The position numbers were made by a program, and so were the translations under genes. The notes under the pieces were generated by a model that was not told where the DNA came from, did no database searches, and worked only from the letters and a program-made list of their open reading frames with translations. Below are positions 1-56,990 of a stretch of DNA of 56,990 nucleotides, one piece after another (within the stretch, counting starts at the first letter, position 1; each line of letters starts with the position of its first letter). The stretch comes from Candidatus Thermosaccharophagus tengchongensis (GTDB lineage: Bacteria; Armatimonadota; Fervidibacteria; Fervidibacterales; Thermosaccharophagaceae): assembly GCA_032161105.1 (NCBI GenBank), contig JAVHTD010000021.1, one strand, 5' to 3'.

Positions 1-2007
1 CCGGCTCAAATTTTGATGAACCACTTTGGCACGACATCACTTAAGGGCTTTGGATGTGAGGATATGGACGCCGCAATTGTTGCGGCGGCAATGGTTCTCT
101 CGTATCTCAAGGAGACGCACATGGCGGCTCTTGAGCACATACGCAGGTTGAGCACATACTCATTAAGCCAGTTCATGATGCTTGATGCATCTGCGAGGCG
201 CAACCTTGAATTGACCCAGACGATACTCGGTGAATATCAGGGCAGCCTGCTCTCCGTGATTGACATGACCATCACTCCGATGGGTAGCAGGCTGCTCAGG
301 CGTTGGCTGCTTCAGCCGCTGCTTGATGTGGCTCAGATTAATCGCCGCCTTGATGCCGTTGAAGAGTTGCTCTGCAATGTTGCAATGCGCGGGCAGCTTT
401 CGGAATGCCTTCGCTCAATGCCAGACATGCAAAGGCTCGTGAGCAGGGCTGCGACTCGCACAGCCAATCCAAAGGACTTGGGCTTGATCAGGGATGCGCT
501 TAAAGCCATACCGAAGCTGCTCTCGGCAATTTCGGATGCGCGTTCAGAGCTGCTCTGTGAGCTGCGCTTGCAGGTGCATGTTTGCGATGACTTGAGGGAG
601 CTGCTTTGCAGAGCATTGGTGGATGACCCGCCGGTGTCGGCAAAGGATGGCGGCATCATACGGGATGGATACCTCAAGGAGCTTGACGAACTTCGCATGG
701 TGAACGCTCACAGCAAGGAGTTGATCCTTGAGCTTGAGGAGCATGAGAGGCGCAGGACGGGGATAAAGTCGCTGCGTATCGGCTACAACCAAATCTTCGG
801 ATATTACATTGAGGTGACAAAGCCAAACCTGCACCTTGTCCCGAGCGATTACATACGAAAGCAGACGACGGCAAATGCTGAGCGCTTTGTAACGCCGCAG
901 TTGAAGGAGCTTGAGGCGAAGGTTCTCGGAGCTCAGGAGCGGATATGCCAGATTGAGTATCAGCTCTTTTGCGAGCTCAGAGACGAGGTGGCAAAGCGCG
1001 GTGATGAGCTTTTGAGCACAGCACAAGCCATCGCCACAATTGATGTGCTCCTCTGCTTTGCCGAGTTGGCAGACCGATATGGCTACACGAGACCGATAGT
1101 CAACAACGGAGATGCGATCAGGATCAAGGCTGGCAGGCATCCGGTGATAGAGCTAAGGCAGCGCGATAAGCCGTTTGTGCCAAACGATTGCGAACTTGAC
1201 TCAAGCTCAAATCAGCTGCTCATCATCACCGGACCAAACGCTGCCGGAAAATCAACATACCTGCGCCAAGTGGCTCTCATAGTTCTCATGGCTCAGATGG
1301 GTTGCTTTGTTCCGGCGGCGCATGCCGAGATCGGTGTCGTTGACAGGATATTCACGCGCGTTGGCGCTCACGACAACATAGCAACCGGCGAGAGCACATT
1401 CATGGTTGAGATGCATGAGACAGCCAACATACTTAACAACGCCACACATCGCAGCCTGATATTGATTGACGAGGTTGGGCGTGGGACGAGCACATTTGAT
1501 GGCGTGAGCATAGCATGGGCAGTGGCGGAATACATCCACAACATCGGCGCAAAGTGCCTATTCGCAACGCACTTCCATCATTTGAACGAGCTTGAGAGGT
1601 TGCTTCCGAGGGTGCGCAACTTCAGAGCAGCTGTTAAGGAGGAAGGGGATAGCATCATCTTCCTCTATCGCATCGTTCCCGGCGGGACTGATAAAAGCTA
1701 CGGGATACAGGTAGCCAAGCTTGCCGGCTTACCGTCGGCTGTGATTGAGAGGGCTAAGGAAGTGTTAGCGCAGCTTGAAGTATCGGATGGCGAGAGGCGT
1801 GTTGCGCCATCGGTGGAGAGGGCAAAGGAGATTGCGCCGCCAATACAGCTCAAGCTGTTTGAGCTGCAGCCTCACCCGATTATTGAGGAGCTGCAGCGAA
1901 TAGATCCCGACACCATGACGCCAATTGAAGCCCTGAGCAAAATTTACGAATGGTGTAAGCAGGTAAAAGGTGGCGCAAAGGGGAGGGGCAAAAGCACTCA
2001 AAGTTGA
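1..2007 (+). CDS. mutS: DNA mismatch repair protein MutS (5'-truncated by window edge)
   Basis: LDASARRNLEL, TPMGSRLLRRWL, GYYIEV, RKQT..AERF, Walker A GPNAAGKST, STFMVEM, DEVGRGTST, SYGIQVAKLAGLP; frame +1 is open back to base 1. Confidence 0.97.
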   Translation, partial: PAQILMNHFGTTSLKGFGCEDMDAAIVAAAMVLSYLKETHMAALEHIRRLSTYSLSQFMMLDASARRNLELTQTILGEYQGSLLSVIDMTITPMGSRLLRRWLLQPLLDVAQINRRLDAVEELLCNVAMRGQLSECLRSMPDMQRLVSRAATRTANPKDLGLIRDALKAIPKLLSAISDARSELLCELRLQVHVCDDLRELLCRALVDDPPVSAKDGGIIRDGYLKELDELRMVNAHSKELILELEEHERRRTGIKSLRIGYNQIFGYYIEVTKPNLHLVPSDYIRKQTTANAERFVTPQLKELEAKVLGAQERICQIEYQLFCELRDEVAKRGDELLSTAQAIATIDVLLCFAELADRYGYTRPIVNNGDAIRIKAGRHPVIELRQRDKPFVPNDCELDSSSNQLLIITGPNAAGKSTYLRQVALIVLMAQMGCFVPAAHAEIGVVDRIFTRVGAHDNIATGESTFMVEMHETANILNNATHRSLILIDEVGRGTSTFDGVSIAWAVAEYIHNIGAKCLFATHFHHLNELERLLPRVRNFRAAVKEEGDSIIFLYRIVPGGTDKSYGIQVAKLAGLPSAVIERAKEVLAQLEVSDGERRVAPSVERAKEIAPPIQLKLFELQPHPIIEELQRIDPDTMTPIEALSKIYEWCKQVKGGAKGRGKSTQS

Positions 2008-2022
2008 GGTGACCATAAGCAG

Positions 2023-2991
2023 GTGAGACGCAACCAAAGTGAGCTAACTGACGAGCGCGAGCGTTTGAATAGCTTCCTTGAGGAGCTCAAAGCTTTCCCG
2101 AGGCATCCCTTCTCCTTCCTTTGGCGCAGCCAAACGCTTCAGGGCATCATTGCAAGGCGTGAATTGCTCGGCTTCAAGCTGAAGAGGGATACGCCGCTGA
2201 TTGAGAAGTTGCAAAGGGGGATACTCTCATCGCAATTCCCAAGGGGCAGTTGGAAGGGATCAGTTGGATGGACTGCGCATGAGCTTTGGAAGCTATCGCA
2301 CCTCGGCACCCAATACCCTCATCCTCAAATTGCCAAGGCGATTGAATTCATTGAAGCTCATCAGACTGGCGACGGCAACTTCTATGAACGGCACACCATA
2401 CCGACAGTTTACCAGAGCCTTGATGGCGGTGAGTTCGCCTCGGGTGCTTTCTCGCTCGGCTTTACCGCTTATGTGCTCTTGGGGTTGAGGAAATGGGCGC
2501 GGGAAAGCGAATCATACAAGCGGGCTATGCGATGGCTTGTTGAAAAGTATCTCGCTGACGGGATATGTTGCATCCCATGTGCCGTTTACACGCTCATGGC
2601 GCTTGCCGAGGAGGAAACGATGAGCGCCGAAGTCGTCAGGGATGAGATCTCGCTCTGGCTTGAATCGCTCCAGAGAGACGACGGCATTTGGAATTGTGAC
2701 ATCTCAATAACCTTCCTCGTGCTCTACGGGCTCGGTAGCTTTCAAAGCGATCTCGCAGGGAGGCAAGTCAGGCGCTTGATACCGCTTTTGCTCAGCTTGC
2801 AATTTGAGGATGGTGGGTGGGGCAGGATGGGGCGTGCCGAGAAAACGCTCTCAGTCGCTATGGCGCTATATAGGCACGGGCTCATCGGCGAATTCTTGCT
2901 GCACTCAAAGTTGCACATCGTGCGCTCCCGCTCAATCAATCTCCTCTCGGAGTTGACCACATCGCTTGATAGGTTCATTATGGCTGTCTGA
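2023..2991 (+). CDS. Prenyltransferase/squalene-oxidase (QW) repeat protein, function unknown
   Basis: Repeated QxxxGxW-like motifs (QFPRGSW, QTGDGNF, QRDDGIW, QFEDGGW); GAGGTGA RBS directly after the mutS stop. Confidence 0.65.
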   Translation: MRRNQSELTDERERLNSFLEELKAFPRHPFSFLWRSQTLQGIIARRELLGFKLKRDTPLIEKLQRGILSSQFPRGSWKGSVGWTAHELWKLSHLGTQYPHPQIAKAIEFIEAHQTGDGNFYERHTIPTVYQSLDGGEFASGAFSLGFTAYVLLGLRKWARESESYKRAMRWLVEKYLADGICCIPCAVYTLMALAEEETMSAEVVRDEISLWLESLQRDDGIWNCDISITFLVLYGLGSFQSDLAGRQVRRLIPLLLSLQFEDGGWGRMGRAEKTLSVAMALYRHGLIGEFLLHSKLHIVRSRSINLLSELTTSLDRFIMAV

Positions 2992-3152
2992 GATGGCGTT
3001 CATATGCCTCGTTCAAAAAGCTTTGCGGTGAGCGAATGATGAATCAGGCATGTTGAAGCTATTCTCGCCATCATGCGGCTTAATGGGGCATGTGGCTGTT
3101 TACTCATTCACCGTTAGCGATTAGCGATTTGCCCGCTGCCAAAACCCGTCAG

Positions 3153-3998
3153 TCACGATATGGCGATGGCGTAGAAGTAGATTAGCGGCGTTGAGATGAG
3201 CAGGCTATCAAACCTGTCAATGACACCGCCATGTCCGGGTATGATGGCACCGAAGTCTTTGATGTTGAGGTCACGCTTGATGACGCTTTTGCACATATCG
3301 CCGAGCTGCCCGACAATGCCGCCGATAAGCCCAATTGGCAGCGCTTCAATTGGTGTGGGTGAATTCAGTGCAAGGGCAGGTATGCTGCGCATGAGTATTG
3401 TCAATGTTGGTGCGAGGAGAAATGCGACGGAAGCCCCGGCGATGCTCCCCAAGATGGTCTTTCCGGGGCTTATGCGCTCGCAGATTTTCATGCCGCCGAA
3501 TTTCCCACCGATGAAATAAGCTGCTGCATCAGCGCCCCAAACGGTTAGCAGTGTCATAAGCATTAGCTCGCGCCCGTTTGCGCGCTCCCGAAGCATTACC
3601 ATGAATGAAAACATGCAAACATACGCGGCGGTGAAAGAGGTTGCGCACACACTCACTGTGCGCCCACCAAGCTGGACTGCATCCGAGTGGGCAAAGATGT
3701 GAAAGCTCATGCTACCGAAGACCAGCACGAATGCAACTGAGCACCAAAGGAGGAAAAGCGATCTCGCATCGTTCGCGAATGCATAAGAGCCCATAATGCC
3801 GATGACGATGCACGGCATGGCAACCTCTTTAACAACTTCAACTTTTGCCCTCCGCATTGCGAGCATGAGTTCGTATGCTCCGGCAACTGCGATGGCGCAA
3901 ACTGAAATTGCAAACGGCAATCCACCGATGTAGGCAAGCGCGACCGCTATGGGCAGCCCAATGGCAGCGCTGATCAGGCGATGGCGCAGCACGGTCAT
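3153..3998 (-). CDS. cdsA: Phosphatidate cytidylyltransferase
   Basis: DAAAYFIGGKFG, ISPGKT, GDMCKSVIKRDLNIKDFGAIIPGHGGVIDRFDS signature; ATG at 3998 preferred over GTG at 4019. Confidence 0.95.
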   Translation of the reverse strand: MTVLRHRLISAAIGLPIAVALAYIGGLPFAISVCAIAVAGAYELMLAMRRAKVEVVKEVAMPCIVIGIMGSYAFANDARSLFLLWCSVAFVLVFGSMSFHIFAHSDAVQLGGRTVSVCATSFTAAYVCMFSFMVMLRERANGRELMLMTLLTVWGADAAAYFIGGKFGGMKICERISPGKTILGSIAGASVAFLLAPTLTILMRSIPALALNSPTPIEALPIGLIGGIVGQLGDMCKSVIKRDLNIKDFGAIIPGHGGVIDRFDSLLISTPLIYFYAIAIS

Positions 3999-4059
3999 CA
4001 CTCCGCGAGTTGGGGGCACGATGAAAGCTCAGGCAAGTGTGAGGCTTTAATTCGGATGC

Positions 4060-4695
4060 TCACTTGCCCATCCGTCTCTCCGAATAAGTTTTGCACAGCG
4101 AGATGAAGTGTTGGTGAAGGCGCAAGTCATTCGTTAACTCCGGATGAAAGGAGCACGCCATCATGTTGCCCTGCTTTGCCAAAACGACCTTGTCCTCAAA
4201 TTTGGCGAGCACCTCAACGCCCTCGCCAACTTTGGTAATGATCGGCGCACGAATGAAAACGCATCTAAATGGCGGCTCACCGAGCAATGGGATCTCTATG
4301 TCGGCTTCAAAGCTGTTTATCTGCCTCCCAAAGGCATTCCTCCTGACGGATATGTCCATAAGTGAAAGGCGCGGTTGGTTGCTGTCCTCAATTTCCTTTG
4401 CAAGCACAATTGCGCCAGCACAAGTCCCAAATATCGGCATGCCGGATAAAGCTGCCCTCCGTATCGGTGCAATTAAGTTGCGCCTCTCCATGATGATGCC
4501 AAATGTTGTGCTTTCTCCGCCCGGGATTATCAACCCATCAATGCCCTCAATTTCTTCCGGCAGGCGCACTTTGGTTGGCTCATGCCCACAGCGCTCAACC
4601 ATGCGCATGTGCTCTTCAAAGTCGCCTTGCAACGCGAGCACACCGATGCGCAAGGCAACTCCCGATTGCAATAGCTTCCTTAAATCCTCTTCCAC
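4060..4695 (-). CDS. pdxT: Pyridoxal 5'-phosphate synthase glutaminase subunit
   Basis: IGVLALQGDF, IPGGESTT, GTCAG, RRNAFGRQ, SFHPELT; start placed at the GTG after a GGAGGTGA RBS (alternative TTG at 4653). Confidence 0.96.
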   Translation of the reverse strand: MEEDLRKLLQSGVALRIGVLALQGDFEEHMRMVERCGHEPTKVRLPEEIEGIDGLIIPGGESTTFGIIMERRNLIAPIRRAALSGMPIFGTCAGAIVLAKEIEDSNQPRLSLMDISVRRNAFGRQINSFEADIEIPLLGEPPFRCVFIRAPIITKVGEGVEVLAKFEDKVVLAKQGNMMACSFHPELTNDLRLHQHFISLCKTYSERRMGK

Positions 4696-4834
4696 ACTCT
4701 CACCTCCAAGTCTCGCGCATACCCGTGCTCGGAGTGGGTGTTGATGAACATCGCTTACATGGCGCACAGGCAGATGCTGCACTTGATGTGGGATTGTCAG
4801 CCGACCACTTCACCGATGAGCTACAGGATTGATT

Positions 4835-5722
4835 CTACCAACCCCTCACAGCCAACCTCTCTTCGTCGCGCAGCTTCCTGACATCAATGCCCGGCATCGC
4901 CTCACCGAGACCGCGGGATATCTCCGCCAGCACTTCAGGGCAATCGTAATAAGTGACAGCGTCAACTATTGCCTTTGCGCGCTTGTATGGGTCTTCGCTC
5001 TTGAAAATGCCCGAGCCAACGAAGACAGCCTCAGCGCCAAGATGCATCATCAAAGCCGCATCCGCAGGCGTGGCTATCCCCCCGGCAGCGAAGTTGGGCA
5101 CCGGCAATCTGCCAGTCTCCGCCACCTCAAGCACGAGTTCGTATGGTGCTCCGAGGCGCTTTGCCTCCGCCATCAACTCTTCCCTCGGCAAACTCTGCAG
5201 GCGCCTTATCTCGTCCATGATTGCCCGCATGTGCCTTACAGCCTCAACCACATTCCCAGTTCCGGCTTCTCCCTTCGTGCGTATCATTGCGGCGCCCTCG
5301 GCTATCCTCCTGAGCGCCTCACCCAAATCCCTTGCACCGCACACAAATGGCACTTTGAAGCGATGCTTGTCTATGTGATGCATTTCGTCAGCCGGTGTTA
5401 AAACCTCGCTCTCGTCAATGAAGTCAACGCCGAGTGCCTCAAGTATTTGCGCCTCAACAAAATGCCCAATGCGGCATTTAGCCATCACTGGGATTGAAAC
5501 GGCGTTCATGATCTCCAGTATCTTTTCCGGGTCAGCCATTCTCGCCACACCACCGGCTGCCCTTATATCAGCCGGCACCCTCTCAAGCGCCATCACTGCG
5601 ACGGCTCCAGCCTCTTCGGCGATGCGAGCCTGCTCGGCATTCGTCACATCCATAATCACGCCGCCGCGAAGCATTTGTGCCAAGCCAACTTTGACACGCC
5701 ATGTCGCCTTATCAATGGGCAT
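4835..5722 (-). CDS. pdxS: Pyridoxal 5'-phosphate synthase lyase subunit
   Basis: [47 protein letters not shown]; directly upstream of pdxT. Confidence 0.98.
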
Positions 5723-5837
5723 GCCCCTTCACCTCACATTTTTGAAACGCGGCGGTAGAGCCCTATGGCTGTCAACTTCAATTCACCGTTCAATAGCGTA
5801 GTATAGCGCAACGGGGTTCCAATACCGATTTTTGTGC

Positions 5838-7526
5838 TTATGCCCAAAGCATGCTTGCGCTCTCCTCTACGCTGCGCGTATCTGCAGTCATGCGCGCAAT
5901 CTCCTCGTAGAACTTTTCATCGTAATCTCTTGTGCGTATGACAACCGGCATCGGGACTGCGTGTCCAATCACGAGCGCTTGCTGTTTTGTCTCCAGACTC
6001 GCAAGTATGCTCCTCAAGCCGGCACTGTTGTTGACACCGGTTAAGACGGCGGAGATGTCCTTTTCGTCGTTGAGCTGAGCCACTATCTTCGTCCCTATCT
6101 GCGACATGATTTCATCATCAATGTCCGAGGGGCGTTGGTCAACGATGAGCAAGCTGACATAGTATTTGCGCATCTCCCTCGCTATCGTCCCAAAGACGGT
6201 TTGCTTAGCTGCATTTGGATTCAGGAACTTATGCGCTTCTTCAATCACGATGACGAGTTGCCTCGGCTCATCCTTGGGGTCTTGTGATGCGAGGTAGCGT
6301 TCCGTTTGTTTCACATATTCCTCGTGTATTCGCCTTGCGATGATGTTTGAAACGAGCAGGTAGCATAGCATGCTCGTTTGTTGACCGAACTCAAGCACGA
6401 TGTGTGTGCCCCTGCGAAGGTAATCCATGATTTGCTGTATCGGGTCAACCTCCGGGCGGTGATACGACTTCACCAAGAATGGAAAGCGCTCAAGCCGCTT
6501 GAGCTTTCGGAAGAGGGCGGCAATTGATTCCGGGTGTGCGCCAAGCTCTTCGGCAAATGTCTTTAACGGGAATGGGTCATCAGAATCCGGCGAGCGCTCA
6601 CCCCTTGCGAGGAGCTCCTCAAGCCAGTGCGCATGATACTTTGCGTAGATGAGGTAAGCCGCTTCAATGGCTGTAGTGTGCAGGCGCAGTTCATCTTGGA
6701 GCGGTGCTATGTCCTCAACTTGAATGCAGTCATACGGTATCAATACCTCAACATCTGGGCTTACGCCCCTCCTTCTGGTTGAGGCAGGGTCAAGGCTGAA
6801 TATTGCAACTTGGTTTCCAAACAGCTGCTTCAAGCCCTTGACGAATGAGCGCCTACCATCACCAACCTCCTTCTGACCAGCCCATCCATACTCGCTATGC
6901 ATGTCAAAGATGAGCGTTACAGCGATGCCGCTCCTCACAAGCCCGCATAGGACAAGCCTCGTTAAGAATGTCTTCCCCGTCCCAGTCTTGCCAAATATCC
7001 CGGTTGAGCGCTCAACGAAGCGATATAAGTCAATGCAGACCGGTGTTTCCATGTCAAGCGGTGTTCCTATGTTGAAGTATCGTCTGTCATCGGCTTCGCT
7101 CCCAAATATTCGGCTCACATCCTCTTCAACGGCTTCATAGACTGGTGCGAAGTGCGTCGGTATGCTCTTAACCGGGCTCGGCTGAATTCGCCTTGAACCA
7201 CCTTTTGGCAGCGTGAGCATGGGGCGCAGTGAGACTGTCACATAAGTGCTCGTCCCGCTGAGGACTTCTCGCATCACCCTCTCATCTGGCGATGGCGGGT
7301 TGTCCAAAATGCTGTGGTGAGTTGCATCAAGGCGGACATCGGTTATGAGCGAGAAGAAGTCAAGCTTGTCACCCTCAACGACGACAAACTTGCCCGCCTT
7401 CACTTCCTCCGGGGAGACATCATGATTTAGCTTCATCTCCAAGCCCTCGGTGAGCGAACCCTTCGTTACAAGACCGATTTGTCTACCCCTTCGCACACCC
7501 CTTTGACCGTCATCGGGCTTTTTCAT
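5838..7526 (-). CDS. HerA/DUF87-family ATPase with N-terminal HAS-barrel
   Basis: Walker A GKTGTGKT, IFDMHSEYG, Walker B IVIEEAHKF, IAREMRK, DQRPS; N-terminal beta-rich segment. Confidence 0.85.
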   Translation of the reverse strand: MKKPDDGQRGVRRGRQIGLVTKGSLTEGLEMKLNHDVSPEEVKAGKFVVVEGDKLDFFSLITDVRLDATHHSILDNPPSPDERVMREVLSGTSTYVTVSLRPMLTLPKGGSRRIQPSPVKSIPTHFAPVYEAVEEDVSRIFGSEADDRRYFNIGTPLDMETPVCIDLYRFVERSTGIFGKTGTGKTFLTRLVLCGLVRSGIAVTLIFDMHSEYGWAGQKEVGDGRRSFVKGLKQLFGNQVAIFSLDPASTRRRGVSPDVEVLIPYDCIQVEDIAPLQDELRLHTTAIEAAYLIYAKYHAHWLEELLARGERSPDSDDPFPLKTFAEELGAHPESIAALFRKLKRLERFPFLVKSYHRPEVDPIQQIMDYLRRGTHIVLEFGQQTSMLCYLLVSNIIARRIHEEYVKQTERYLASQDPKDEPRQLVIVIEEAHKFLNPNAAKQTVFGTIAREMRKYYVSLLIVDQRPSDIDDEIMSQIGTKIVAQLNDEKDISAVLTGVNNSAGLRSILASLETKQQALVIGHAVPMPVVIRTRDYDEKFYEEIARMTADTRSVEESASMLWA

Positions 7527-7625
7527 ATCGCATCACCAGCCGCTGTTGAGCATCTCGCTCATGCAATTCACATGACGGGCAGCCAATGGCTATTTGAGTG
7601 CCCACTTGGCATGCGCGGCTGTGCG

Positions 7626-8969
7626 TCACATCCCGGCAATAAATCTTCCCGGGCTCATGACCATGCGCTCATCAAGCAGCTCTTTTATTCGGCGCATGAT
7701 TGAATGTGACTTAAGGTTGCGCCCCCAAATTGGCAGCAAAGGCTTAATGTGAGTCGGAGCCCGCTCAATAATCATGTTGCCGCGGAGAGATTCAATGGCA
7801 TCCATAAGCTGTCTCGGGAAATGGAGGGCAGCATCATCATCGCAGTCAAAGGCACTCACGAAGACGACGCCGTCAAGGATGTGCGATGTTATTATCGGAG
7901 ATTTCACGCCACAACTGTCCGCCAGCTCTGTGACTTTTCGGTGAAGGTGCATCGCCACCCTCGGGCTCACATTCAACCTGATGTGCATCTTGGCATCTCG
8001 CCCGGATTGAAGCCGCCTCAATATGCGGCGCCTCTCCTCTGCATCATCACCTTCAAATGTGCAAACCGATGAAGCATATGGCGTTGCAATCTTTGTGAGT
8101 AAGTCAGCTTGGTAGCTCACAGCCTCCGCGAAATCGTCAAAGCCGACAAAAAGCACGGGCGTGTTCAATGGCACACCGCATTCCGAAACGAGCCTTTGAA
8201 GCATTGCCATTGCAGCTTCATCGTGCCCAATTACCTCAATCATCATGACAGTGCTCGGACGCAGCTCAGTGTGGATAATCTCGCTCAGAACCCTTTCGGC
8301 ATGCTCGCCGTTTGGGAACATGAGCGCCATAACGAAACGGCGTTCTGGCACCGGAAGCAAGCGGAATGTTGCTCTCGTTATCACGCCGAGTGTTCCATAG
8401 GAGCCCGCATACAACCTAACCATGTCGTATCCGGCGACATTCTTGACCACCTTGCCGCCGAAGTTTGTCAGCTTGCCGCTCGGCTGAATAACTTGAATGC
8501 CGATGAGCCAATCGCTCGCTGTGCCATACCCAAAAAGCAAACTCCCAAAAGCATTCGTTGCGACGACGCCGCCAACAGTGGCTTCCTTCTCATCGGGTGG
8601 ATCAATCGGCAGGAAGAGGCGATGCGCCTTTAGCGCATCTTGAAGGTCTTTCATTCTCACGCCGGCTTCAGCAGTCACCACGAGGTCAGCCGGCTCAAAC
8701 TCAATGATTGTTTGAAGCTGCGTCATCTCAATTGCGATGTCAAATGCCGATGGCACATTGCCTATGTGGATGGCTGTGCCAGCCCCAAATGGAATTAGCC
8801 CCCAACGCCTTTCACACGCGATTGTGATGAGGCGTTGCAACGAATTCACCGATCTTGGTCTCACCACAGCCTTTGGGAAAATGCCGTCAACGCTATAGCG
8901 CTCATCCGGTTCAATTATCTCAAGCCCGTCAATGTGCGCTATCCTATCGGTAAACTCGCTGTCAATCAC
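7626..8969 (-). CDS. FAD-binding oxidoreductase, GlcE-like (glycolate oxidase FAD subunit)
   Basis: EPADLVVTAEAG, ATVGGVVAT, GGKVVKNVAGYDM, GSYGTLGVIT, C-terminal MSPGRF. Confidence 0.85.
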   Translation of the reverse strand: MIDSEFTDRIAHIDGLEIIEPDERYSVDGIFPKAVVRPRSVNSLQRLITIACERRWGLIPFGAGTAIHIGNVPSAFDIAIEMTQLQTIIEFEPADLVVTAEAGVRMKDLQDALKAHRLFLPIDPPDEKEATVGGVVATNAFGSLLFGYGTASDWLIGIQVIQPSGKLTNFGGKVVKNVAGYDMVRLYAGSYGTLGVITRATFRLLPVPERRFVMALMFPNGEHAERVLSEIIHTELRPSTVMMIEVIGHDEAAMAMLQRLVSECGVPLNTPVLFVGFDDFAEAVSYQADLLTKIATPYASSVCTFEGDDAEERRRILRRLQSGRDAKMHIRLNVSPRVAMHLHRKVTELADSCGVKSPIITSHILDGVVFVSAFDCDDDAALHFPRQLMDAIESLRGNMIIERAPTHIKPLLPIWGRNLKSHSIMRRIKELLDERMVMSPGRFIAGM

Positions 8970-9134
8970 TGCTGCTCACCATTTTTGCACGGCGGTTCTA
9001 TTAGACCAAGCCCCGCCTTGAACTGCCCATCGGCGACATGTTATCCTTGTTGCGTCATTTTGTGATGTTGGCATTGCGATTATGCAGAGATGCAACTCAT
9101 GTCATGAGTGTGTCGCAAAATTTACAATGGATGT

Positions 9135-9240
9135 CCTGTTGGTGGAAACTTGAATTGTGGTTAAGAGGGCGTCACAATGCGAGTGCTCATGATGGTAGCA
9201 AAGATGCAGCCGTGCAAAACAGCCCAACCGCCGGAGGGGA
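9135..9240 (+). ncRNA. Candidate structured 5' leader resembling a c-di-GMP-II riboswitch
   Basis: TTGGTGG(9139-45)/CCGCCGG(9228-34) basal stem; GGAAAC...GAA; ATTGTG/CACAAT stem; loop GGGC(9167-70) complementary to GCCC(9222-25) followed by AACCG; TACAAT -10 box at 9123-28. Confidence 0.3.
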
Positions 9241-9246
9241 GTTGAA

Positions 9247-10206
9247 GTGACAAGGACACTCATTGTTGGGATAGCGCTCGTCGTCCTTTTGACACTTGTC
9301 ACATTCTTTTACATCAGGTTTCGCCAATCAAAGCCGAAGACAGTTCAAGTGCCAGAGGTTGATGTGGTCGTTGCAAGCACTTACATACCACCCGGACACC
9401 CGATCGCTTCAAGGCATGTTGAGTTGGCGCGCATGCCGGCAACGCAAGTCCCGCATGATGCTGTGAGGAAGATTGATGAGGCGATAATGCGCATACCGCT
9501 CCAACCAATCGCTCGTGGCGATATCATTCGCAAGGGCATTCTCCTTGTGCCCGGAAGCGTTGCGCGCGGCTATCAAGTTCCGGTTGGTGAGAGAGCTGTT
9601 GCCATCTATGTGGGAGCGCACAATTCAACTGCGGATGTGGTCATGCCCGGCGACATAGTTGATGTCTTCGCAATCTACGAGTTCACGGATGAGTCTGGGG
9701 TCAGAAGGACGAGGAGCAGTTTGCTTGCGCAAGCGGTCAGGGTGCTCTCAGTTGACGAAATCGTTGAGACAGGTGAGGCAGCACCTGTGCGCATGACGGA
9801 ATCGGGTGCTCAGCAGCCACAGGAAAGTGCAGCGCAGCCACAAAGCGGCACGGTGCAAGTGGGGCGCAAGCCGCAAGTCACGATGCGCCGAATCGTGTTG
9901 AGCGTCACATTGCCGCAAGCTCAAAAGATACTCAGTGCTGCTCACGCCGAGAACGCAAAGATAGACATAGCGATAAGAAACGAAGCAGACATGTTCATTG
10001 TTCCGGTCGTTGAAACTCCCACACCTGTGGCGAGGGAAAAAGCGGCAGCTCCCCGTATAAGCGCGCCGAGCCCTCACAAGAGGGAGGCGAAATCAGCGTT
10101 GGCTGTCAAGCAAACATTGCCCACACTTGCGGCACCTGTTGCGCCCATTCGCACAATTACGGTTTATCGTGGCACGCAAAGGGAAGAAGTTGTGATCACA
10201 GAGTGA
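9247..10206 (+). CDS. cpaB: Flp/Tad pilus assembly protein CpaB (SAF + RcpC/CpaB domains)
   Basis: N-terminal TM, VVVASTYIPPGHPI (SAF), VPVGERAVAI..VMPGDIVDVF, AVRVLSVD, LSVTLPQAQKI. Confidence 0.88.
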   Translation: MTRTLIVGIALVVLLTLVTFFYIRFRQSKPKTVQVPEVDVVVASTYIPPGHPIASRHVELARMPATQVPHDAVRKIDEAIMRIPLQPIARGDIIRKGILLVPGSVARGYQVPVGERAVAIYVGAHNSTADVVMPGDIVDVFAIYEFTDESGVRRTRSSLLAQAVRVLSVDEIVETGEAAPVRMTESGAQQPQESAAQPQSGTVQVGRKPQVTMRRIVLSVTLPQAQKILSAAHAENAKIDIAIRNEADMFIVPVVETPTPVAREKAAAPRISAPSPHKREAKSALAVKQTLPTLAAPVAPIRTITVYRGTQREEVVITE

Positions 10207-10287
10207 TGTTGCACATCATGAACCAGTGCCCTTTGCGGGGCTCGCAAAAATTGACAGTTTTGTTTGGCGACTGGAAGGTGTAGTGTT

Positions 10288-11523
10288 ATGTCAAGAGCGG
10301 CATCACGCTCTCCGGTGGCGATATTGCTTGGGCTTGTAAGGCAAGATGACCAAGCTGTATTTCGGGCTGCTGCACGCCTTCCAAATCTTGAGCGTGCTTT
10401 GCGGATTGTCGGATTGGCTACAACAGCAAGCGGTTTGATTGACTTAGCCAATGTCAAGGTGCCCGACATCGTCGTGATTGATGCGGATGTGCCCGAACTG
10501 GATGCCGTTGCTGTGGCGAGGGAGCTGATAGATAGGGGCTTGCCAGCCGCTATCATCTTGGTCTCTGATGAGGAATCTCCGGAGAAAATTGATGAGGCTA
10601 TGAAGGCGGGCGTTGAGGAATACTTCGTCAGACCGCTTGACCCGCAATCCGTTGCAAGGCAGCTGATTGAGATAGCCGAGATTGTTGAGAGGAGGAGAGC
10701 GAGAAGGGTTCAACAAGAGGTGCCAAAGGAAGAGGCGCATCCCATAAGACCCAGGGTTATAGCGCTAACTGCCGCCAAGGGCGGCATAGGGAAGTCAACC
10801 ATCGCCACCAATCTATCAATAGCGTTGGCTCAGGAGGCTGCCGCGAAGGTGGCGTTGGTTGACCTTCACATTGGCGATTGCGCTGTGCTGTTGAATGCCA
10901 TGCCGAAGTTGAGTCTGCAGCAGCTTCCCGATGACTTTGGTGATGTTGATTCCACATTCCTCAAACCGTATGCGGCGACACATGAAAGCGGTGTCTCCGT
11001 GTTTGTGCTGGCGACCGATGCCAAATTGGGATTGCCGGTGCCATTGAGCTTTGAGAAGGCGGAGAGGTTCATCGGGATTCTTAAGGGTGAATACGATTTC
11101 ATTGTGATTGACGCGCCAGCCATAGCTTATTCAACCGACCTTGTGTTGTTTGCGCTCGCTGACCTCATCATCTTGATCACCGTTCCTTGGGATGTGCTAT
11201 CGTTGCGTGTCACAGCCGCACTTGTGGAATCGTTGAGGAAGATTTACGACTTGAATGGGAAGGTGCGCTTGGTCCTAAACAGGGTGCAACAGAAGGTGAC
11301 AACGGAGCTTCCCGAGAGCAAGATTGAAGAGCGGCTCGGGATGGAAATTTGGGAGCGCATCCCAAACGCCACGAGCGTCGTCATCGCTTCAATCAACAAG
11401 GGAGAGCCATTTGTCACATTGCAACCCCAAAGCGATGTAAGCAAAGCAGTGAGAAGGCTCGCAAGGAAAATCGCCGGCTTGCCAGTCCAAGCTGAGAGGC
11501 AAAAGAAGTTTCTGTTCTTTTGA
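10288..11523 (+). CDS. cpaE: CpaE/TadZ-like receiver domain plus MinD/ParA-type ATPase
   Basis: Receiver PDIVVIDADVP...AMKAGVEEYFVRP; deviant Walker A KGGIGKST; YDFIVIDAP; ASINKGEP; follows cpaB. Confidence 0.82.
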   Translation: MSRAASRSPVAILLGLVRQDDQAVFRAAARLPNLERALRIVGLATTASGLIDLANVKVPDIVVIDADVPELDAVAVARELIDRGLPAAIILVSDEESPEKIDEAMKAGVEEYFVRPLDPQSVARQLIEIAEIVERRRARRVQQEVPKEEAHPIRPRVIALTAAKGGIGKSTIATNLSIALAQEAAAKVALVDLHIGDCAVLLNAMPKLSLQQLPDDFGDVDSTFLKPYAATHESGVSVFVLATDAKLGLPVPLSFEKAERFIGILKGEYDFIVIDAPAIAYSTDLVLFALADLIILITVPWDVLSLRVTAALVESLRKIYDLNGKVRLVLNRVQQKVTTELPESKIEERLGMEIWERIPNATSVVIASINKGEPFVTLQPQSDVSKAVRRLARKIAGLPVQAERQKKFLFF

Positions 11524-11538
11524 TTGATAGCGCAAACC

Positions 11539-11573
11539 AAAAAGTCCGCTTGCAAAATGGCGGGCGGATTTTT
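11539..11573. terminator. Intrinsic terminator, probably bidirectional, between convergent cpaE and amrB
   Basis: AAAAAGTCCGCTTGC-AAAATG-GCGGGCGGATTTTT hairpin with an A-run and a T-run on its flanks. Confidence 0.75.
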
Positions 11574-11640
11574 CACCTGCGCGCTTCGGCAATGCCTCAC
11601 TCAGAGCTATCAAAAACAATTGACGGTGACCTGCAGGTTA

Positions 11641-12540
11641 TCATGTGGCGAAGGTAAGCTCCAGAGACGATGCATCATAACCAGACCTAAACACCGCTAC
11701 AGCGCCATAACCGACAACCTGAGAGTAGTCTCCACTTATGTCCCCGGAGGTTGAGTAGCCGAGCACTTTGGCGCTTTCACAGCCAAGCTTTTGACAGGCG
11801 TAAAGCATAGCCATAGTCGGACCATATCCGCACATTGTCACCCTGTGCTGTCGGACGACATTGAAGACGCCATCCGGGTCAATTGCCTCAATGCGCTTTA
11901 GGACGAGCTCATCCTTCCTCTTGGCTTGCTCTTGCGGCTCATAATGAGTGAAGTCAGTGCTCGCTATGATGACAGCGTTTGCATCTTTGATGACTTGTGA
12001 AATTGCATCACCGAGTGTTGCCGCCACATCCTTCGTCTGGCGACCAATCATGATTGGCACAATTGGCACAGCATTGCCGAAGCAGAACTGAAGGAATGGG
12101 AGTTGAACCTCAAGTGAGTGTTCATATCTGTGTGCGCTCTCATTCTCGTCCGCAATTGGACATGCTTCAACGAGCCTCTTTGCGACATCAGACGCAACGG
12201 GCACTTCACCGAGCGGAGTTATCCAAACACCCTCAGGGTAAATGGAGACATCGCCTGCAAAGCCATGATGGTCAGGTCCAATAATGATGACCACATCTGG
12301 CGTCCTCTGCAATGCCATTGCGAAGTATGCCCTCGCAGCTGTCGGACCAGAATACATGTATCCGGCATGCGGGCACACCAAGCCGATTATCGGCATGTCG
12401 TTTCTCCTCTCACCTTCGTGCGGCGGCAATTTACCCGGTCCGAGTGGGTGAAGGAAGCAGTTCTCAATTTGGCGGCGCAACCTCTCGGCAGTCCCTTCAT
12501 AAAAGCTCCCGGCAACTGCTGCCCTTCTTTGCCCCATCAT
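11641..12540 (-). CDS. amrB: AmmeMemoRadiSam system protein B (MEMO1 family)
   Basis: RRAAVAGSFY, PHAGYMYSG, GPDHHG, TPLGEV, EHSLEVQLPFLQ, STDFTHY, TMCGYGP, VVGY. Confidence 0.93.
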   Translation of the reverse strand: MMGQRRAAVAGSFYEGTAERLRRQIENCFLHPLGPGKLPPHEGERRNDMPIIGLVCPHAGYMYSGPTAARAYFAMALQRTPDVVIIIGPDHHGFAGDVSIYPEGVWITPLGEVPVASDVAKRLVEACPIADENESAHRYEHSLEVQLPFLQFCFGNAVPIVPIMIGRQTKDVAATLGDAISQVIKDANAVIIASTDFTHYEPQEQAKRKDELVLKRIEAIDPDGVFNVVRQHRVTMCGYGPTMAMLYACQKLGCESAKVLGYSTSGDISGDYSQVVGYGAVAVFRSGYDASSLELTFAT

Positions 12541-12580
12541 TTATCACCTCACTTGAAGCGATGCCTATAATGCGGCGCTA

Positions 12581-13696
12581 TCACTCCGACGCATCGCCAA
12601 AATACTCCATGACATAGCGATACACATTGCATGTCTTGATAAGTTCGTCAAGCGTTATGCTCTCCCAATCGGAGTGTGCGTTGTGCAGTTTACCACCGCC
12701 ATAGACAACCGCACAAATACCCCTCTCATTCAAGTTAACCGCATCCGTCCAGCTGTGGTAGCCGATGCACACTAACGGCTCACCACATACAGCCATGTGC
12801 GCTCTCCTGAAGGCTTCAACGATTGAAGCCACAAAGCCGTCGTTCAAATCAAGCACCAGAGGTTGTGAGATGTCAAGCAGGCTCATTTCGGACTGCGCCT
12901 CAGAGATGATCTTCCGTATCTGCTCCAAGACGGCGTAAGCGTCATCTCCCGGCAGGATGCGCATGTCAACTTGAAATGTGCACCTGTTTGGGATGACCAT
13001 GACATCGCAACCGCCGCTTATGATTCCGAGCGTGAACAGCGGCACATCCTCAAACAACTCATGTCGCCTCTTCAAAGCCGGAAGGCGCTTCAATCGCTCT
13101 ATCACCTCAATGGCTTTTTCAATTGCGTTCACGCCCATGTGTGGCAACGCGCCATGCGCAGCTTTACCGAATGTTGTTACCTCAATCTCAATTGCGCCCG
13201 CATGCGCAATGACGAGTTTAAAATCGGTTGGCTCAAGCACAACTGCAACCTTTACATCATCCGGCAGCTCAAGCTCTTTTGAACCAAGACCGCTCTTCTC
13301 CTCATCGGCAACGAAGGCAACATTGCATGGTGAGTCGCTAATGCGCAGCGCAGTGAGCAGCGCTGCGATCAAGCCCTTGCAATCCACAACGCCCCTGCCA
13401 ACGAGTTCACCGTCAAATGAGCGAAGCTTGTATGGCATCGGATGAGTGTATGCCGGGATCGTGTCCGTGTGCGCACAAAACATGAGCCTGCTTTTGCCGC
13501 GCCTTCCGATGATGTTTTTTCTTCCGATGCTTATCCTCTGTTCCGTCACATCAAAGCCGAGTTGGCGCAAAGCGTTAACAAGGTATGGTGCCAGAGCGTC
13601 CTCTTGGCCGGTTGGTGTTGGCACTGAAATGAGTTCCTCAAGCCTTCGGACTATCTCTTCAGCGATGGCATGCTCGCTTCTCATTGTCACTTTCAT
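12581..13696 (-). CDS. M20/M25/M40 metallohydrolase (ArgE/DapE-like)
   Basis: AHTDT, GRGVVDCKG, DEE, EPT, GKAAHGA..GVNAI, TDA, AHSDWE; start placed at the ATG just after the upstream stop. Confidence 0.88.
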   Translation of the reverse strand: MKVTMRSEHAIAEEIVRRLEELISVPTPTGQEDALAPYLVNALRQLGFDVTEQRISIGRKNIIGRRGKSRLMFCAHTDTIPAYTHPMPYKLRSFDGELVGRGVVDCKGLIAALLTALRISDSPCNVAFVADEEKSGLGSKELELPDDVKVAVVLEPTDFKLVIAHAGAIEIEVTTFGKAAHGALPHMGVNAIEKAIEVIERLKRLPALKRRHELFEDVPLFTLGIISGGCDVMVIPNRCTFQVDMRILPGDDAYAVLEQIRKIISEAQSEMSLLDISQPLVLDLNDGFVASIVEAFRRAHMAVCGEPLVCIGYHSWTDAVNLNERGICAVVYGGGKLHNAHSDWESITLDELIKTCNVYRYVMEYFGDASE

Positions 13697-13698
13697 CC

Positions 13699-15660
13699 TC
13701 AACCCCAAAAGCGATAGATCTTCCAGTTGCGGACTATGCCCATGATGTTGCATATGCTCCCAACGATGTATTCGCCCATTATCAGACCGATGAAGAATGG
13801 CGTCCAACTTTTCATCGCCTGCAAGCCGCCAAAGTGCAGTATTGCGGCTTTAACAATCCAGCCGAGCATTATTGCCCCCCACATCCAATTCATAGCCCAA
13901 CTTGATGAGACAGCCAATCCCACGGGATGAAAAGGCATGAATGAGAACATGCCTCGCAGGCTCATCAGGAACATCGTGAACACAAAACCAACAATGACGA
14001 ATGCAGTCCCAACATTGTCCGGCTTTGTCGGAGCGCGGAGCAGCGATGCAAGCCTGTTATAAGGTTCCCAGCCAAACCAGACTGACGGGCCAACAATCTT
14101 CGCCGAGGCGGCACCAAGCCTGTAGTAAACATCCAACAGCGCCCAAAAGGCGCATAGTGAACCCCACAGACCGAAGGCAAGCATGGCATACATCAGCTTG
14201 CGGTAGTTATAACCGATATCCCTTGCGAGCTTGAAGCCCTCAAGCTGATGCGGCATCGGGTGTGAACGATACGCCCTGTTGAAGCCCCATGTTATGGCAA
14301 ACGCCGCAAGCGTCCTCTTCTGGATGAGCTGGCTTCCAAGAGCGCGTGTGATGATTTGGTCTGGACCGGCAAAGTGCAGGTCATGTGCTGGTGAGCCGAG
14401 TTCGGCTCGCATCCTTGTGACGGCAATTGAGAGGCAGAAGTAGATGATGAAGAAGACAACCGCTATTGCCGGTGTCATGCCGCCGGCAATCCAGAAGAGG
14501 ACAGAGATGACGAAGCAGATAACGAACAGGATTATTGCAGCCCTGTATGACATTGGCTCGCCGTGATCATCAGCATTTGAAGGTATCCCAATCACTCTCT
14601 TGAGCACTTCCTTGAAGTAACCCCTCGCAATCCAGAAGACAAATGCAGCCACGCCGAGATATGCGCCTGAGGATTGCTCATTGATGTATGGCATCAGTGG
14701 GCGGTAGGCATCCCAGCCGAAGAAGGCGGTAATAATGCGCTGCGCCTTCCAGAACCAGTAGAAGAAAAAGCAGGAGAAGGAGAGGTCAAGTGGCAGGAAG
14801 TATGTGATGCCGACGATGAACGGGAAAAATGCAAACGGAGTCCAGCCGATGGCGTTCCAAGGTCTTGCAGTCACATATTGGTTGAGGAAGATCGTGCGTA
14901 TGTTGATTCGCGGCACCGATGGGAAGTTCTCGGCAAGGTTGTTTAGCACATCAATGAACGATGAGAGCGCAAAGCCGCCCCAAAAGCGTTGGCTGAGGAA
15001 GATTGCCGAGCCAGACCGAGTTATCTCCATCGGAACATAGCAAATTGGGAATGAGAGCCTCTCTTGCTCAGTCCAGCGCTTCCTCAGGAGCACATTCAAG
15101 CACATCATAGCCACAAGCAACACCATGAAAAAGCCGGTCCAAAGGAGGATGATGGGCATCCAAGCGCGAATGTATTGCGCCTTATAGAGCATATCACCGC
15201 CGAGCATATAGCCGCGTAGCACTTCCTTATCGCTGACCATCATCCACTTTGGGAGCGCATCAAAGAAGAGCCACTCCCAACCGTTCTCTGGTGAGGCAAA
15301 CCAAAATGGATGGACGAGGCATGCAATGAGCACTTGATACATATCATGTCCGACCATGCACGAGCTCAGTGAAAGCAAAGTGTAGATGACGAGCAACTCA
15401 CCCTGAGTGAGTGCCAAGCTCGGTTTGATGCGCCTGATGAGGGCATTCAGAGCGATCAGGCATGTGATTGTGAAGATGACATTGAAGTAGAGCGATGTAG
15501 TTGTCGGGTGACCGGCATAGCGGACGATTTCGGTGTAGACGAGCCAAATTGAGTTAAGCGGCGTAAGGAGTGCGCTGAGCAGAAGAGCCCTGAGTGTTAT
15601 TGCCCTTTCCATACCCTCCTCAATTGCAGCTACATCCGCTTTTGTGCGCACCTCGCCCAT
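13699..15660 (-). CDS. Polytopic membrane protein, DUF6785/DUF6784-like (putative transporter)
   Basis: Many TM segments; W..QERLSFP, RMRAELG, PFHPVG, ILHFGG, PFFIGLIMG motifs shared with the paralog at 53033; GAGGGGTGA RBS before ATG 15660. Confidence 0.75.
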   Translation of the reverse strand: MGEVRTKADVAAIEEGMERAITLRALLLSALLTPLNSIWLVYTEIVRYAGHPTTTSLYFNVIFTITCLIALNALIRRIKPSLALTQGELLVIYTLLSLSSCMVGHDMYQVLIACLVHPFWFASPENGWEWLFFDALPKWMMVSDKEVLRGYMLGGDMLYKAQYIRAWMPIILLWTGFFMVLLVAMMCLNVLLRKRWTEQERLSFPICYVPMEITRSGSAIFLSQRFWGGFALSSFIDVLNNLAENFPSVPRINIRTIFLNQYVTARPWNAIGWTPFAFFPFIVGITYFLPLDLSFSCFFFYWFWKAQRIITAFFGWDAYRPLMPYINEQSSGAYLGVAAFVFWIARGYFKEVLKRVIGIPSNADDHGEPMSYRAAIILFVICFVISVLFWIAGGMTPAIAVVFFIIYFCLSIAVTRMRAELGSPAHDLHFAGPDQIITRALGSQLIQKRTLAAFAITWGFNRAYRSHPMPHQLEGFKLARDIGYNYRKLMYAMLAFGLWGSLCAFWALLDVYYRLGAASAKIVGPSVWFGWEPYNRLASLLRAPTKPDNVGTAFVIVGFVFTMFLMSLRGMFSFMPFHPVGLAVSSSWAMNWMWGAIMLGWIVKAAILHFGGLQAMKSWTPFFIGLIMGEYIVGSICNIMGIVRNWKIYRFWG

Positions 15661-15686
15661 CGGATCACCCCTCAGATGCAATCGGC

Positions 15687-15920
15687 TCACGCGGTCTTTT
15701 TGATGATGATTTTGAACCAATCATGCGCTGGCTCAACCTCAACATGGCAACCCATGCTCTTTGCCATGCGTGAGACATTTTCCTTTGGAGCGCCCGGGTC
15801 AACCAACACTATAACCTCGCCTCGCCCAATCCCCTCAAGCGCTTTGCGAACACGAATTACAGGCTCAGGGCAAAGCAATCCGCGGCAATCAATCTCCACC
15901 TTCGTTTCCTCACTCGGCAT
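15687..15920 (-). CDS. TusA/SirA-family sulfur or selenium carrier, YedF-like
   Basis: IDCRGLLCPEPVIRVRKAL (CPxP motif), VLVD..AP.ENVSR; 77 aa. Confidence 0.88.
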   Translation of the reverse strand: MPSEETKVEIDCRGLLCPEPVIRVRKALEGIGRGEVIVLVDPGAPKENVSRMAKSMGCHVEVEPAHDWFKIIIKKTA

Positions 15921-16005
15921 GCGTTAACCCCCCTTGGAGGCAAAAGTTATCCGCACCATCACGGGCAGTGTGCAAATTGTAAATGATAGATGGGCAACAT
16001 TTCTT

Positions 16006-16070
16006 GGGAGGGTGAGGCTCCTGCCGAACCTAAACTCATTTTATAGGCTTACCGAGAGGTTCGCCCTCCC
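16006..16070. repeat. REPIN-like degenerate inverted repeat
   Basis: GGGAGGGTGAGGCTCCTGCCGAACCT (16006-31) and inverted AGGCTTACCGAGAGGTTCGCCCTCCC (16045-70), about 17/26 matches; left arm has its own GGCTC..GAACC hairpin. Confidence 0.55.
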
Positions 16071-16195
16071 TGTGGCATCGCTTACAATGTGCATATCACC
16101 CCATCACAATTATAGCGTCGGTTTATCCTGCCCTGAGTAACTTCCGCAATTTGACCCCCAAACCTTAATGAGAACGCAAACGCCCTTTCCTGCCA

Positions 16196-16223
16196 AGTAT
16201 TTTGGCTCATGGGGGATGAGCCA
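16196..16223. repeat. Left 28-bp boundary repeat of the island
   Basis: AGTATTTTGGCTCATGGGGGATGAGCCA; 27/28 identical to 32246-32273; contains TGGCTCAT-N5-ATGAGCCA. Confidence 0.9.
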
Positions 16224-16522
16224 TGCAAAAGAATTTCAACAGCCACAGTTTGTTGGAAGGTTGCCTCATATCCAAAGCGAAGTGACCCATTACATATGCT
16301 TTGTGTGCCACAGAATGAGAATGAAAGCCAAATACGAGCAATACAAACAATACAAAGATGGAATTCACATTCAAATGCCATCTTGCCACATCAATAGCAA
16401 TCACTATGCAACAATCAAAAATGACACACACTTCCTTAGTATAGCAGTTTAAACCCTCAATCCGTTCTTTCGCTTTCTCGCACAGAATGGTGAGAATTTG
16501 CTACCATCAGCCCATTTATCAA

Positions 16523-19387
16523 TTATGGGCTTCCAGAGTTTATGATGCATTGGATTAGCCGAATGAGTTCACCATTACCACCATCGGAGACATAAAGGTT
16601 GCCAGATGCATCTATTGCTAAGGCACGTGGGCAATTAAATCGGGCAACATTCCCTGCTCCATCAACATTACCGGCAGACCCTGTCCCTGCGATTGTCGTT
16701 ACAACTCCTCTTGGGCTTATCAATCGGATGCGATTGTTATACTCGTCTGCGATGTAAAGATAGCCAGCGGTGTCCACCGAAATGCCATTTGGAAAATTGA
16801 ATTTAGCCAATGTCCCCGTCCCATCAGCGTAACCTTGTGTTGAACCTGCAAGAGTTGAAACCGTTCCGCCACCGCTACTTAAAGCGTTGACAATCTTGCG
16901 AATTCTGTGATTGTTGCGGTCAGCGACATAAAGGTTACCCGCACGGTCAACAGCGATACCGCGAGGGCTATTGAACCTCGCTGATGAACCTACGCCGTCA
17001 GTATTACCGCTGGCGCCAGTTACTGCGCTGTTATCCCCAGCCACCAAACTAACTTGCCAATTGCTTGCAAGATTTGGATTACCGCCTTTGAGCTGTAGCC
17101 GCCTCACTCGTTTCCCTTCTGCTTCCGTCACATAGACATTACCCCACATATCCACTGCCACACCGTAAGGGTAATTGAAAGTGGCAAGGTTACCTGGTCC
17201 ATCGTCTTTACCTCTCGTTCCTGTCCCCGCAATGGTGCTGACAGTCCAACTATCAGGATTTGTCGGGTCAGCCCAAGAAAGAAGAGTGACACGCTTGACT
17301 TTATGGTTGCCGTAATCCGCAACATAAAGCACTATTTCGCCCCCAGATGTTGTTGCTACCGCTATTCCTAAGGGGGTGTTGAGACGTGCAGTGCTCCCTA
17401 ACCCATCTACATCCCCACTTTGAGGATCACCAACACTTCCTACTATTGTGCTGACAATGCCAGAAGGACTAATGCGCCGAATAGCATGGTTGGCAGAATC
17501 AGCAACATAGATATTGCCCATAGCATCCACAGCGATTCCTCTAATTCCATAAAACCGAGCCTGAGAAGCAATTCCGTCAGCAAACCCACGAAAACCATAT
17601 TTTCCAGCGAAAGTGCGAACGATGGAAAGAGGGCTTCCTGCCCCAGTATTGCTTGAAGGCGGCACCAAGCCTTTAGTTTCAGTTTCCACACGAACGGTAA
17701 ACTCAAAAGCAGTAACGCCCTGAGGGACGATAAACCACCACTCTTTGGGTGAACTAACCTCACCAGGCATCAAGACTTCATCGTAAGAGATGAAGGGCAA
17801 ATCAGTCCCGAAGTCGGATGAAGGAATAACGCCATCGGCATTCGCTAATTGAACTGGTTCGTTAGAAGTGCTCCCAGTCGCTATCCCTATAGGGAAGAAG
17901 CCGCTTGTCGGAGCAATGCGCCTAATCTTGTGGTTGTAAGCGTCAGCGACATAAATGTTGCCACTTGAACCTGCTGCCAATAAACGGGGGACATTGAACC
18001 TCGCATTAGCACCTGAACCATCTGTGCTTCCAGAATTACCAGCAGAGCCAGCTAAAGTTTGAACCAACCAACTGCTTGCCCTTACTTCTGATGCATTTGG
18101 TTCTTTCAAGCGAATTTGGCGAAGGACATGGGCAGTTGCTTCACTGACAATCAATGCGCCGTTAACCCAAACGATTCCGTAAGGTGCTTGAAACCGTGCA
18201 ATATCCCCTGAACCATCAGCTATACCAGAGACCCCTGTTCCAGCAATCGTAACAACCTCACCTGTAGGACTAACCCGCCTAATTCTGTAGTTGCCCTGAT
18301 CAGCGACATAAAGGGTTCCGTCAGGGGCAATTGCTAAACTTCTTGGGCAATTAAACCTCGCCGCTGTCCTTATACCGTCTGCAAATCCCGAAGTGGCTGT
18401 CGTTGAACCTGCAAGTGTGGTGACAGTGTAGTGGGCAGGATTTGTTGGGTCACTCCCTGTCAAAACAATCTTGCGGATGCGATGACCCAAAGCCTCCGAA
18501 ACATAAATGGTTCCATCGTTACCTACTGCCACACCTGAAGGTTGACGAAATTGGGCGACATTGCCAGAACCATTAGCATCACCTGGTGTTCCTGTCCCTG
18601 CAATTAAAGAGACTCTGCCGTCCAAAGTAACTCTCCGAATTCGTTGACCCGAAAGTTCGGTGACGACTAAGGAGTTGTCAACAGGGTTGTAAGCGATGCC
18701 AAATGGAGCGTTGAACAAAGCAGCATTCCCAATACCATTGGCATATCCAGCACTGCCGCTACCCGCGATGGTGCTGACAAATCCACCTTGAATTTTTCTA
18801 ATTCGGTGACCGCCATAATCGGTGACATACAAATTGCCTGATGAGTCAAATGCGACACCGCTTGGGTAACTGAAAGTCGCTGAGTTGACATGACCGTCAT
18901 TTGCACCAGAACTGCCTGTGCCTGCGAAAGTGCTCACTGTAACAGTGGGACGAATGTCGGAAAAAGCGCTAACACCAGTGATAGAACTGAACAAGACGCG
19001 AATTCCAACCACAGTTCCGTTTGGCAGTTGACCGATGGGCAAGTTCCAACGATTCACAAGCGAAACCTTGATGATTTTAATGCCGGGGTTACCAGGATGG
19101 TCAAGCAAAGTGCTTGAAGTGAAGTTAACGGAAGTGCCGGTGAGAACGAGACGGGATTTTACTGGCTGATTTTCCCCAGAAATTGGCGTGATAGTAACCT
19201 GCCTTGTCTTTACATCTACATTGAAGCGAGCTGTAGCGATGCTACGAGACGGAGAAACCTCAGGAGTTGATGGTTTGGAAGGGGTAGAGGAAATTTTTCC
19301 ACCCCCACACCCAACAACTATTACAGACGAAAAAACAACCAAACAAACCAGACCGATGACAACCTTGTTAGCAAGTCTACTCTTCAT
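16523..19387 (-). CDS. NHL-repeat (two beta-propeller blocks) lipoprotein
   Basis: Lipobox VVGC followed by GGG; about 12 repeats of the form AGtG..G..DG.g..ArFn.P.giAvD..GnlYVaD..NhrIR. Confidence 0.9.
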   Translation of the reverse strand: MKSRLANKVVIGLVCLVVFSSVIVVGCGGGKISSTPSKPSTPEVSPSRSIATARFNVDVKTRQVTITPISGENQPVKSRLVLTGTSVNFTSSTLLDHPGNPGIKIIKVSLVNRWNLPIGQLPNGTVVGIRVLFSSITGVSAFSDIRPTVTVSTFAGTGSSGANDGHVNSATFSYPSGVAFDSSGNLYVTDYGGHRIRKIQGGFVSTIAGSGSAGYANGIGNAALFNAPFGIAYNPVDNSLVVTELSGQRIRRVTLDGRVSLIAGTGTPGDANGSGNVAQFRQPSGVAVGNDGTIYVSEALGHRIRKIVLTGSDPTNPAHYTVTTLAGSTTATSGFADGIRTAARFNCPRSLAIAPDGTLYVADQGNYRIRRVSPTGEVVTIAGTGVSGIADGSGDIARFQAPYGIVWVNGALIVSEATAHVLRQIRLKEPNASEVRASSWLVQTLAGSAGNSGSTDGSGANARFNVPRLLAAGSSGNIYVADAYNHKIRRIAPTSGFFPIGIATGSTSNEPVQLANADGVIPSSDFGTDLPFISYDEVLMPGEVSSPKEWWFIVPQGVTAFEFTVRVETETKGLVPPSSNTGAGSPLSIVRTFAGKYGFRGFADGIASQARFYGIRGIAVDAMGNIYVADSANHAIRRISPSGIVSTIVGSVGDPQSGDVDGLGSTARLNTPLGIAVATTSGGEIVLYVADYGNHKVKRVTLLSWADPTNPDSWTVSTIAGTGTRGKDDGPGNLATFNYPYGVAVDMWGNVYVTEAEGKRVRRLQLKGGNPNLASNWQVSLVAGDNSAVTGASGNTDGVGSSARFNSPRGIAVDRAGNLYVADRNNHRIRKIVNALSSGGGTVSTLAGSTQGYADGTGTLAKFNFPNGISVDTAGYLYIADEYNNRIRLISPRGVVTTIAGTGSAGNVDGAGNVARFNCPRALAIDASGNLYVSDGGNGELIRLIQCIINSGSP

Positions 19388-19487
19388 ACGACCTTCACCT
19401 CCCTGCGGGAGTTTTACTCCATCCGAAACACCATGCCATCACTGACTAAGTAGCTGCACATTAAATGCCAATTCGTTCGCATAAATC

Positions 19488-22400
19488 TCAATGCAATTGT
19501 GTCATTGTCACTGCTTGAACCTGCCTTCCATCCTCATCGGTTGCTGTCAAACGCACTAAGTATGTTCCTGCAGGCAATTTCATCCCATCTCTCGTAAAGC
19601 CTCTCCAGATTATGCGGTGGCAAAGCGAGCCATCACTTTGAGGGACTTCAAGCAAGGAAATTCTCCTCCCAGTCAATGTCAAAACTTCTGCAAAAGCTTG
19701 AGCGGGCTTTGTTAAAGCGAACTCAATCATTACAGTTTGTCCTCTCATCGGTGTCGCCCTTAAGCCGACAATCCTCAAAGGTCTTTCGTTGCTTATCTCT
19801 GTGATGACTTTGAACCTCCTCTCACTCTCACCTTCATTTGGCACAAACCGATATTCCGTCTGTGTCCTCATGTATCGCCTCGTCCCTGTAGCTAAATCAA
19901 CCAAAGTCAAACTCATATCCTTTGGAGCATATCCAATTCCATCCCAAGTCAGGGTTACTTCTTTTTGCCTCGTCCCTGTCCCTTGTCCCCCGTCACTCGT
20001 CCCAAACTTTACAACCACATCCCAATCTTGCCTTTGCCTAATTCCATTTCTCACATCTACTGCCAAAGGGGCACCGTTGTTGAGCACAATAATTTGCACA
20101 TTGCTGCCTCCTTCAGGTGGCTCAGGTGGCAATCTAATTGCCAATCCCCTTGAACTTTGAGAAACTCCCAGAATTACCTCTCCACTCTCATCTCCAACTT
20201 TAGCCACCAGCTTCATCATCCATCCATTGCCTTTCACTACTCGTCCCGTGTCTCTTGCCCCTTGTCCATTACTCTGGCTTGGCGGTGGCAGTATAAGTTC
20301 ACAATCCTGATGAGCATAGACCCAATATCCCTTCCATGGCTCAATTTGCCCTTTAACTTCTGGGACGATGCTTGTGTCATAGACCAGGACATACTTTCCT
20401 TTAAACGGGTCATTTTCATCCTGCTCCCAACCCCAAGCATAATCTTCAATCCATCCAGCCTGTTGGGCTTGAGTCAAGGTCTTCACTTCCCCACCCTTGC
20501 GCACTTGAATTTGGTCTAATTGCCAGAAGATAGCCTGTGTAAATGGATTGCCAATGGCATTCCATCCACAAGATAGGATGATAGAGGAAGGCTGCTCCTC
20601 ACTCACCATTCGTCCAAGAGTATAAAGTTTTCTTGATTGACCTGGCGTCAATTTCAACCAATATCCATTACCAGCTTGTGCTTTATTAGCAGGCTCTTGA
20701 GGATAGAAAACATATTTATTCACAACCCATTTCGCTACTTTTACTTGATTTGGTTCCAGTCCCAATATTACTTCCCATTCAGGATTTTCCAAATGGATTG
20801 GCATGGAAATGAAATGTAATCCCTCGCTCAAAAAGACAATATCACTTTGGTAAAGTCTGGATCCAGATTCACTTAACCATCCTTTACCAATTTCACCCAC
20901 ATATTTGTAGTATTTTGCGTTGCTTCTGTCCCCCTTGGCATTCTTGTCATATTCAGTAGCCTTCGTGGGGTCTTTAAAGTAAAGATAGGGAATATCAATA
21001 CAACGCCATACCTGCGAGTTTACTCTCTCGGTTTTCACAACGACGAATCTTTGTCCCTTCCAAATGTATACATCCCTATAACCCTCGTAACTTTGTGTTC
21101 CACTCCATGTCCGAATTTTGTATTTATTTGAGTCTTCCTGTCTCATCAAAACACTATCATTTTTTACTTCAACTACCTTAGCATCTGAAACTATCTTTAT
21201 GTCAGAACCTCTTATCCACGCTGAAATTTTACCTCTTGAATTTGGAATATCAATACAATACCATACTATCCCTTTATCATCCTTAGCCTTCCCGATAGCC
21301 ACAAACTTTTGACCTTTCTTAACCCACCCTAAGGCTGCATGCTCAACCCCTGGACCCGCTCGCAATATGCTGTCATTGGTCATTTCAAAAGGAGTAGGAG
21401 TGATAGACTCTGAGGAGAACGGCTTTATCATCACCATTGGGTCTATATACCCATAGCCATCAGGTAAGTCTGGTGTATAACCCCAGTGCAAGTCACCGCT
21501 TGGCGCTTCTAATACTCCTTTTTTCTTTACCTCAAAGTGGAGATGGATATTGGACGAATTTCGCCGTGAATACTCTGAAAATCCCATTAAACCTATTGTA
21601 TCGCCTACATTAACCCATGGTTTCCCATCAAATTTCCCATTATTGTAGTATTTCTCCCATATGTCCTTTCTCACCGCATCAAGATGTCCGTATAAACTAT
21701 AGACTTTTTTGCCACCTCCTAAGTCATGCTCAATAATTATTGTTATGCCAAGTCCATGATTATTCTCAGAACGGTTAGTTGGTAATTCACCCGAAACAGT
21801 ATTATTATCGTGATTCCATAGAACAATTTTTTCGGAAGTCGTTCCGGGACCGGCAAGCCCAATTATAAAAACAACATTACCAGACGCCGCTGCCTTAACC
21901 GGGGTCCCACGCACACCTAAAATATCAACACCCACATGATACATTTTATTACCTACCCTGTTGAAGCTCGCGTAATCGTTGCTCCATGTGGGGTTGTCCA
22001 CTGGCCAGCGCCATTCTTTTGTCTTCAGTCCAACCCTTAATTCCGTTCTCATTTGGTCATTCGCTCTGTCAATCTGGTTAGCGGTTCCATCAGCATCCAC
22101 AGTGACCCAAAGATAGTAATTGCCAAACTGAATGTTGGATGGAATAGTGATTTTTCCTTGGGTGTGAGTCAATGATTGACCGGGATTCAATTCTGGGGTG
22201 CTAAACTCCACTAACATATAGTCTGAAGGGCTTGGAGCATCCTGACGCTGACTCAATTGAATTTTCGTCTTAGATGCGCTTGCCTTCACTCTACCCTGAT
22301 TGAAAACCTTGACGCTTACGGTCACTATGCCTCCTGGCATCACCGCTGTTGGGTTAACCCATAAGTCCTTTGGAACTAAATCAGGAACATCTCTTCTAAC

Positions 22401-23177
22401 AATAAAACTTCTCGTCTCGCTCCAACCACTTTCTGCTCCCCGTTTATCTATCGCTTTCGCTTTCCATGTCCATTGACCATCTATGAAGGCTTGGTTTGAT
22501 GGGACAGTGTATGTTGCTTCTGCTCCACTGGCAACAAAGGGTGTATCAAACACTTTCGTGATGCCACCCTGCTTTGCTTCAATCCTAAACTTCACTTGAT
22601 CTTCTTCTGGGTCATCGGATTTAACTTTGAAGGTGGGAGTAGGTGAAATTGCTACCCCGCTCTCGGGGAAAAGCAATGTGGGACAGTTGGGCGCTGTATT
22701 GGGGACAAATTTGACTTTTCTTTGCTCGCTGCGCAAACTCCATCGTTGCCCCTCGTTATCTGTTGCTAATGCCCACCAAAGATACTCACCAGCAGGGATA
22801 CGCTGATTTTCGGGCACAGTGAAAGTGGCAATCTCACCCGAGGCGTAACTCTCCTTATCCCACCCCGCTTGATCCTTCGTTTGGTCAAAGACCCAAACTT
22901 GAACATTTCCCTGTCGCTCTTTAAGCGGTGGTGGAGGGGGAGGCTGTGTTTGCATCACCACGATTTTAAATTTCAAATTGTCTCCCTCAGGGTCAATTGC
23001 ACGGATTTGAAACTTTTCCCGGTGCACAGCAATTGTCGCTTCAGAGGCAGGGAAGACCAAAACAGGAGAGTTTGGAGGCCGATTTTCCTGACCCAAAATT
23101 GGCGTCAGCCAATTCAATGCAAGTCCTAAAAACAATATCCACCACATCCCCACATAGGAGACCTTCACACCGCTCAT
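19488..23177 (-). CDS. Secreted modular M23 peptidase (Ig/Fn3-like x2, CARDB, M23, SH3b-like, conserved C-terminal region with FlgD-Ig-like tail)
   Basis: Signal peptide; PDLVPKDLWV..VTVSVKVFNQG (CARDB); YHVGVD, PVKAAASG, LYGHL, HLHFEV (M23 Zn ligands); LRAGPG..GIVWYCI..AWI (SH3b-like). Confidence 0.85.
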   Translation of the reverse strand: MSGVKVSYVGMWWILFLGLALNWLTPILGQENRPPNSPVLVFPASEATIAVHREKFQIRAIDPEGDNLKFKIVVMQTQPPPPPPLKERQGNVQVWVFDQTKDQAGWDKESYASGEIATFTVPENQRIPAGEYLWWALATDNEGQRWSLRSEQRKVKFVPNTAPNCPTLLFPESGVAISPTPTFKVKSDDPEEDQVKFRIEAKQGGITKVFDTPFVASGAEATYTVPSNQAFIDGQWTWKAKAIDKRGAESGWSETRSFIVRRDVPDLVPKDLWVNPTAVMPGGIVTVSVKVFNQGRVKASASKTKIQLSQRQDAPSPSDYMLVEFSTPELNPGQSLTHTQGKITIPSNIQFGNYYLWVTVDADGTANQIDRANDQMRTELRVGLKTKEWRWPVDNPTWSNDYASFNRVGNKMYHVGVDILGVRGTPVKAAASGNVVFIIGLAGPGTTSEKIVLWNHDNNTVSGELPTNRSENNHGLGITIIIEHDLGGGKKVYSLYGHLDAVRKDIWEKYYNNGKFDGKPWVNVGDTIGLMGFSEYSRRNSSNIHLHFEVKKKGVLEAPSGDLHWGYTPDLPDGYGYIDPMVMIKPFSSESITPTPFEMTNDSILRAGPGVEHAALGWVKKGQKFVAIGKAKDDKGIVWYCIDIPNSRGKISAWIRGSDIKIVSDAKVVEVKNDSVLMRQEDSNKYKIRTWSGTQSYEGYRDVYIWKGQRFVVVKTERVNSQVWRCIDIPYLYFKDPTKATEYDKNAKGDRSNAKYYKYVGEIGKGWLSESGSRLYQSDIVFLSEGLHFISMPIHLENPEWEVILGLEPNQVKVAKWVVNKYVFYPQEPANKAQAGNGYWLKLTPGQSRKLYTLGRMVSEEQPSSIILSCGWNAIGNPFTQAIFWQLDQIQVRKGGEVKTLTQAQQAGWIEDYAWGWEQDENDPFKGKYVLVYDTSIVPEVKGQIEPWKGYWVYAHQDCELILPPPSQSNGQGARDTGRVVKGNGWMMKLVAKVGDESGEVILGVSQSSRGLAIRLPPEPPEGGSNVQIIVLNNGAPLAVDVRNGIRQRQDWDVVVKFGTSDGGQGTGTRQKEVTLTWDGIGYAPKDMSLTLVDLATGTRRYMRTQTEYRFVPNEGESERRFKVITEISNERPLRIVGLRATPMRGQTVMIEFALTKPAQAFAEVLTLTGRRISLLEVPQSDGSLCHRIIWRGFTRDGMKLPAGTYLVRLTATDEDGRQVQAVTMTQLH

Positions 23178-23192
23178 CTTTCAATCCCCTCA

Positions 23193-26100
23193 TCAATGCA
23201 ACACAAAGGTCGTCACTGCCTGAACTTGTCTCCCATCCTCATCTTGAGCGTAGACCCGAATCAGATAGACACCGTTTGGCAGTTTCCGTCCTTGAGAATC
23301 CACGCCTCGCCATACAACAGTATTTTGACCTTCAGAACGGCTTTGCGCCACCTCTACCAAAGCAACCTTTCTTCCCGTCAAAGTGAGCACTTCCACATGA
23401 GTCGTTGCCGGTTTCGTTAACGCAAACTGGATGAGCACTTCCCGTCCGCGAGTGGCGACTGCTTTTAGGTTCACAATTCTCAGCAAACCCAAACCACCTT
23501 GCTCCAAAATAACCTTAAATCGCCGCTGGGTTTCATCCGCTTTCGGTCTGAAGGAGTAAGCCGATTGTGTTCGCAGGTAACGCCTCGTGCCTGTTGCTGT
23601 GTCTATCAGCCATGCACTCATCCCTTTTGGTAAGTAGCCAAGACCGTCCCATGTCATTTGTATTTCTTCAAACTTGCCTTGTCCTCTTGTTTCACCCCAC
23701 AAGGTTGGACTTCTTTGTTGTGCATCCCACTTGACAATGACATCCCATTCCGCCTTCCGAGCATTTCCAAACCGCACATCGGCAGCCAGTGGCTTGCCAG
23801 CCGTGTTTATGGCAAAAATTTGCAAGCCATTTTGTCCAGGTGATTCAGGTGGTAACATTGCTTGCAAACCTCTCTCATTGCGCCCTCGTCCTGTTGCTTC
23901 GTTGGTAAAGCCAAGCCAAACTCGCCGCTTCGTTTGCCCGTTGCTTGCCACAAGACCAAAAACGAAACCGTTTTCAGCGATGCGCCTCCTACCTGACGAA
24001 ACGCCACGCATCGCATCGCTCTTTGGTGGAATCACCAACTGGCATTCCTTAAAAGCATACACCCAGTAGCCTTTAAGCACATCCAGTGTCTCAAGCAATC
24101 CAATCCCTGAAACGCCTCCCCAAACCATCTGGTAGTCACCGATTTCAGGATCCCATGTCCATAGGATTTCATGCACTACCCTTTGTTCTGCGGCTTGCTG
24201 GAAGGTCAATTCATTGCCATCCTTACGCACTTTCAAGTTTGCCCATTTCACCTGCCATGGAACGCCGATGATTTGCCATCCTGGCTTTAAGTTGATGACG
24301 AACGGCTCACGGCTCTTTGGCAGGCTACCAGTTACCGTTGCCCGAACTGGGTTGTCCAATTTGATCCAAACACCCACACCAGGCTTTGGCTTACGCTCTT
24401 CTTCTGTCAATTCGCTATACAAGCGGTATCGCCCTTCGGTAGGTTCGTAAATCGCCAGTTTCATTTGGTCTTCTGAAATACCCAAAATCTCATGCCATTG
24501 CTTGTCCACCGAGATCGGCAACGAAACCATGAATAACCCGATACCGCTTTCAAAGGGCAGTTGAGGTGGTTGCACATTGACGGTAACGGGAATCTGAACG
24601 CCTTCCTTCGGTTTATTGAGGTCGTTGGTGTAAACTGTCACCGTCCCGCTCACTTCACCGTCTGCTTCAAAGGCACTGCCGTCTATAGTAATGGTGACAA
24701 CTTGTTCCTGTCCCGCATCGGTCGTCCCACCCAGCGGTTCCATCCTCAGCCATTCTGGCTGTGGTGTTACAATGACGAAACTTTCATCAGGGGCTCTGTC
24801 CACTTCATACAATTCGTCATCGTGCAATTCCACAAAGATGCCGAACTCTTCGGTTATGCTGATCTCCGAGAGTGGCACACCTACTTCTACCACATTTCCT
24901 TCCACTTTTCGCCACGCCAAGCCGGAAACATACTCAAAACCTTGCAAATCGTTATTCCACTTCAGCAAACCGTCAGAATCTTCACCAAGTATGACCATGT
25001 AATCAGCACCAAAGTTGGTAAGCAGCCCAGCACCTGTTTGCGAGTTAATGTCAGTATCAATGTTGATGTAGAGAGCCGTATCCACTGGGTCAAAGGTTCG
25101 CCCTGAAGTTTCTATCTTGAAGTAAAGGGTCGTCTCATTGCGTTGCAAATAAACCTTGGTGATGCTGCAGGAATTTTCCACAGTGGACATTGCAGGGTCA
25201 ACGATAATCCAACGCCAGTCATTGGGCGAAGGCGCGGGTGTTGGCGCTTGCCTGCTCCTTCCTGACCGAGCAGATGAAGCGCCAATGACTGGCAGTGGCA
25301 AAGTTATGGGTTGACCTTGCTTAATCTCATTTGTTGTGAGTTTCTCTGAAAGTGTTGGTTCAGTCAGTTTTTGCCGTGTTGGCATCGTTCTTGCTGATGG
25401 GCTTAGACCAGAAGCCATTGGTGAAAGGAAGGTAATAAGCCTTTGCCCTGAACATGGGTTGGGAAGGGGCTTGCTTCGCTTCTTGCCTGTTGAAGGGGTG
25501 ATGCTTGAAAAGTCCACAGAACCACCACCAACATTTTGAACCTTACGCTCTGCAGATGCTTCCTTTCCTATCTCCACAGAAGCCTGCACAGGCGTTGAGT
25601 CCATGCTGAACTGCGGCGTTGGCTGAACTTCTAATGAAAGGGTGTAGCGGAATTCCTCCCCACCTTCCCCACGAAAGTCCGTCAGTTTCAGGTAATAAGT
25701 TCCCGTCACAGGCAACTTGAATCGCCGAACAGTTGGGTCGTAGCCGTTCACATCATCCCAGACAGCAATCTGGTTGCCATCGGCATCGTAAAGGGTAACG
25801 ATGGCATCCAGCGGTGAACCGTCTCTCCTTGCCCTGACATCCAAGTTCAAATATTCACCAGCAGTCGCCTCAAATCGGAAAACATCCACATCACCATGAT
25901 GCCCAATCGTGCCTGTGACCTCAACGCTCCCACCAGTGGCAATGTGATGTGCACTCTCAAACTGGTCGCCAAAGTCATCGTCAACTTCTTTGCGAAGGTA
26001 AAGTGTATAGGAATGGTTCTCCGAGCCACTACCGTCGCCGGACTCAACCTTAATGTAAAAAGTTCCCGAATGGGGAAGGAGAAAGTGCCAAATGGCAGGG

Positions 26101-29100
26101 TCTACAGTATTGCGCGGACTATCGTCATCGTTCCACGCCAAGATGCTTTGACCATCGCTATCATACACCGTTAACACAGCATCCAACTTTGAACTGTTCT
26201 GTTCCGCCACAATCCAGATAGAAAACCACTCTCCAACATCTCCACTAAACCTGAACCAGTCAACATCGGTGTTGGTTGCAATTAAGCCACTTTTGTTACT
26301 ATTAGCAGCAATTTCGGTCGCTGTATCAGGCGTATCATTTGGTTCGTCACTTTCGCTTTGCCTACCTTGCGCTAACTTGTTAATCTGCTTAATCACCAGG
26401 TCTGCGGCGGAACCTTTGAATAGATTTAAGTCAAATTTACCAAGCTCCACGACATTATTATTTTCTCTCTGCGTCAGCCACAGGTCTCCAGCAAATTGCC
26501 ATATAAGCCAGTCGGGAATCTTGATTGGCCAATCCTTAGAATCGGGACCCCACCACTCATCATTTTCTGGGTTTACTACTTCCCATAGGTCCTGTGCGTA
26601 AAGAACGTCCTCTACCGGAACTCTTATTTTTCCTTCTTTAATACCATAAGTTTTCTGCAGGGTGTCGTTGGAGTACGGCCATCTCGCAACCCAGGGAAAA
26701 ATCTGCAACCCCGGGTTCTTCTTCTGCCTATTGTCAATTTCACTCATCAATATATCTATAAAAAATTTGCCATTTACAGAACTCTTTAGCAAGCTGTACT
26801 GAATATAGACTACTGGAGTAACATACAAATTCTTTTCTTGGGCCTTTTTATATATCGTTTCGCACCATGTAACAATCCACTTCGCTAAATGCTGTAGGTC
26901 TACGCCTTTAGTATTAGTTTCTTCAATGTCCAACATAGGTTGGAGACGGCCGGCTTGAAGGAATGAAGTCTCCTTAGCAGTGCCGGATGAGGAGGCGGCA
27001 TTGAAGAAATACTCTGCTTCCCTTTTTGCCCCTTCCTCGCCTTTGTTTATATCAGGTCGGGCAAAGTGATATCCACCGACAAACCTTCTCTTTAACGCTA
27101 AAAACTGTTCATTGACCCGCAGCAGGGAACGTGAGATACCTTCGGTTAGTTTCACATATATAAAGGTGAACTTAGAGTCCAGAAGTTCGTCGAGCTTGTC
27201 AACATTCTTAATGTTAAGGTTGTCCATCCCAAACGTGTCTAATCCGAAATCGTAAGGGTAAATAGGTAATGTCTTTGAAGATTGGCTTATTTCATTGCCA
27301 TCTTGGTCTTTCAACAAGCAGCGAAGCTCCCAGCAGCCGGCTTTGTCAGGGTTGATAGTGAATGGTTCTATGTAAGGCGGTGTTGACCCAGCGAATTCTA
27401 AACTTTTTTCCCCAACCTGAAAGTAGAGGGAGTCCGGGGGCTTTATTTGAAGGATTGCTTTCAATTTTTGTCCTGCCCATTTCTTCAGGGATTCAAGTGC
27501 GTCTCGCAGGAATGATATCTTAACGCGAACTGCGTCTCCAGGCCGTGGACGCTTGGGGTTTGTAGTAATTGAAGTTAAAATTGAATCCTGGCTGTTGGGT
27601 TCGGGAGAAGATGCTATAATAGGCTTGCCTAACCACCTTCCTATGCTGTCCGTCTTGCTGTAGTCAATTTCAACTTCTTGTCCGTCTATTTCGGTTATTT
27701 GGACGGGTCCGCTTTTTATATGTCTTAGCTCAAAGTGCAAATGGGGACCGGCTACCAAACCTGTTTTTCCGCACTTACCTATTACTTGGCGTGCTTTAAC
27801 CTCCATCCCTATCCGGACGTCAATACTGTTTAGATGTGCGTACCTTGTGAAATATTCGGGATTGTCTTTACTTTTTATGTCCACGTATAAGCCGTATCCT
27901 CCCGGTTTTTCTCCGACCGAGATTACGACGCCGTCGTGAGCAGCACAGATCGGTTGATTTTCGTCATCCTCTGGATCCCCGTAAGGCCATTCGTCACGAA
28001 TATTTTTCACTTTGTTAAAGTCCAAAGCATATTCTGAAGGGAGATGCCCTTTATATGTTGACGGTTGCCACCACTGTCCCTCTTTCCATGGTGCAACGAG
28101 CTGGATTGGCTGCTTATACTGATACTGGATAAATGAAGCGGTTATGCTTCGGTTTCGGTCCATCGTGATTGTGGCAGGATTGTCTTTTGTAGTCATAGAT
28201 GGCACATCGCCAGACCATCGGGAAAACAGAAATCCGCTATTTGGAGTCGCTTCTATCCTCACTGAACTTCCTTTGGGCACTTGGATGCTATGAACATAAT
28301 CCCAATCCGTCCATTGGTCATTAACCTTTACTCTGACCTTACCACTGTTTTGCGGGTAAACATTAAGGTTCAGGGTGAATGAATCAACAGACTTAGTTCG
28401 GAAATTTGCCGTAATGGTCTTGTCACGATTCACCACAACCGTCAAGGGATTAGATGTGCCTGATGCATCACCAGACCATTGTGCAAACTCATAACCGCTG
28501 TTTGGTAGTGCCTGCACCGTGAGGGATGTGCCATTAGCGAACCGTTTGCTGAAGGGCAAAGCGAACTCTTCACCATTTGCGGAAATCTTCCCTGCCCCAG
28601 ATGGATTACCAGAAATGGTAACCAAGAAGGTCTGAATCACTCCGCTACCTTGAAGTGGAACAGTGTAAGGTGATATCTTATTTGTGGCATTATGGGTAAA
28701 CTGCAACTCACCAGAGTAGGTTTTCTCCTGTGTTGGCTTGAACTGAATATGCACATCCCTGTATTGCCCTGGTGAAAGGCTGAAGTTAGTGGATTCCCCA
28801 GAAGCAAGTTGGAAGCCTTCACCTACTTTCAGGTTGGAAATGCTCAATGTATCGTTGGAATTACTTGAGTTCTCTATACGCACCACTTGTTCCATAGTGG
28901 TATTGACTTCCACGCTACCAAAGTTAACTGATACCGGCGATAAACGAAGTTCCACAACTTTTGCCTCCGTTGTGCTTCTACCACGAAGCGAGTAAGTGAT
29001 GGGGCTACTATGGCTTGTGGCATTGTGAGAGATGGTCAAAGTCCCCGAATAATCCCCGTTGGAAGTCGGTTCAAAGCGAACGGTAACGATACGGCGATAA

Positions 29101-31610
29101 CCAGGATATAGTTCAAAGGAACTGCTCCCGAGGAAACGGAACCCCTGCCCTGTGATAGAGATCGTGCCCGTTAAAATGCCAATGGAAGAGGAGTCGTTCG
29201 TGATGGTAATGGGTATGTCTTTGTATGTTCCGCTCTTAATATCGCCAAAATCAATGGTAGAGCCTGGAGTATGGGAGAGCACAGCAACTCTGGAGAAAGG
29301 CTGAGTTTGTTCTTTGACAAGGTAAACACCGTTATTGAGTTGGCTATCTGCACTCCAGCCGATTGTGCCATCATCCCACTTGATCAGCCACCAAATCATT
29401 CCATCCACCTTTACTGGTTGCTCATCAAGGGTCCAACCTTTGCTGCCGGGAGGTTGGCGTTTTACTACAGTGCCATTAAGTCCTGGTGATTCACGGGTGT
29501 TCAACCCACCTGCGCTGGAAGTGTCATCGTAAACTCGGACACAGTAAGATAGGTTGCCATGAGTAACGCTTGGATAGACTCCAGATCCCGGCAATGCTTC
29601 AAGATACACCCCTGCCGAACCACTTTCTGCTGACCAACCAAGATGCCCTGATGCCCACGAGATTTTCCACCATGTTAACCCCGATGCCACTCTCGGACCG
29701 TCTTTGACTACTCCCTCCGCACCTGCTGCTTTGAAGGTGATAGGGTCACCACTACCCGGTTCTGGACGAACGCTCACCCCTTTGCCATTGTTCTGTTTTC
29801 CTCCCGTGAAAGTAACACACACCCTGTCATCAACGCTAAACCGTCCCGTAACAGGAGATGTCTTTGTTGTAAACCTCCAGACATCGCCGCTGGTTTGCCC
29901 ATTCTGATTCTTTGCCACGATTTTCCAGTAGTAAGTGGTGCCCTCTTGCAGATTGGAAATGGAGAACTGATTGGTCGTAAGGTCCGCTTTGTAAAGTGGC
30001 GGGTTGGCGCTTGTGCCAAAGTAGAGGTCGTATTTTTGCGCGCCGTCGGCAGACCAGGACAAGGTCAACGAAGTTGGTTGGTCTGTAGCGCCATCAGCAG
30101 GGGAAGGATTAGATGGTTTGGAAGGATTGGACCCCGAAGGAGCAGATACCTCCCAATAATACCACCTTGTTGGATCGGCTGGTGATTCGGCAGAGTTGCC
30201 GGATGTATCCACTGCTCGTATTCGGAAATAGTATTTTTGTGAACTTGTTGAAGTATTAGCAGGAACAGAGTAAACCAACTTGTAGGTTTTTGCAGTTTCC
30301 TTACCCATGCGGAAAGTATCAACGGCACCGTTGGGTTTCATTACTTTAGCCTCAACATACGAAAGACCAACGTTATCCTCAACGTCAGCCCGAATAGTAA
30401 CGCTGCCTCCTGAACTGGGTAAAGATGTCGGGTCTATCCCAACATTGGTTATTGTCGGAGGTGTGTTGTCTAAAGTAGGAGTTGTAGTTGTAAATGATAG
30501 GATATTTCCGTAGGACCATCCTGCTGCATTCTTTGCCCAAGCGCGGAAATAATAAGTTGTGCCTGGCGTGAGATTGGTGAGCCTGTAGTAAAAATCTTTA
30601 CCATTCCCACTCACCGTGACATTGTTAGTCCAATCTTTCCATCCGCTGCCATTGGGAGTTGTCCCCCAGTCAAATCGCCTTTCAAGGATGGGAAGCCCTC
30701 CATCATTTGTGATGGAAGCATTTATGGTCGCCTCAGTTGAAGAAACACCAGTAGCGTTTCTGGTCTCTACAGAGGGAGGGGAGGCAGTTTGAAAATACAG
30801 GGACGGGTATACAGTATGTGAGAAGTCGCTTGCAAGTTCGTAGTCACCCTCTTCCATCCAAGCACGCATGTTCCACCTATACTTTGTTGCCCAACTAAGT
30901 TTGTTAGGGGGCAAGCGGTAGGAAGTAGCCCTTATCTTCAAGCCCTCACTTTCACTATCAAACACGAGTTGATTACTGTCGAGATCCTTAATGTAAAAAG
31001 CATAGTAACTGGCGTTACGGGAAGCATTCCACTGAAAGAGGGGGGTCAGAGTATCAAGAGTCGGCCCGGGCGAAGAGGCTGTTCCTGGCGAAAGGGGCTG
31101 CGGAGGGGGTGGTGGGATATAAAAATAAAGACGATCTGAAAACTCTGTCCATTGCCCACCTTTATAGGCTCGCATATTCCAACGGTATAGGTGACCGGGC
31201 TCTAAATCACTATCAAGGGTAAAGGAGGTGCTGCTGCCTGAGATTGTCTCATTTTCATAAACGAGGTTTGCTTGCCCGTAGGGATACTTACTAATGTAAA
31301 GTCCGTACTTGCTGGCGCCAGAGACGCCTTGCCACCTAAAAGTCGGGCGATACTTTGTCACTCTCTCTCCAGGTTTAGAGGATGTGCCCGGGGATTGAGG
31401 AGTTGGCTGGCTCCAACAAAAGCTCGTTTCAAAGAAAACCAAGAAAGCAGTGGCTAATATTACCACCATCGAGCGAACATTGCGAATCATCCCTCGCCTT
31501 ACCTGTTTGCATTTTTGCTCGATCAACTTCCCTTGAACCAGCGCCATTGAAATCAGGGCAACATTTTGTGCTGCTCCTCTGGCTTTTTTGCTCCACCTTT
31601 CCATCGTCAT
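23193..31610 (-). CDS. Giant secreted modular peptidoglycan hydrolase (Fn3/Ig repeats, SH3b x2, ASH-like x2, InlB-B-like x2, M23, GH25, PPC x2, conserved C-terminal region)
   Basis: M23 ICAAHDG..GGYG..RYAHL..GPHLHFE (about 27650-28110); GH25 FGLD..YVKLTEG..GGYHFARP..LDIEE..IWQF..DLN (about 26400-27250); PPC DVDWFRF/DVDVFRF..LDA.L..YD.DG; signal peptide suggests an alternative start at MIRNVRS. Confidence 0.85.
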   Translation of the reverse strand: MTMERWSKKARGAAQNVALISMALVQGKLIEQKCKQVRRGMIRNVRSMVVILATAFLVFFETSFCWSQPTPQSPGTSSKPGERVTKYRPTFRWQGVSGASKYGLYISKYPYGQANLVYENETISGSSTSFTLDSDLEPGHLYRWNMRAYKGGQWTEFSDRLYFYIPPPPPQPLSPGTASSPGPTLDTLTPLFQWNASRNASYYAFYIKDLDSNQLVFDSESEGLKIRATSYRLPPNKLSWATKYRWNMRAWMEEGDYELASDFSHTVYPSLYFQTASPPSVETRNATGVSSTEATINASITNDGGLPILERRFDWGTTPNGSGWKDWTNNVTVSGNGKDFYYRLTNLTPGTTYYFRAWAKNAAGWSYGNILSFTTTTPTLDNTPPTITNVGIDPTSLPSSGGSVTIRADVEDNVGLSYVEAKVMKPNGAVDTFRMGKETAKTYKLVYSVPANTSTSSQKYYFRIRAVDTSGNSAESPADPTRWYYWEVSAPSGSNPSKPSNPSPADGATDQPTSLTLSWSADGAQKYDLYFGTSANPPLYKADLTTNQFSISNLQEGTTYYWKIVAKNQNGQTSGDVWRFTTKTSPVTGRFSVDDRVCVTFTGGKQNNGKGVSVRPEPGSGDPITFKAAGAEGVVKDGPRVASGLTWWKISWASGHLGWSAESGSAGVYLEALPGSGVYPSVTHGNLSYCVRVYDDTSSAGGLNTRESPGLNGTVVKRQPPGSKGWTLDEQPVKVDGMIWWLIKWDDGTIGWSADSQLNNGVYLVKEQTQPFSRVAVLSHTPGSTIDFGDIKSGTYKDIPITITNDSSSIGILTGTISITGQGFRFLGSSSFELYPGYRRIVTVRFEPTSNGDYSGTLTISHNATSHSSPITYSLRGRSTTEAKVVELRLSPVSVNFGSVEVNTTMEQVVRIENSSNSNDTLSISNLKVGEGFQLASGESTNFSLSPGQYRDVHIQFKPTQEKTYSGELQFTHNATNKISPYTVPLQGSGVIQTFLVTISGNPSGAGKISANGEEFALPFSKRFANGTSLTVQALPNSGYEFAQWSGDASGTSNPLTVVVNRDKTITANFRTKSVDSFTLNLNVYPQNSGKVRVKVNDQWTDWDYVHSIQVPKGSSVRIEATPNSGFLFSRWSGDVPSMTTKDNPATITMDRNRSITASFIQYQYKQPIQLVAPWKEGQWWQPSTYKGHLPSEYALDFNKVKNIRDEWPYGDPEDDENQPICAAHDGVVISVGEKPGGYGLYVDIKSKDNPEYFTRYAHLNSIDVRIGMEVKARQVIGKCGKTGLVAGPHLHFELRHIKSGPVQITEIDGQEVEIDYSKTDSIGRWLGKPIIASSPEPNSQDSILTSITTNPKRPRPGDAVRVKISFLRDALESLKKWAGQKLKAILQIKPPDSLYFQVGEKSLEFAGSTPPYIEPFTINPDKAGCWELRCLLKDQDGNEISQSSKTLPIYPYDFGLDTFGMDNLNIKNVDKLDELLDSKFTFIYVKLTEGISRSLLRVNEQFLALKRRFVGGYHFARPDINKGEEGAKREAEYFFNAASSSGTAKETSFLQAGRLQPMLDIEETNTKGVDLQHLAKWIVTWCETIYKKAQEKNLYVTPVVYIQYSLLKSSVNGKFFIDILMSEIDNRQKKNPGLQIFPWVARWPYSNDTLQKTYGIKEGKIRVPVEDVLYAQDLWEVVNPENDEWWGPDSKDWPIKIPDWLIWQFAGDLWLTQRENNNVVELGKFDLNLFKGSAADLVIKQINKLAQGRQSESDEPNDTPDTATEIAANSNKSGLIATNTDVDWFRFSGDVGEWFSIWIVAEQNSSKLDAVLTVYDSDGQSILAWNDDDSPRNTVDPAIWHFLLPHSGTFYIKVESGDGSGSENHSYTLYLRKEVDDDFGDQFESAHHIATGGSVEVTGTIGHHGDVDVFRFEATAGEYLNLDVRARRDGSPLDAIVTLYDADGNQIAVWDDVNGYDPTVRRFKLPVTGTYYLKLTDFRGEGGEEFRYTLSLEVQPTPQFSMDSTPVQASVEIGKEASAERKVQNVGGGSVDFSSITPSTGKKRSKPLPNPCSGQRLITFLSPMASGLSPSARTMPTRQKLTEPTLSEKLTTNEIKQGQPITLPLPVIGASSARSGRSRQAPTPAPSPNDWRWIIVDPAMSTVENSCSITKVYLQRNETTLYFKIETSGRTFDPVDTALYINIDTDINSQTGAGLLTNFGADYMVILGEDSDGLLKWNNDLQGFEYVSGLAWRKVEGNVVEVGVPLSEISITEEFGIFVELHDDELYEVDRAPDESFVIVTPQPEWLRMEPLGGTTDAGQEQVVTITIDGSAFEADGEVSGTVTVYTNDLNKPKEGVQIPVTVNVQPPQLPFESGIGLFMVSLPISVDKQWHEILGISEDQMKLAIYEPTEGRYRLYSELTEEERKPKPGVGVWIKLDNPVRATVTGSLPKSREPFVINLKPGWQIIGVPWQVKWANLKVRKDGNELTFQQAAEQRVVHEILWTWDPEIGDYQMVWGGVSGIGLLETLDVLKGYWVYAFKECQLVIPPKSDAMRGVSSGRRRIAENGFVFGLVASNGQTKRRVWLGFTNEATGRGRNERGLQAMLPPESPGQNGLQIFAINTAGKPLAADVRFGNARKAEWDVIVKWDAQQRSPTLWGETRGQGKFEEIQMTWDGLGYLPKGMSAWLIDTATGTRRYLRTQSAYSFRPKADETQRRFKVILEQGGLGLLRIVNLKAVATRGREVLIQFALTKPATTHVEVLTLTGRKVALVEVAQSRSEGQNTVVWRGVDSQGRKLPNGVYLIRVYAQDEDGRQVQAVTTFVLH

Positions 31611-32019
31611 CGCCTCCCTTCACTTTAGATCTTAAGAAATTCAGAACGAGTCCTGGGCAAGCTTAGCCAACCCCTTTGTTCCTCTAATTATAACGGCTTT
31701 GCCCCTTGTTAAGGGTATGGAGGAGAAAGTAAAGGGTGAAAGCCCAACCAGCAACGAGCCATCCCAACCAGTCCTGCCTTTGCTTTGCTCCCCTGGCTTC
31801 TGCTCCCATCCCGCAATTTACCTTCCTCACCAACCAGAACCCATGGCCAGCCCTCTTCCTCACGAAGCAGCTGAGCCATCGTCCACTTCCACCTCCGATT
31901 GGTTTGCACTTTCTCATTATGCTCCGCCATCCAATTGGCGGAGTAATTTTTCACATTCAATTATAACTCACTGTTGAGTCAGTTGCGGTATGGATTGCTA
32001 CCGTTTGCATCACAATCCA

Positions 32020-32048
32020 ATTGTAACTCAATTTACTTTGCTGAGCAA
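32020..32048 (-). promoter_or_regulatory. Sigma70-type promoter pointing into the island operon
   Basis: Minus strand TTGCTC-N17-TACAAT; a second -10 (TATAAT, 31960-65) lies in a 13-bp repeat exactly 60 bp downstream. Confidence 0.45.
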
Positions 32049-32245
32049 CCTTTCAAAACCCAACACCCTATCTTTACGATAATGCAACCACACATGCTTG
32101 TAAAGCCTTAACCACAAGGGAAGGCACGAGCAAATGCGCCTCTCAATCGCCGTATGGGCACGGATATTGATGCTAAAGCCCCTCCTACATTATAGCAGAC
32201 CAACTGCAAATGCTAAACATCGCTACCTACTCGGCTTAACATGTC

Positions 32246-32273
32246 AGTATTTTGGCTCATGGGGAATGAGCCA
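32246..32273. repeat. Right 28-bp boundary repeat of the island
   Basis: AGTATTTTGGCTCATGGGGAATGAGCCA; one mismatch to the left copy, located in the 5-bp palindrome spacer. Confidence 0.9.
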
Positions 32274-32533
32274 CGCCGTTAACAACTCCATTTGACAGTT
32301 AATTGATGTCAATCCCTCCTCTCAAACTCCCTCGTCTAGGCCTCCAAAATTGGGCGGTATCTCTTGTCGTCGCACAAGGCGTTCGTTGTGTTGGTGCTAT
32401 TCTCTTGTTTCTTCTGCCTCCCCCTTTATCGCGTTCAGCCCCCGGAATCCTTTGTTCAACGCGACATTGTGCTGTCGCTCACTTGAGATTCGCCTTTCAC
32501 CAAACCGCAATGTGCCCTGTGTAGTGTGAAAGC

Positions 32534-33658
32534 TCAATGTTGGCTTTCGTCACGGCTCGCAGATGCTATAGCTATGACGATGCAGAGTGCGATCAGCACA
32601 GCTGCTTTGCCGTAAATTGAAGGACCGCCAATTATGCCCTGTGCATCGGGCATTGCAGCCAATTTAAGGTTATGGGCAATTGATGCGCCAAATAGCATCC
32701 CGAAAACTGTTAAAGCCGAGTCGGCATTTCCCTCCCCGGCGAGGATGAGCTGCCTCAATGGGCAGCCGCCCATAAGGACGGCGCAAATTCCGGCGAGCAT
32801 CATGCCGGCGAAGTTCCACATGTGAGCTGAATGCGCTATCGGTTGGTTTGAGAAGCCGAAATGAAATTGCCCGAGGGCGATGTTCACAGCGAGTGCGGCG
32901 ATGAAAAATGAGACTATGCCCCAAAGGAGGTGTGCATCGGCAATCAGGATGACATCGCGAAAGCCCCCGGCAAAGCACAATCGCCCGCGCTGTGCAAGCA
33001 CCCCTATGAGCAAGCCAGCAGCAAGCGATATGAGCGGATTGGCGTGCATTGCGCCCGGACCAGTGACACTTGAGCGCATGATCTCATGGGCAAACAGGCT
33101 GAGGAAAAGCATCGCAACAAGGAAGATGTGAATCACACAAGCATCCGCCATTCTAACCCTTGATGCTGCGCCGAGCGAGAAGCCGGCTTTAAAAAATTGC
33201 ACGCCAATGTAAACCCCAACAACCCAACCAATTAACGCAGCCAACGCCGTCATATCACCGGCTGATAGCCTGAGCATCATCCTTGCTGGACAGCCCAGAA
33301 AGGTGAGCGCGCCAATCATGAAAAGCGCTCCGAGCACAAAGCGCAAAATTGGTGACGAGCCGCCACGCGGTTTAAATTCGCGGAAGAGCAAAGCGCCAAT
33401 GTATGCTCCAAGCACAAAGCCGACTATCTCAGGGCGCATGTATTGAACCTTTTCTGCGCTGTGCAATCCGAGTGCACCGGCTATGTCACGGAGGAAACAT
33501 GCAACGCATACGCCCATGTTTGGCGGGTTGCCGAGTTTGCTAAGCAGCGCCGCGAGAACCCCAAACACGGCGCCGGCTGCGATGACCGCTGGTGAAGTTC
33601 CCCACCGCATGGAGTGTGCCCACCTCACCATGCGCTGCATATCGCAACTGCCCTTCAA
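32534..33658 (-). CDS. yedE: YedE-family putative selenium/sulfur transporter
   Basis: GNPPNMGVCVACFLRDIAGALGLH, YMRPEI, FLGCP.RM.LRL, QRGRLCFAGGFRD, GGCPLRQLILAGEG; start uncertain (possibly 33640). Confidence 0.9.
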   Translation of the reverse strand: MKGSCDMQRMVRWAHSMRWGTSPAVIAAGAVFGVLAALLSKLGNPPNMGVCVACFLRDIAGALGLHSAEKVQYMRPEIVGFVLGAYIGALLFREFKPRGGSSPILRFVLGALFMIGALTFLGCPARMMLRLSAGDMTALAALIGWVVGVYIGVQFFKAGFSLGAASRVRMADACVIHIFLVAMLFLSLFAHEIMRSSVTGPGAMHANPLISLAAGLLIGVLAQRGRLCFAGGFRDVILIADAHLLWGIVSFFIAALAVNIALGQFHFGFSNQPIAHSAHMWNFAGMMLAGICAVLMGGCPLRQLILAGEGNADSALTVFGMLFGASIAHNLKLAAMPDAQGIIGGPSIYGKAAVLIALCIVIAIASASRDESQH

Positions 33659-33808
33659 GGTTGCCCATTAACCTGCGCATCTTGGCTTTCGGTCATTGAA
33701 TATGCCGTTATTGCCGTTGAGCTGCTGGAACTGCTTTAGCAACTTTTCGCTGAGCGGGTTAGTTGGTGTGCTGCTTGCCCTTTAAAAAGCTTTGATGACC
33801 TTTTGTTG

Positions 33809-34495
33809 CTACCCCTTCAGGTGGCGCCTCAAAATCGGGATAAGCTCATCGGCAAGAGAAGCAATGTGCCTCGTTTGGAGCCACAGGTTTGCTGGACCTT
33901 GAATCTCTGCAACTATTCCTTCACCGCCGAGCAGGAATGACTTTACACCGCCGAATGTTCTCACATGCCATTTTGCCCTCTCATCCATCGCCACGAAGTG
34001 GAAGTTATCTACGATGACCTTTTCACCTGCGGAGATGCTGATGCATTCAATCCCTCCAAACGCGTTCACCCAGACGCCGCCATAACCGCTCACGCGCAGC
34101 CAAATCAATTCACCCTCAGTCAGCAAGCCGCGAAAGCCGCGCCATGCAACCCCGATTTCTGTGCTGCCGTGATGCGCAAGGTATGAGCCCTGTTGCAAGA
34201 TGTATCCGCTGCCGTTAAGCGGCAGGTAGTGTATGTCTCCCGGTAGGGATGGTGCAAGCCAAACTTCGGATTTGCCCTCCGCCCTGAAGGTGTTCAAAAA
34301 CAAACTCTCGCCACCAAACACTTTCCGCAGCAGCGCTGCCCCAATACCACCTCTTGCACTCGTCTCAATTAAAACGGCGCCGCGATACAAGACCATTGCA
34401 CCGGGTTCGGCTATCACCTCCTCACCGGGCTCAAGTGAAATCTTGAGCAGCGAATATGATGGACGGCTGCTGACTTCCCACCTCACACTGATCAC
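33809..34495 (-). CDS. TIGR00266/AIM24 family protein
   Basis: LEPGEEVIAEPGAMV, GGESLFLNTF, LAPSLPGDI, GGEG, GPANLWLQTR. Confidence 0.9.
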   Translation of the reverse strand: MISVRWEVSSRPSYSLLKISLEPGEEVIAEPGAMVLYRGAVLIETSARGGIGAALLRKVFGGESLFLNTFRAEGKSEVWLAPSLPGDIHYLPLNGSGYILQQGSYLAHHGSTEIGVAWRGFRGLLTEGELIWLRVSGYGGVWVNAFGGIECISISAGEKVIVDNFHFVAMDERAKWHVRTFGGVKSFLLGGEGIVAEIQGPANLWLQTRHIASLADELIPILRRHLKG

Positions 34496-34625
34496 CTCGG
34501 ACCGTTGCTCAAATTATGCGGGTGGCGTGGATATCGCAAATGCAGCATAGCGGTGTGGGCAGCTATCGCCACTCCGTTTGAGCGCTTTCATTACCATGCT
34601 GACCTGCGTTTGCGAATGGAAATGC

Positions 34626-37600
34626 CTATTGGAGAATTCGCTTTGCCGCAATGAGTATCTTCACTGGTCCAAGCAGCCCCGATGGGACAAGTGGCGAATC
34701 TTTCGCATAGTGCCGCCAAGTCGTCCATGTATACCTGCCCGTCTTTGGCATTTCCTTGCCCTCAAGCATCCACTTTGGGAATGATTTCAAACTGCCATCT
34801 GGATTCCATTCCCTATCGTCAGGCAATTGCTCATCACCAATGAGCCTATTCACCCAAAGGTTTGTGACGCTGACCTCAAGCCTGTTCTTTCCGGGCTTGA
34901 CGGCATCTGTAATCTCAACTTGGAATGGGCGTTTCCAGAGTATGCCAAGGTTTCGTCCGTTGAGTGTCACTGTTGCAATGACCATAACATCGCCAAGGTC
35001 AAGGTAAAGCGCCCTATCACGCCCGACGGCTTCCTTTGGCAGCTCAAACTCCTTCACATATGTTGCTGTGCCGGAGTAGTATTTGATCCCTTCGTCACTG
35101 TGCTCCGTCCAAGAGATGAGCCCGTCAAAAATGACCCTTTCTGGTGCACCCCAACCCGGGGTGAAACGCACTTCCCAAGGTCCAATGAGTTCAATCGGCT
35201 TTGGCACATCGGCAATCCTTGTGCGAAGCATCCTCCCCTCAGTTATGTGCAGCTCGTATATCCCGGGCTCAAATGCGCACATCTCAAATGCGCCTCGTGG
35301 CATGCTGCGCAACTTAAGGGTTGGTCCCACGCCAATCACCTTCGGGGGCAGTTCAACGATTTCATTCTCGTTAACGATAACCGTGTATGGCTTTCCGTCA
35401 ATGGTGTAATCCACTCGCATCTTTTTGACAATGCCATAAGCTGGATCTCCGGCAATCTCGTTTGATGCCACGACGAACAGCGTGTCATTCTTGACCATCT
35501 TCCTCAGGTGCTCCGTCACATCAACGCATCTCTTTGGGTCTTCAAGCACGCCATAAATGGCTTTCACTATCTCAAGCTTGCCGGCTGCTATTGGCTTTGG
35601 TGCGAGTGCGTCTTGACCGTCTTTGAGCACCTTCGTTATTGCAATAGGACGCGCTATAGGTTGCCTGAAGATGACGAACAAAGAGCCGTATGGCTCAAGC
35701 GTCAATGTGACTTTTGTTCGCCCGCCGACTTCCGAAAAGATTGGAGCACGCTCAATCATCCCTGTATCCGGGTGCCACAGTTCGGGCAGCTTGCCTGTAA
35801 CCCTGAATGTGCAGTCAACGGTTTCAAATCTTTCCCTCATGTTCGCCACGAAGTAAATATCGGTGTTGCCCAATCTTCGGTGAATGTAATTGAGAGCCGT
35901 TCCGGGGAGTCTGCCCTCAAACTCAAAGTCCGGCTTGATGCCCTTTTGCTCAAGCACCTCAGCGATGCTTTTGCCCCAGAAGACTTTCCCGGCGCCATAA
36001 GTTCTCTCTTTGACCGTCTTGCCATCGCAATCGCCCCATATCTCGTTGGCGAGCGCTTTCACCTCTTCATCGGCTTGCGGGTAATTCATCAGGCTTGGCG
36101 AGCGGTTCGGCTTTGGTCCAATGACATATGCGCCCGCCTTCACCAACTCTCCAATCCTTCGGAGCATGCTTGGCGTCATCACTTGCTCATTTGGCAGGAC
36201 GAGCACCTCATAAGATGTGCCATCCGGAAGCACGAGCCTTTTCCCTTTCACCGACATGCGCTTCAATAGGACCTCAACATCGCACGCATCAAAGTCATAG
36301 CCCTGCGGCGTTGGCATGCTCAATCTAATTGAACATGGCGAACCCTCGCCGACAAAGTAGCACACATCGGCAACATGGACACCTTGTTGGAGCATGTATT
36401 GGCATCGTGAGATGTAGGCTATCCAAGCAGGTGCATACTCCCACCAAGTGTTTGTCCATTCAAAGTGGAATCCCCAAGGTCCCATTGTCATGCCGGGCTT
36501 CCTGTCAAGCCATGGCTGATGCGCGAATCGGTGAAAGACGAACCTATTCACTCCACTGCAAAACATGAAGTCACCAAGGCCCTTCAACAGGTATGGGTAG
36601 TTGCTCCACCTGCCTCTTTCGGGGCTTGCTGTGAATGCTTCCGCAGCGACAATTTTCTTTCCGTATGTGTGGGCGATTGATGCGGCAAGCTTTGCGTTCA
36701 TGTGCTTCCCAGTCCCAATGCCGGTGCCGACCCAGAACTCACACATCGGCACATCAGCCTTGCCGCCGCATGTGATGTCATCAAACGGTCCATTGCCATA
36801 TGGCTCAACCCATAGCATCAAACCATGCTTATGGCATAGCTCGGCGAAGTAACCGAAATAGTTTTCGGCAAACAGCTCAGCTATCGTCTTCCGGAAATCC
36901 CATAGGAAGCGCTCCGAGACATCCAAGCTGTCAACAACCCTGCCGGTTAATGCCGGAAGCAGCGGCAAAAGGTCATAGCCGCGCCTGCGCTTGAACTCCT
37001 CTTTGAAGTTGTGCGTCCAGTTTTGCGAGCCAACTTCGTAGCTGTCAATCAACACATGCTTGAATGTCTTCCCGGCGAGTGGACCTACATCCGCGAGCAA
37101 TGGCGCAATGGCATTCTTCCAATGGACATCCAATGCTTCCCTGCTGAGCTTGTCACATTCCAAACCGAGTCCGGACTGCGGTGCGGGATGATTCGTCTTC
37201 CCGGTCGGGGTGTAGCCAATGCGAAGTATTGTCCAATCCCCTTCGGGCACATCCCAAACGAGACGGCCATCCGGCGAGAGCTTTGATGTGAGGTCAATTA
37301 TGCTCTTACGCTGAATGATGCATTCCTGAGGGACAGGGCGTGTGTCCGGTGTTGGATTGTCCATCCGAGTGAAGGCGGCTTTGCCCTGCCAGTTATCAAT
37401 TCGGAAGGCAGTCTCAATCCCAACTTCAGCTATGGCGATGTTTTTTGCCTGTGGGTCTGAGCGTGTGAATGCGATCCTATAAATTCGCTCATATGGCGCA
37501 TCCACGGCGAGCGTTATTGTGCGTTGATTCCTCGGGATTGAGAAGGCGCGCAAGCGCTTAAATGCCTTGCCATTGCTTGAGACCAATATCTCGCCGCTGT

Positions 37601-38363
37601 GAGCCTGTCTTCCGGCACCAACAGTCAGCGCTATGCCGTATGCCCTGATTGGCTTTTGAAATTCAAGTTGCACATACTGTGGCTGCCCATTTATTGGGAG
37701 CGGGAGTGTGGCTGCTGTCTCAATTCTCCCGTCAATGATGCGCTTGGCATCAAACGGCTCCGAGCTCGCCATTATCCTTGGCGATAGGTCGCGAATGCTT
37801 ACGCCCTCGCCGTGAGGTGTTGGGAAGGCAAGGACAGCTATGTCGCGATAGAAGCCAGCTGTTGTTGGCGGTTGTGGCAGCACCTCGTCAAACCTTCTTG
37901 GACCTCGCAACCTCACCTCACTCCAAGTCACCCTTTGCATGGCGTGTTCCGGCTTTATCCAAGGACCGCCGCTGCTTGACCATCCGGCGCAATTGTGGAT
38001 GCAAATTTCCAAGCCGAGTTTTGAGGCAACTTCAACTGCGTGCCTAAATAGTTCACGCCACTCCTTGCTCATGAATTGCACCGGTCCCTCTGGTATCCTC
38101 TCACCGACATTGAAGACCTGCGCACCACCAAGCCCTACGCGCTTCATTTCGGTGAGGTCTTTTGTTATGCCTTCCCTCGTGATGTTGCCATTCATCCAGT
38201 GCCACCATGTATGTGGCTTGGCTTCATGCGGCGGGTTGAGGAATTTGACGGTGAGCTCATCTTGGCAGATTGCCATGCTGAAGAGCATCAACACTGCTGC
38301 ACATGCCATCAACATCCCTTTCGCATACACACACCATTTGCACATCCTCAGCGGGCGCAACAT
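34626..38363 (-). CDS. GH106 alpha-L-rhamnosidase-like glycoside hydrolase, secreted
   Basis: FLNPPHEAKPHTWWHWMNGNITREGITKDL, GWSSSGGPW, IDSYEVG, AAEAFT, LEVSVTNLWVNRLIGD, PSGLLGPV; start placed at ATG 38363 after an RBS. Confidence 0.9.
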   Translation of the reverse strand: MLRPLRMCKWCVYAKGMLMACAAVLMLFSMAICQDELTVKFLNPPHEAKPHTWWHWMNGNITREGITKDLTEMKRVGLGGAQVFNVGERIPEGPVQFMSKEWRELFRHAVEVASKLGLEICIHNCAGWSSSGGPWIKPEHAMQRVTWSEVRLRGPRRFDEVLPQPPTTAGFYRDIAVLAFPTPHGEGVSIRDLSPRIMASSEPFDAKRIIDGRIETAATLPLPINGQPQYVQLEFQKPIRAYGIALTVGAGRQAHSGEILVSSNGKAFKRLRAFSIPRNQRTITLAVDAPYERIYRIAFTRSDPQAKNIAIAEVGIETAFRIDNWQGKAAFTRMDNPTPDTRPVPQECIIQRKSIIDLTSKLSPDGRLVWDVPEGDWTILRIGYTPTGKTNHPAPQSGLGLECDKLSREALDVHWKNAIAPLLADVGPLAGKTFKHVLIDSYEVGSQNWTHNFKEEFKRRRGYDLLPLLPALTGRVVDSLDVSERFLWDFRKTIAELFAENYFGYFAELCHKHGLMLWVEPYGNGPFDDITCGGKADVPMCEFWVGTGIGTGKHMNAKLAASIAHTYGKKIVAAEAFTASPERGRWSNYPYLLKGLGDFMFCSGVNRFVFHRFAHQPWLDRKPGMTMGPWGFHFEWTNTWWEYAPAWIAYISRCQYMLQQGVHVADVCYFVGEGSPCSIRLSMPTPQGYDFDACDVEVLLKRMSVKGKRLVLPDGTSYEVLVLPNEQVMTPSMLRRIGELVKAGAYVIGPKPNRSPSLMNYPQADEEVKALANEIWGDCDGKTVKERTYGAGKVFWGKSIAEVLEQKGIKPDFEFEGRLPGTALNYIHRRLGNTDIYFVANMRERFETVDCTFRVTGKLPELWHPDTGMIERAPIFSEVGGRTKVTLTLEPYGSLFVIFRQPIARPIAITKVLKDGQDALAPKPIAAGKLEIVKAIYGVLEDPKRCVDVTEHLRKMVKNDTLFVVASNEIAGDPAYGIVKKMRVDYTIDGKPYTVIVNENEIVELPPKVIGVGPTLKLRSMPRGAFEMCAFEPGIYELHITEGRMLRTRIADVPKPIELIGPWEVRFTPGWGAPERVIFDGLISWTEHSDEGIKYYSGTATYVKEFELPKEAVGRDRALYLDLGDVMVIATVTLNGRNLGILWKRPFQVEITDAVKPGKNRLEVSVTNLWVNRLIGDEQLPDDREWNPDGSLKSFPKWMLEGKEMPKTGRYTWTTWRHYAKDSPLVPSGLLGPVKILIAAKRILQ

Positions 38364-38688
38364 TGTCCTCACCACCTTTGGTTCGTTTGGCTTCACGAGG
38401 CGCTTCAGTCCTTTATGGCTCATGTGAGCCATCCTCTGGGCAACATTATGGCAACCATACACCGTGCGCGTCACCATTTGACATGAAAGATGGGGGGCAA
38501 TAGCGCGTCAAAAACTGCGTTGGCTGACAGAGGGCGTTATCGCTGCCTTGCAGTGGTGGATGCTTGTTTACGCCAAGTAATGGCGCCTTTGCTTTTTCTC
38601 GGGCGGTAAGCCTTTGCCGATGCGTTCTGTTGAATGTGGATGCATGCCATCGGGAAGCATATTGCGCAGACATTGGTGGTGAGCGGCT

Positions 38689-39657
38689 TTGGCTGAGCCT
38701 CTTTCCGACACCGAATGCAAAGCTGCTATGGAGCGCATATCGCGCTTTATAGCCGAGGTTGAAAAAGTGATTGTGGGAAAGCGCCACACGATTGAACTCG
38801 TCACAGCTGCCCTTTTGGGTAGTGGACATGCTCTCATTGAGGACATACCCGGTGTTGGTAAAACAACACTTGCAAAGGCTATGGCTAAAGCATCGGGCTG
38901 TGAGTTCAAACGGATACAATGCACGCCCGATTTGCTCCCATCCGATGTAACTGGAACTTCAACTTACGACCAAAGCAGCGGCAAGTTTGTGTTTCGTCCC
39001 GGCCCAATATTCGCCCACATCGTTTTGGTTGACGAGATAAACAGGGCAACACCGCGCACGCAGGCGAGCCTGCTTGAATGCATGGAGGAGTTTCAGGTCA
39101 CAGTTGATGGTGTGACTCATAAGCTGCCGCGCCCATTCTTTCTCATCGCCACCGAAAACCCAATTGAGCAGCGCGGCACATATCCGCTGCCCGAATCTCA
39201 AAAGGACAGATTCCTCATACGGGTTCATGTGGGCTACCCTGAGCATGACGAAGAGGTTGATGTTCTCTCCCGTCAGGAGCATGGGCACCCAATTGATCTG
39301 GTTGAGCCGGCTCTTTCCCCTCACGAAATTGTTGAGCTGCAAAGGCTCGTCTTAAGGGTGCATGTAGCCGAAGCGCTGCGGGATTACATCGTCACCCTTG
39401 TTGAAATGACCCGCCGTCACCCGGATGTGCTTTGGGGTGCGAGCCCGAGGGGCTCAATTGGGTTGATGCGCATAAGCCAAGCGTGGGCATTAATGCAGGG
39501 TCGTAATTACATCCTTCCCGACGATGTAAAGAGGCTCGCCATCCCAGTCCTCAGCCACCGCCTCATATTGCAACACGGTGCGACGCTCAAAGGTGTGACG
39601 CAGCAAAAGGTCATTGAGGATATTGTTCACTCAGTTCCGGTGCCCATCACAAGATGA
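38689..39657 (+). CDS. moxR: MoxR-family AAA+ ATPase
   Basis: EDIPGVGKT, RIQCTPDLLPSDVTG, DEINRATPRTQASLLE, NPIEQRGTYPLPE, GASPRG. Confidence 0.95.
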   Translation: MAEPLSDTECKAAMERISRFIAEVEKVIVGKRHTIELVTAALLGSGHALIEDIPGVGKTTLAKAMAKASGCEFKRIQCTPDLLPSDVTGTSTYDQSSGKFVFRPGPIFAHIVLVDEINRATPRTQASLLECMEEFQVTVDGVTHKLPRPFFLIATENPIEQRGTYPLPESQKDRFLIRVHVGYPEHDEEVDVLSRQEHGHPIDLVEPALSPHEIVELQRLVLRVHVAEALRDYIVTLVEMTRRHPDVLWGASPRGSIGLMRISQAWALMQGRNYILPDDVKRLAIPVLSHRLILQHGATLKGVTQQKVIEDIVHSVPVPITR

Positions 39658-40788
39658 GGCGTCATCGGCTTTAGCATTCAAGGGGTCATATGCGCAGAGC
39701 GGCTCTTCGCCCATGAAATTGCCAGTGGCAAAGTAAGCCCTCGCCCTGCATCCATAGCATGCGAGTTTGAACTCGCATATCCCGCACTTTCCGGAGAGCA
39801 GATTCTCATCACGCAGTTTTTGCAGCAGTTCAGAGCCATGCCATATTTCCCCAAATGGTTGCGTGCGTATGTTGCCGGCGGGCAGTGGTAAGTAGCCGCA
39901 TGGCATAACACAGCCATTGTGCGAGATGAAACAAACACCGCTCCCTGCCAAGCAGCCGCGCGTGAAACGATACAGATGGCTCAATGCTCCATGCTCCAAT
40001 TTGCTGTGCCCGTTATGATCAGCTTCGCTTCGGCTCTTGAGCAAGCCGCGCTGTATGGCTATTCGGTAGAAATGCGGTGCGCATGTAGCTCTGACTTGCA
40101 GCTCGCCCATCGCCATGAGCTCGCAAAGCTCATTGAGAACTTCCTCACATTCCGTCGCCGTCATGAGTTCGCTGCTCGCAATCTGTGCACTACACCCAGT
40201 TGGCACAAGTAAGAATGCATGGAAGGCAACTGCTCCGATGTCGCGCGCAAGCTCATAAGTCGCTCTAAGGTGGTTTGAGTTGCTCCGCACCAGCGTCATG
40301 TTTACTTGCACTTCAACTCCATGCGAAATTAGGTTTCGCATGCCAGCTATCGCCATCTCAAATGCGCCCGCAATGCCGCGAACAGCATCATGCATCTGCG
40401 CAGTTGCGCCGTCCAAGCTTACAGCGCATCGCTTTATGCCGCTCCTCTTTATCCTTTCAGCAGTGGCTTCGTCTATGAGCGTGGCGTTGGTAGCCATACA
40501 CACGGTGAGATTGAGGGATGCGATGTTCTCCGCGATCTCAAAGATATCCCCCCGAAGAAGCGGCTCACCGCCTGAGAGCACGATGACTGGCTTTCCGAGT
40601 GGGGCAATCTCATGCGCGAGTTTAATCAGTTCATTTAACGAGAGTTGGTCACTTGAAGATGCGATGGTGCGGCGGCAATGCGCACACTGCAAGTTGCATG
40701 ATGTTGTCGTCTCAATGAAGACGAGCCTTAAGTTTGCCCGTTCATGCAGCACTTGTGAGGGTTGACCAACATCGTTCACCACATTCAC
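39631..40788 (-). CDS. Radical SAM/SPASM protein, AhbD/NirJ-like (alternative heme biosynthesis)
   Basis: CNLQCAHC, SGGEPLLR, ATCAPHFYRI, SPASM GCLAG..PCGYL..CGICEF..CYGCRARAY..PLC. Confidence 0.75.
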   Translation of the reverse strand: MNVVNDVGQPSQVLHERANLRLVFIETTTSCNLQCAHCRRTIASSSDQLSLNELIKLAHEIAPLGKPVIVLSGGEPLLRGDIFEIAENIASLNLTVCMATNATLIDEATAERIKRSGIKRCAVSLDGATAQMHDAVRGIAGAFEMAIAGMRNLISHGVEVQVNMTLVRSNSNHLRATYELARDIGAVAFHAFLLVPTGCSAQIASSELMTATECEEVLNELCELMAMGELQVRATCAPHFYRIAIQRGLLKSRSEADHNGHSKLEHGALSHLYRFTRGCLAGSGVCFISHNGCVMPCGYLPLPAGNIRTQPFGEIWHGSELLQKLRDENLLSGKCGICEFKLACYGCRARAYFATGNFMGEEPLCAYDPLNAKADDASSCDGHRN

Positions 40789-40959
40789 CCCTCATCAGTT
40801 GGCGGGGGTAGTTGCAACACATTAGCAGGCTTGGCACCCCGTTAATTGCTTCCCGCTGTTACACCAATTGCATGCGTGTTAGCATAGTTAATTGTAGAGC
40901 GGAGCGGGGTTGGATAAAATGCCAGCAACGGTCTAAACAGCGATGGGAGCTCATGGTGG

Positions 40960-42108
40960 GTGATTTGGATGAGGTTGATTGTTCTTGCGATGCTGATGCT
41001 CGTGGTGGTGAGCAACACAGCAGCATGGCAGCGGAGGATGCCGCCAACGGCGGCAAAGATCAAGCAGCTTAGGGAGAGGAAAGCCGAAATTGAGCGCAAA
41101 AAGAGGGAAGCCCTGAGGAGGCTGCGCGAGGTGAAAAGGAAGGAGCGCTCAATATCGGATAGGTTGCAGCAGATACAAATTGAGTTGCTTTCGGCGACGG
41201 AACGATATAACCGCTTGAGCCGTCAGCTCTCGTTTGTGGGACAGCAAGTTGGAAGGTTAAGAGGCGATGTTAAGCGTCTATCGGATAAGCTTGCAAGTGA
41301 TAGGGCGAAGTTCCGAAGCAGGCTCGTCAGCATTTACAAGCAGGAACCTGTCATGTATGTCTCGCTGCTTTTGTCATCAAAGGACATGATGGATGCAGCG
41401 AGCAGGTTTTATGTGCTGCGCAAGGTGGTCGTTAGCGACTCGCAATTGATAAGGAGCATAGAGAAGCATATTGATGAGCTCAAGGAGAAGCAGCGCGAGC
41501 TTGAGAGGCGAGAGAGTGAGCTTAGGCAATTGCAGGAGCAAGTTGCGATGCAAAGGCAGCAGATTGAGGAGAATAAGGCGAAGCAGGAGAGGATTCTGCG
41601 CTCTGTTCAATCTGAGCGCATAATGTATGAGCGCTACTTGCGTGAGTGGGAGGAGGAATCGGAAGCCATTGAGCGCATGTTGCGCGCTTTGCAGCTTAGG
41701 GCTGGAGTTAGCACGACACCTTGGAGGGGCTCGTTCGTCAGACCGGTCGTCGGCACGGTCACTTCCGTGTTCGGATATAGGGTTCACCCGATATTCAAAA
41801 TCGTGCGCTTCCATACAGGTGTTGACATATCGGCGAGTTATGGGACACCGATAAGGGCGGCAGCTGGTGGGACAGTCGTCTTTAGCGGTTGGAGGCGAGC
41901 CTATGGCTTGACCGTCATCATTGACCACGGCAATGGCATAGCAACTTTGTATGCGCATTGCTCAAGCCTGTATGTTTCAGAGGGTCAAAATGTTGAATCC
42001 GGTCAAGTCATAGCCGCTGTCGGAAGCACGGGGCTGTCAACGGGACCTCACCTTCATTTTGAGGTGAGGCGATACGGCACGCCAATAAATCCGTTCACGA
42101 TGCAGTGA
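40960..42108 (+). CDS. EnvC-like coiled-coil M23 peptidoglycan endopeptidase/activator
   Basis: Signal peptide, long coiled coil, FHTGVDI, TLYAHCS, GSTGLSTGPHLHFEVR. Confidence 0.92.
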   Translation: MIWMRLIVLAMLMLVVVSNTAAWQRRMPPTAAKIKQLRERKAEIERKKREALRRLREVKRKERSISDRLQQIQIELLSATERYNRLSRQLSFVGQQVGRLRGDVKRLSDKLASDRAKFRSRLVSIYKQEPVMYVSLLLSSKDMMDAASRFYVLRKVVVSDSQLIRSIEKHIDELKEKQRELERRESELRQLQEQVAMQRQQIEENKAKQERILRSVQSERIMYERYLREWEEESEAIERMLRALQLRAGVSTTPWRGSFVRPVVGTVTSVFGYRVHPIFKIVRFHTGVDISASYGTPIRAAAGGTVVFSGWRRAYGLTVIIDHGNGIATLYAHCSSLYVSEGQNVESGQVIAAVGSTGLSTGPHLHFEVRRYGTPINPFTMQ

Positions 42109-42123
42109 AAGCATCCATAAGGC

Positions 42124-43608
42124 TTGATGGCATTTCAATTTCAATGGGCGCTGCAACTCATGTTCTGGAGGTTGAAGGCAATGCTTAAAGGACAGGTATA
42201 CAGAGCCATCCCGCTCATCATAGCCCTCGTTGTGGCTTTCAGCATTGGGAGGATGAGCGCTCATCTCGGCGATTTCAACCCATTGGTTGCCGGCTTGCAA
42301 GGCAGCAAGGCGCCATCGGGTAGCGCTATCCTTCCGAGTGTCGCCCCAATTGAATACATTGATGAAGCATACCGATGCATAAAACGCAACTCATACAATC
42401 GTGATGTGGAAGATAAGGAGCTTGTTTATGGCGCAATAAGGGGCATGTTGACGGCGCTTGATGATAGGTATGCTCGCTTTCTGACGCCGGAGGAGCAGAG
42501 GGAATTTGAGATACAGACCGAGGGCGAGTTTGAGGGCATAGGAGCCGAACTCGCACAGATACCAGACCCGGTCACAAATCGCTACAGGATAACCATCGTC
42601 ACAGTCTTCCCCGGGCAGCCCGCTCACAAAGCCGGCTTGCAACCGATGGACAGGATAAAGGCGATTGATGGCAAGCCGACGGATAAGATGACATTGAACG
42701 AGGCAGTGAAGCTCATCCGCGGACCGAAGGGGACACCGGTGACCTTGACTATAGAGCGCCCCGGCTTTGAGCATCCAATCAATGTCACCCTCATCAGGGA
42801 GCGCATAAAAGTCCCAACACTTAAGGCGACCACCATTGAGACAGATGTTGGGAAGGTTGGTTACATACACCTGCTTGACTTCAGCAAGCTTGCCGAGAAG
42901 GAATTGTTGGATGTGCTGCGCAAGTTCAAGAACGATGGCATTGTTGGATTAATCCTTGACCTGAGGGATAACCCGGGAGGGTTGCTTGATGCAGCTGTTG
43001 CCGTTGCAAGCTGCTTTGTCAAAGGTGGTCCTGTGGTCATCGTTAGGGATCGCTATGGCAACGAGGATGTATATGAGGCGCGTCCGGAGAAATATGCCGG
43101 CTTGAATGTGCCGATGATGGTGCTCGTCAATCGGCTGAGTGCAAGCGCGAGCGAAATAGTTGCTGGAGCGGTTAAGGACAGGAAGGTGGGAAAGGTGGTT
43201 GGGGAGCGCACATTCGGCAAGGGCTCAGTCCAAACTGCCATACCGCTGAATCACGGTGGCAGTGTCATAATAACAACGCATCGCTACCTAACCCCGAGTC
43301 GGTATGACATAACTGAAAAGAGCGGCATAGAGCCGGATGTTGAGATAAAGTTTGAAGACGCATCGCTTGCTGAGGTCTGGAAGGAGAGGGCAATAGAGCA
43401 CATAAAGACCGAGCAGTTTGAAGACGCACTGATTTGCCTTAGAAGGGCTTTGCAGCTCAACCCGAAGGATAAAGAACTGAGCAAGCTTTGGGATGAGGCA
43501 TGGAACGGTTGGGGGCAAAGGAGGGCAGCCGGAAAGCCGCACGAGAAGGACTACGAACTGCAGCAATGCTTGGAGCTGCTCAAGCAGGAGATAGAGAAGA
43601 GAAGGTGA
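42124..43608 (+). CDS. ctpA: S41A C-terminal processing protease (PDZ) with a TPR-like insert
   Basis: GEFEGIGA, LDLRDNPGGLL, SASASEIVAGA, GERTFGKGSVQ, GIEPDVEI; start may be downstream (MLKGQ). Confidence 0.92.
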   Translation: MMAFQFQWALQLMFWRLKAMLKGQVYRAIPLIIALVVAFSIGRMSAHLGDFNPLVAGLQGSKAPSGSAILPSVAPIEYIDEAYRCIKRNSYNRDVEDKELVYGAIRGMLTALDDRYARFLTPEEQREFEIQTEGEFEGIGAELAQIPDPVTNRYRITIVTVFPGQPAHKAGLQPMDRIKAIDGKPTDKMTLNEAVKLIRGPKGTPVTLTIERPGFEHPINVTLIRERIKVPTLKATTIETDVGKVGYIHLLDFSKLAEKELLDVLRKFKNDGIVGLILDLRDNPGGLLDAAVAVASCFVKGGPVVIVRDRYGNEDVYEARPEKYAGLNVPMMVLVNRLSASASEIVAGAVKDRKVGKVVGERTFGKGSVQTAIPLNHGGSVIITTHRYLTPSRYDITEKSGIEPDVEIKFEDASLAEVWKERAIEHIKTEQFEDALICLRRALQLNPKDKELSKLWDEAWNGWGQRRAAGKPHEKDYELQQCLELLKQEIEKRR

Positions 43609-43692
43609 AGCATCACAACCGTGTTGAGGAAGATGAGCGCCTGCCGAGGTTAAGTTTGCTTGCCTGTCCCCCTCATGGCGAGGTGCTAAATT

Positions 43693-44676
43693 GTGCATCA
43701 AGTTGAGCGCATCACCTATTGGGCGATCATTGTTGTGCTGCTGGTTACCAATGTTGTGCAGTGGCGTTCACGACAGCCATATGCAGTCATCGTTAAGGGC
43801 GATATCATTGGGTGGGTTAGCAGTAAGGGCATCTATCAACGCGCTTTGAAGATGGCGCAGAGTGAAGCGGAAAAGTTGCACAAGGGCATGCCAGTTGGCT
43901 TTTCCGAGGTTGAATCCGGCGAAGTCCTATGTGAGCGTCATATGCCGCGCGGCAAAGTAGAGCTATTAACGCCGGCTGAGTTGAGCGCGTTGCTGCTCGG
44001 GCGCTTGACCGTAAGCTATAAAGCTGCAGCGATAGTCGTAAATGGCAAACCCATAGTTGCTCTCAAGGATGAGCAGTCGGCACGCAATGTGCTTGAGAGT
44101 GTAAAGGCGCACTTTGCCAAGTTCGCATCGCATGTTGGAGAGTTGCTCAAGGAGGCTTCTTTCAGGGAGAAGGTGGAAGTTAAGGTGATGAGCATACCAG
44201 CAGAGATTTACGCGCCGACGGAGGGGGAGGCTTTTAAACGCCTGCTTGAGGGGGGCGAGAAACCGCTTTATCACAAGGTGCAGCGTGGTGAAGTGGCGAT
44301 AGCTATCGCGAGGAAGTATGGCATAAAGCTTGCCGAGCTGCAGAGGTTGAACGGCGGGAGGGATTTGAACAAGCTGAGGATAGGCGAGTTGCTCCTCATC
44401 AAGCCGGGAAAGCCATTGCTCACAGTCGTCACACTACATCAACAGCGAGTTCAAGAAAAACTGCCCTTCAAAGAGGAGCGCAAACTCGCACCCCATTTGC
44501 CCGGCGGCGAGGTGATCGTCCAAAGGAAGGGGCAAGAGGGTTTGAAGGAGGTCGTTTACGAAGTGAGGTGCGAAAACGGGATTGAGGTTTCAAGGAGGGT
44601 CTCATCAGAGCGCGTCATTAAAGAGCCCGTTAGCCAAATCGTCGTTGTAGGGGGAGGATTGCATGGCAGGCATTAG
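43693..44676 (+). CDS. Membrane-anchored LysM + G5 domain protein
   Basis: N-terminal TM; YHKVQRGEVAIAIARKYGI..LQRLN (LysM); VQRKGQEG.KEV..ENGIEV..VIKEPVSQIVVVG (G5). Confidence 0.85.
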   Translation: MHQVERITYWAIIVVLLVTNVVQWRSRQPYAVIVKGDIIGWVSSKGIYQRALKMAQSEAEKLHKGMPVGFSEVESGEVLCERHMPRGKVELLTPAELSALLLGRLTVSYKAAAIVVNGKPIVALKDEQSARNVLESVKAHFAKFASHVGELLKEASFREKVEVKVMSIPAEIYAPTEGEAFKRLLEGGEKPLYHKVQRGEVAIAIARKYGIKLAELQRLNGGRDLNKLRIGELLLIKPGKPLLTVVTLHQQRVQEKLPFKEERKLAPHLPGGEVIVQRKGQEGLKEVVYEVRCENGIEVSRRVSSERVIKEPVSQIVVVGGGLHGRH

Positions 44677-46069
44677 CGAGGGCGAATTTGGGGTGGCAGG
44701 AAATGAGGATGACTGCCACCTGCTGCACAGGGAGGATTTGCATATTGAGCCATTCCAACCGGTGACATACAACATTGAGCGTGTTGGGGCGCTTAAGGAT
44801 GTCATCGCACCGCCATACGATGTGATGACACCGCAGGAGAGAGAAAGTTACGCTCGTTCTCACCCGTTCAACATCGTTCACATACTCCTTCCGAGGCAAG
44901 CTTGCGAAAGCATTGAGCGAAGCAGTGACGAGTATGAATTGGCGGGCACTCTGACAAGGCGATGGTTGAGTGAGGGCATACTCATCGCATCTCAAAAGCC
45001 ATTCGCATTCCCATATAGGCAGCTTTTCAAGGACGAGATGGGTGGGACAGTTGAGCAATGGAGTGTAATTGTTGCCCTGCAGCTTCGCGAGTATTCAAGC
45101 GGTGTTGTGCGCCCGCACGAGATGACGACACAGTCATCAAAGCTTGACAGGCTCATGCTGCTGCGAGCCACCGGGCTTGAGATGGGGCAGGTGTATGCGC
45201 TGTTCGTTGGCGATGGTAGCGGTGTTGACGAGTTGCTGCAGAGTCAAGCGAGGCTTGATGAGCCTTGGCTATCCGTGACCGACAATAAAGGTGTCCTGCA
45301 CTCAATTTGGCGTGTTGACGACAGCATATGGCTATCCGAGTTGCGTTCAGCCCTGAAAGGCTCTTGGATTCTCATCGCCGATGGTCATCACAGATATGAG
45401 ACAGCCATCGCATATATGCGTGAGAGGTGGATGAGCGAGGGCGGGTTAAGCGAGGACCATCCGGCATGCTACATCGGTATGGCGTTGGCTAACCTCTATG
45501 GGAGGGTGACGGTGTTGCCGACTCATCGCCTGCTGCATTTCTCATCTCCACATGAGCGCAACGAATTTGTGAGGTGGATTTTCAACGCCTTTGGATGGGG
45601 CGGTTATGTTGAGCGGATGGATGTGCGCACAGCGCTTGAACGGTTTCAGCAGGTGGATGACAGTGAGTCGGTCAGTTTCGTTGCCTTGTATGGTAACGAG
45701 GCGGTATTGTTGCGCGTGCCAACGCATGAGCTGGACAAGTTGTATTGTAGTGATGCAGGTAATAGGGCGAATTTGATCAGAGCCGGAGTGAACACTGTAG
45801 TGTTGCACGAGCTCATTCTACCGATGGCGATGCACTCCATTGGATTGGATGAGGAACCATCGCTCTCATACACTCAAGAGGTGGCGGAGGCAATTAAGGT
45901 GGCTTCAAGTGATGAAAGCTCGGTTGCGATTTTATTGCGTCCTATAGCGGCGACTCAATTGCGCCTTGTGGCTGAGCTTGGCGAGAAGCTGCCGCCAAAG
46001 TCAACCTACTTCTACCCGAAAGTCCCCTCGGGGTTGGTCATGCGCCTCTTAACGAGAGACTTTGCATAA
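44663..46069 (+). CDS. DUF1015 family protein
   Basis: IAPPYDV, RPHE.T, IADGHHRYETA, LPTHR, LPPKSTYFYPKVPSGL. Confidence 0.9.
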   Translation: MAGISEGEFGVAGNEDDCHLLHREDLHIEPFQPVTYNIERVGALKDVIAPPYDVMTPQERESYARSHPFNIVHILLPRQACESIERSSDEYELAGTLTRRWLSEGILIASQKPFAFPYRQLFKDEMGGTVEQWSVIVALQLREYSSGVVRPHEMTTQSSKLDRLMLLRATGLEMGQVYALFVGDGSGVDELLQSQARLDEPWLSVTDNKGVLHSIWRVDDSIWLSELRSALKGSWILIADGHHRYETAIAYMRERWMSEGGLSEDHPACYIGMALANLYGRVTVLPTHRLLHFSSPHERNEFVRWIFNAFGWGGYVERMDVRTALERFQQVDDSESVSFVALYGNEAVLLRVPTHELDKLYCSDAGNRANLIRAGVNTVVLHELILPMAMHSIGLDEEPSLSYTQEVAEAIKVASSDESSVAILLRPIAATQLRLVAELGEKLPPKSTYFYPKVPSGLVMRLLTRDFA

Positions 46070-46175
46070 ACGAATGAAAGCAGGTGGGCGAGCAGTTGGC
46101 AGCATGTATCAGTCCATCCGAGTTTACCCATCTGCTCAGCCGTGCGAATTCCAACTTGAGGGAACGGCAATGGCA

Positions 46176-47507
46176 TCACCTTTGTGCGCTGTCATATGCA
46201 AACAGCCCTCTGGCGATGATGATCGTGAAAAGGGCGCTCAATGCTGCGCACCCAAACACCGCATGATAGCCGATTGAGTGCACAATGAACCCGCCGAGCA
46301 TCGGGAAGAACATGACCAAGCCGTCAATTGTGTTGAATGAAGCTATGAGGAGAGGTCTCCGTTCTGTCTCGGCGAGTTCAAGCAGGTAGTTTGTGAATGC
46401 GATTGCTGGTGCGGGTGATATTGCGCCGATGAGTGCATAAATCACCATCCATGCCATCAGCATCCAATCGCTGCTTCCGCACATTGTGCTAATGGCGCTG
46501 ATTGCAGTAGCTGTGAGGGGCACAACCGGCAGCAGGAAAATGCACGCCCTCATTGCAGTCGTGCATCCTTTGGCATCGTTTATGTAACTCCAAAGCGGCG
46601 TGAATAGCAATCCGGTGGCAGTTTGCAGTATAAGGAATGTGCCCATCACAGAATCATGTGTCCCAAGAACTCTGATTGCGAATGTGGCGTAGAACGGTCC
46701 GGCAATTGAGGAGGAGTCCAATATGAGGCGGGTGAGTATGAATAGCCTGAATCGCCTATTATCGCAGAGCAGCTTGAACAGGTCCTTCAACTCCCAAATG
46801 AATCTCAGCCGCGGCTGGGTGAGCAAATCCGGTGGTTCATCAATTAGCATGAAAAGTGAGAACGCAACGGCATATGAGATGAGCGAGAACAGCATCAGGA
46901 GCATGTAGTTGCTCGGGAATGGCAATGCCTTTTCCATCGCCAATATCTCTTTGACTATGAATCCGGAGAGCACTCCGAGCAGTCCGCCAAAGAGGTTTCT
47001 TGCGCCCCAGAATGCGCCCCTCCTTCTCGGCGGTATTATCCTTGTGACGATATCCATGAATGCCAGCCCGCCAACGCCTCCCATGAGCATGAAGATGGCG
47101 TAGAGGGAGAAAAAGCAAATTGCCGTGAGCACCTTTGATGTTCCAATAAATGTCACTGTGGTGAGTATCATCATTGCCCAACTGAGCAATCTAAGGGTTG
47201 AAGCGAACCTGTAGATGGGCATTTTGTAGCGTTGTGATTCAATGTATCCGACGACGAACAGCTGCGGGAGAAACCATCCAGCACCAGCGATTGTTCCGAT
47301 TAGACCGGCTCCGAGCTCTGAATTAACGAGGCGTGTTGCAAATGTTACAAGGACGGTTGACGGATGCGAAAGCGAAAAGCCGAGTTGAAAGGCAACCCCG
47401 TTGAGGACGCCAAGTGCGAAAGCCCTTCTCCATGCGCTGAGTTGCGGTATCGGAACGAGCGCTGCTAAGTCATCCGCCGGCTTGCTACAGTTTCCATCCT
47501 CTCCCAT
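46176..47507 (-). CDS. MFS transporter
   Basis: About 12 TM segments; GWFLPQL, DIVTRIIPPRRRGAFWG, ERRP loop motifs. Confidence 0.88.
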   Translation of the reverse strand: MGEDGNCSKPADDLAALVPIPQLSAWRRAFALGVLNGVAFQLGFSLSHPSTVLVTFATRLVNSELGAGLIGTIAGAGWFLPQLFVVGYIESQRYKMPIYRFASTLRLLSWAMMILTTVTFIGTSKVLTAICFFSLYAIFMLMGGVGGLAFMDIVTRIIPPRRRGAFWGARNLFGGLLGVLSGFIVKEILAMEKALPFPSNYMLLMLFSLISYAVAFSLFMLIDEPPDLLTQPRLRFIWELKDLFKLLCDNRRFRLFILTRLILDSSSIAGPFYATFAIRVLGTHDSVMGTFLILQTATGLLFTPLWSYINDAKGCTTAMRACIFLLPVVPLTATAISAISTMCGSSDWMLMAWMVIYALIGAISPAPAIAFTNYLLELAETERRPLLIASFNTIDGLVMFFPMLGGFIVHSIGYHAVFGCAALSALFTIIIARGLFAYDSAQR

Positions 47508-47715
47508 TTGCGCTTCCCCCTAAGAGAGCTATTTTAATTCGCTCGTCGGGCAAGTTTGAGGAAACACCGTCAAACTGTTGACAAGCTATGCCCTGTTAAT
47601 GGAGATGGTTGCCGCCGTCTCACAAGCTGTAGATCTGCGCGCTTCGCAACTTGCGCCATGTTGACAATGGGGCAAGGTTGCAATAGGTGGATTTAAGCGG
47701 GGGGTGATCTGTAGC

Positions 47716-48498
47716 ATGCATGGACGCCCATTTGAGAGTGACGATGTTGTCTTGCTCATAGATGAGGCTGGAAACAAGTGGGTGACGAGTTTGTCGGTCG
47801 GCAGGTTCACAATAAGCCAAGGGACGATCAACTTGAATGAGCTTGTTGGCAATGTTCCGGGGTGCAGCATCACCACTCACCTTGGGTATCGCTGTTATGC
47901 CTTTCGTCCAACACCAAATGATTTGGTCATGCATGCTATCAAGCGCGAGACGCAAATTGCATACCCGAAGGAGATGGGCTACCTCCTCCTTCGCCTCGGC
48001 ATCGTTCCCGGATGCAAAGTAGTGGAAGCTGGAACGGGCAGCGGCGCATCAACCCTTCTGTTTGCCGCAGCCGTCGGAGATGAAGGGAAGGTTTACTCAT
48101 ACGAGAGGCGTTCGGAATTCACGGAAAGGGCGAGAAGGAACTTAGAGCTTGCCGGCTTACTACATCGTGTTGAGCTTAAGGTGAGGGATATCGCCGATGG
48201 ATTTGATGAGAAAGATGTTGATGCTGTTTTCCTTGATGTGCGCACGCCATGGGAATACCTTGAACAGGCGCTCGAGACATTAGCCTGCGGTGGCTCAATT
48301 GGGATGCTCGTTCCGACAACAAATCAGATTTGTGAGACGCTGCGCGCTATGCAGCGTCTCCCGTTGGTTGACATAGAAGTTTGCGAGATACTTGTCCGCC
48401 ATTACAAGCCAAACCCAGAAAGGCTTCGTCCGGAGGATAGGATGGTCGCTCACACGGCTTTTCTGATAGCAGCTCGCAAGGTTGCTCAAACGGGTTGA
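47716..48498 (+). CDS. trmI: tRNA (adenine58-N1)-methyltransferase
   Basis: RETQIAYPKE, VVEAGTGSG, YERR, DAVFLDVRTPW, PTTNQ, RPEDRMVAHTAFL. Confidence 0.93.
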   Translation: MHGRPFESDDVVLLIDEAGNKWVTSLSVGRFTISQGTINLNELVGNVPGCSITTHLGYRCYAFRPTPNDLVMHAIKRETQIAYPKEMGYLLLRLGIVPGCKVVEAGTGSGASTLLFAAAVGDEGKVYSYERRSEFTERARRNLELAGLLHRVELKVRDIADGFDEKDVDAVFLDVRTPWEYLEQALETLACGGSIGMLVPTTNQICETLRAMQRLPLVDIEVCEILVRHYKPNPERLRPEDRMVAHTAFLIAARKVAQTG

Positions 48499-48573
48499 GC
48501 GCTCACATTGAAGCACATCGTAGCCTCCACACGATTCCGACGCCCTCTTGCAAGCCGCCCTCACCGCAATGCC

Positions 48574-49989
48574 TCAAACTTTCTCTGGCACGACAAATGG
48601 ATGGCGATACTCCCTTGTGAGCAGCTTGTTGGCTTCATCATCGTTGATGAACTTCTCCGCCTGTGGGTCAAAGGTCAGTTTCCTTCCGAGGCGATACTTC
48701 AAGCCTTTGGTTGGCACGCCGTTATCTTTAAGGTGCTCAATCATCCTTTCAAATGCTTCATTGGCATCCTCATACTCCCCGAACGGCTTGCTATCGTCAC
48801 CGGTGCACTCAACATCCACACCGAGGCGATAGGAAATATTTGCCAAGTGGCAAAGAGCGCTTGAGTAATGCCCTTCAAGGATGTCAGCATCAAGCATCTT
48901 GTGGTCTCGGTTTCTCACGGCATCTATGAAGTTGCGAAAGATGTTGGGACGACCCTCAAGTCTCTCGGTTATCAACGGCTCTGGCTTCTCACCGCCTTTG
49001 CGATAAACCATCTGACCCGCGATTACAACGCCATCTTCCATGTGGAAGATGTTTCCGATGCGCTGCCCGTAATGATCCGGTGTCTTCAAACCGCGCACCT
49101 CAAATATGAGCAGCGCATCTCCGAAGTCAAACAGCGCGATTTGAGTGTTGGGGGTTTGACCTTGATCAACATATCCGAACCTTCCTCCGAGGCTTATCAC
49201 GCTTATCGGAAGGGTCTTGTTTAAGCCCCAGCGTGCGATGTCCATCTGATGAACGCCTTGATTGCCGATGTCACCGTTTCCGAAATCCCAGAACCAATGC
49301 CAGTTGTAATGGACGAGGTTGCCATGGTATGGCTGCTCTGGTGCCGGTCCGAGCCAAATGTTGAAATCCAACTCTTGTGGCGGTTGCTCAATCGGCTTAA
49401 AGCCGATGCTGCCACGCGGCTTATAGCAAAGCCCCCTTGCAACTCGCAGTTTGCCGAGCTTGCCCGACCTGATTATTTCAATCGTGCGTATCCATCTGGG
49501 GTCACTTCGGCTTTGCGTCCCATGTTGAACAATGCGATTGTATTTTCGTGCTGCCTCAACTGCTTTCCTACCTTCAAAGACATTGTGGCTGCATGGCTTT
49601 TCCACATAGACATCCTTTCCAGCTTGGCATGCCCACACCGTCATCAGTGAGTGCCAATGATTCGGCGTTGCAATGGCTATCACATCCACATCCTTATCAT
49701 CAAGCACCTTGCGTATGTCCTGCACGCATGTCGGCGGGTTTGCCCCCTTCTGTTCAATCTGCTTCAGGCGCTTTGCGAATGTTCTCGTATCCGGGTCTAC
49801 AAGGTATGCGATTTCAACGCCGGGAATGCGCATAAACTCATCAATGTGGCTTCCGCCACGCCCATTTAATCCGGCTACTGCCACCCTTATCCTGTCGTTT
49901 GCACCAAACACCCTTGAGCTGATGAAATAAATTCCGCCAATTGCTCCAACCGATGTTTTGATGAACTGGCGCCTTGTATATCTTCGCAT
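48574..49989 (-). CDS. Tat-exported Gfo/Idh/MocA (GH109-like) oxidoreductase
   Basis: Tat motif TRRQFIK; GANDRIRVAVAG; ATPNHWH; KDVYVEKP; NWHWFWDFGNGDIGNQGVHQMD. Confidence 0.92.
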   Translation of the reverse strand: MRRYTRRQFIKTSVGAIGGIYFISSRVFGANDRIRVAVAGLNGRGGSHIDEFMRIPGVEIAYLVDPDTRTFAKRLKQIEQKGANPPTCVQDIRKVLDDKDVDVIAIATPNHWHSLMTVWACQAGKDVYVEKPCSHNVFEGRKAVEAARKYNRIVQHGTQSRSDPRWIRTIEIIRSGKLGKLRVARGLCYKPRGSIGFKPIEQPPQELDFNIWLGPAPEQPYHGNLVHYNWHWFWDFGNGDIGNQGVHQMDIARWGLNKTLPISVISLGGRFGYVDQGQTPNTQIALFDFGDALLIFEVRGLKTPDHYGQRIGNIFHMEDGVVIAGQMVYRKGGEKPEPLITERLEGRPNIFRNFIDAVRNRDHKMLDADILEGHYSSALCHLANISYRLGVDVECTGDDSKPFGEYEDANEAFERMIEHLKDNGVPTKGLKYRLGRKLTFDPQAEKFINDDEANKLLTREYRHPFVVPEKV

Positions 49990-50066
49990 CTTGCTCACCT
50001 CCCGCATCGCGACCTGCTTTGTCTTTGGCTCATTATCATGGCTATCAGTTTAACAGCTCAAGCATC

Positions 50067-51032
50067 TTACTGTGGTGCGCCCTTTCTAATGCTCAATTTT
50101 GGGGCTGGGGATGGCGTGCTGACTTGAGCGAACTCATCCCACAACCTCTGCACGAGTGAGGCATCTGGCATGTCACCATAGAATGCCACTATGCGATATT
50201 TCAGTGTGACAGATTCATTAAACTTCACATCACACCTCAAGAAGGCACCGAAGCGACCGTAGTCACGATATGCCGAATAGATTGTGCCTTTGGGGTTGCT
50301 CGGGTGATTCATGTGCACAACCGTGTATCGCCCGCTTGGAAGGGTATAGCTCATTGCAACCCAAGGATAATCCCTGTCAACCTTCGGGTCTGCATTTTCC
50401 TTTGGGAAGATGTAAACCGTCTCATTGGGGATGATATCGCTTGACGCCCTGAATTGAACGCCTGCATGCTCTGGGTCACCATCAAGCCTGACATCGCTCA
50501 ATGTTGGCTTAATCGTGGTCGTCAAATCAACGAGTGCGATTGCACCATCGGGCGGGGGTGAAAAGCGCATTGTGCGCTCTTCTTCAATGACCGTTCTGTT
50601 AGCTGCATCCCTCCATGCGATCAGAGCGCTTATAACTGCTTCGCTTACCTTGCTCTCAAGTCTCGTGAATTTCAAATGAATTTGGTGTGTGTTTCGCATT
50701 CCCCAGAAGTCGAGCGGTTTGCCCTCCACAATTGTTCGGCTCCACCCGACGAAGATGGCGCGGTGATGAGGATGCAACCCACCGGGTCCTTTGGTTATCG
50801 GAGCTCCAACCTTTGGGTCAATGATGTGCAAATAAGGCTTGTAAGTCTCGCTTAATCGTTCGGGCGTTGAAGGGTCATAGGCATACATGTAGCGTGCGAT
50901 CACTTTCCCATTGAAGAGGACATCCGTAAAGTCACCTTGTTTGTCCTTCATCTCAAATTGAGCCGCACTTGAAAGGCATATCATAGCAGAGGCGAGTATC
51001 GTTGAGAAGATGCTCCACCACCTATAGCTCAT
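50067..51032 (-). CDS. DUF6807/PmoA-like secreted beta-sandwich protein
   Basis: Signal peptide; KPYLH, HPHHRAIFVGW, DFWG, EERT, GVQFR, HPSNP, RDYG. Confidence 0.75.
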   Translation of the reverse strand: MSYRWWSIFSTILASAMICLSSAAQFEMKDKQGDFTDVLFNGKVIARYMYAYDPSTPERLSETYKPYLHIIDPKVGAPITKGPGGLHPHHRAIFVGWSRTIVEGKPLDFWGMRNTHQIHLKFTRLESKVSEAVISALIAWRDAANRTVIEEERTMRFSPPPDGAIALVDLTTTIKPTLSDVRLDGDPEHAGVQFRASSDIIPNETVYIFPKENADPKVDRDYPWVAMSYTLPSGRYTVVHMNHPSNPKGTIYSAYRDYGRFGAFLRCDVKFNESVTLKYRIVAFYGDMPDASLVQRLWDEFAQVSTPSPAPKLSIRKGAPQ

Positions 51033-51269
51033 CGCTACCACCACCCCGCTTTTGCGCTGCAACGCAATGTTTGAACCACCATCCTTTATGACGCATAGGC
51101 TTGGTTTTTGGTTGCCGATTACGCTCAACTTGGTATCGTCGTCCCGTCACCTCTGTGGCATCATTAGAGACGGTGCATGACGCTACAAGGTGAATTATCC
51201 GTTAAGCGCGCTATCATAATGTTAACGCTGACTTAGGCGCTTAAATTTTCGCAAGAGGTGGTGAGTCAA

Positions 51270-52823
51270 ATGAAGCAGTGGAATAAAGTCGTGGTCCTGT
51301 TGATATGGGCGGTTGCTTATGGCATTGCGAGTGCCGACATTAAGTTGCCGTCGCTTTTCTCCGACCACATGGTGTTGCAGCGTGGCACGAATGTGGCAGT
51401 GTGGGGGACAGCATCGCCAAACGAGCATCTCAACATAAGATTGAGCTTGCAGGGCAGCTCAACTGGTCAGAGGCAAGTTGAGGTCAAATGCACTGCCTCA
51501 GGTGATGGCAAATGGAAAGTTTACCTTCCGCCATTGCAAGCAGGCGGTCCTTATGAGCTCGTCGTCTCGGGCGAGAACAGCGGTCCAGTAACAATTCACG
51601 ATGTCATGGTTGGTGATGTATGGGTTTGCTCCGGGCAATCAAACATGGAATGGTCAGTTGCCAATTCGGCTAATGCCGAACAGGAGATTGCAAGTGCAAA
51701 TTACCCTAACATACGCTTGTTTATGGTCAGCAAAAAGGTGAGTGATGTGCCCGTTGATGACCCGCAAGGCGAATGGAGGGTTTGCTCCCCTGAAACCGTC
51801 CGCAACTTTTCTGCGGTTGGTTATTTCTTCGCCCGCGAGTTGCATCAGCATATTAAAGTGCCAATTGGCATGATACAAGCTGCTTGGGGTGGGACACCAG
51901 CAGAATCTTGGACGAGCAAGCCAACGCTTGAATCTGATGCGGAGTTGCGTGTAATCTTGGATAACTGGAAGAAGGTGATTGAAGCGTATCCTGAGGCTTT
52001 GAAACGCTATGAGGAGAAGTTAAAGCAATGGGAAGAAGAGGCACGCAAGGCAAAGGAAGAAGGCAAACCAGTTCCAAGGAAACCGAGCCCACCAACAGGA
52101 CCTGGTCATCCATGGCAACCGAGCGGGCTTTTCAACGGCATGATTGCGCCACTGACGCAGTTTGCCATAAGGGGTGTTATTTGGTATCAAGGGGAGTCAA
52201 ATGTTGGCAGGGCTGCACAATACCGCAAACTGTTTCCGGCGCTAATCAGCGATTGGCGAAAAGCGTGGGGGATAGATTTCCCATTTTTGTTCGTCCAACT
52301 CGCCAACTTCATGCAGCGCAAACCGGAGCCGTCCGAAAGCGCATGGGCTGAATTGAGGGAGGCGCAGCTTTTGACATTTCTTAGGGTGCCGAAGACGGGC
52401 ATGGCTGTAGCAATTGACATAGGTGAGGCAAATGACATTCATCCCAAAAATAAGCAAGATGTCGGGAAAAGGCTTGCGTTGGCTGCAAGGGCAATAGCTT
52501 ACGGGGAGAGCATAGTTTATTCGGGACCAATCTACGATAGAATGGAGGTAGAGGGCAATAAAGTGCGCATATACTTCAAGCATGTGGGAAGTGGGCTTGT
52601 TGCAAAAGGGGAGAAATTGACCGGCTTTGCCATCGCCGGTGAGGATGGCAAGTTTGTGTGGGCAGAGGCTCAAATTGATGGAAATACAGTTGTCGTTTAC
52701 AGTCCGAATGTTGAAAGACCTGTTGCAGTCAGGTATGCGTGGGCTGACAACCCAGATTGCAACCTGTATAACAAGGAAGGACTTCCGGCATCGCCATTTC
52801 GCACTGATATGCCAAATGAGTGA
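51270..52823 (+). CDS. Sialate O-acetylesterase (SASA) family carbohydrate esterase
   Basis: LPSLFSDHMVLQR, GDVWVCSGQSNME, WGGT, IWYQGESN, LREAQ, DIHPKNK, GLPASPFRTD. Confidence 0.93.
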   Translation: MKQWNKVVVLLIWAVAYGIASADIKLPSLFSDHMVLQRGTNVAVWGTASPNEHLNIRLSLQGSSTGQRQVEVKCTASGDGKWKVYLPPLQAGGPYELVVSGENSGPVTIHDVMVGDVWVCSGQSNMEWSVANSANAEQEIASANYPNIRLFMVSKKVSDVPVDDPQGEWRVCSPETVRNFSAVGYFFARELHQHIKVPIGMIQAAWGGTPAESWTSKPTLESDAELRVILDNWKKVIEAYPEALKRYEEKLKQWEEEARKAKEEGKPVPRKPSPPTGPGHPWQPSGLFNGMIAPLTQFAIRGVIWYQGESNVGRAAQYRKLFPALISDWRKAWGIDFPFLFVQLANFMQRKPEPSESAWAELREAQLLTFLRVPKTGMAVAIDIGEANDIHPKNKQDVGKRLALAARAIAYGESIVYSGPIYDRMEVEGNKVRIYFKHVGSGLVAKGEKLTGFAIAGEDGKFVWAEAQIDGNTVVVYSPNVERPVAVRYAWADNPDCNLYNKEGLPASPFRTDMPNE

Positions 52824-53032
52824 GTTTGTTAAAGCTACTTAGCATCAAACCGCTCCCGGTAGCAAGGCGGCTGTTAAACTGCCCGTCAAGGTTTAGTTTA
52901 ACGCCTACAAATGGGAATTTTTGCGGGTGAGTTACATTCTGCCCCGGAGGGTGCAAGACGGTATAATGACTAATTTCGTGGATTTTGGGAAAATTCTGAA
53001 TATTTCCCGCAGCCCATTTGGGATGTGATAAT

Positions 53033-54949
53033 ATGCAACCCGTGCTCTTAAAGGAACCACCCGCGAAATTGAGGTGGCAATCGGTCGCCGTAATTTGGAT
53101 TTCTTTCCTCATTCTTGTGAACATTTGGGTCCTTCACTCGGAGCTTTATACCGGCGCATCAAACATTGCTGGCGGCAATCCGCCAGTCCCGGTCCTACTG
53201 GCATTATGCTTGCTCATATTGATGAATAGATGGATAAAACTTACTGGTGCAGAAATATTGGCGTTTTACATAGTTGCCTGTTTTTCAATTCTTCCACTGA
53301 CATATGGCGGTGTTCGTTCCTTCTTCCCGAGTTTGGTGGCTTCATTTTACTATGCCATGCCTGACAACAAATTGGGAGAATTTTGGAAATTAATTCCAAG
53401 CTGGTGGGCACCGAAAGATAGCGTTTTAATTCGCGGTTTCTTTGAGGGAATGAATGGGCGCATCCCTTGGGATGCGTGGATTTTGCCATTGGCCTTATGG
53501 ACGCTCTTTTTCATGGCACTTTGGGCAGTTGGATGCGGCTCTATATGGATGTTCTCCCACCAGTGGCTGCGAATAGAGAGGCTAAACTTCCCACTCGCAC
53601 AGCTGCCAATTTGGGCAATTTATGGGGGAAATAGGGGCAATTTTTTCTCGGTGCCAATTGTGTGGCTCGGAATGGCAATCGGTGCTCTGCCAACCAGTTT
53701 GATGGTGATTACATCGTTATTTCGCCCCGTCAGAAGGTGGTGGGATTTGGCACCATTTTTCGCTGAACGCCCATTTAGCGCCTTGCGCCCATTAATGATT
53801 TTCCCTCTAATGGAGGGCGTCGGATTTGGCTACTTCGTAACTCAGGAAGTCCTTTTCTCAACATGGTTCTTCTACTTCATTTTAAAGCTGTTTGCACTCA
53901 TCGGCATCGGAATTTTTGGCTGGGAAATACCATCAATTATGACCATTGGCGATTCCTTCCCTTTTCCGCACTCACAAAGTGTCGGTGGCTATTTGGCTAT
54001 CGCGTTAATTTTGCTATATCGCGGCTGGAAACGCGGCATGTTTACACAGGGCAAATTTGCGCTATGCTTGCTCGGCGCTGGAAGCGTTGGCATGATCATT
54101 TGGATGGTCCTGTCAGGAATGGCATTTCCGATAGCGATTTTGTATTATCTCACGCTAACAATGTTTGTCATCACTTATGGGCGAATAAGGGCGGAAGTTG
54201 GCATGCCATATTCATGGGTTTATCCATATGGCGCACAGAGAGATTTCCTGCACTATGTATTTGGCATTGCAGGGTTGCTCCGCATCGGTGGTCTGAAAAG
54301 TCTCGTGATACTATCCGGTCTTTTTTGGGTTGCACGCCATTTCTTGCTCAATTTAAACGGTGCGTATGCAGCTGATGCGATGAAGATATCGGACGAAATC
54401 AAGCTGCCTCAACATGCTATGTCATTCCTTGCCTTTATTGGGGCTATTTTTGGTCTTTGGGCTGCTTTTATCACTCACATGAAAGCATACTATAGGCGAG
54501 GTGCGAATTTCTTGGAAGGAGCACCCGGATCGGCGGATTATCGCACTTATGTTGCAGCCCAAGATTATCGCCTTTTGAGCCAAATGTTGGGCAACCCTAT
54601 GCCGCCGGATAGATGGAGAATTGGGTTCACCATTTATGGAGCTATTGCCACGGCAATTTTGGCACACATTAGGAAAATTTTTCCGGGTTTCCTGTTACAC
54701 CCGCTCGGTTTCCCGTTAGCCTACGCCTATAGCCATCATTGTCCATACTGGTTTCCAACCATGCTCATTTGGGCGATAAAGGGCTTAATACTGCGGTATG
54801 GAGGCATGAGGCTATATCGTGAACTTATCCCGCTATTTCTCGGGATTGCTTTGGGGCATTATTTGATGACGGGAGTGATTTGGGGCGGAATATTAAGCCC
54901 GATTTTCAAAGATAAATGGCCGTATCACTTCCGTGTGGTTTTTGAATGA
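53033..54949 (+). CDS. Polytopic membrane protein, DUF6785/DUF6784-like (paralog of 13699-15660)
   Basis: QWLRIERLNFPLAQLP, RIRAEVG, LHPLG, KGLILRYGG, PLFLGIALG. Confidence 0.75.
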   Translation: MQPVLLKEPPAKLRWQSVAVIWISFLILVNIWVLHSELYTGASNIAGGNPPVPVLLALCLLILMNRWIKLTGAEILAFYIVACFSILPLTYGGVRSFFPSLVASFYYAMPDNKLGEFWKLIPSWWAPKDSVLIRGFFEGMNGRIPWDAWILPLALWTLFFMALWAVGCGSIWMFSHQWLRIERLNFPLAQLPIWAIYGGNRGNFFSVPIVWLGMAIGALPTSLMVITSLFRPVRRWWDLAPFFAERPFSALRPLMIFPLMEGVGFGYFVTQEVLFSTWFFYFILKLFALIGIGIFGWEIPSIMTIGDSFPFPHSQSVGGYLAIALILLYRGWKRGMFTQGKFALCLLGAGSVGMIIWMVLSGMAFPIAILYYLTLTMFVITYGRIRAEVGMPYSWVYPYGAQRDFLHYVFGIAGLLRIGGLKSLVILSGLFWVARHFLLNLNGAYAADAMKISDEIKLPQHAMSFLAFIGAIFGLWAAFITHMKAYYRRGANFLEGAPGSADYRTYVAAQDYRLLSQMLGNPMPPDRWRIGFTIYGAIATAILAHIRKIFPGFLLHPLGFPLAYAYSHHCPYWFPTMLIWAIKGLILRYGGMRLYRELIPLFLGIALGHYLMTGVIWGGILSPIFKDKWPYHFRVVFE

Positions 54950-55392
54950 ACTTACGCCACTGCAAAAATGGCAGGCGTCCGACATGTTCTTCTCCAAAAG
55001 GGCACATCTGATTATCATTGGGTCACCTCACCCAGAGGGGAGACACGATGTTCCGAAAAACACCCGTCACCTGCAATTTCCGTTGACCAGCCATGCGGAC
55101 GAATTGCCCAAACCGCTGCGGGAGCGACTGCAGAACTCATGGTCAAAAGCCTTTATTGGGAATTCGTAACTACCTACCCGCCATTCATAACAGGTGTTTT
55201 CTTTCCGTCATTGCAAGGTGGCACAGCCGCCAAAGCAATCTCTTTCTGCTTATTGCCCGGTATTCGGTTAGTAAAGTTGTTGCATTAGGGGAATCATGTG
55301 CAGAAGGTGTTTTTGAAGGGGAGGGGTAGTGGATGTGGAGGGTGGCAAAGTTTTTGAGAAGGAGTCATAATTCAAAGCGATTGAGGCGACTT

Positions 55393-55450
55393 GTAGGAGC
55401 GGCTTTAGCCGCGAACGAAATGGTCATCGGGTCTAAAGCCCATCTTGACA
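55393..55450. repeat. GTAG-family REP element with degenerate inverted partner
   Basis: GTAGGAGCGGCTTTAGCCGCGA (GTAG + GCGGCT-TT-AGCCGC hairpin), then TCGGGTCTAAAGCCCATCTTGACA. Confidence 0.65.
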
Positions 55451-55633
55451 AGTCGGTCTTTTTGTGCAATCATGATATCGCAGGTGCATCTTAATGGAGG
55501 GGTGAGTCGGATGAGTGGCCCGCTCAAATGGGTCAAGGATGTGCCAGTTAGGGAGAGGATGGTAAAGTTGTTACAGCATGAAAGTCATGGGCAGAAGGTG
55601 TTTTCAAAGGGGAGGGGTAATGGGGGTGAAGGT

Positions 55634-55649
55634 TGGCAAAGTTTTTGCA
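55634..55649 (+). promoter_or_regulatory. Sigma54-type -24/-12 promoter
   Basis: TGGCAAAGTTTTTGCA has exact GG-N10-GC spacing and lies about 30 nt upstream of the predicted start codon. Confidence 0.6.
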
Positions 55650-55678
55650 GAGGGGTCATTCATTCTTTTTCGAAGGCG

Positions 55679-56990
55679 GTGTTGCAGATAAGATATTTGT
55701 TCTCCTTGGTTATGATTGGGATAGGGCTCAGCGCCTTTTCCCAGCAAACTAATAACTATGAACTGAGAGCCGTTCCCACCCCAGGGAAGGTCACCATAGA
55801 TGGTAAATTGAACGACTGGGACCTCTCGGGGAAAATCCTGATTTGCTACGATTTGAAAAAGCTTCTAAATTCCCACTCCGCTGTGGCAGCAGCGATGTAT
55901 GATAAAGAATATCTCTACTTTTCCTTCCAAATAAAGGATAACACCCCAATGGTCAACCATATAGACCCTGATACTCAACCGGGGGAAGGTTGGAAGGCGG
56001 ATTGCGTTCAGATTCGTCTACAAAGTGATAGAATCTGCCATATTACTGCTTGGTTCTTCACCGACCGCAAACAGCCGTGCATCCATATACACTATGGGAT
56101 GTGGGAGAAAAGCGACCCTGAATACGCTGATTTGGAGGATGCGATCTCTAAGGGAGCTAAAATGGCTTTTCTCAAGGATAAAGATGGGAAGGGTTATGTT
56201 CAGGAGATAGCTCTTCCTTGGAAACTGATAACCAGAACTGGCAAAAGTCCTACCCCAGGAGAGGTTTGGAAACTTGGCTTAGAAGTGTTCTGGGGCTCGC
56301 CCGCAGGAAGGGATTGGCCAGAACACCGCTATGCGGATGTTGTTAATCCCCAACGGATGCAAAGAGAGTTTTTCTGGACGACACCTAAGGCTTGGGGAAG
56401 CTTAAAATTTATGAATAAAGGTAACCTACCACCCTCCCCATCCATTCAAATAATCTCTGACATAGAACGCCTTGAAAAAATGGAGTACTCAACCCAAGGT
56501 CCTGTGGCTATCAAATATGATTTGCCCTTTGACGCTGGTGTCACCCTTGTCATAGAAAAGCCTGATGGAACAAGGGTCAGAAACCTTATAAGCGATTATC
56601 CCCGCAAGAAAGGAAGAAATATAGACTACTGGGATGGAACGGATGATAATGGCAAACTTGTTCCGCCAGGTGAATATCGGGTGAGAGGGTTGTATCATGG
56701 GTCATTTGATATACTCTACGAATTCGCCTACGGCAACCCGGGCAATCCACCATACGATAATTCTAAAGGCACTGGAGGTTGGCTTTCCAATCACACCGAC
56801 CCCCTTGCTCTTACCGCCGATGACGAAGGTATCTATGTTGCCTGTCCTTTTGCCGAGGGTGCCTGCGCTATAATGAAGATGGATTATAACGGACAACGAT
56901 TGTGGGGTATACCTGGTATAAATGGCGGTCCTCTGGCAGTTAGTGATGGTTATCTTTATGTTCTGGTTGGCGGTCCCACTATGGCTTGGG
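55679..56990 (+). CDS. Secreted protein: CBM9/DOMON-like domain + FlgD-Ig-like domain + start of a beta-propeller (3'-truncated; missing from the ORF track)
   Basis: Hand translation is open to the window end: MLQIRYLFSLVMIGIGLSAFSQ (signal), VTIDGKLNDW, AMYDKEYLYF, YVQEIALPW, VTLVIEKPDGTRVRNL..YWDGTDDNGKLVPPGEYRVRGL; frame is also open upstream to about 55502. Confidence 0.85.
   Translation, partial: MLQIRYLFSLVMIGIGLSAFSQQTNNYELRAVPTPGKVTIDGKLNDWDLSGKILICYDLKKLLNSHSAVAAAMYDKEYLYFSFQIKDNTPMVNHIDPDTQPGEGWKADCVQIRLQSDRICHITAWFFTDRKQPCIHIHYGMWEKSDPEYADLEDAISKGAKMAFLKDKDGKGYVQEIALPWKLITRTGKSPTPGEVWKLGLEVFWGSPAGRDWPEHRYADVVNPQRMQREFFWTTPKAWGSLKFMNKGNLPPSPSIQIISDIERLEKMEYSTQGPVAIKYDLPFDAGVTLVIEKPDGTRVRNLISDYPRKKGRNIDYWDGTDDNGKLVPPGEYRVRGLYHGSFDILYEFAYGNPGNPPYDNSKGTGGWLSNHTDPLALTADDEGIYVACPFAEGACAIMKMDYNGQRLWGIPGINGGPLAVSDGYLYVLVGGPTMAW

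Follow-up and report, generated by a model that had tools for sequence, protein, structure and literature searches.

In lysostaphin, zoocin A, LasA and beta-lytic protease, an M23 peptidase that has H(x)nD and HxH motifs is linked to a wall-targeting domain of SH3b type, and enzymes of the lysostaphin type are exported, aimed at the walls of other cells and patchily distributed. We count these traits as points of apparent likeness with a locus in Candidatus Thermosaccharophagus tengchongensis that encodes the giant exoproteins P0001 and P0002; the locus lies in a 56,990-nt window (i.e. the whole stretch of DNA that was analysed, from contig JAVHTD010000021.1), in the coordinates of which all positions are given. 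The two proteins differ from the lysostaphin-type enzymes in being 5-10 times larger, with a long stalk of Ig/Fn3/PPC domains and a tail of 450 aa; moreover, two catalytic types occur in one protein, the internal cassette is exchangeable and the producer is a diderm thermophile. The phage and streptococcal lysins Cpl-1, LytC and Psm share the GH25 fold and its catalytic motifs with P0002 (4krt_B, 2ixu_A and 2ww5_A). Bifunctional wall lysins combine a peptidase with a GH25 muramidase, and P0002 resembles them in that its GH25 domain is accompanied by a putative peptidase of cross-links and by SH3b-like domains for binding, but it has no phage context, carries an apparent signal peptide and holds its enzymes mid-way in a 2805-aa surface scaffold.

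Three further kinds of system invite comparison. The type A cargo of the T9SS of Bacteroidota likewise has a C-terminal Ig-like beta-sandwich that is common to many unrelated exoproteins, and P0002 as a whole matches TIGR04183 (47.8 bits) while its last tail domain superposes on the C-terminal domain of PorU; however, the tail is here about 450 aa long with two extra unnamed domains, and PorU and SprA stay below their cut-offs in the genome. Polymorphic toxins (Rhs, CDI, MafB) share the conserved delivery scaffold, the strain-variable enzyme modules and the exchange at module borders, whereas here the variable module is internal rather than C-terminal, an adjacent immunity gene is not evident, and the presumed target is the outside of the wall and not an injected cytoplasm or periplasm. 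Finally, the available part of PMC12352652 describes archaea that use horizontally acquired peptidoglycan hydrolases as weapons; compared with the systems covered there, the present producer has a peptidoglycan of its own, and architecture and tail differ.

The genes and the best promoter match upstream of them are as follows.

32189-32216, minus strand: candidate promoter ahead of the giant gene, sigma-70-like (TTAGCA-16-TATAAT with TG), by resemblance to the consensus alone
23193-31610, minus strand: giant exoprotein gene P0002, intact ORF, 2805 aa from the first ATG
19488-23177, minus strand: second exoprotein gene P0001, intact ORF, 1229 aa
16523-19387, minus strand: NHL-repeat lipoprotein gene P0003, 954 aa, lipobox VVGC

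A first-pass annotation had described P0002 and P0001 as a tandem, co-oriented pair 15 bp apart, each with a signal peptide. ORF coordinates and spacing are exactly as it reported: the spacer measures 15 nt (23178-23192) and contains GGGGA, a Shine-Dalgarno-like motif. Judged by eye, both proteins also have hydrophobic N-terminal signal-like segments, in P0001 at residues 1-29 (ending ILG|Q) and in P0002 at residues 48-60 (CWS|Q at 65-68), the latter preceded by an N-extension of 40-47 residues. The public gene call starts P0002 at the second ATG (31604, 2803 aa), and the exact P0001 sequence is already present in public collections. P0003, the third gene of the block, lies 100 nt downstream of P0001. 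The promoter match agrees at 10 of 12 positions, in a scan that as a whole was not enriched (18 matches found, 21.9 expected). Rfam gave no RNA match at E<=0.1 over 15000-33000, for which reason two ARAGORN tRNA calls within the ORFs were taken as false. A GH106 rhamnosidase gene is found nearby.

The enzymes of P0002 lie together in the middle of the protein.

27681-28118, minus strand: M23 peptidase domain, residues 1165-1310 (75.1 bits)
27246-27587, minus strand: Ig-like beta-sandwich between M23 and GH25, residues 1342-1455 (fold model)
26361-27248, minus strand: GH25 muramidase domain, residues 1455-1750 (D1463, D1561/E1563)

The M23 domain scores far above the cut-off of PF01551 (28.7 bits), its matches include TagE, ShyA and LytM, and the HLH motif noted previously is confirmed as H1290-L-H1292, accompanied by H1259 in the place of the catalytic His that stands about 30 residues ahead of HxH in this family. 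The first motif reads H1189-x7-D1197 rather than HxxxD; this spacing is kept in P0018 and P0032 and is a known M23 variant that occurs in gp13, according to the available text of PMC9662197. The structural model of the domain (model residues 41-167) aligns with LytM (2b0p_A) at Z 13.3 and rmsd 3.0 A over 108 residues, and Foldseek recovers the LytM-type beta-sheet fold at rmsd 1.3-2.0 A across about 90 residues. Overall, the model of the cassette is of low confidence (mean pLDDT 58.8), the H1189/D1197 stretch and the C-terminal half of the GH25 domain being modelled below 50; the zinc site, with motifs that are plausibly intact, is therefore regarded as putative. The intervening segment (model residues 193-306) matches Ig/PKD-like domains at Z 9-10.

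The GH25 domain, likewise recognised in the first reading by a DIE motif (D1561-I-E1563), reaches 38.9 bits against PF01183 (cut-off 27) in a scan restricted to residues 1460-1810, a partial match to profile positions 21-141 of 180; in the scan of the whole protein it is not listed at E<=0.01. It nevertheless aligns over its full length with canonical GH25 proteins, keeping the G-x-D, KxTEG, GxYHxAR and D-x-E motifs. The catalytic residues we take, from the literature on cellosyl and Cpl-1, to be the Asp of strand 1 and the D-x-E pair. D1463 and D1561 occupy invariant columns of our alignment A3, and the Glu of D-x-E aligns with an invariant Glu, shifted by a gap of one column (E1563, or E1564 as gapped). 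The profile built from A3, which includes the P0002 domain and is dominated by three canonical members, matches 11 solved GH25 chains, best of all cellosyl (1jfx, E 1.3e-35). The model (model residues 320-600) matches 4krt_B at Z 13.2 over 174 aligned residues, and further 5jip_B (12.9), 6zmv_B (12.8) and 2ixu_A (11.8), a barrel-fold match that draws on the model with the low-pLDDT C-terminal half mentioned above. No hit at E<=0.001 came from a word-index search of residues 1455-1760 in which the target proteins were 168-536 aa long. An exhaustive search with residues 1440-1830 was swamped by the PPC part; after re-scoring, 5 of 271 proteins besides the query matched the GH25 part.

P0001 combines a peptidase domain with putative wall-binding domains of its own.

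21498-22025, minus strand: M23 domain with large insertions, residues 385-560 (H414-VGV-D418, H498, H545-L-H547)
20943-21380, minus strand: SH3b region, residues 600-745, one Pfam copy and a second as internal repeat (DNA repeat D5)

The M23 domain scores 44.6 bits against PF01551, and the site that had been read as intact (HVGVD, HLH) is indeed canonical, with H414-x3-D418, H498 and H545/H547 all present; a PDB sequence search with this region returned no match. Of the SH3b-like domains proposed for P0001, the copy at residues 605-660 exceeds the Pfam cut-off (27.9 and 29.5 bits; 27 for PF08239), while the second is recognised only as an internal repeat. It is conceivable that these enzymes belong to the lineage's general polymer-degrading repertoire and act on substrates other than peptidoglycan; the M23 domains would then be LasA-like proteases of proteins, and some other polysaccharide would be the substrate of the GH25-like domain. 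Some M23A enzymes cut elastin and other proteins (PMC9662197, available part), carbohydrate-active enzymes abound in the lineage (PMC11535203, available part), and the rhamnosidase gene nearby would fit. We nevertheless consider this reading very unlikely, given the preserved catalytic and substrate-groove motifs of the GH25 domain, the SH3b-type domains that accompany both enzymes, and the pairing of a glycan cutter with a cross-link cutter, which is typical of wall lysins.

The remainder of P0002, up to its tail, consists mostly of stalk and scaffold domains.

29856-31409, minus strand: about five Fn3/Ig-like domains, residues 68-585 (fn3, FN3_DSCAM-like, Ig_Rha78A_N)
29286-29855, minus strand: two SH3b-like repeats, residues 586-775 (no HMM support; language-model look-alikes are SH3_3 clusters)
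28131-29273, minus strand: two choice-of-anchor D/ASH Ig and two Flg_new_2 domains, residues 780-1160, conserved scaffold
25491-26348, minus strand: two PPC domains, residues about 1755-2040 (Pfam scan)
24726-25238, minus strand: domain without Pfam hit, residues 2125-2295 (language-model look-alikes mostly unnamed clusters)

The long Ig/Fn3/ASH/PPC stalk that had been described is thus borne out, Fn3, ASH/choice-of-anchor D, Flg_new_2 and two PPC domains all being found. CARDB (PF07705), which had been suggested as a check, is present in P0001 and not in P0002. The two SH3b-like domains ascribed to P0002 are favoured by language-model features (0.96; 175 of 256 features shared), whereas neither Pfam at E<=1 nor a PDB sequence search gave a hit for residues 585-775, a region with 40% identity to the homologue in G012, a related genome. 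Among the 30 look-alikes of the domain at residues 2125-2295, 6 carry Glucodextran_C. The number of Fn3/Ig units is strain-variable: the locus copies L031 and L032 both lack window 30127-30485, and L032 also lacks about 30783-31683.

Both proteins end in the same type of tail.

23196-24590, minus strand: P0002 C-terminal tail, residues 2341-2805, built of three beta domains, of which the final one is FlgD_ig/T9SS-CTD-like
19491-20825, minus strand: P0001 C-terminal tail, residues 785-1229, 40% identity to the P0002 tail

Of 40 related Armatimonadota genomes, 36 have this all-beta tail of some 450 aa (1-12 matches each), as do 7 ORFs of the present genome and 136 database proteins that are 675-2151 aa long and carry diverse cargo; a scan of the genome collection with the P0001 tail yielded one locus, in a Candidatus Fervidibacter sinensis MAG. 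From its presence on very different cargo throughout these genomes we infer that the tail is a general export or anchoring module, as far as sequence can tell. The notion of a dedicated, self-contained two-gene system is thereby abandoned, both proteins belonging to a phylum-wide class of exoproteins with this tail on many unrelated cargoes. As modelled, the last tail domain (tail residues 367-465) aligns with the PorU C-terminal domain at Z 10.8 and rmsd 2.5 A over 94 residues, the two further domains are conserved and named by no library, and the fold matches of the tail are generic Ig arrays, an S-layer protein among them. The TIGR04183 score of full-length P0002 exceeds the cut-off of 23, but falls to 18.3 bits when the tail is scanned alone, and P0001 is not listed. 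In the genome, which is 97% complete, the best candidate for the PorU sortase scores 22.7 bits (cut-off 420) and is matched only in the PorU Ig end, and the best for the SprA translocon scores 36.2 bits (cut-off 200). A tail that retained its cargo in the periplasm would leave the enzymes facing the wall of the producer itself.

The three genes form a low-GC block of about 16 kb, with the following flanking features.

32534-33658, minus strand: YeeE/Sulf_transp-like gene, right conserved flank
32246-32276, unstranded: 31-nt direct repeat, right copy, 29/31 identical to the left copy, 7-bp-stem hairpin
16196-16226, unstranded: 31-nt direct repeat, left copy (family D8, spacing 16050)
15687-15920, minus strand: TusA-like small ORF, left conserved flank (CPxP motif by eye)

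The GC content of the block is 0.415-0.50, compared with 0.522 for the genome, and the cassettes are within the lowest ~1% of genome windows. At the syntenic YeeE-like/TusA-like site of the same-genus genome G003 the block is missing: homology ends at window 15896, and the distance from the YeeE-like gene to a DUF6785 gene is 1.35 kb there and 16.8 kb here. The 31-nt repeat has only these 2 copies in the 2.74-Mb genome (up to 5 mismatches) and was not seen in the flank loci of G001-G003, nor in any other locus examined. The syntenic absence in a same-genus genome, the low GC and the unique flanking repeat fit the horizontal acquisition surmised in the first-pass annotation. Contigs from sequencing runs X2-X4 leave the block partly uncovered, none bridging the island, and are not counted as evidence; the run with complete coverage may be the window's own source. 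The flanking repeats, together with matches of the M23 domains to endolysin, tape-measure and head-protein families in PHROGs, could point to a remnant of a phage or mobile element with virion-associated or lysis enzymes. This origin appears extremely improbable: the PHROGs matches are limited to the generic M23 core, the 16-kb block holds no integrase, capsid, terminase or tail gene, and the proteins bear signal peptides and the tail module of the host phylum itself. Nor did these genes turn up within any recognisable prophage or viral contig. No candidate ORF for an immunity-like gene was recognised in the block or its non-coding ends.

The enzymes of P0002 fall within a segment that varies between strains.

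26157-28198, minus strand: exchangeable enzyme cassette (M23-Ig-GH25), at the DNA level without similarity to L033, flanks 92-96% identical

The cassette (GC 0.445) covers residues about 1138-1818 and is internal to the protein. L033, an independent metagenome contig, has the same three genes, with 96.3% amino acid identity for P0001 and 97.1% for P0003, the latter in the same position, and its DNA is 95.9% identical to the window over 8230 nt and 92.2% over 785 nt. In place of window 26157-28198, L033 has 1721 unrelated nt, which code for an Ig domain together with a different M23 whose motifs are intact. P0081 has flanks that are 93.5% (P0002 565-1164) and 88% identical around a centre of Peptidase_C39_2; the slot of L034 holds C39_2 as well, and P0129 has kept GH25 and lacks M23. 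Copies of the locus that are otherwise nearly identical hence have other enzymes in place of this catalytic cassette, and the term 'polymorphic' that had been applied to it is apt; the variants among the copies and homologues examined are M23-Ig-GH25, a different M23, a C39-like enzyme and GH25 without M23. P0081, when used to scan the genome collection, retrieved no relative. For weaponised peptidoglycan hydrolases, too, the part of PMC12352652 available describes a patchy distribution and catalytic domains that are replaced.

An enzyme occupies the slot in 5 of the 6 variants of the giant gene that were examined (window, L033, P0081, L034 and P0129), the exception being G012, where the homologues of both genes have the same ends and a middle of Ig/BACON-type domains only, with no recognisable hydrolase. 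Similarly P0036, presumably adjacent to P0081, has Ig repeats where P0001 has M23-SH3b. The enzyme-less G012 relatives imply that the scaffold does something in its own right, which may be adhesion. One may thus ask whether these are surface adhesins or matrix proteins whose essential part is the stalk and tail, by which they would attach to cells, mats or polymers, the hydrolases being accessories or remodelling aids; the strain-variable number of stalk units and the resemblance of the tail to Ig arrays and an S-layer protein would agree. We judge this unlikely, as both genes here carry hydrolase domains with intact or plausibly intact catalytic motifs, SH3b-type wall-binding domains stand alongside the enzymes, and the slot is filled with an enzyme in all the variants examined except that of G012.

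The architecture is not that of a single-copy core gene, a point on which the first reading could have foundered. The P0002 scaffold was found in 1 of 40 relatives, the P0001 cassette gave only partial matches, in 2 of 300 genomes of the phylum, and the three same-genus genomes lack the block and both hydrolase cassettes. A query with M23 and GH25 matched, in 37 of 40 relatives, only housekeeping M23 genes of ~390 aa, its GH25 part remaining unmatched. They are counterparts of the gene that had been singled out at 40960 as a separate housekeeping M23, and which indeed (40960-42108, plus strand; 9 kb from the block) has a 132-bit M23 plus a PcsB coiled coil. These observations bear on the possibility that P0001 and P0002 serve as autolysins and cut the sacculus of the cell that makes them, for growth, separation of daughter cells or to make room for an envelope machine. 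M23 and GH25 enzymes are commonly autolysins (PMC9662197, in the part available), the cells of a cultivated relative remain attached after division (accessible text of PMC11535203), and the tail may leave its cargo inside the outer membrane. Such a role is distinctly unlikely, however, with a block that is absent from all three same-genus genomes and not syntenic, a conserved housekeeping M23 close by, a cassette that is exchanged between strains, and a protein of 2805 aa with a long stalk, unlike known division hydrolases.

That the slot is filled with other enzymes in close strains makes the breakdown of other bacteria's walls the likely role. We consider it somewhat more probable than an even chance that the M23/GH25 exoproteins of this strain-variable island, likely carried to the cell surface by their tails, would serve to cut cell walls, either those of other bacteria or those left by dead cells. 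Both proteins would be exported by Sec and then, depending on the tail, be anchored or released outside the outer membrane of the diderm. The SH3b-like domains may dock on foreign peptidoglycan, where M23 would cut the peptide cross-links and GH25 the glycan strand of one sacculus. Recombination at domain linkers could swap the enzyme 'warhead' between co-existing strains and thereby change the wall chemistries that can be attacked. The benefit would be the killing of competitors or the harvest of wall material from dead cells, between which the sequence does not tell. A counterpoint to wall cutting from the outside is that neighbours with a diderm envelope would have an outer membrane to protect the wall against enzymes arriving from without. 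A bolder version, which we put forward as a doubtful possibility, is that of a 'plug-in lysin display' locus in hot-spring Fervidibacteria: a giant surface scaffold with an undescribed, tail-dependent export and an internal warhead swapped among strains might form an outward-facing, contact-range counterpart of polymorphic toxins, in a strain-level arms race over wall chemistry above 65 C.

As material for tests, the locus would offer candidate M23 and GH25 enzymes that are thermostable and come with binding domains of their own and, because identical tails and stalks carry different cargo, a set of matched natural variants for studying the phylum-wide tail. If the preferred reading is true, it would show how bacterial walls are attacked or recycled in a thermophilic phylum of which little has been cultivated, and would provide a case of natural enzyme-cassette exchange inside a fixed display scaffold at the level of strains, between flanks of about 96% nucleotide identity.

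The first-pass annotation had claimed two tandem, co-oriented giant genes 15 bp apart, and both open reading frames were recovered, with 15 nt between them and a third co-oriented gene 100 nt downstream of the second:

23193-31610, minus strand: giant exoprotein P0002, 2805 aa; about five Fn3/Ig units, two SH3b-like repeats, two choice-of-anchor D/ASH domains, two Flg_new_2 domains, M23, an Ig-like domain, GH25, two PPC domains, one domain without assignment and a C-terminal tail
19488-23177, minus strand: second exoprotein P0001, 1229 aa; Ig_Rha78A_N-like domain, CARDB, M23, SH3_3, a second SH3-like repeat and the tail
16523-19387, minus strand: lipoprotein P0003, 954 aa; lipobox and eight NHL repeats

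The public gene call for P0002 takes the second ATG as start (2803 aa). A signal peptide had also been claimed for each exoprotein, and both N-termini do carry a hydrophobic, signal-like segment, as judged by eye. The ~920 nt upstream of the giant gene (window 31611-32533) hold no convincing ORF and no Rfam match, and may constitute a long leader or regulatory region; the 379 nt closest to the gene (31611-31989) are ~95% identical in metagenome contig L031. ARAGORN calls of tRNA-His and tRNA-Ser(ACT) (22132-22218 and 29437-29519, plus strand), antisense within the two ORFs, are probably false, as Rfam shows no tRNA there.

The M23 domains proposed for both proteins score above the Pfam cut-off of 28.7 bits (P0001 44.6, P0002 75.1). 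In P0001 the motifs are all present (H414-x3-D418, H498, H545-x-H547). P0002 has H1259 and H1290-x-H1292, and its first motif reads H1189-x7-D1197, a spacing that is kept in its closest M23 relatives (P0018 and P0032); according to a review (PMC9662197), H(x)nD spacing is variable in M23 and phage gp13 has H(x)7D. The predicted zinc site of P0002 is only plausible, because the fold model is unreliable at the first motif. The GH25-type domain with its DIE motif was likewise borne out: it is missing from the hit list when P0002 is scanned as a whole, and a scan restricted to residues 1460-1810 gives it 38.9 bits (cut-off 27). An alignment to canonical GH25 proteins from an exhaustive search shows a complete domain with two lineage-specific insertions; G-M-D1463, KLTEG, GGYHFARP, EAEYF, PMLD1561-I-E1563, C-terminal WQ and D-x-N-x-F are conserved, and a profile that includes it matches cellosyl (1jfx) at E 1.3e-35. 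The confident parts of a moderate model of residues 1150-1800 (mean pLDDT 58.8, 14 sequences) match LytM (Z 13.3, rmsd 3.0 A, 108 residues aligned), an Ig-like sandwich and GH25 lysins (4krt_B Z 13.2, 5jip_B 12.9, 6zmv_B 12.8, 2ixu_A 11.8). The SH3b claims held for P0001, where SH3_3 reaches 27.9 and 29.5 bits (cut-off 27), but not to the same degree for P0002, whose repeats have neither an HMM nor a PDB sequence match and are suggested by language-model look-alikes alone.

The block is not a single-copy core gene set of the lineage. The only genes matched by an M23+GH25 query, in 37 of the 40 relatives, are housekeeping M23s of ~390 aa, which correspond to the separate housekeeping-type M23 that had been noted at 40960 and is conserved (40960-42108). 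The GH25 part of P0002 has no match among the 40, its scaffold (residues 565-1164) occurs in one (G012, partial), and, of 300 further genomes in the phylum, two contain partial matches to the P0001 cassette. Both this distribution and the conserved housekeeping gene speak against an autolysin role, which is thereby unlikely. The housekeeping M23 match in G003, a same-genus genome, contains one in-frame TGA codon (C89:26087-26395), and the YeeE-like match in G002 contains two (C80:1647-2738); sequencing errors, pseudogenes or recoding could each be the cause.

At the corresponding site in G003, the distance from a YeeE-like sulphur-transport gene to a DUF6785 gene is 1.35 kb, with a TusA-like ORF in between, versus 16.8 kb in the window. 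Homology to G003 ends at 15896 and restarts at 32565, and thus the block splits the YeeE-like gene from its TusA-like neighbour. GC content falls from 0.52-0.53 outside to 0.42-0.50 across the block, and is lowest in the two hydrolase cassettes (0.415 and 0.445, within the lowest ~1% of the genome's 1.7-kb windows). A 31-nt direct repeat (29/31 identical; 16196-16226 and 32246-32276, 16,050 nt apart) has no further copies in the genome; deleting one copy plus the intervening DNA leaves a spacer of ~620 nt, and that of G003 is 719 nt. Absence from the conserved G003 site, low GC and the unique flanking repeat fit the proposed horizontal acquisition. No integrase or transposase lies within the block. 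The DUF6785/DUF6784 membrane protein adjoining the island (13699-15720) has 14-18 paralogous matches per same-genus genome, and another copy adjoins the giant homologue on contig L034.

The main new result is an exchange of the catalytic cassette between strains. The block recurs on JGI metagenome contig L033 (10,725 nt), which encodes the last 1820 aa of a giant protein, 14 nt further a 1229-aa protein 96.3% identical to P0001 and, after another 100 nt, the N-terminal part of a P0003 counterpart (97.1% identity). DNA identity is 95.9% over window 17931-26156 and 92.2% over 28199-28968, yet in the DNA comparison the intervening M23-Ig-GH25 cassette (26157-28198) has no counterpart. The slot is instead filled by 1721 unrelated nt (GC 0.434) coding for an Ig domain plus a distinct M23, which retains its HAGVD, AHL and HLH motifs, is 30% identical to the P0001 M23 and does not match that of P0002; GH25 is absent from the contig. 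The breakpoints coincide with domain linkers, one where Flg_new_2 ends and the other ahead of PPC. In one hot-spring sequencing run the window's cassette is complete, and contigs cover every part of the block with no differences and at about the depth of the flanks, but this run may be the source of the assembly itself and hence is not independent support.

The same slot varies in other relatives. P0081 (NCBI), 93.5% identical to P0002 565-1164 and 88% to 1740-2805, has a centre of 482 aa with Peptidase_C39_2; the 2622-aa relative on L034 (flanks 51-54% identical) also carries C39_2; and P0129 (flanks 41-49%) retains Ig-GH25 without M23. In the G012 pair (2310 and 1149 aa, 7 nt from stop to start, at a different genomic site) the ends are those of P0002 and P0001 and the middle contains only Ig/BACON-type domains. 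The P0001-like P0036 has Ig repeats where P0001 has M23-SH3b; its contig is reported with the same length as that of P0081, from which we infer that the two genes adjoin. The main rival explanation is that the scaffold acts as an adhesin or matrix component, with the enzymes as accessory parts. Elsewhere in the giant gene, L031 and L032 (compared over 28844-31989) lack window 30127-30485 (~120 aa, one Ig/Fn3 unit), and L032 a further ~900 nt; the number of N-terminal stalk units therefore varies among related strains.

The tails of P0001 (786-1229) and P0002 (2358-2805) are 40% identical. A database search found this module in 136 proteins of 675-2151 aa, by name from Armatimonadota, Candidatus Fervidibacter and Fimbriimonadales, on cargo including WD40/PD40 propellers, alpha/beta hydrolases, S8 and M6 peptidases, VWA, beta-helix, LVIVD and CarboxypepD_reg arrays; among the 120 matches listed, six carry M23. 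It occurs in 36 of the 40 related genomes (1-12 matches each; host ORFs of roughly 600 to >4700 aa) and in seven ORFs of this genome, five of them complete. Such diverse cargo points to a tail of general use in export or anchoring, rather than to a component specific to a lytic system. Its model is good (pLDDT 84.9, all-beta), and the last domain, the only one well tested by fold search, resembles the PorU C-terminal domain (Z 10.8, rmsd 2.5 A, 94 residues aligned), along with many Fn3/Ig folds of Z near 10. PorU and SprA have no match above their cut-offs in this genome (97% complete). A 1167-aa ORF of this genome (contig C1:69436-72939; L030:6437-9940), whose end (QLRGTF) is like that of an outer-membrane barrel, matches the SprA translocon family weakly (36.2 bits, cut-off 200) and could be a lead to the export route; CarboxypepD_reg/PEGA genes and an LptC-related gene surround it, and a 764-aa protein 1.9 kb downstream ends in the first tail domain only.

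Further observations concern the tail family. In P0001, P0002 and five other tail-bearing ORFs, Gln comes directly after the likely signal-peptide cleavage site as assigned by eye (ILG|Q, CWS|Q, ALG|QQ, AEA|Q, SFG|QS, VSA|Q, LAA|QQ), which is reminiscent of Bacteroidota T9SS cargo with its N-terminal pyroglutamate. Three consecutive co-oriented tail-bearing genes (contig C4:1-9617, L003-L005) encode a 780-aa CarboxypepD_reg-like protein, an 1108-aa protein bearing the metalloprotease motif HETGH and a 648-aa product truncated at the edge of the contig, so this genome has more than one tandem array of tail-bearing exoproteins. Tail-bearing P0035 (1815 aa, JGI) carries M23, VWA and a weakly matched SLT lytic-transglycosylase domain (23.9 bits, cut-off 21.3), so that the pairing of a glycan-cleaving with a cross-link-cleaving enzyme may have arisen repeatedly within the family.

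The domain families and the concept of secreted bacteriolytic hydrolases are known, and patchy distribution with catalytic-domain replacement is described in PMC12352652. In limited literature searches on Armatimonadota type IX secretion/C-terminal domains and on M23/GH25/SH3b bacteriolytic enzymes we recognised no description of enzymes that form an interchangeable cassette inside a giant scaffold with such a tail, of M23 and GH25 within one such protein, of a mobile block that also encodes another M23 protein and a lipoprotein, or of strain-level cassette variants, which hints at novelty; supplements of the Fervidibacter paper may list these proteins.

In the bacteriolytic interpretation, the proteins would leave the cell, and the tail would either keep them on its surface or release them from it. 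As a cultivated relative has a diderm envelope (PMC11535203), an outward-facing enzyme on a long stalk would miss the producer's own wall. The SH3b-type domains would dock on foreign peptidoglycan, where M23 would cut cross-links and GH25 glycan strands; the present evidence does not distinguish an attack on living neighbours from the harvesting of dead cells' walls. Exchange of the cassette would alter the target range.
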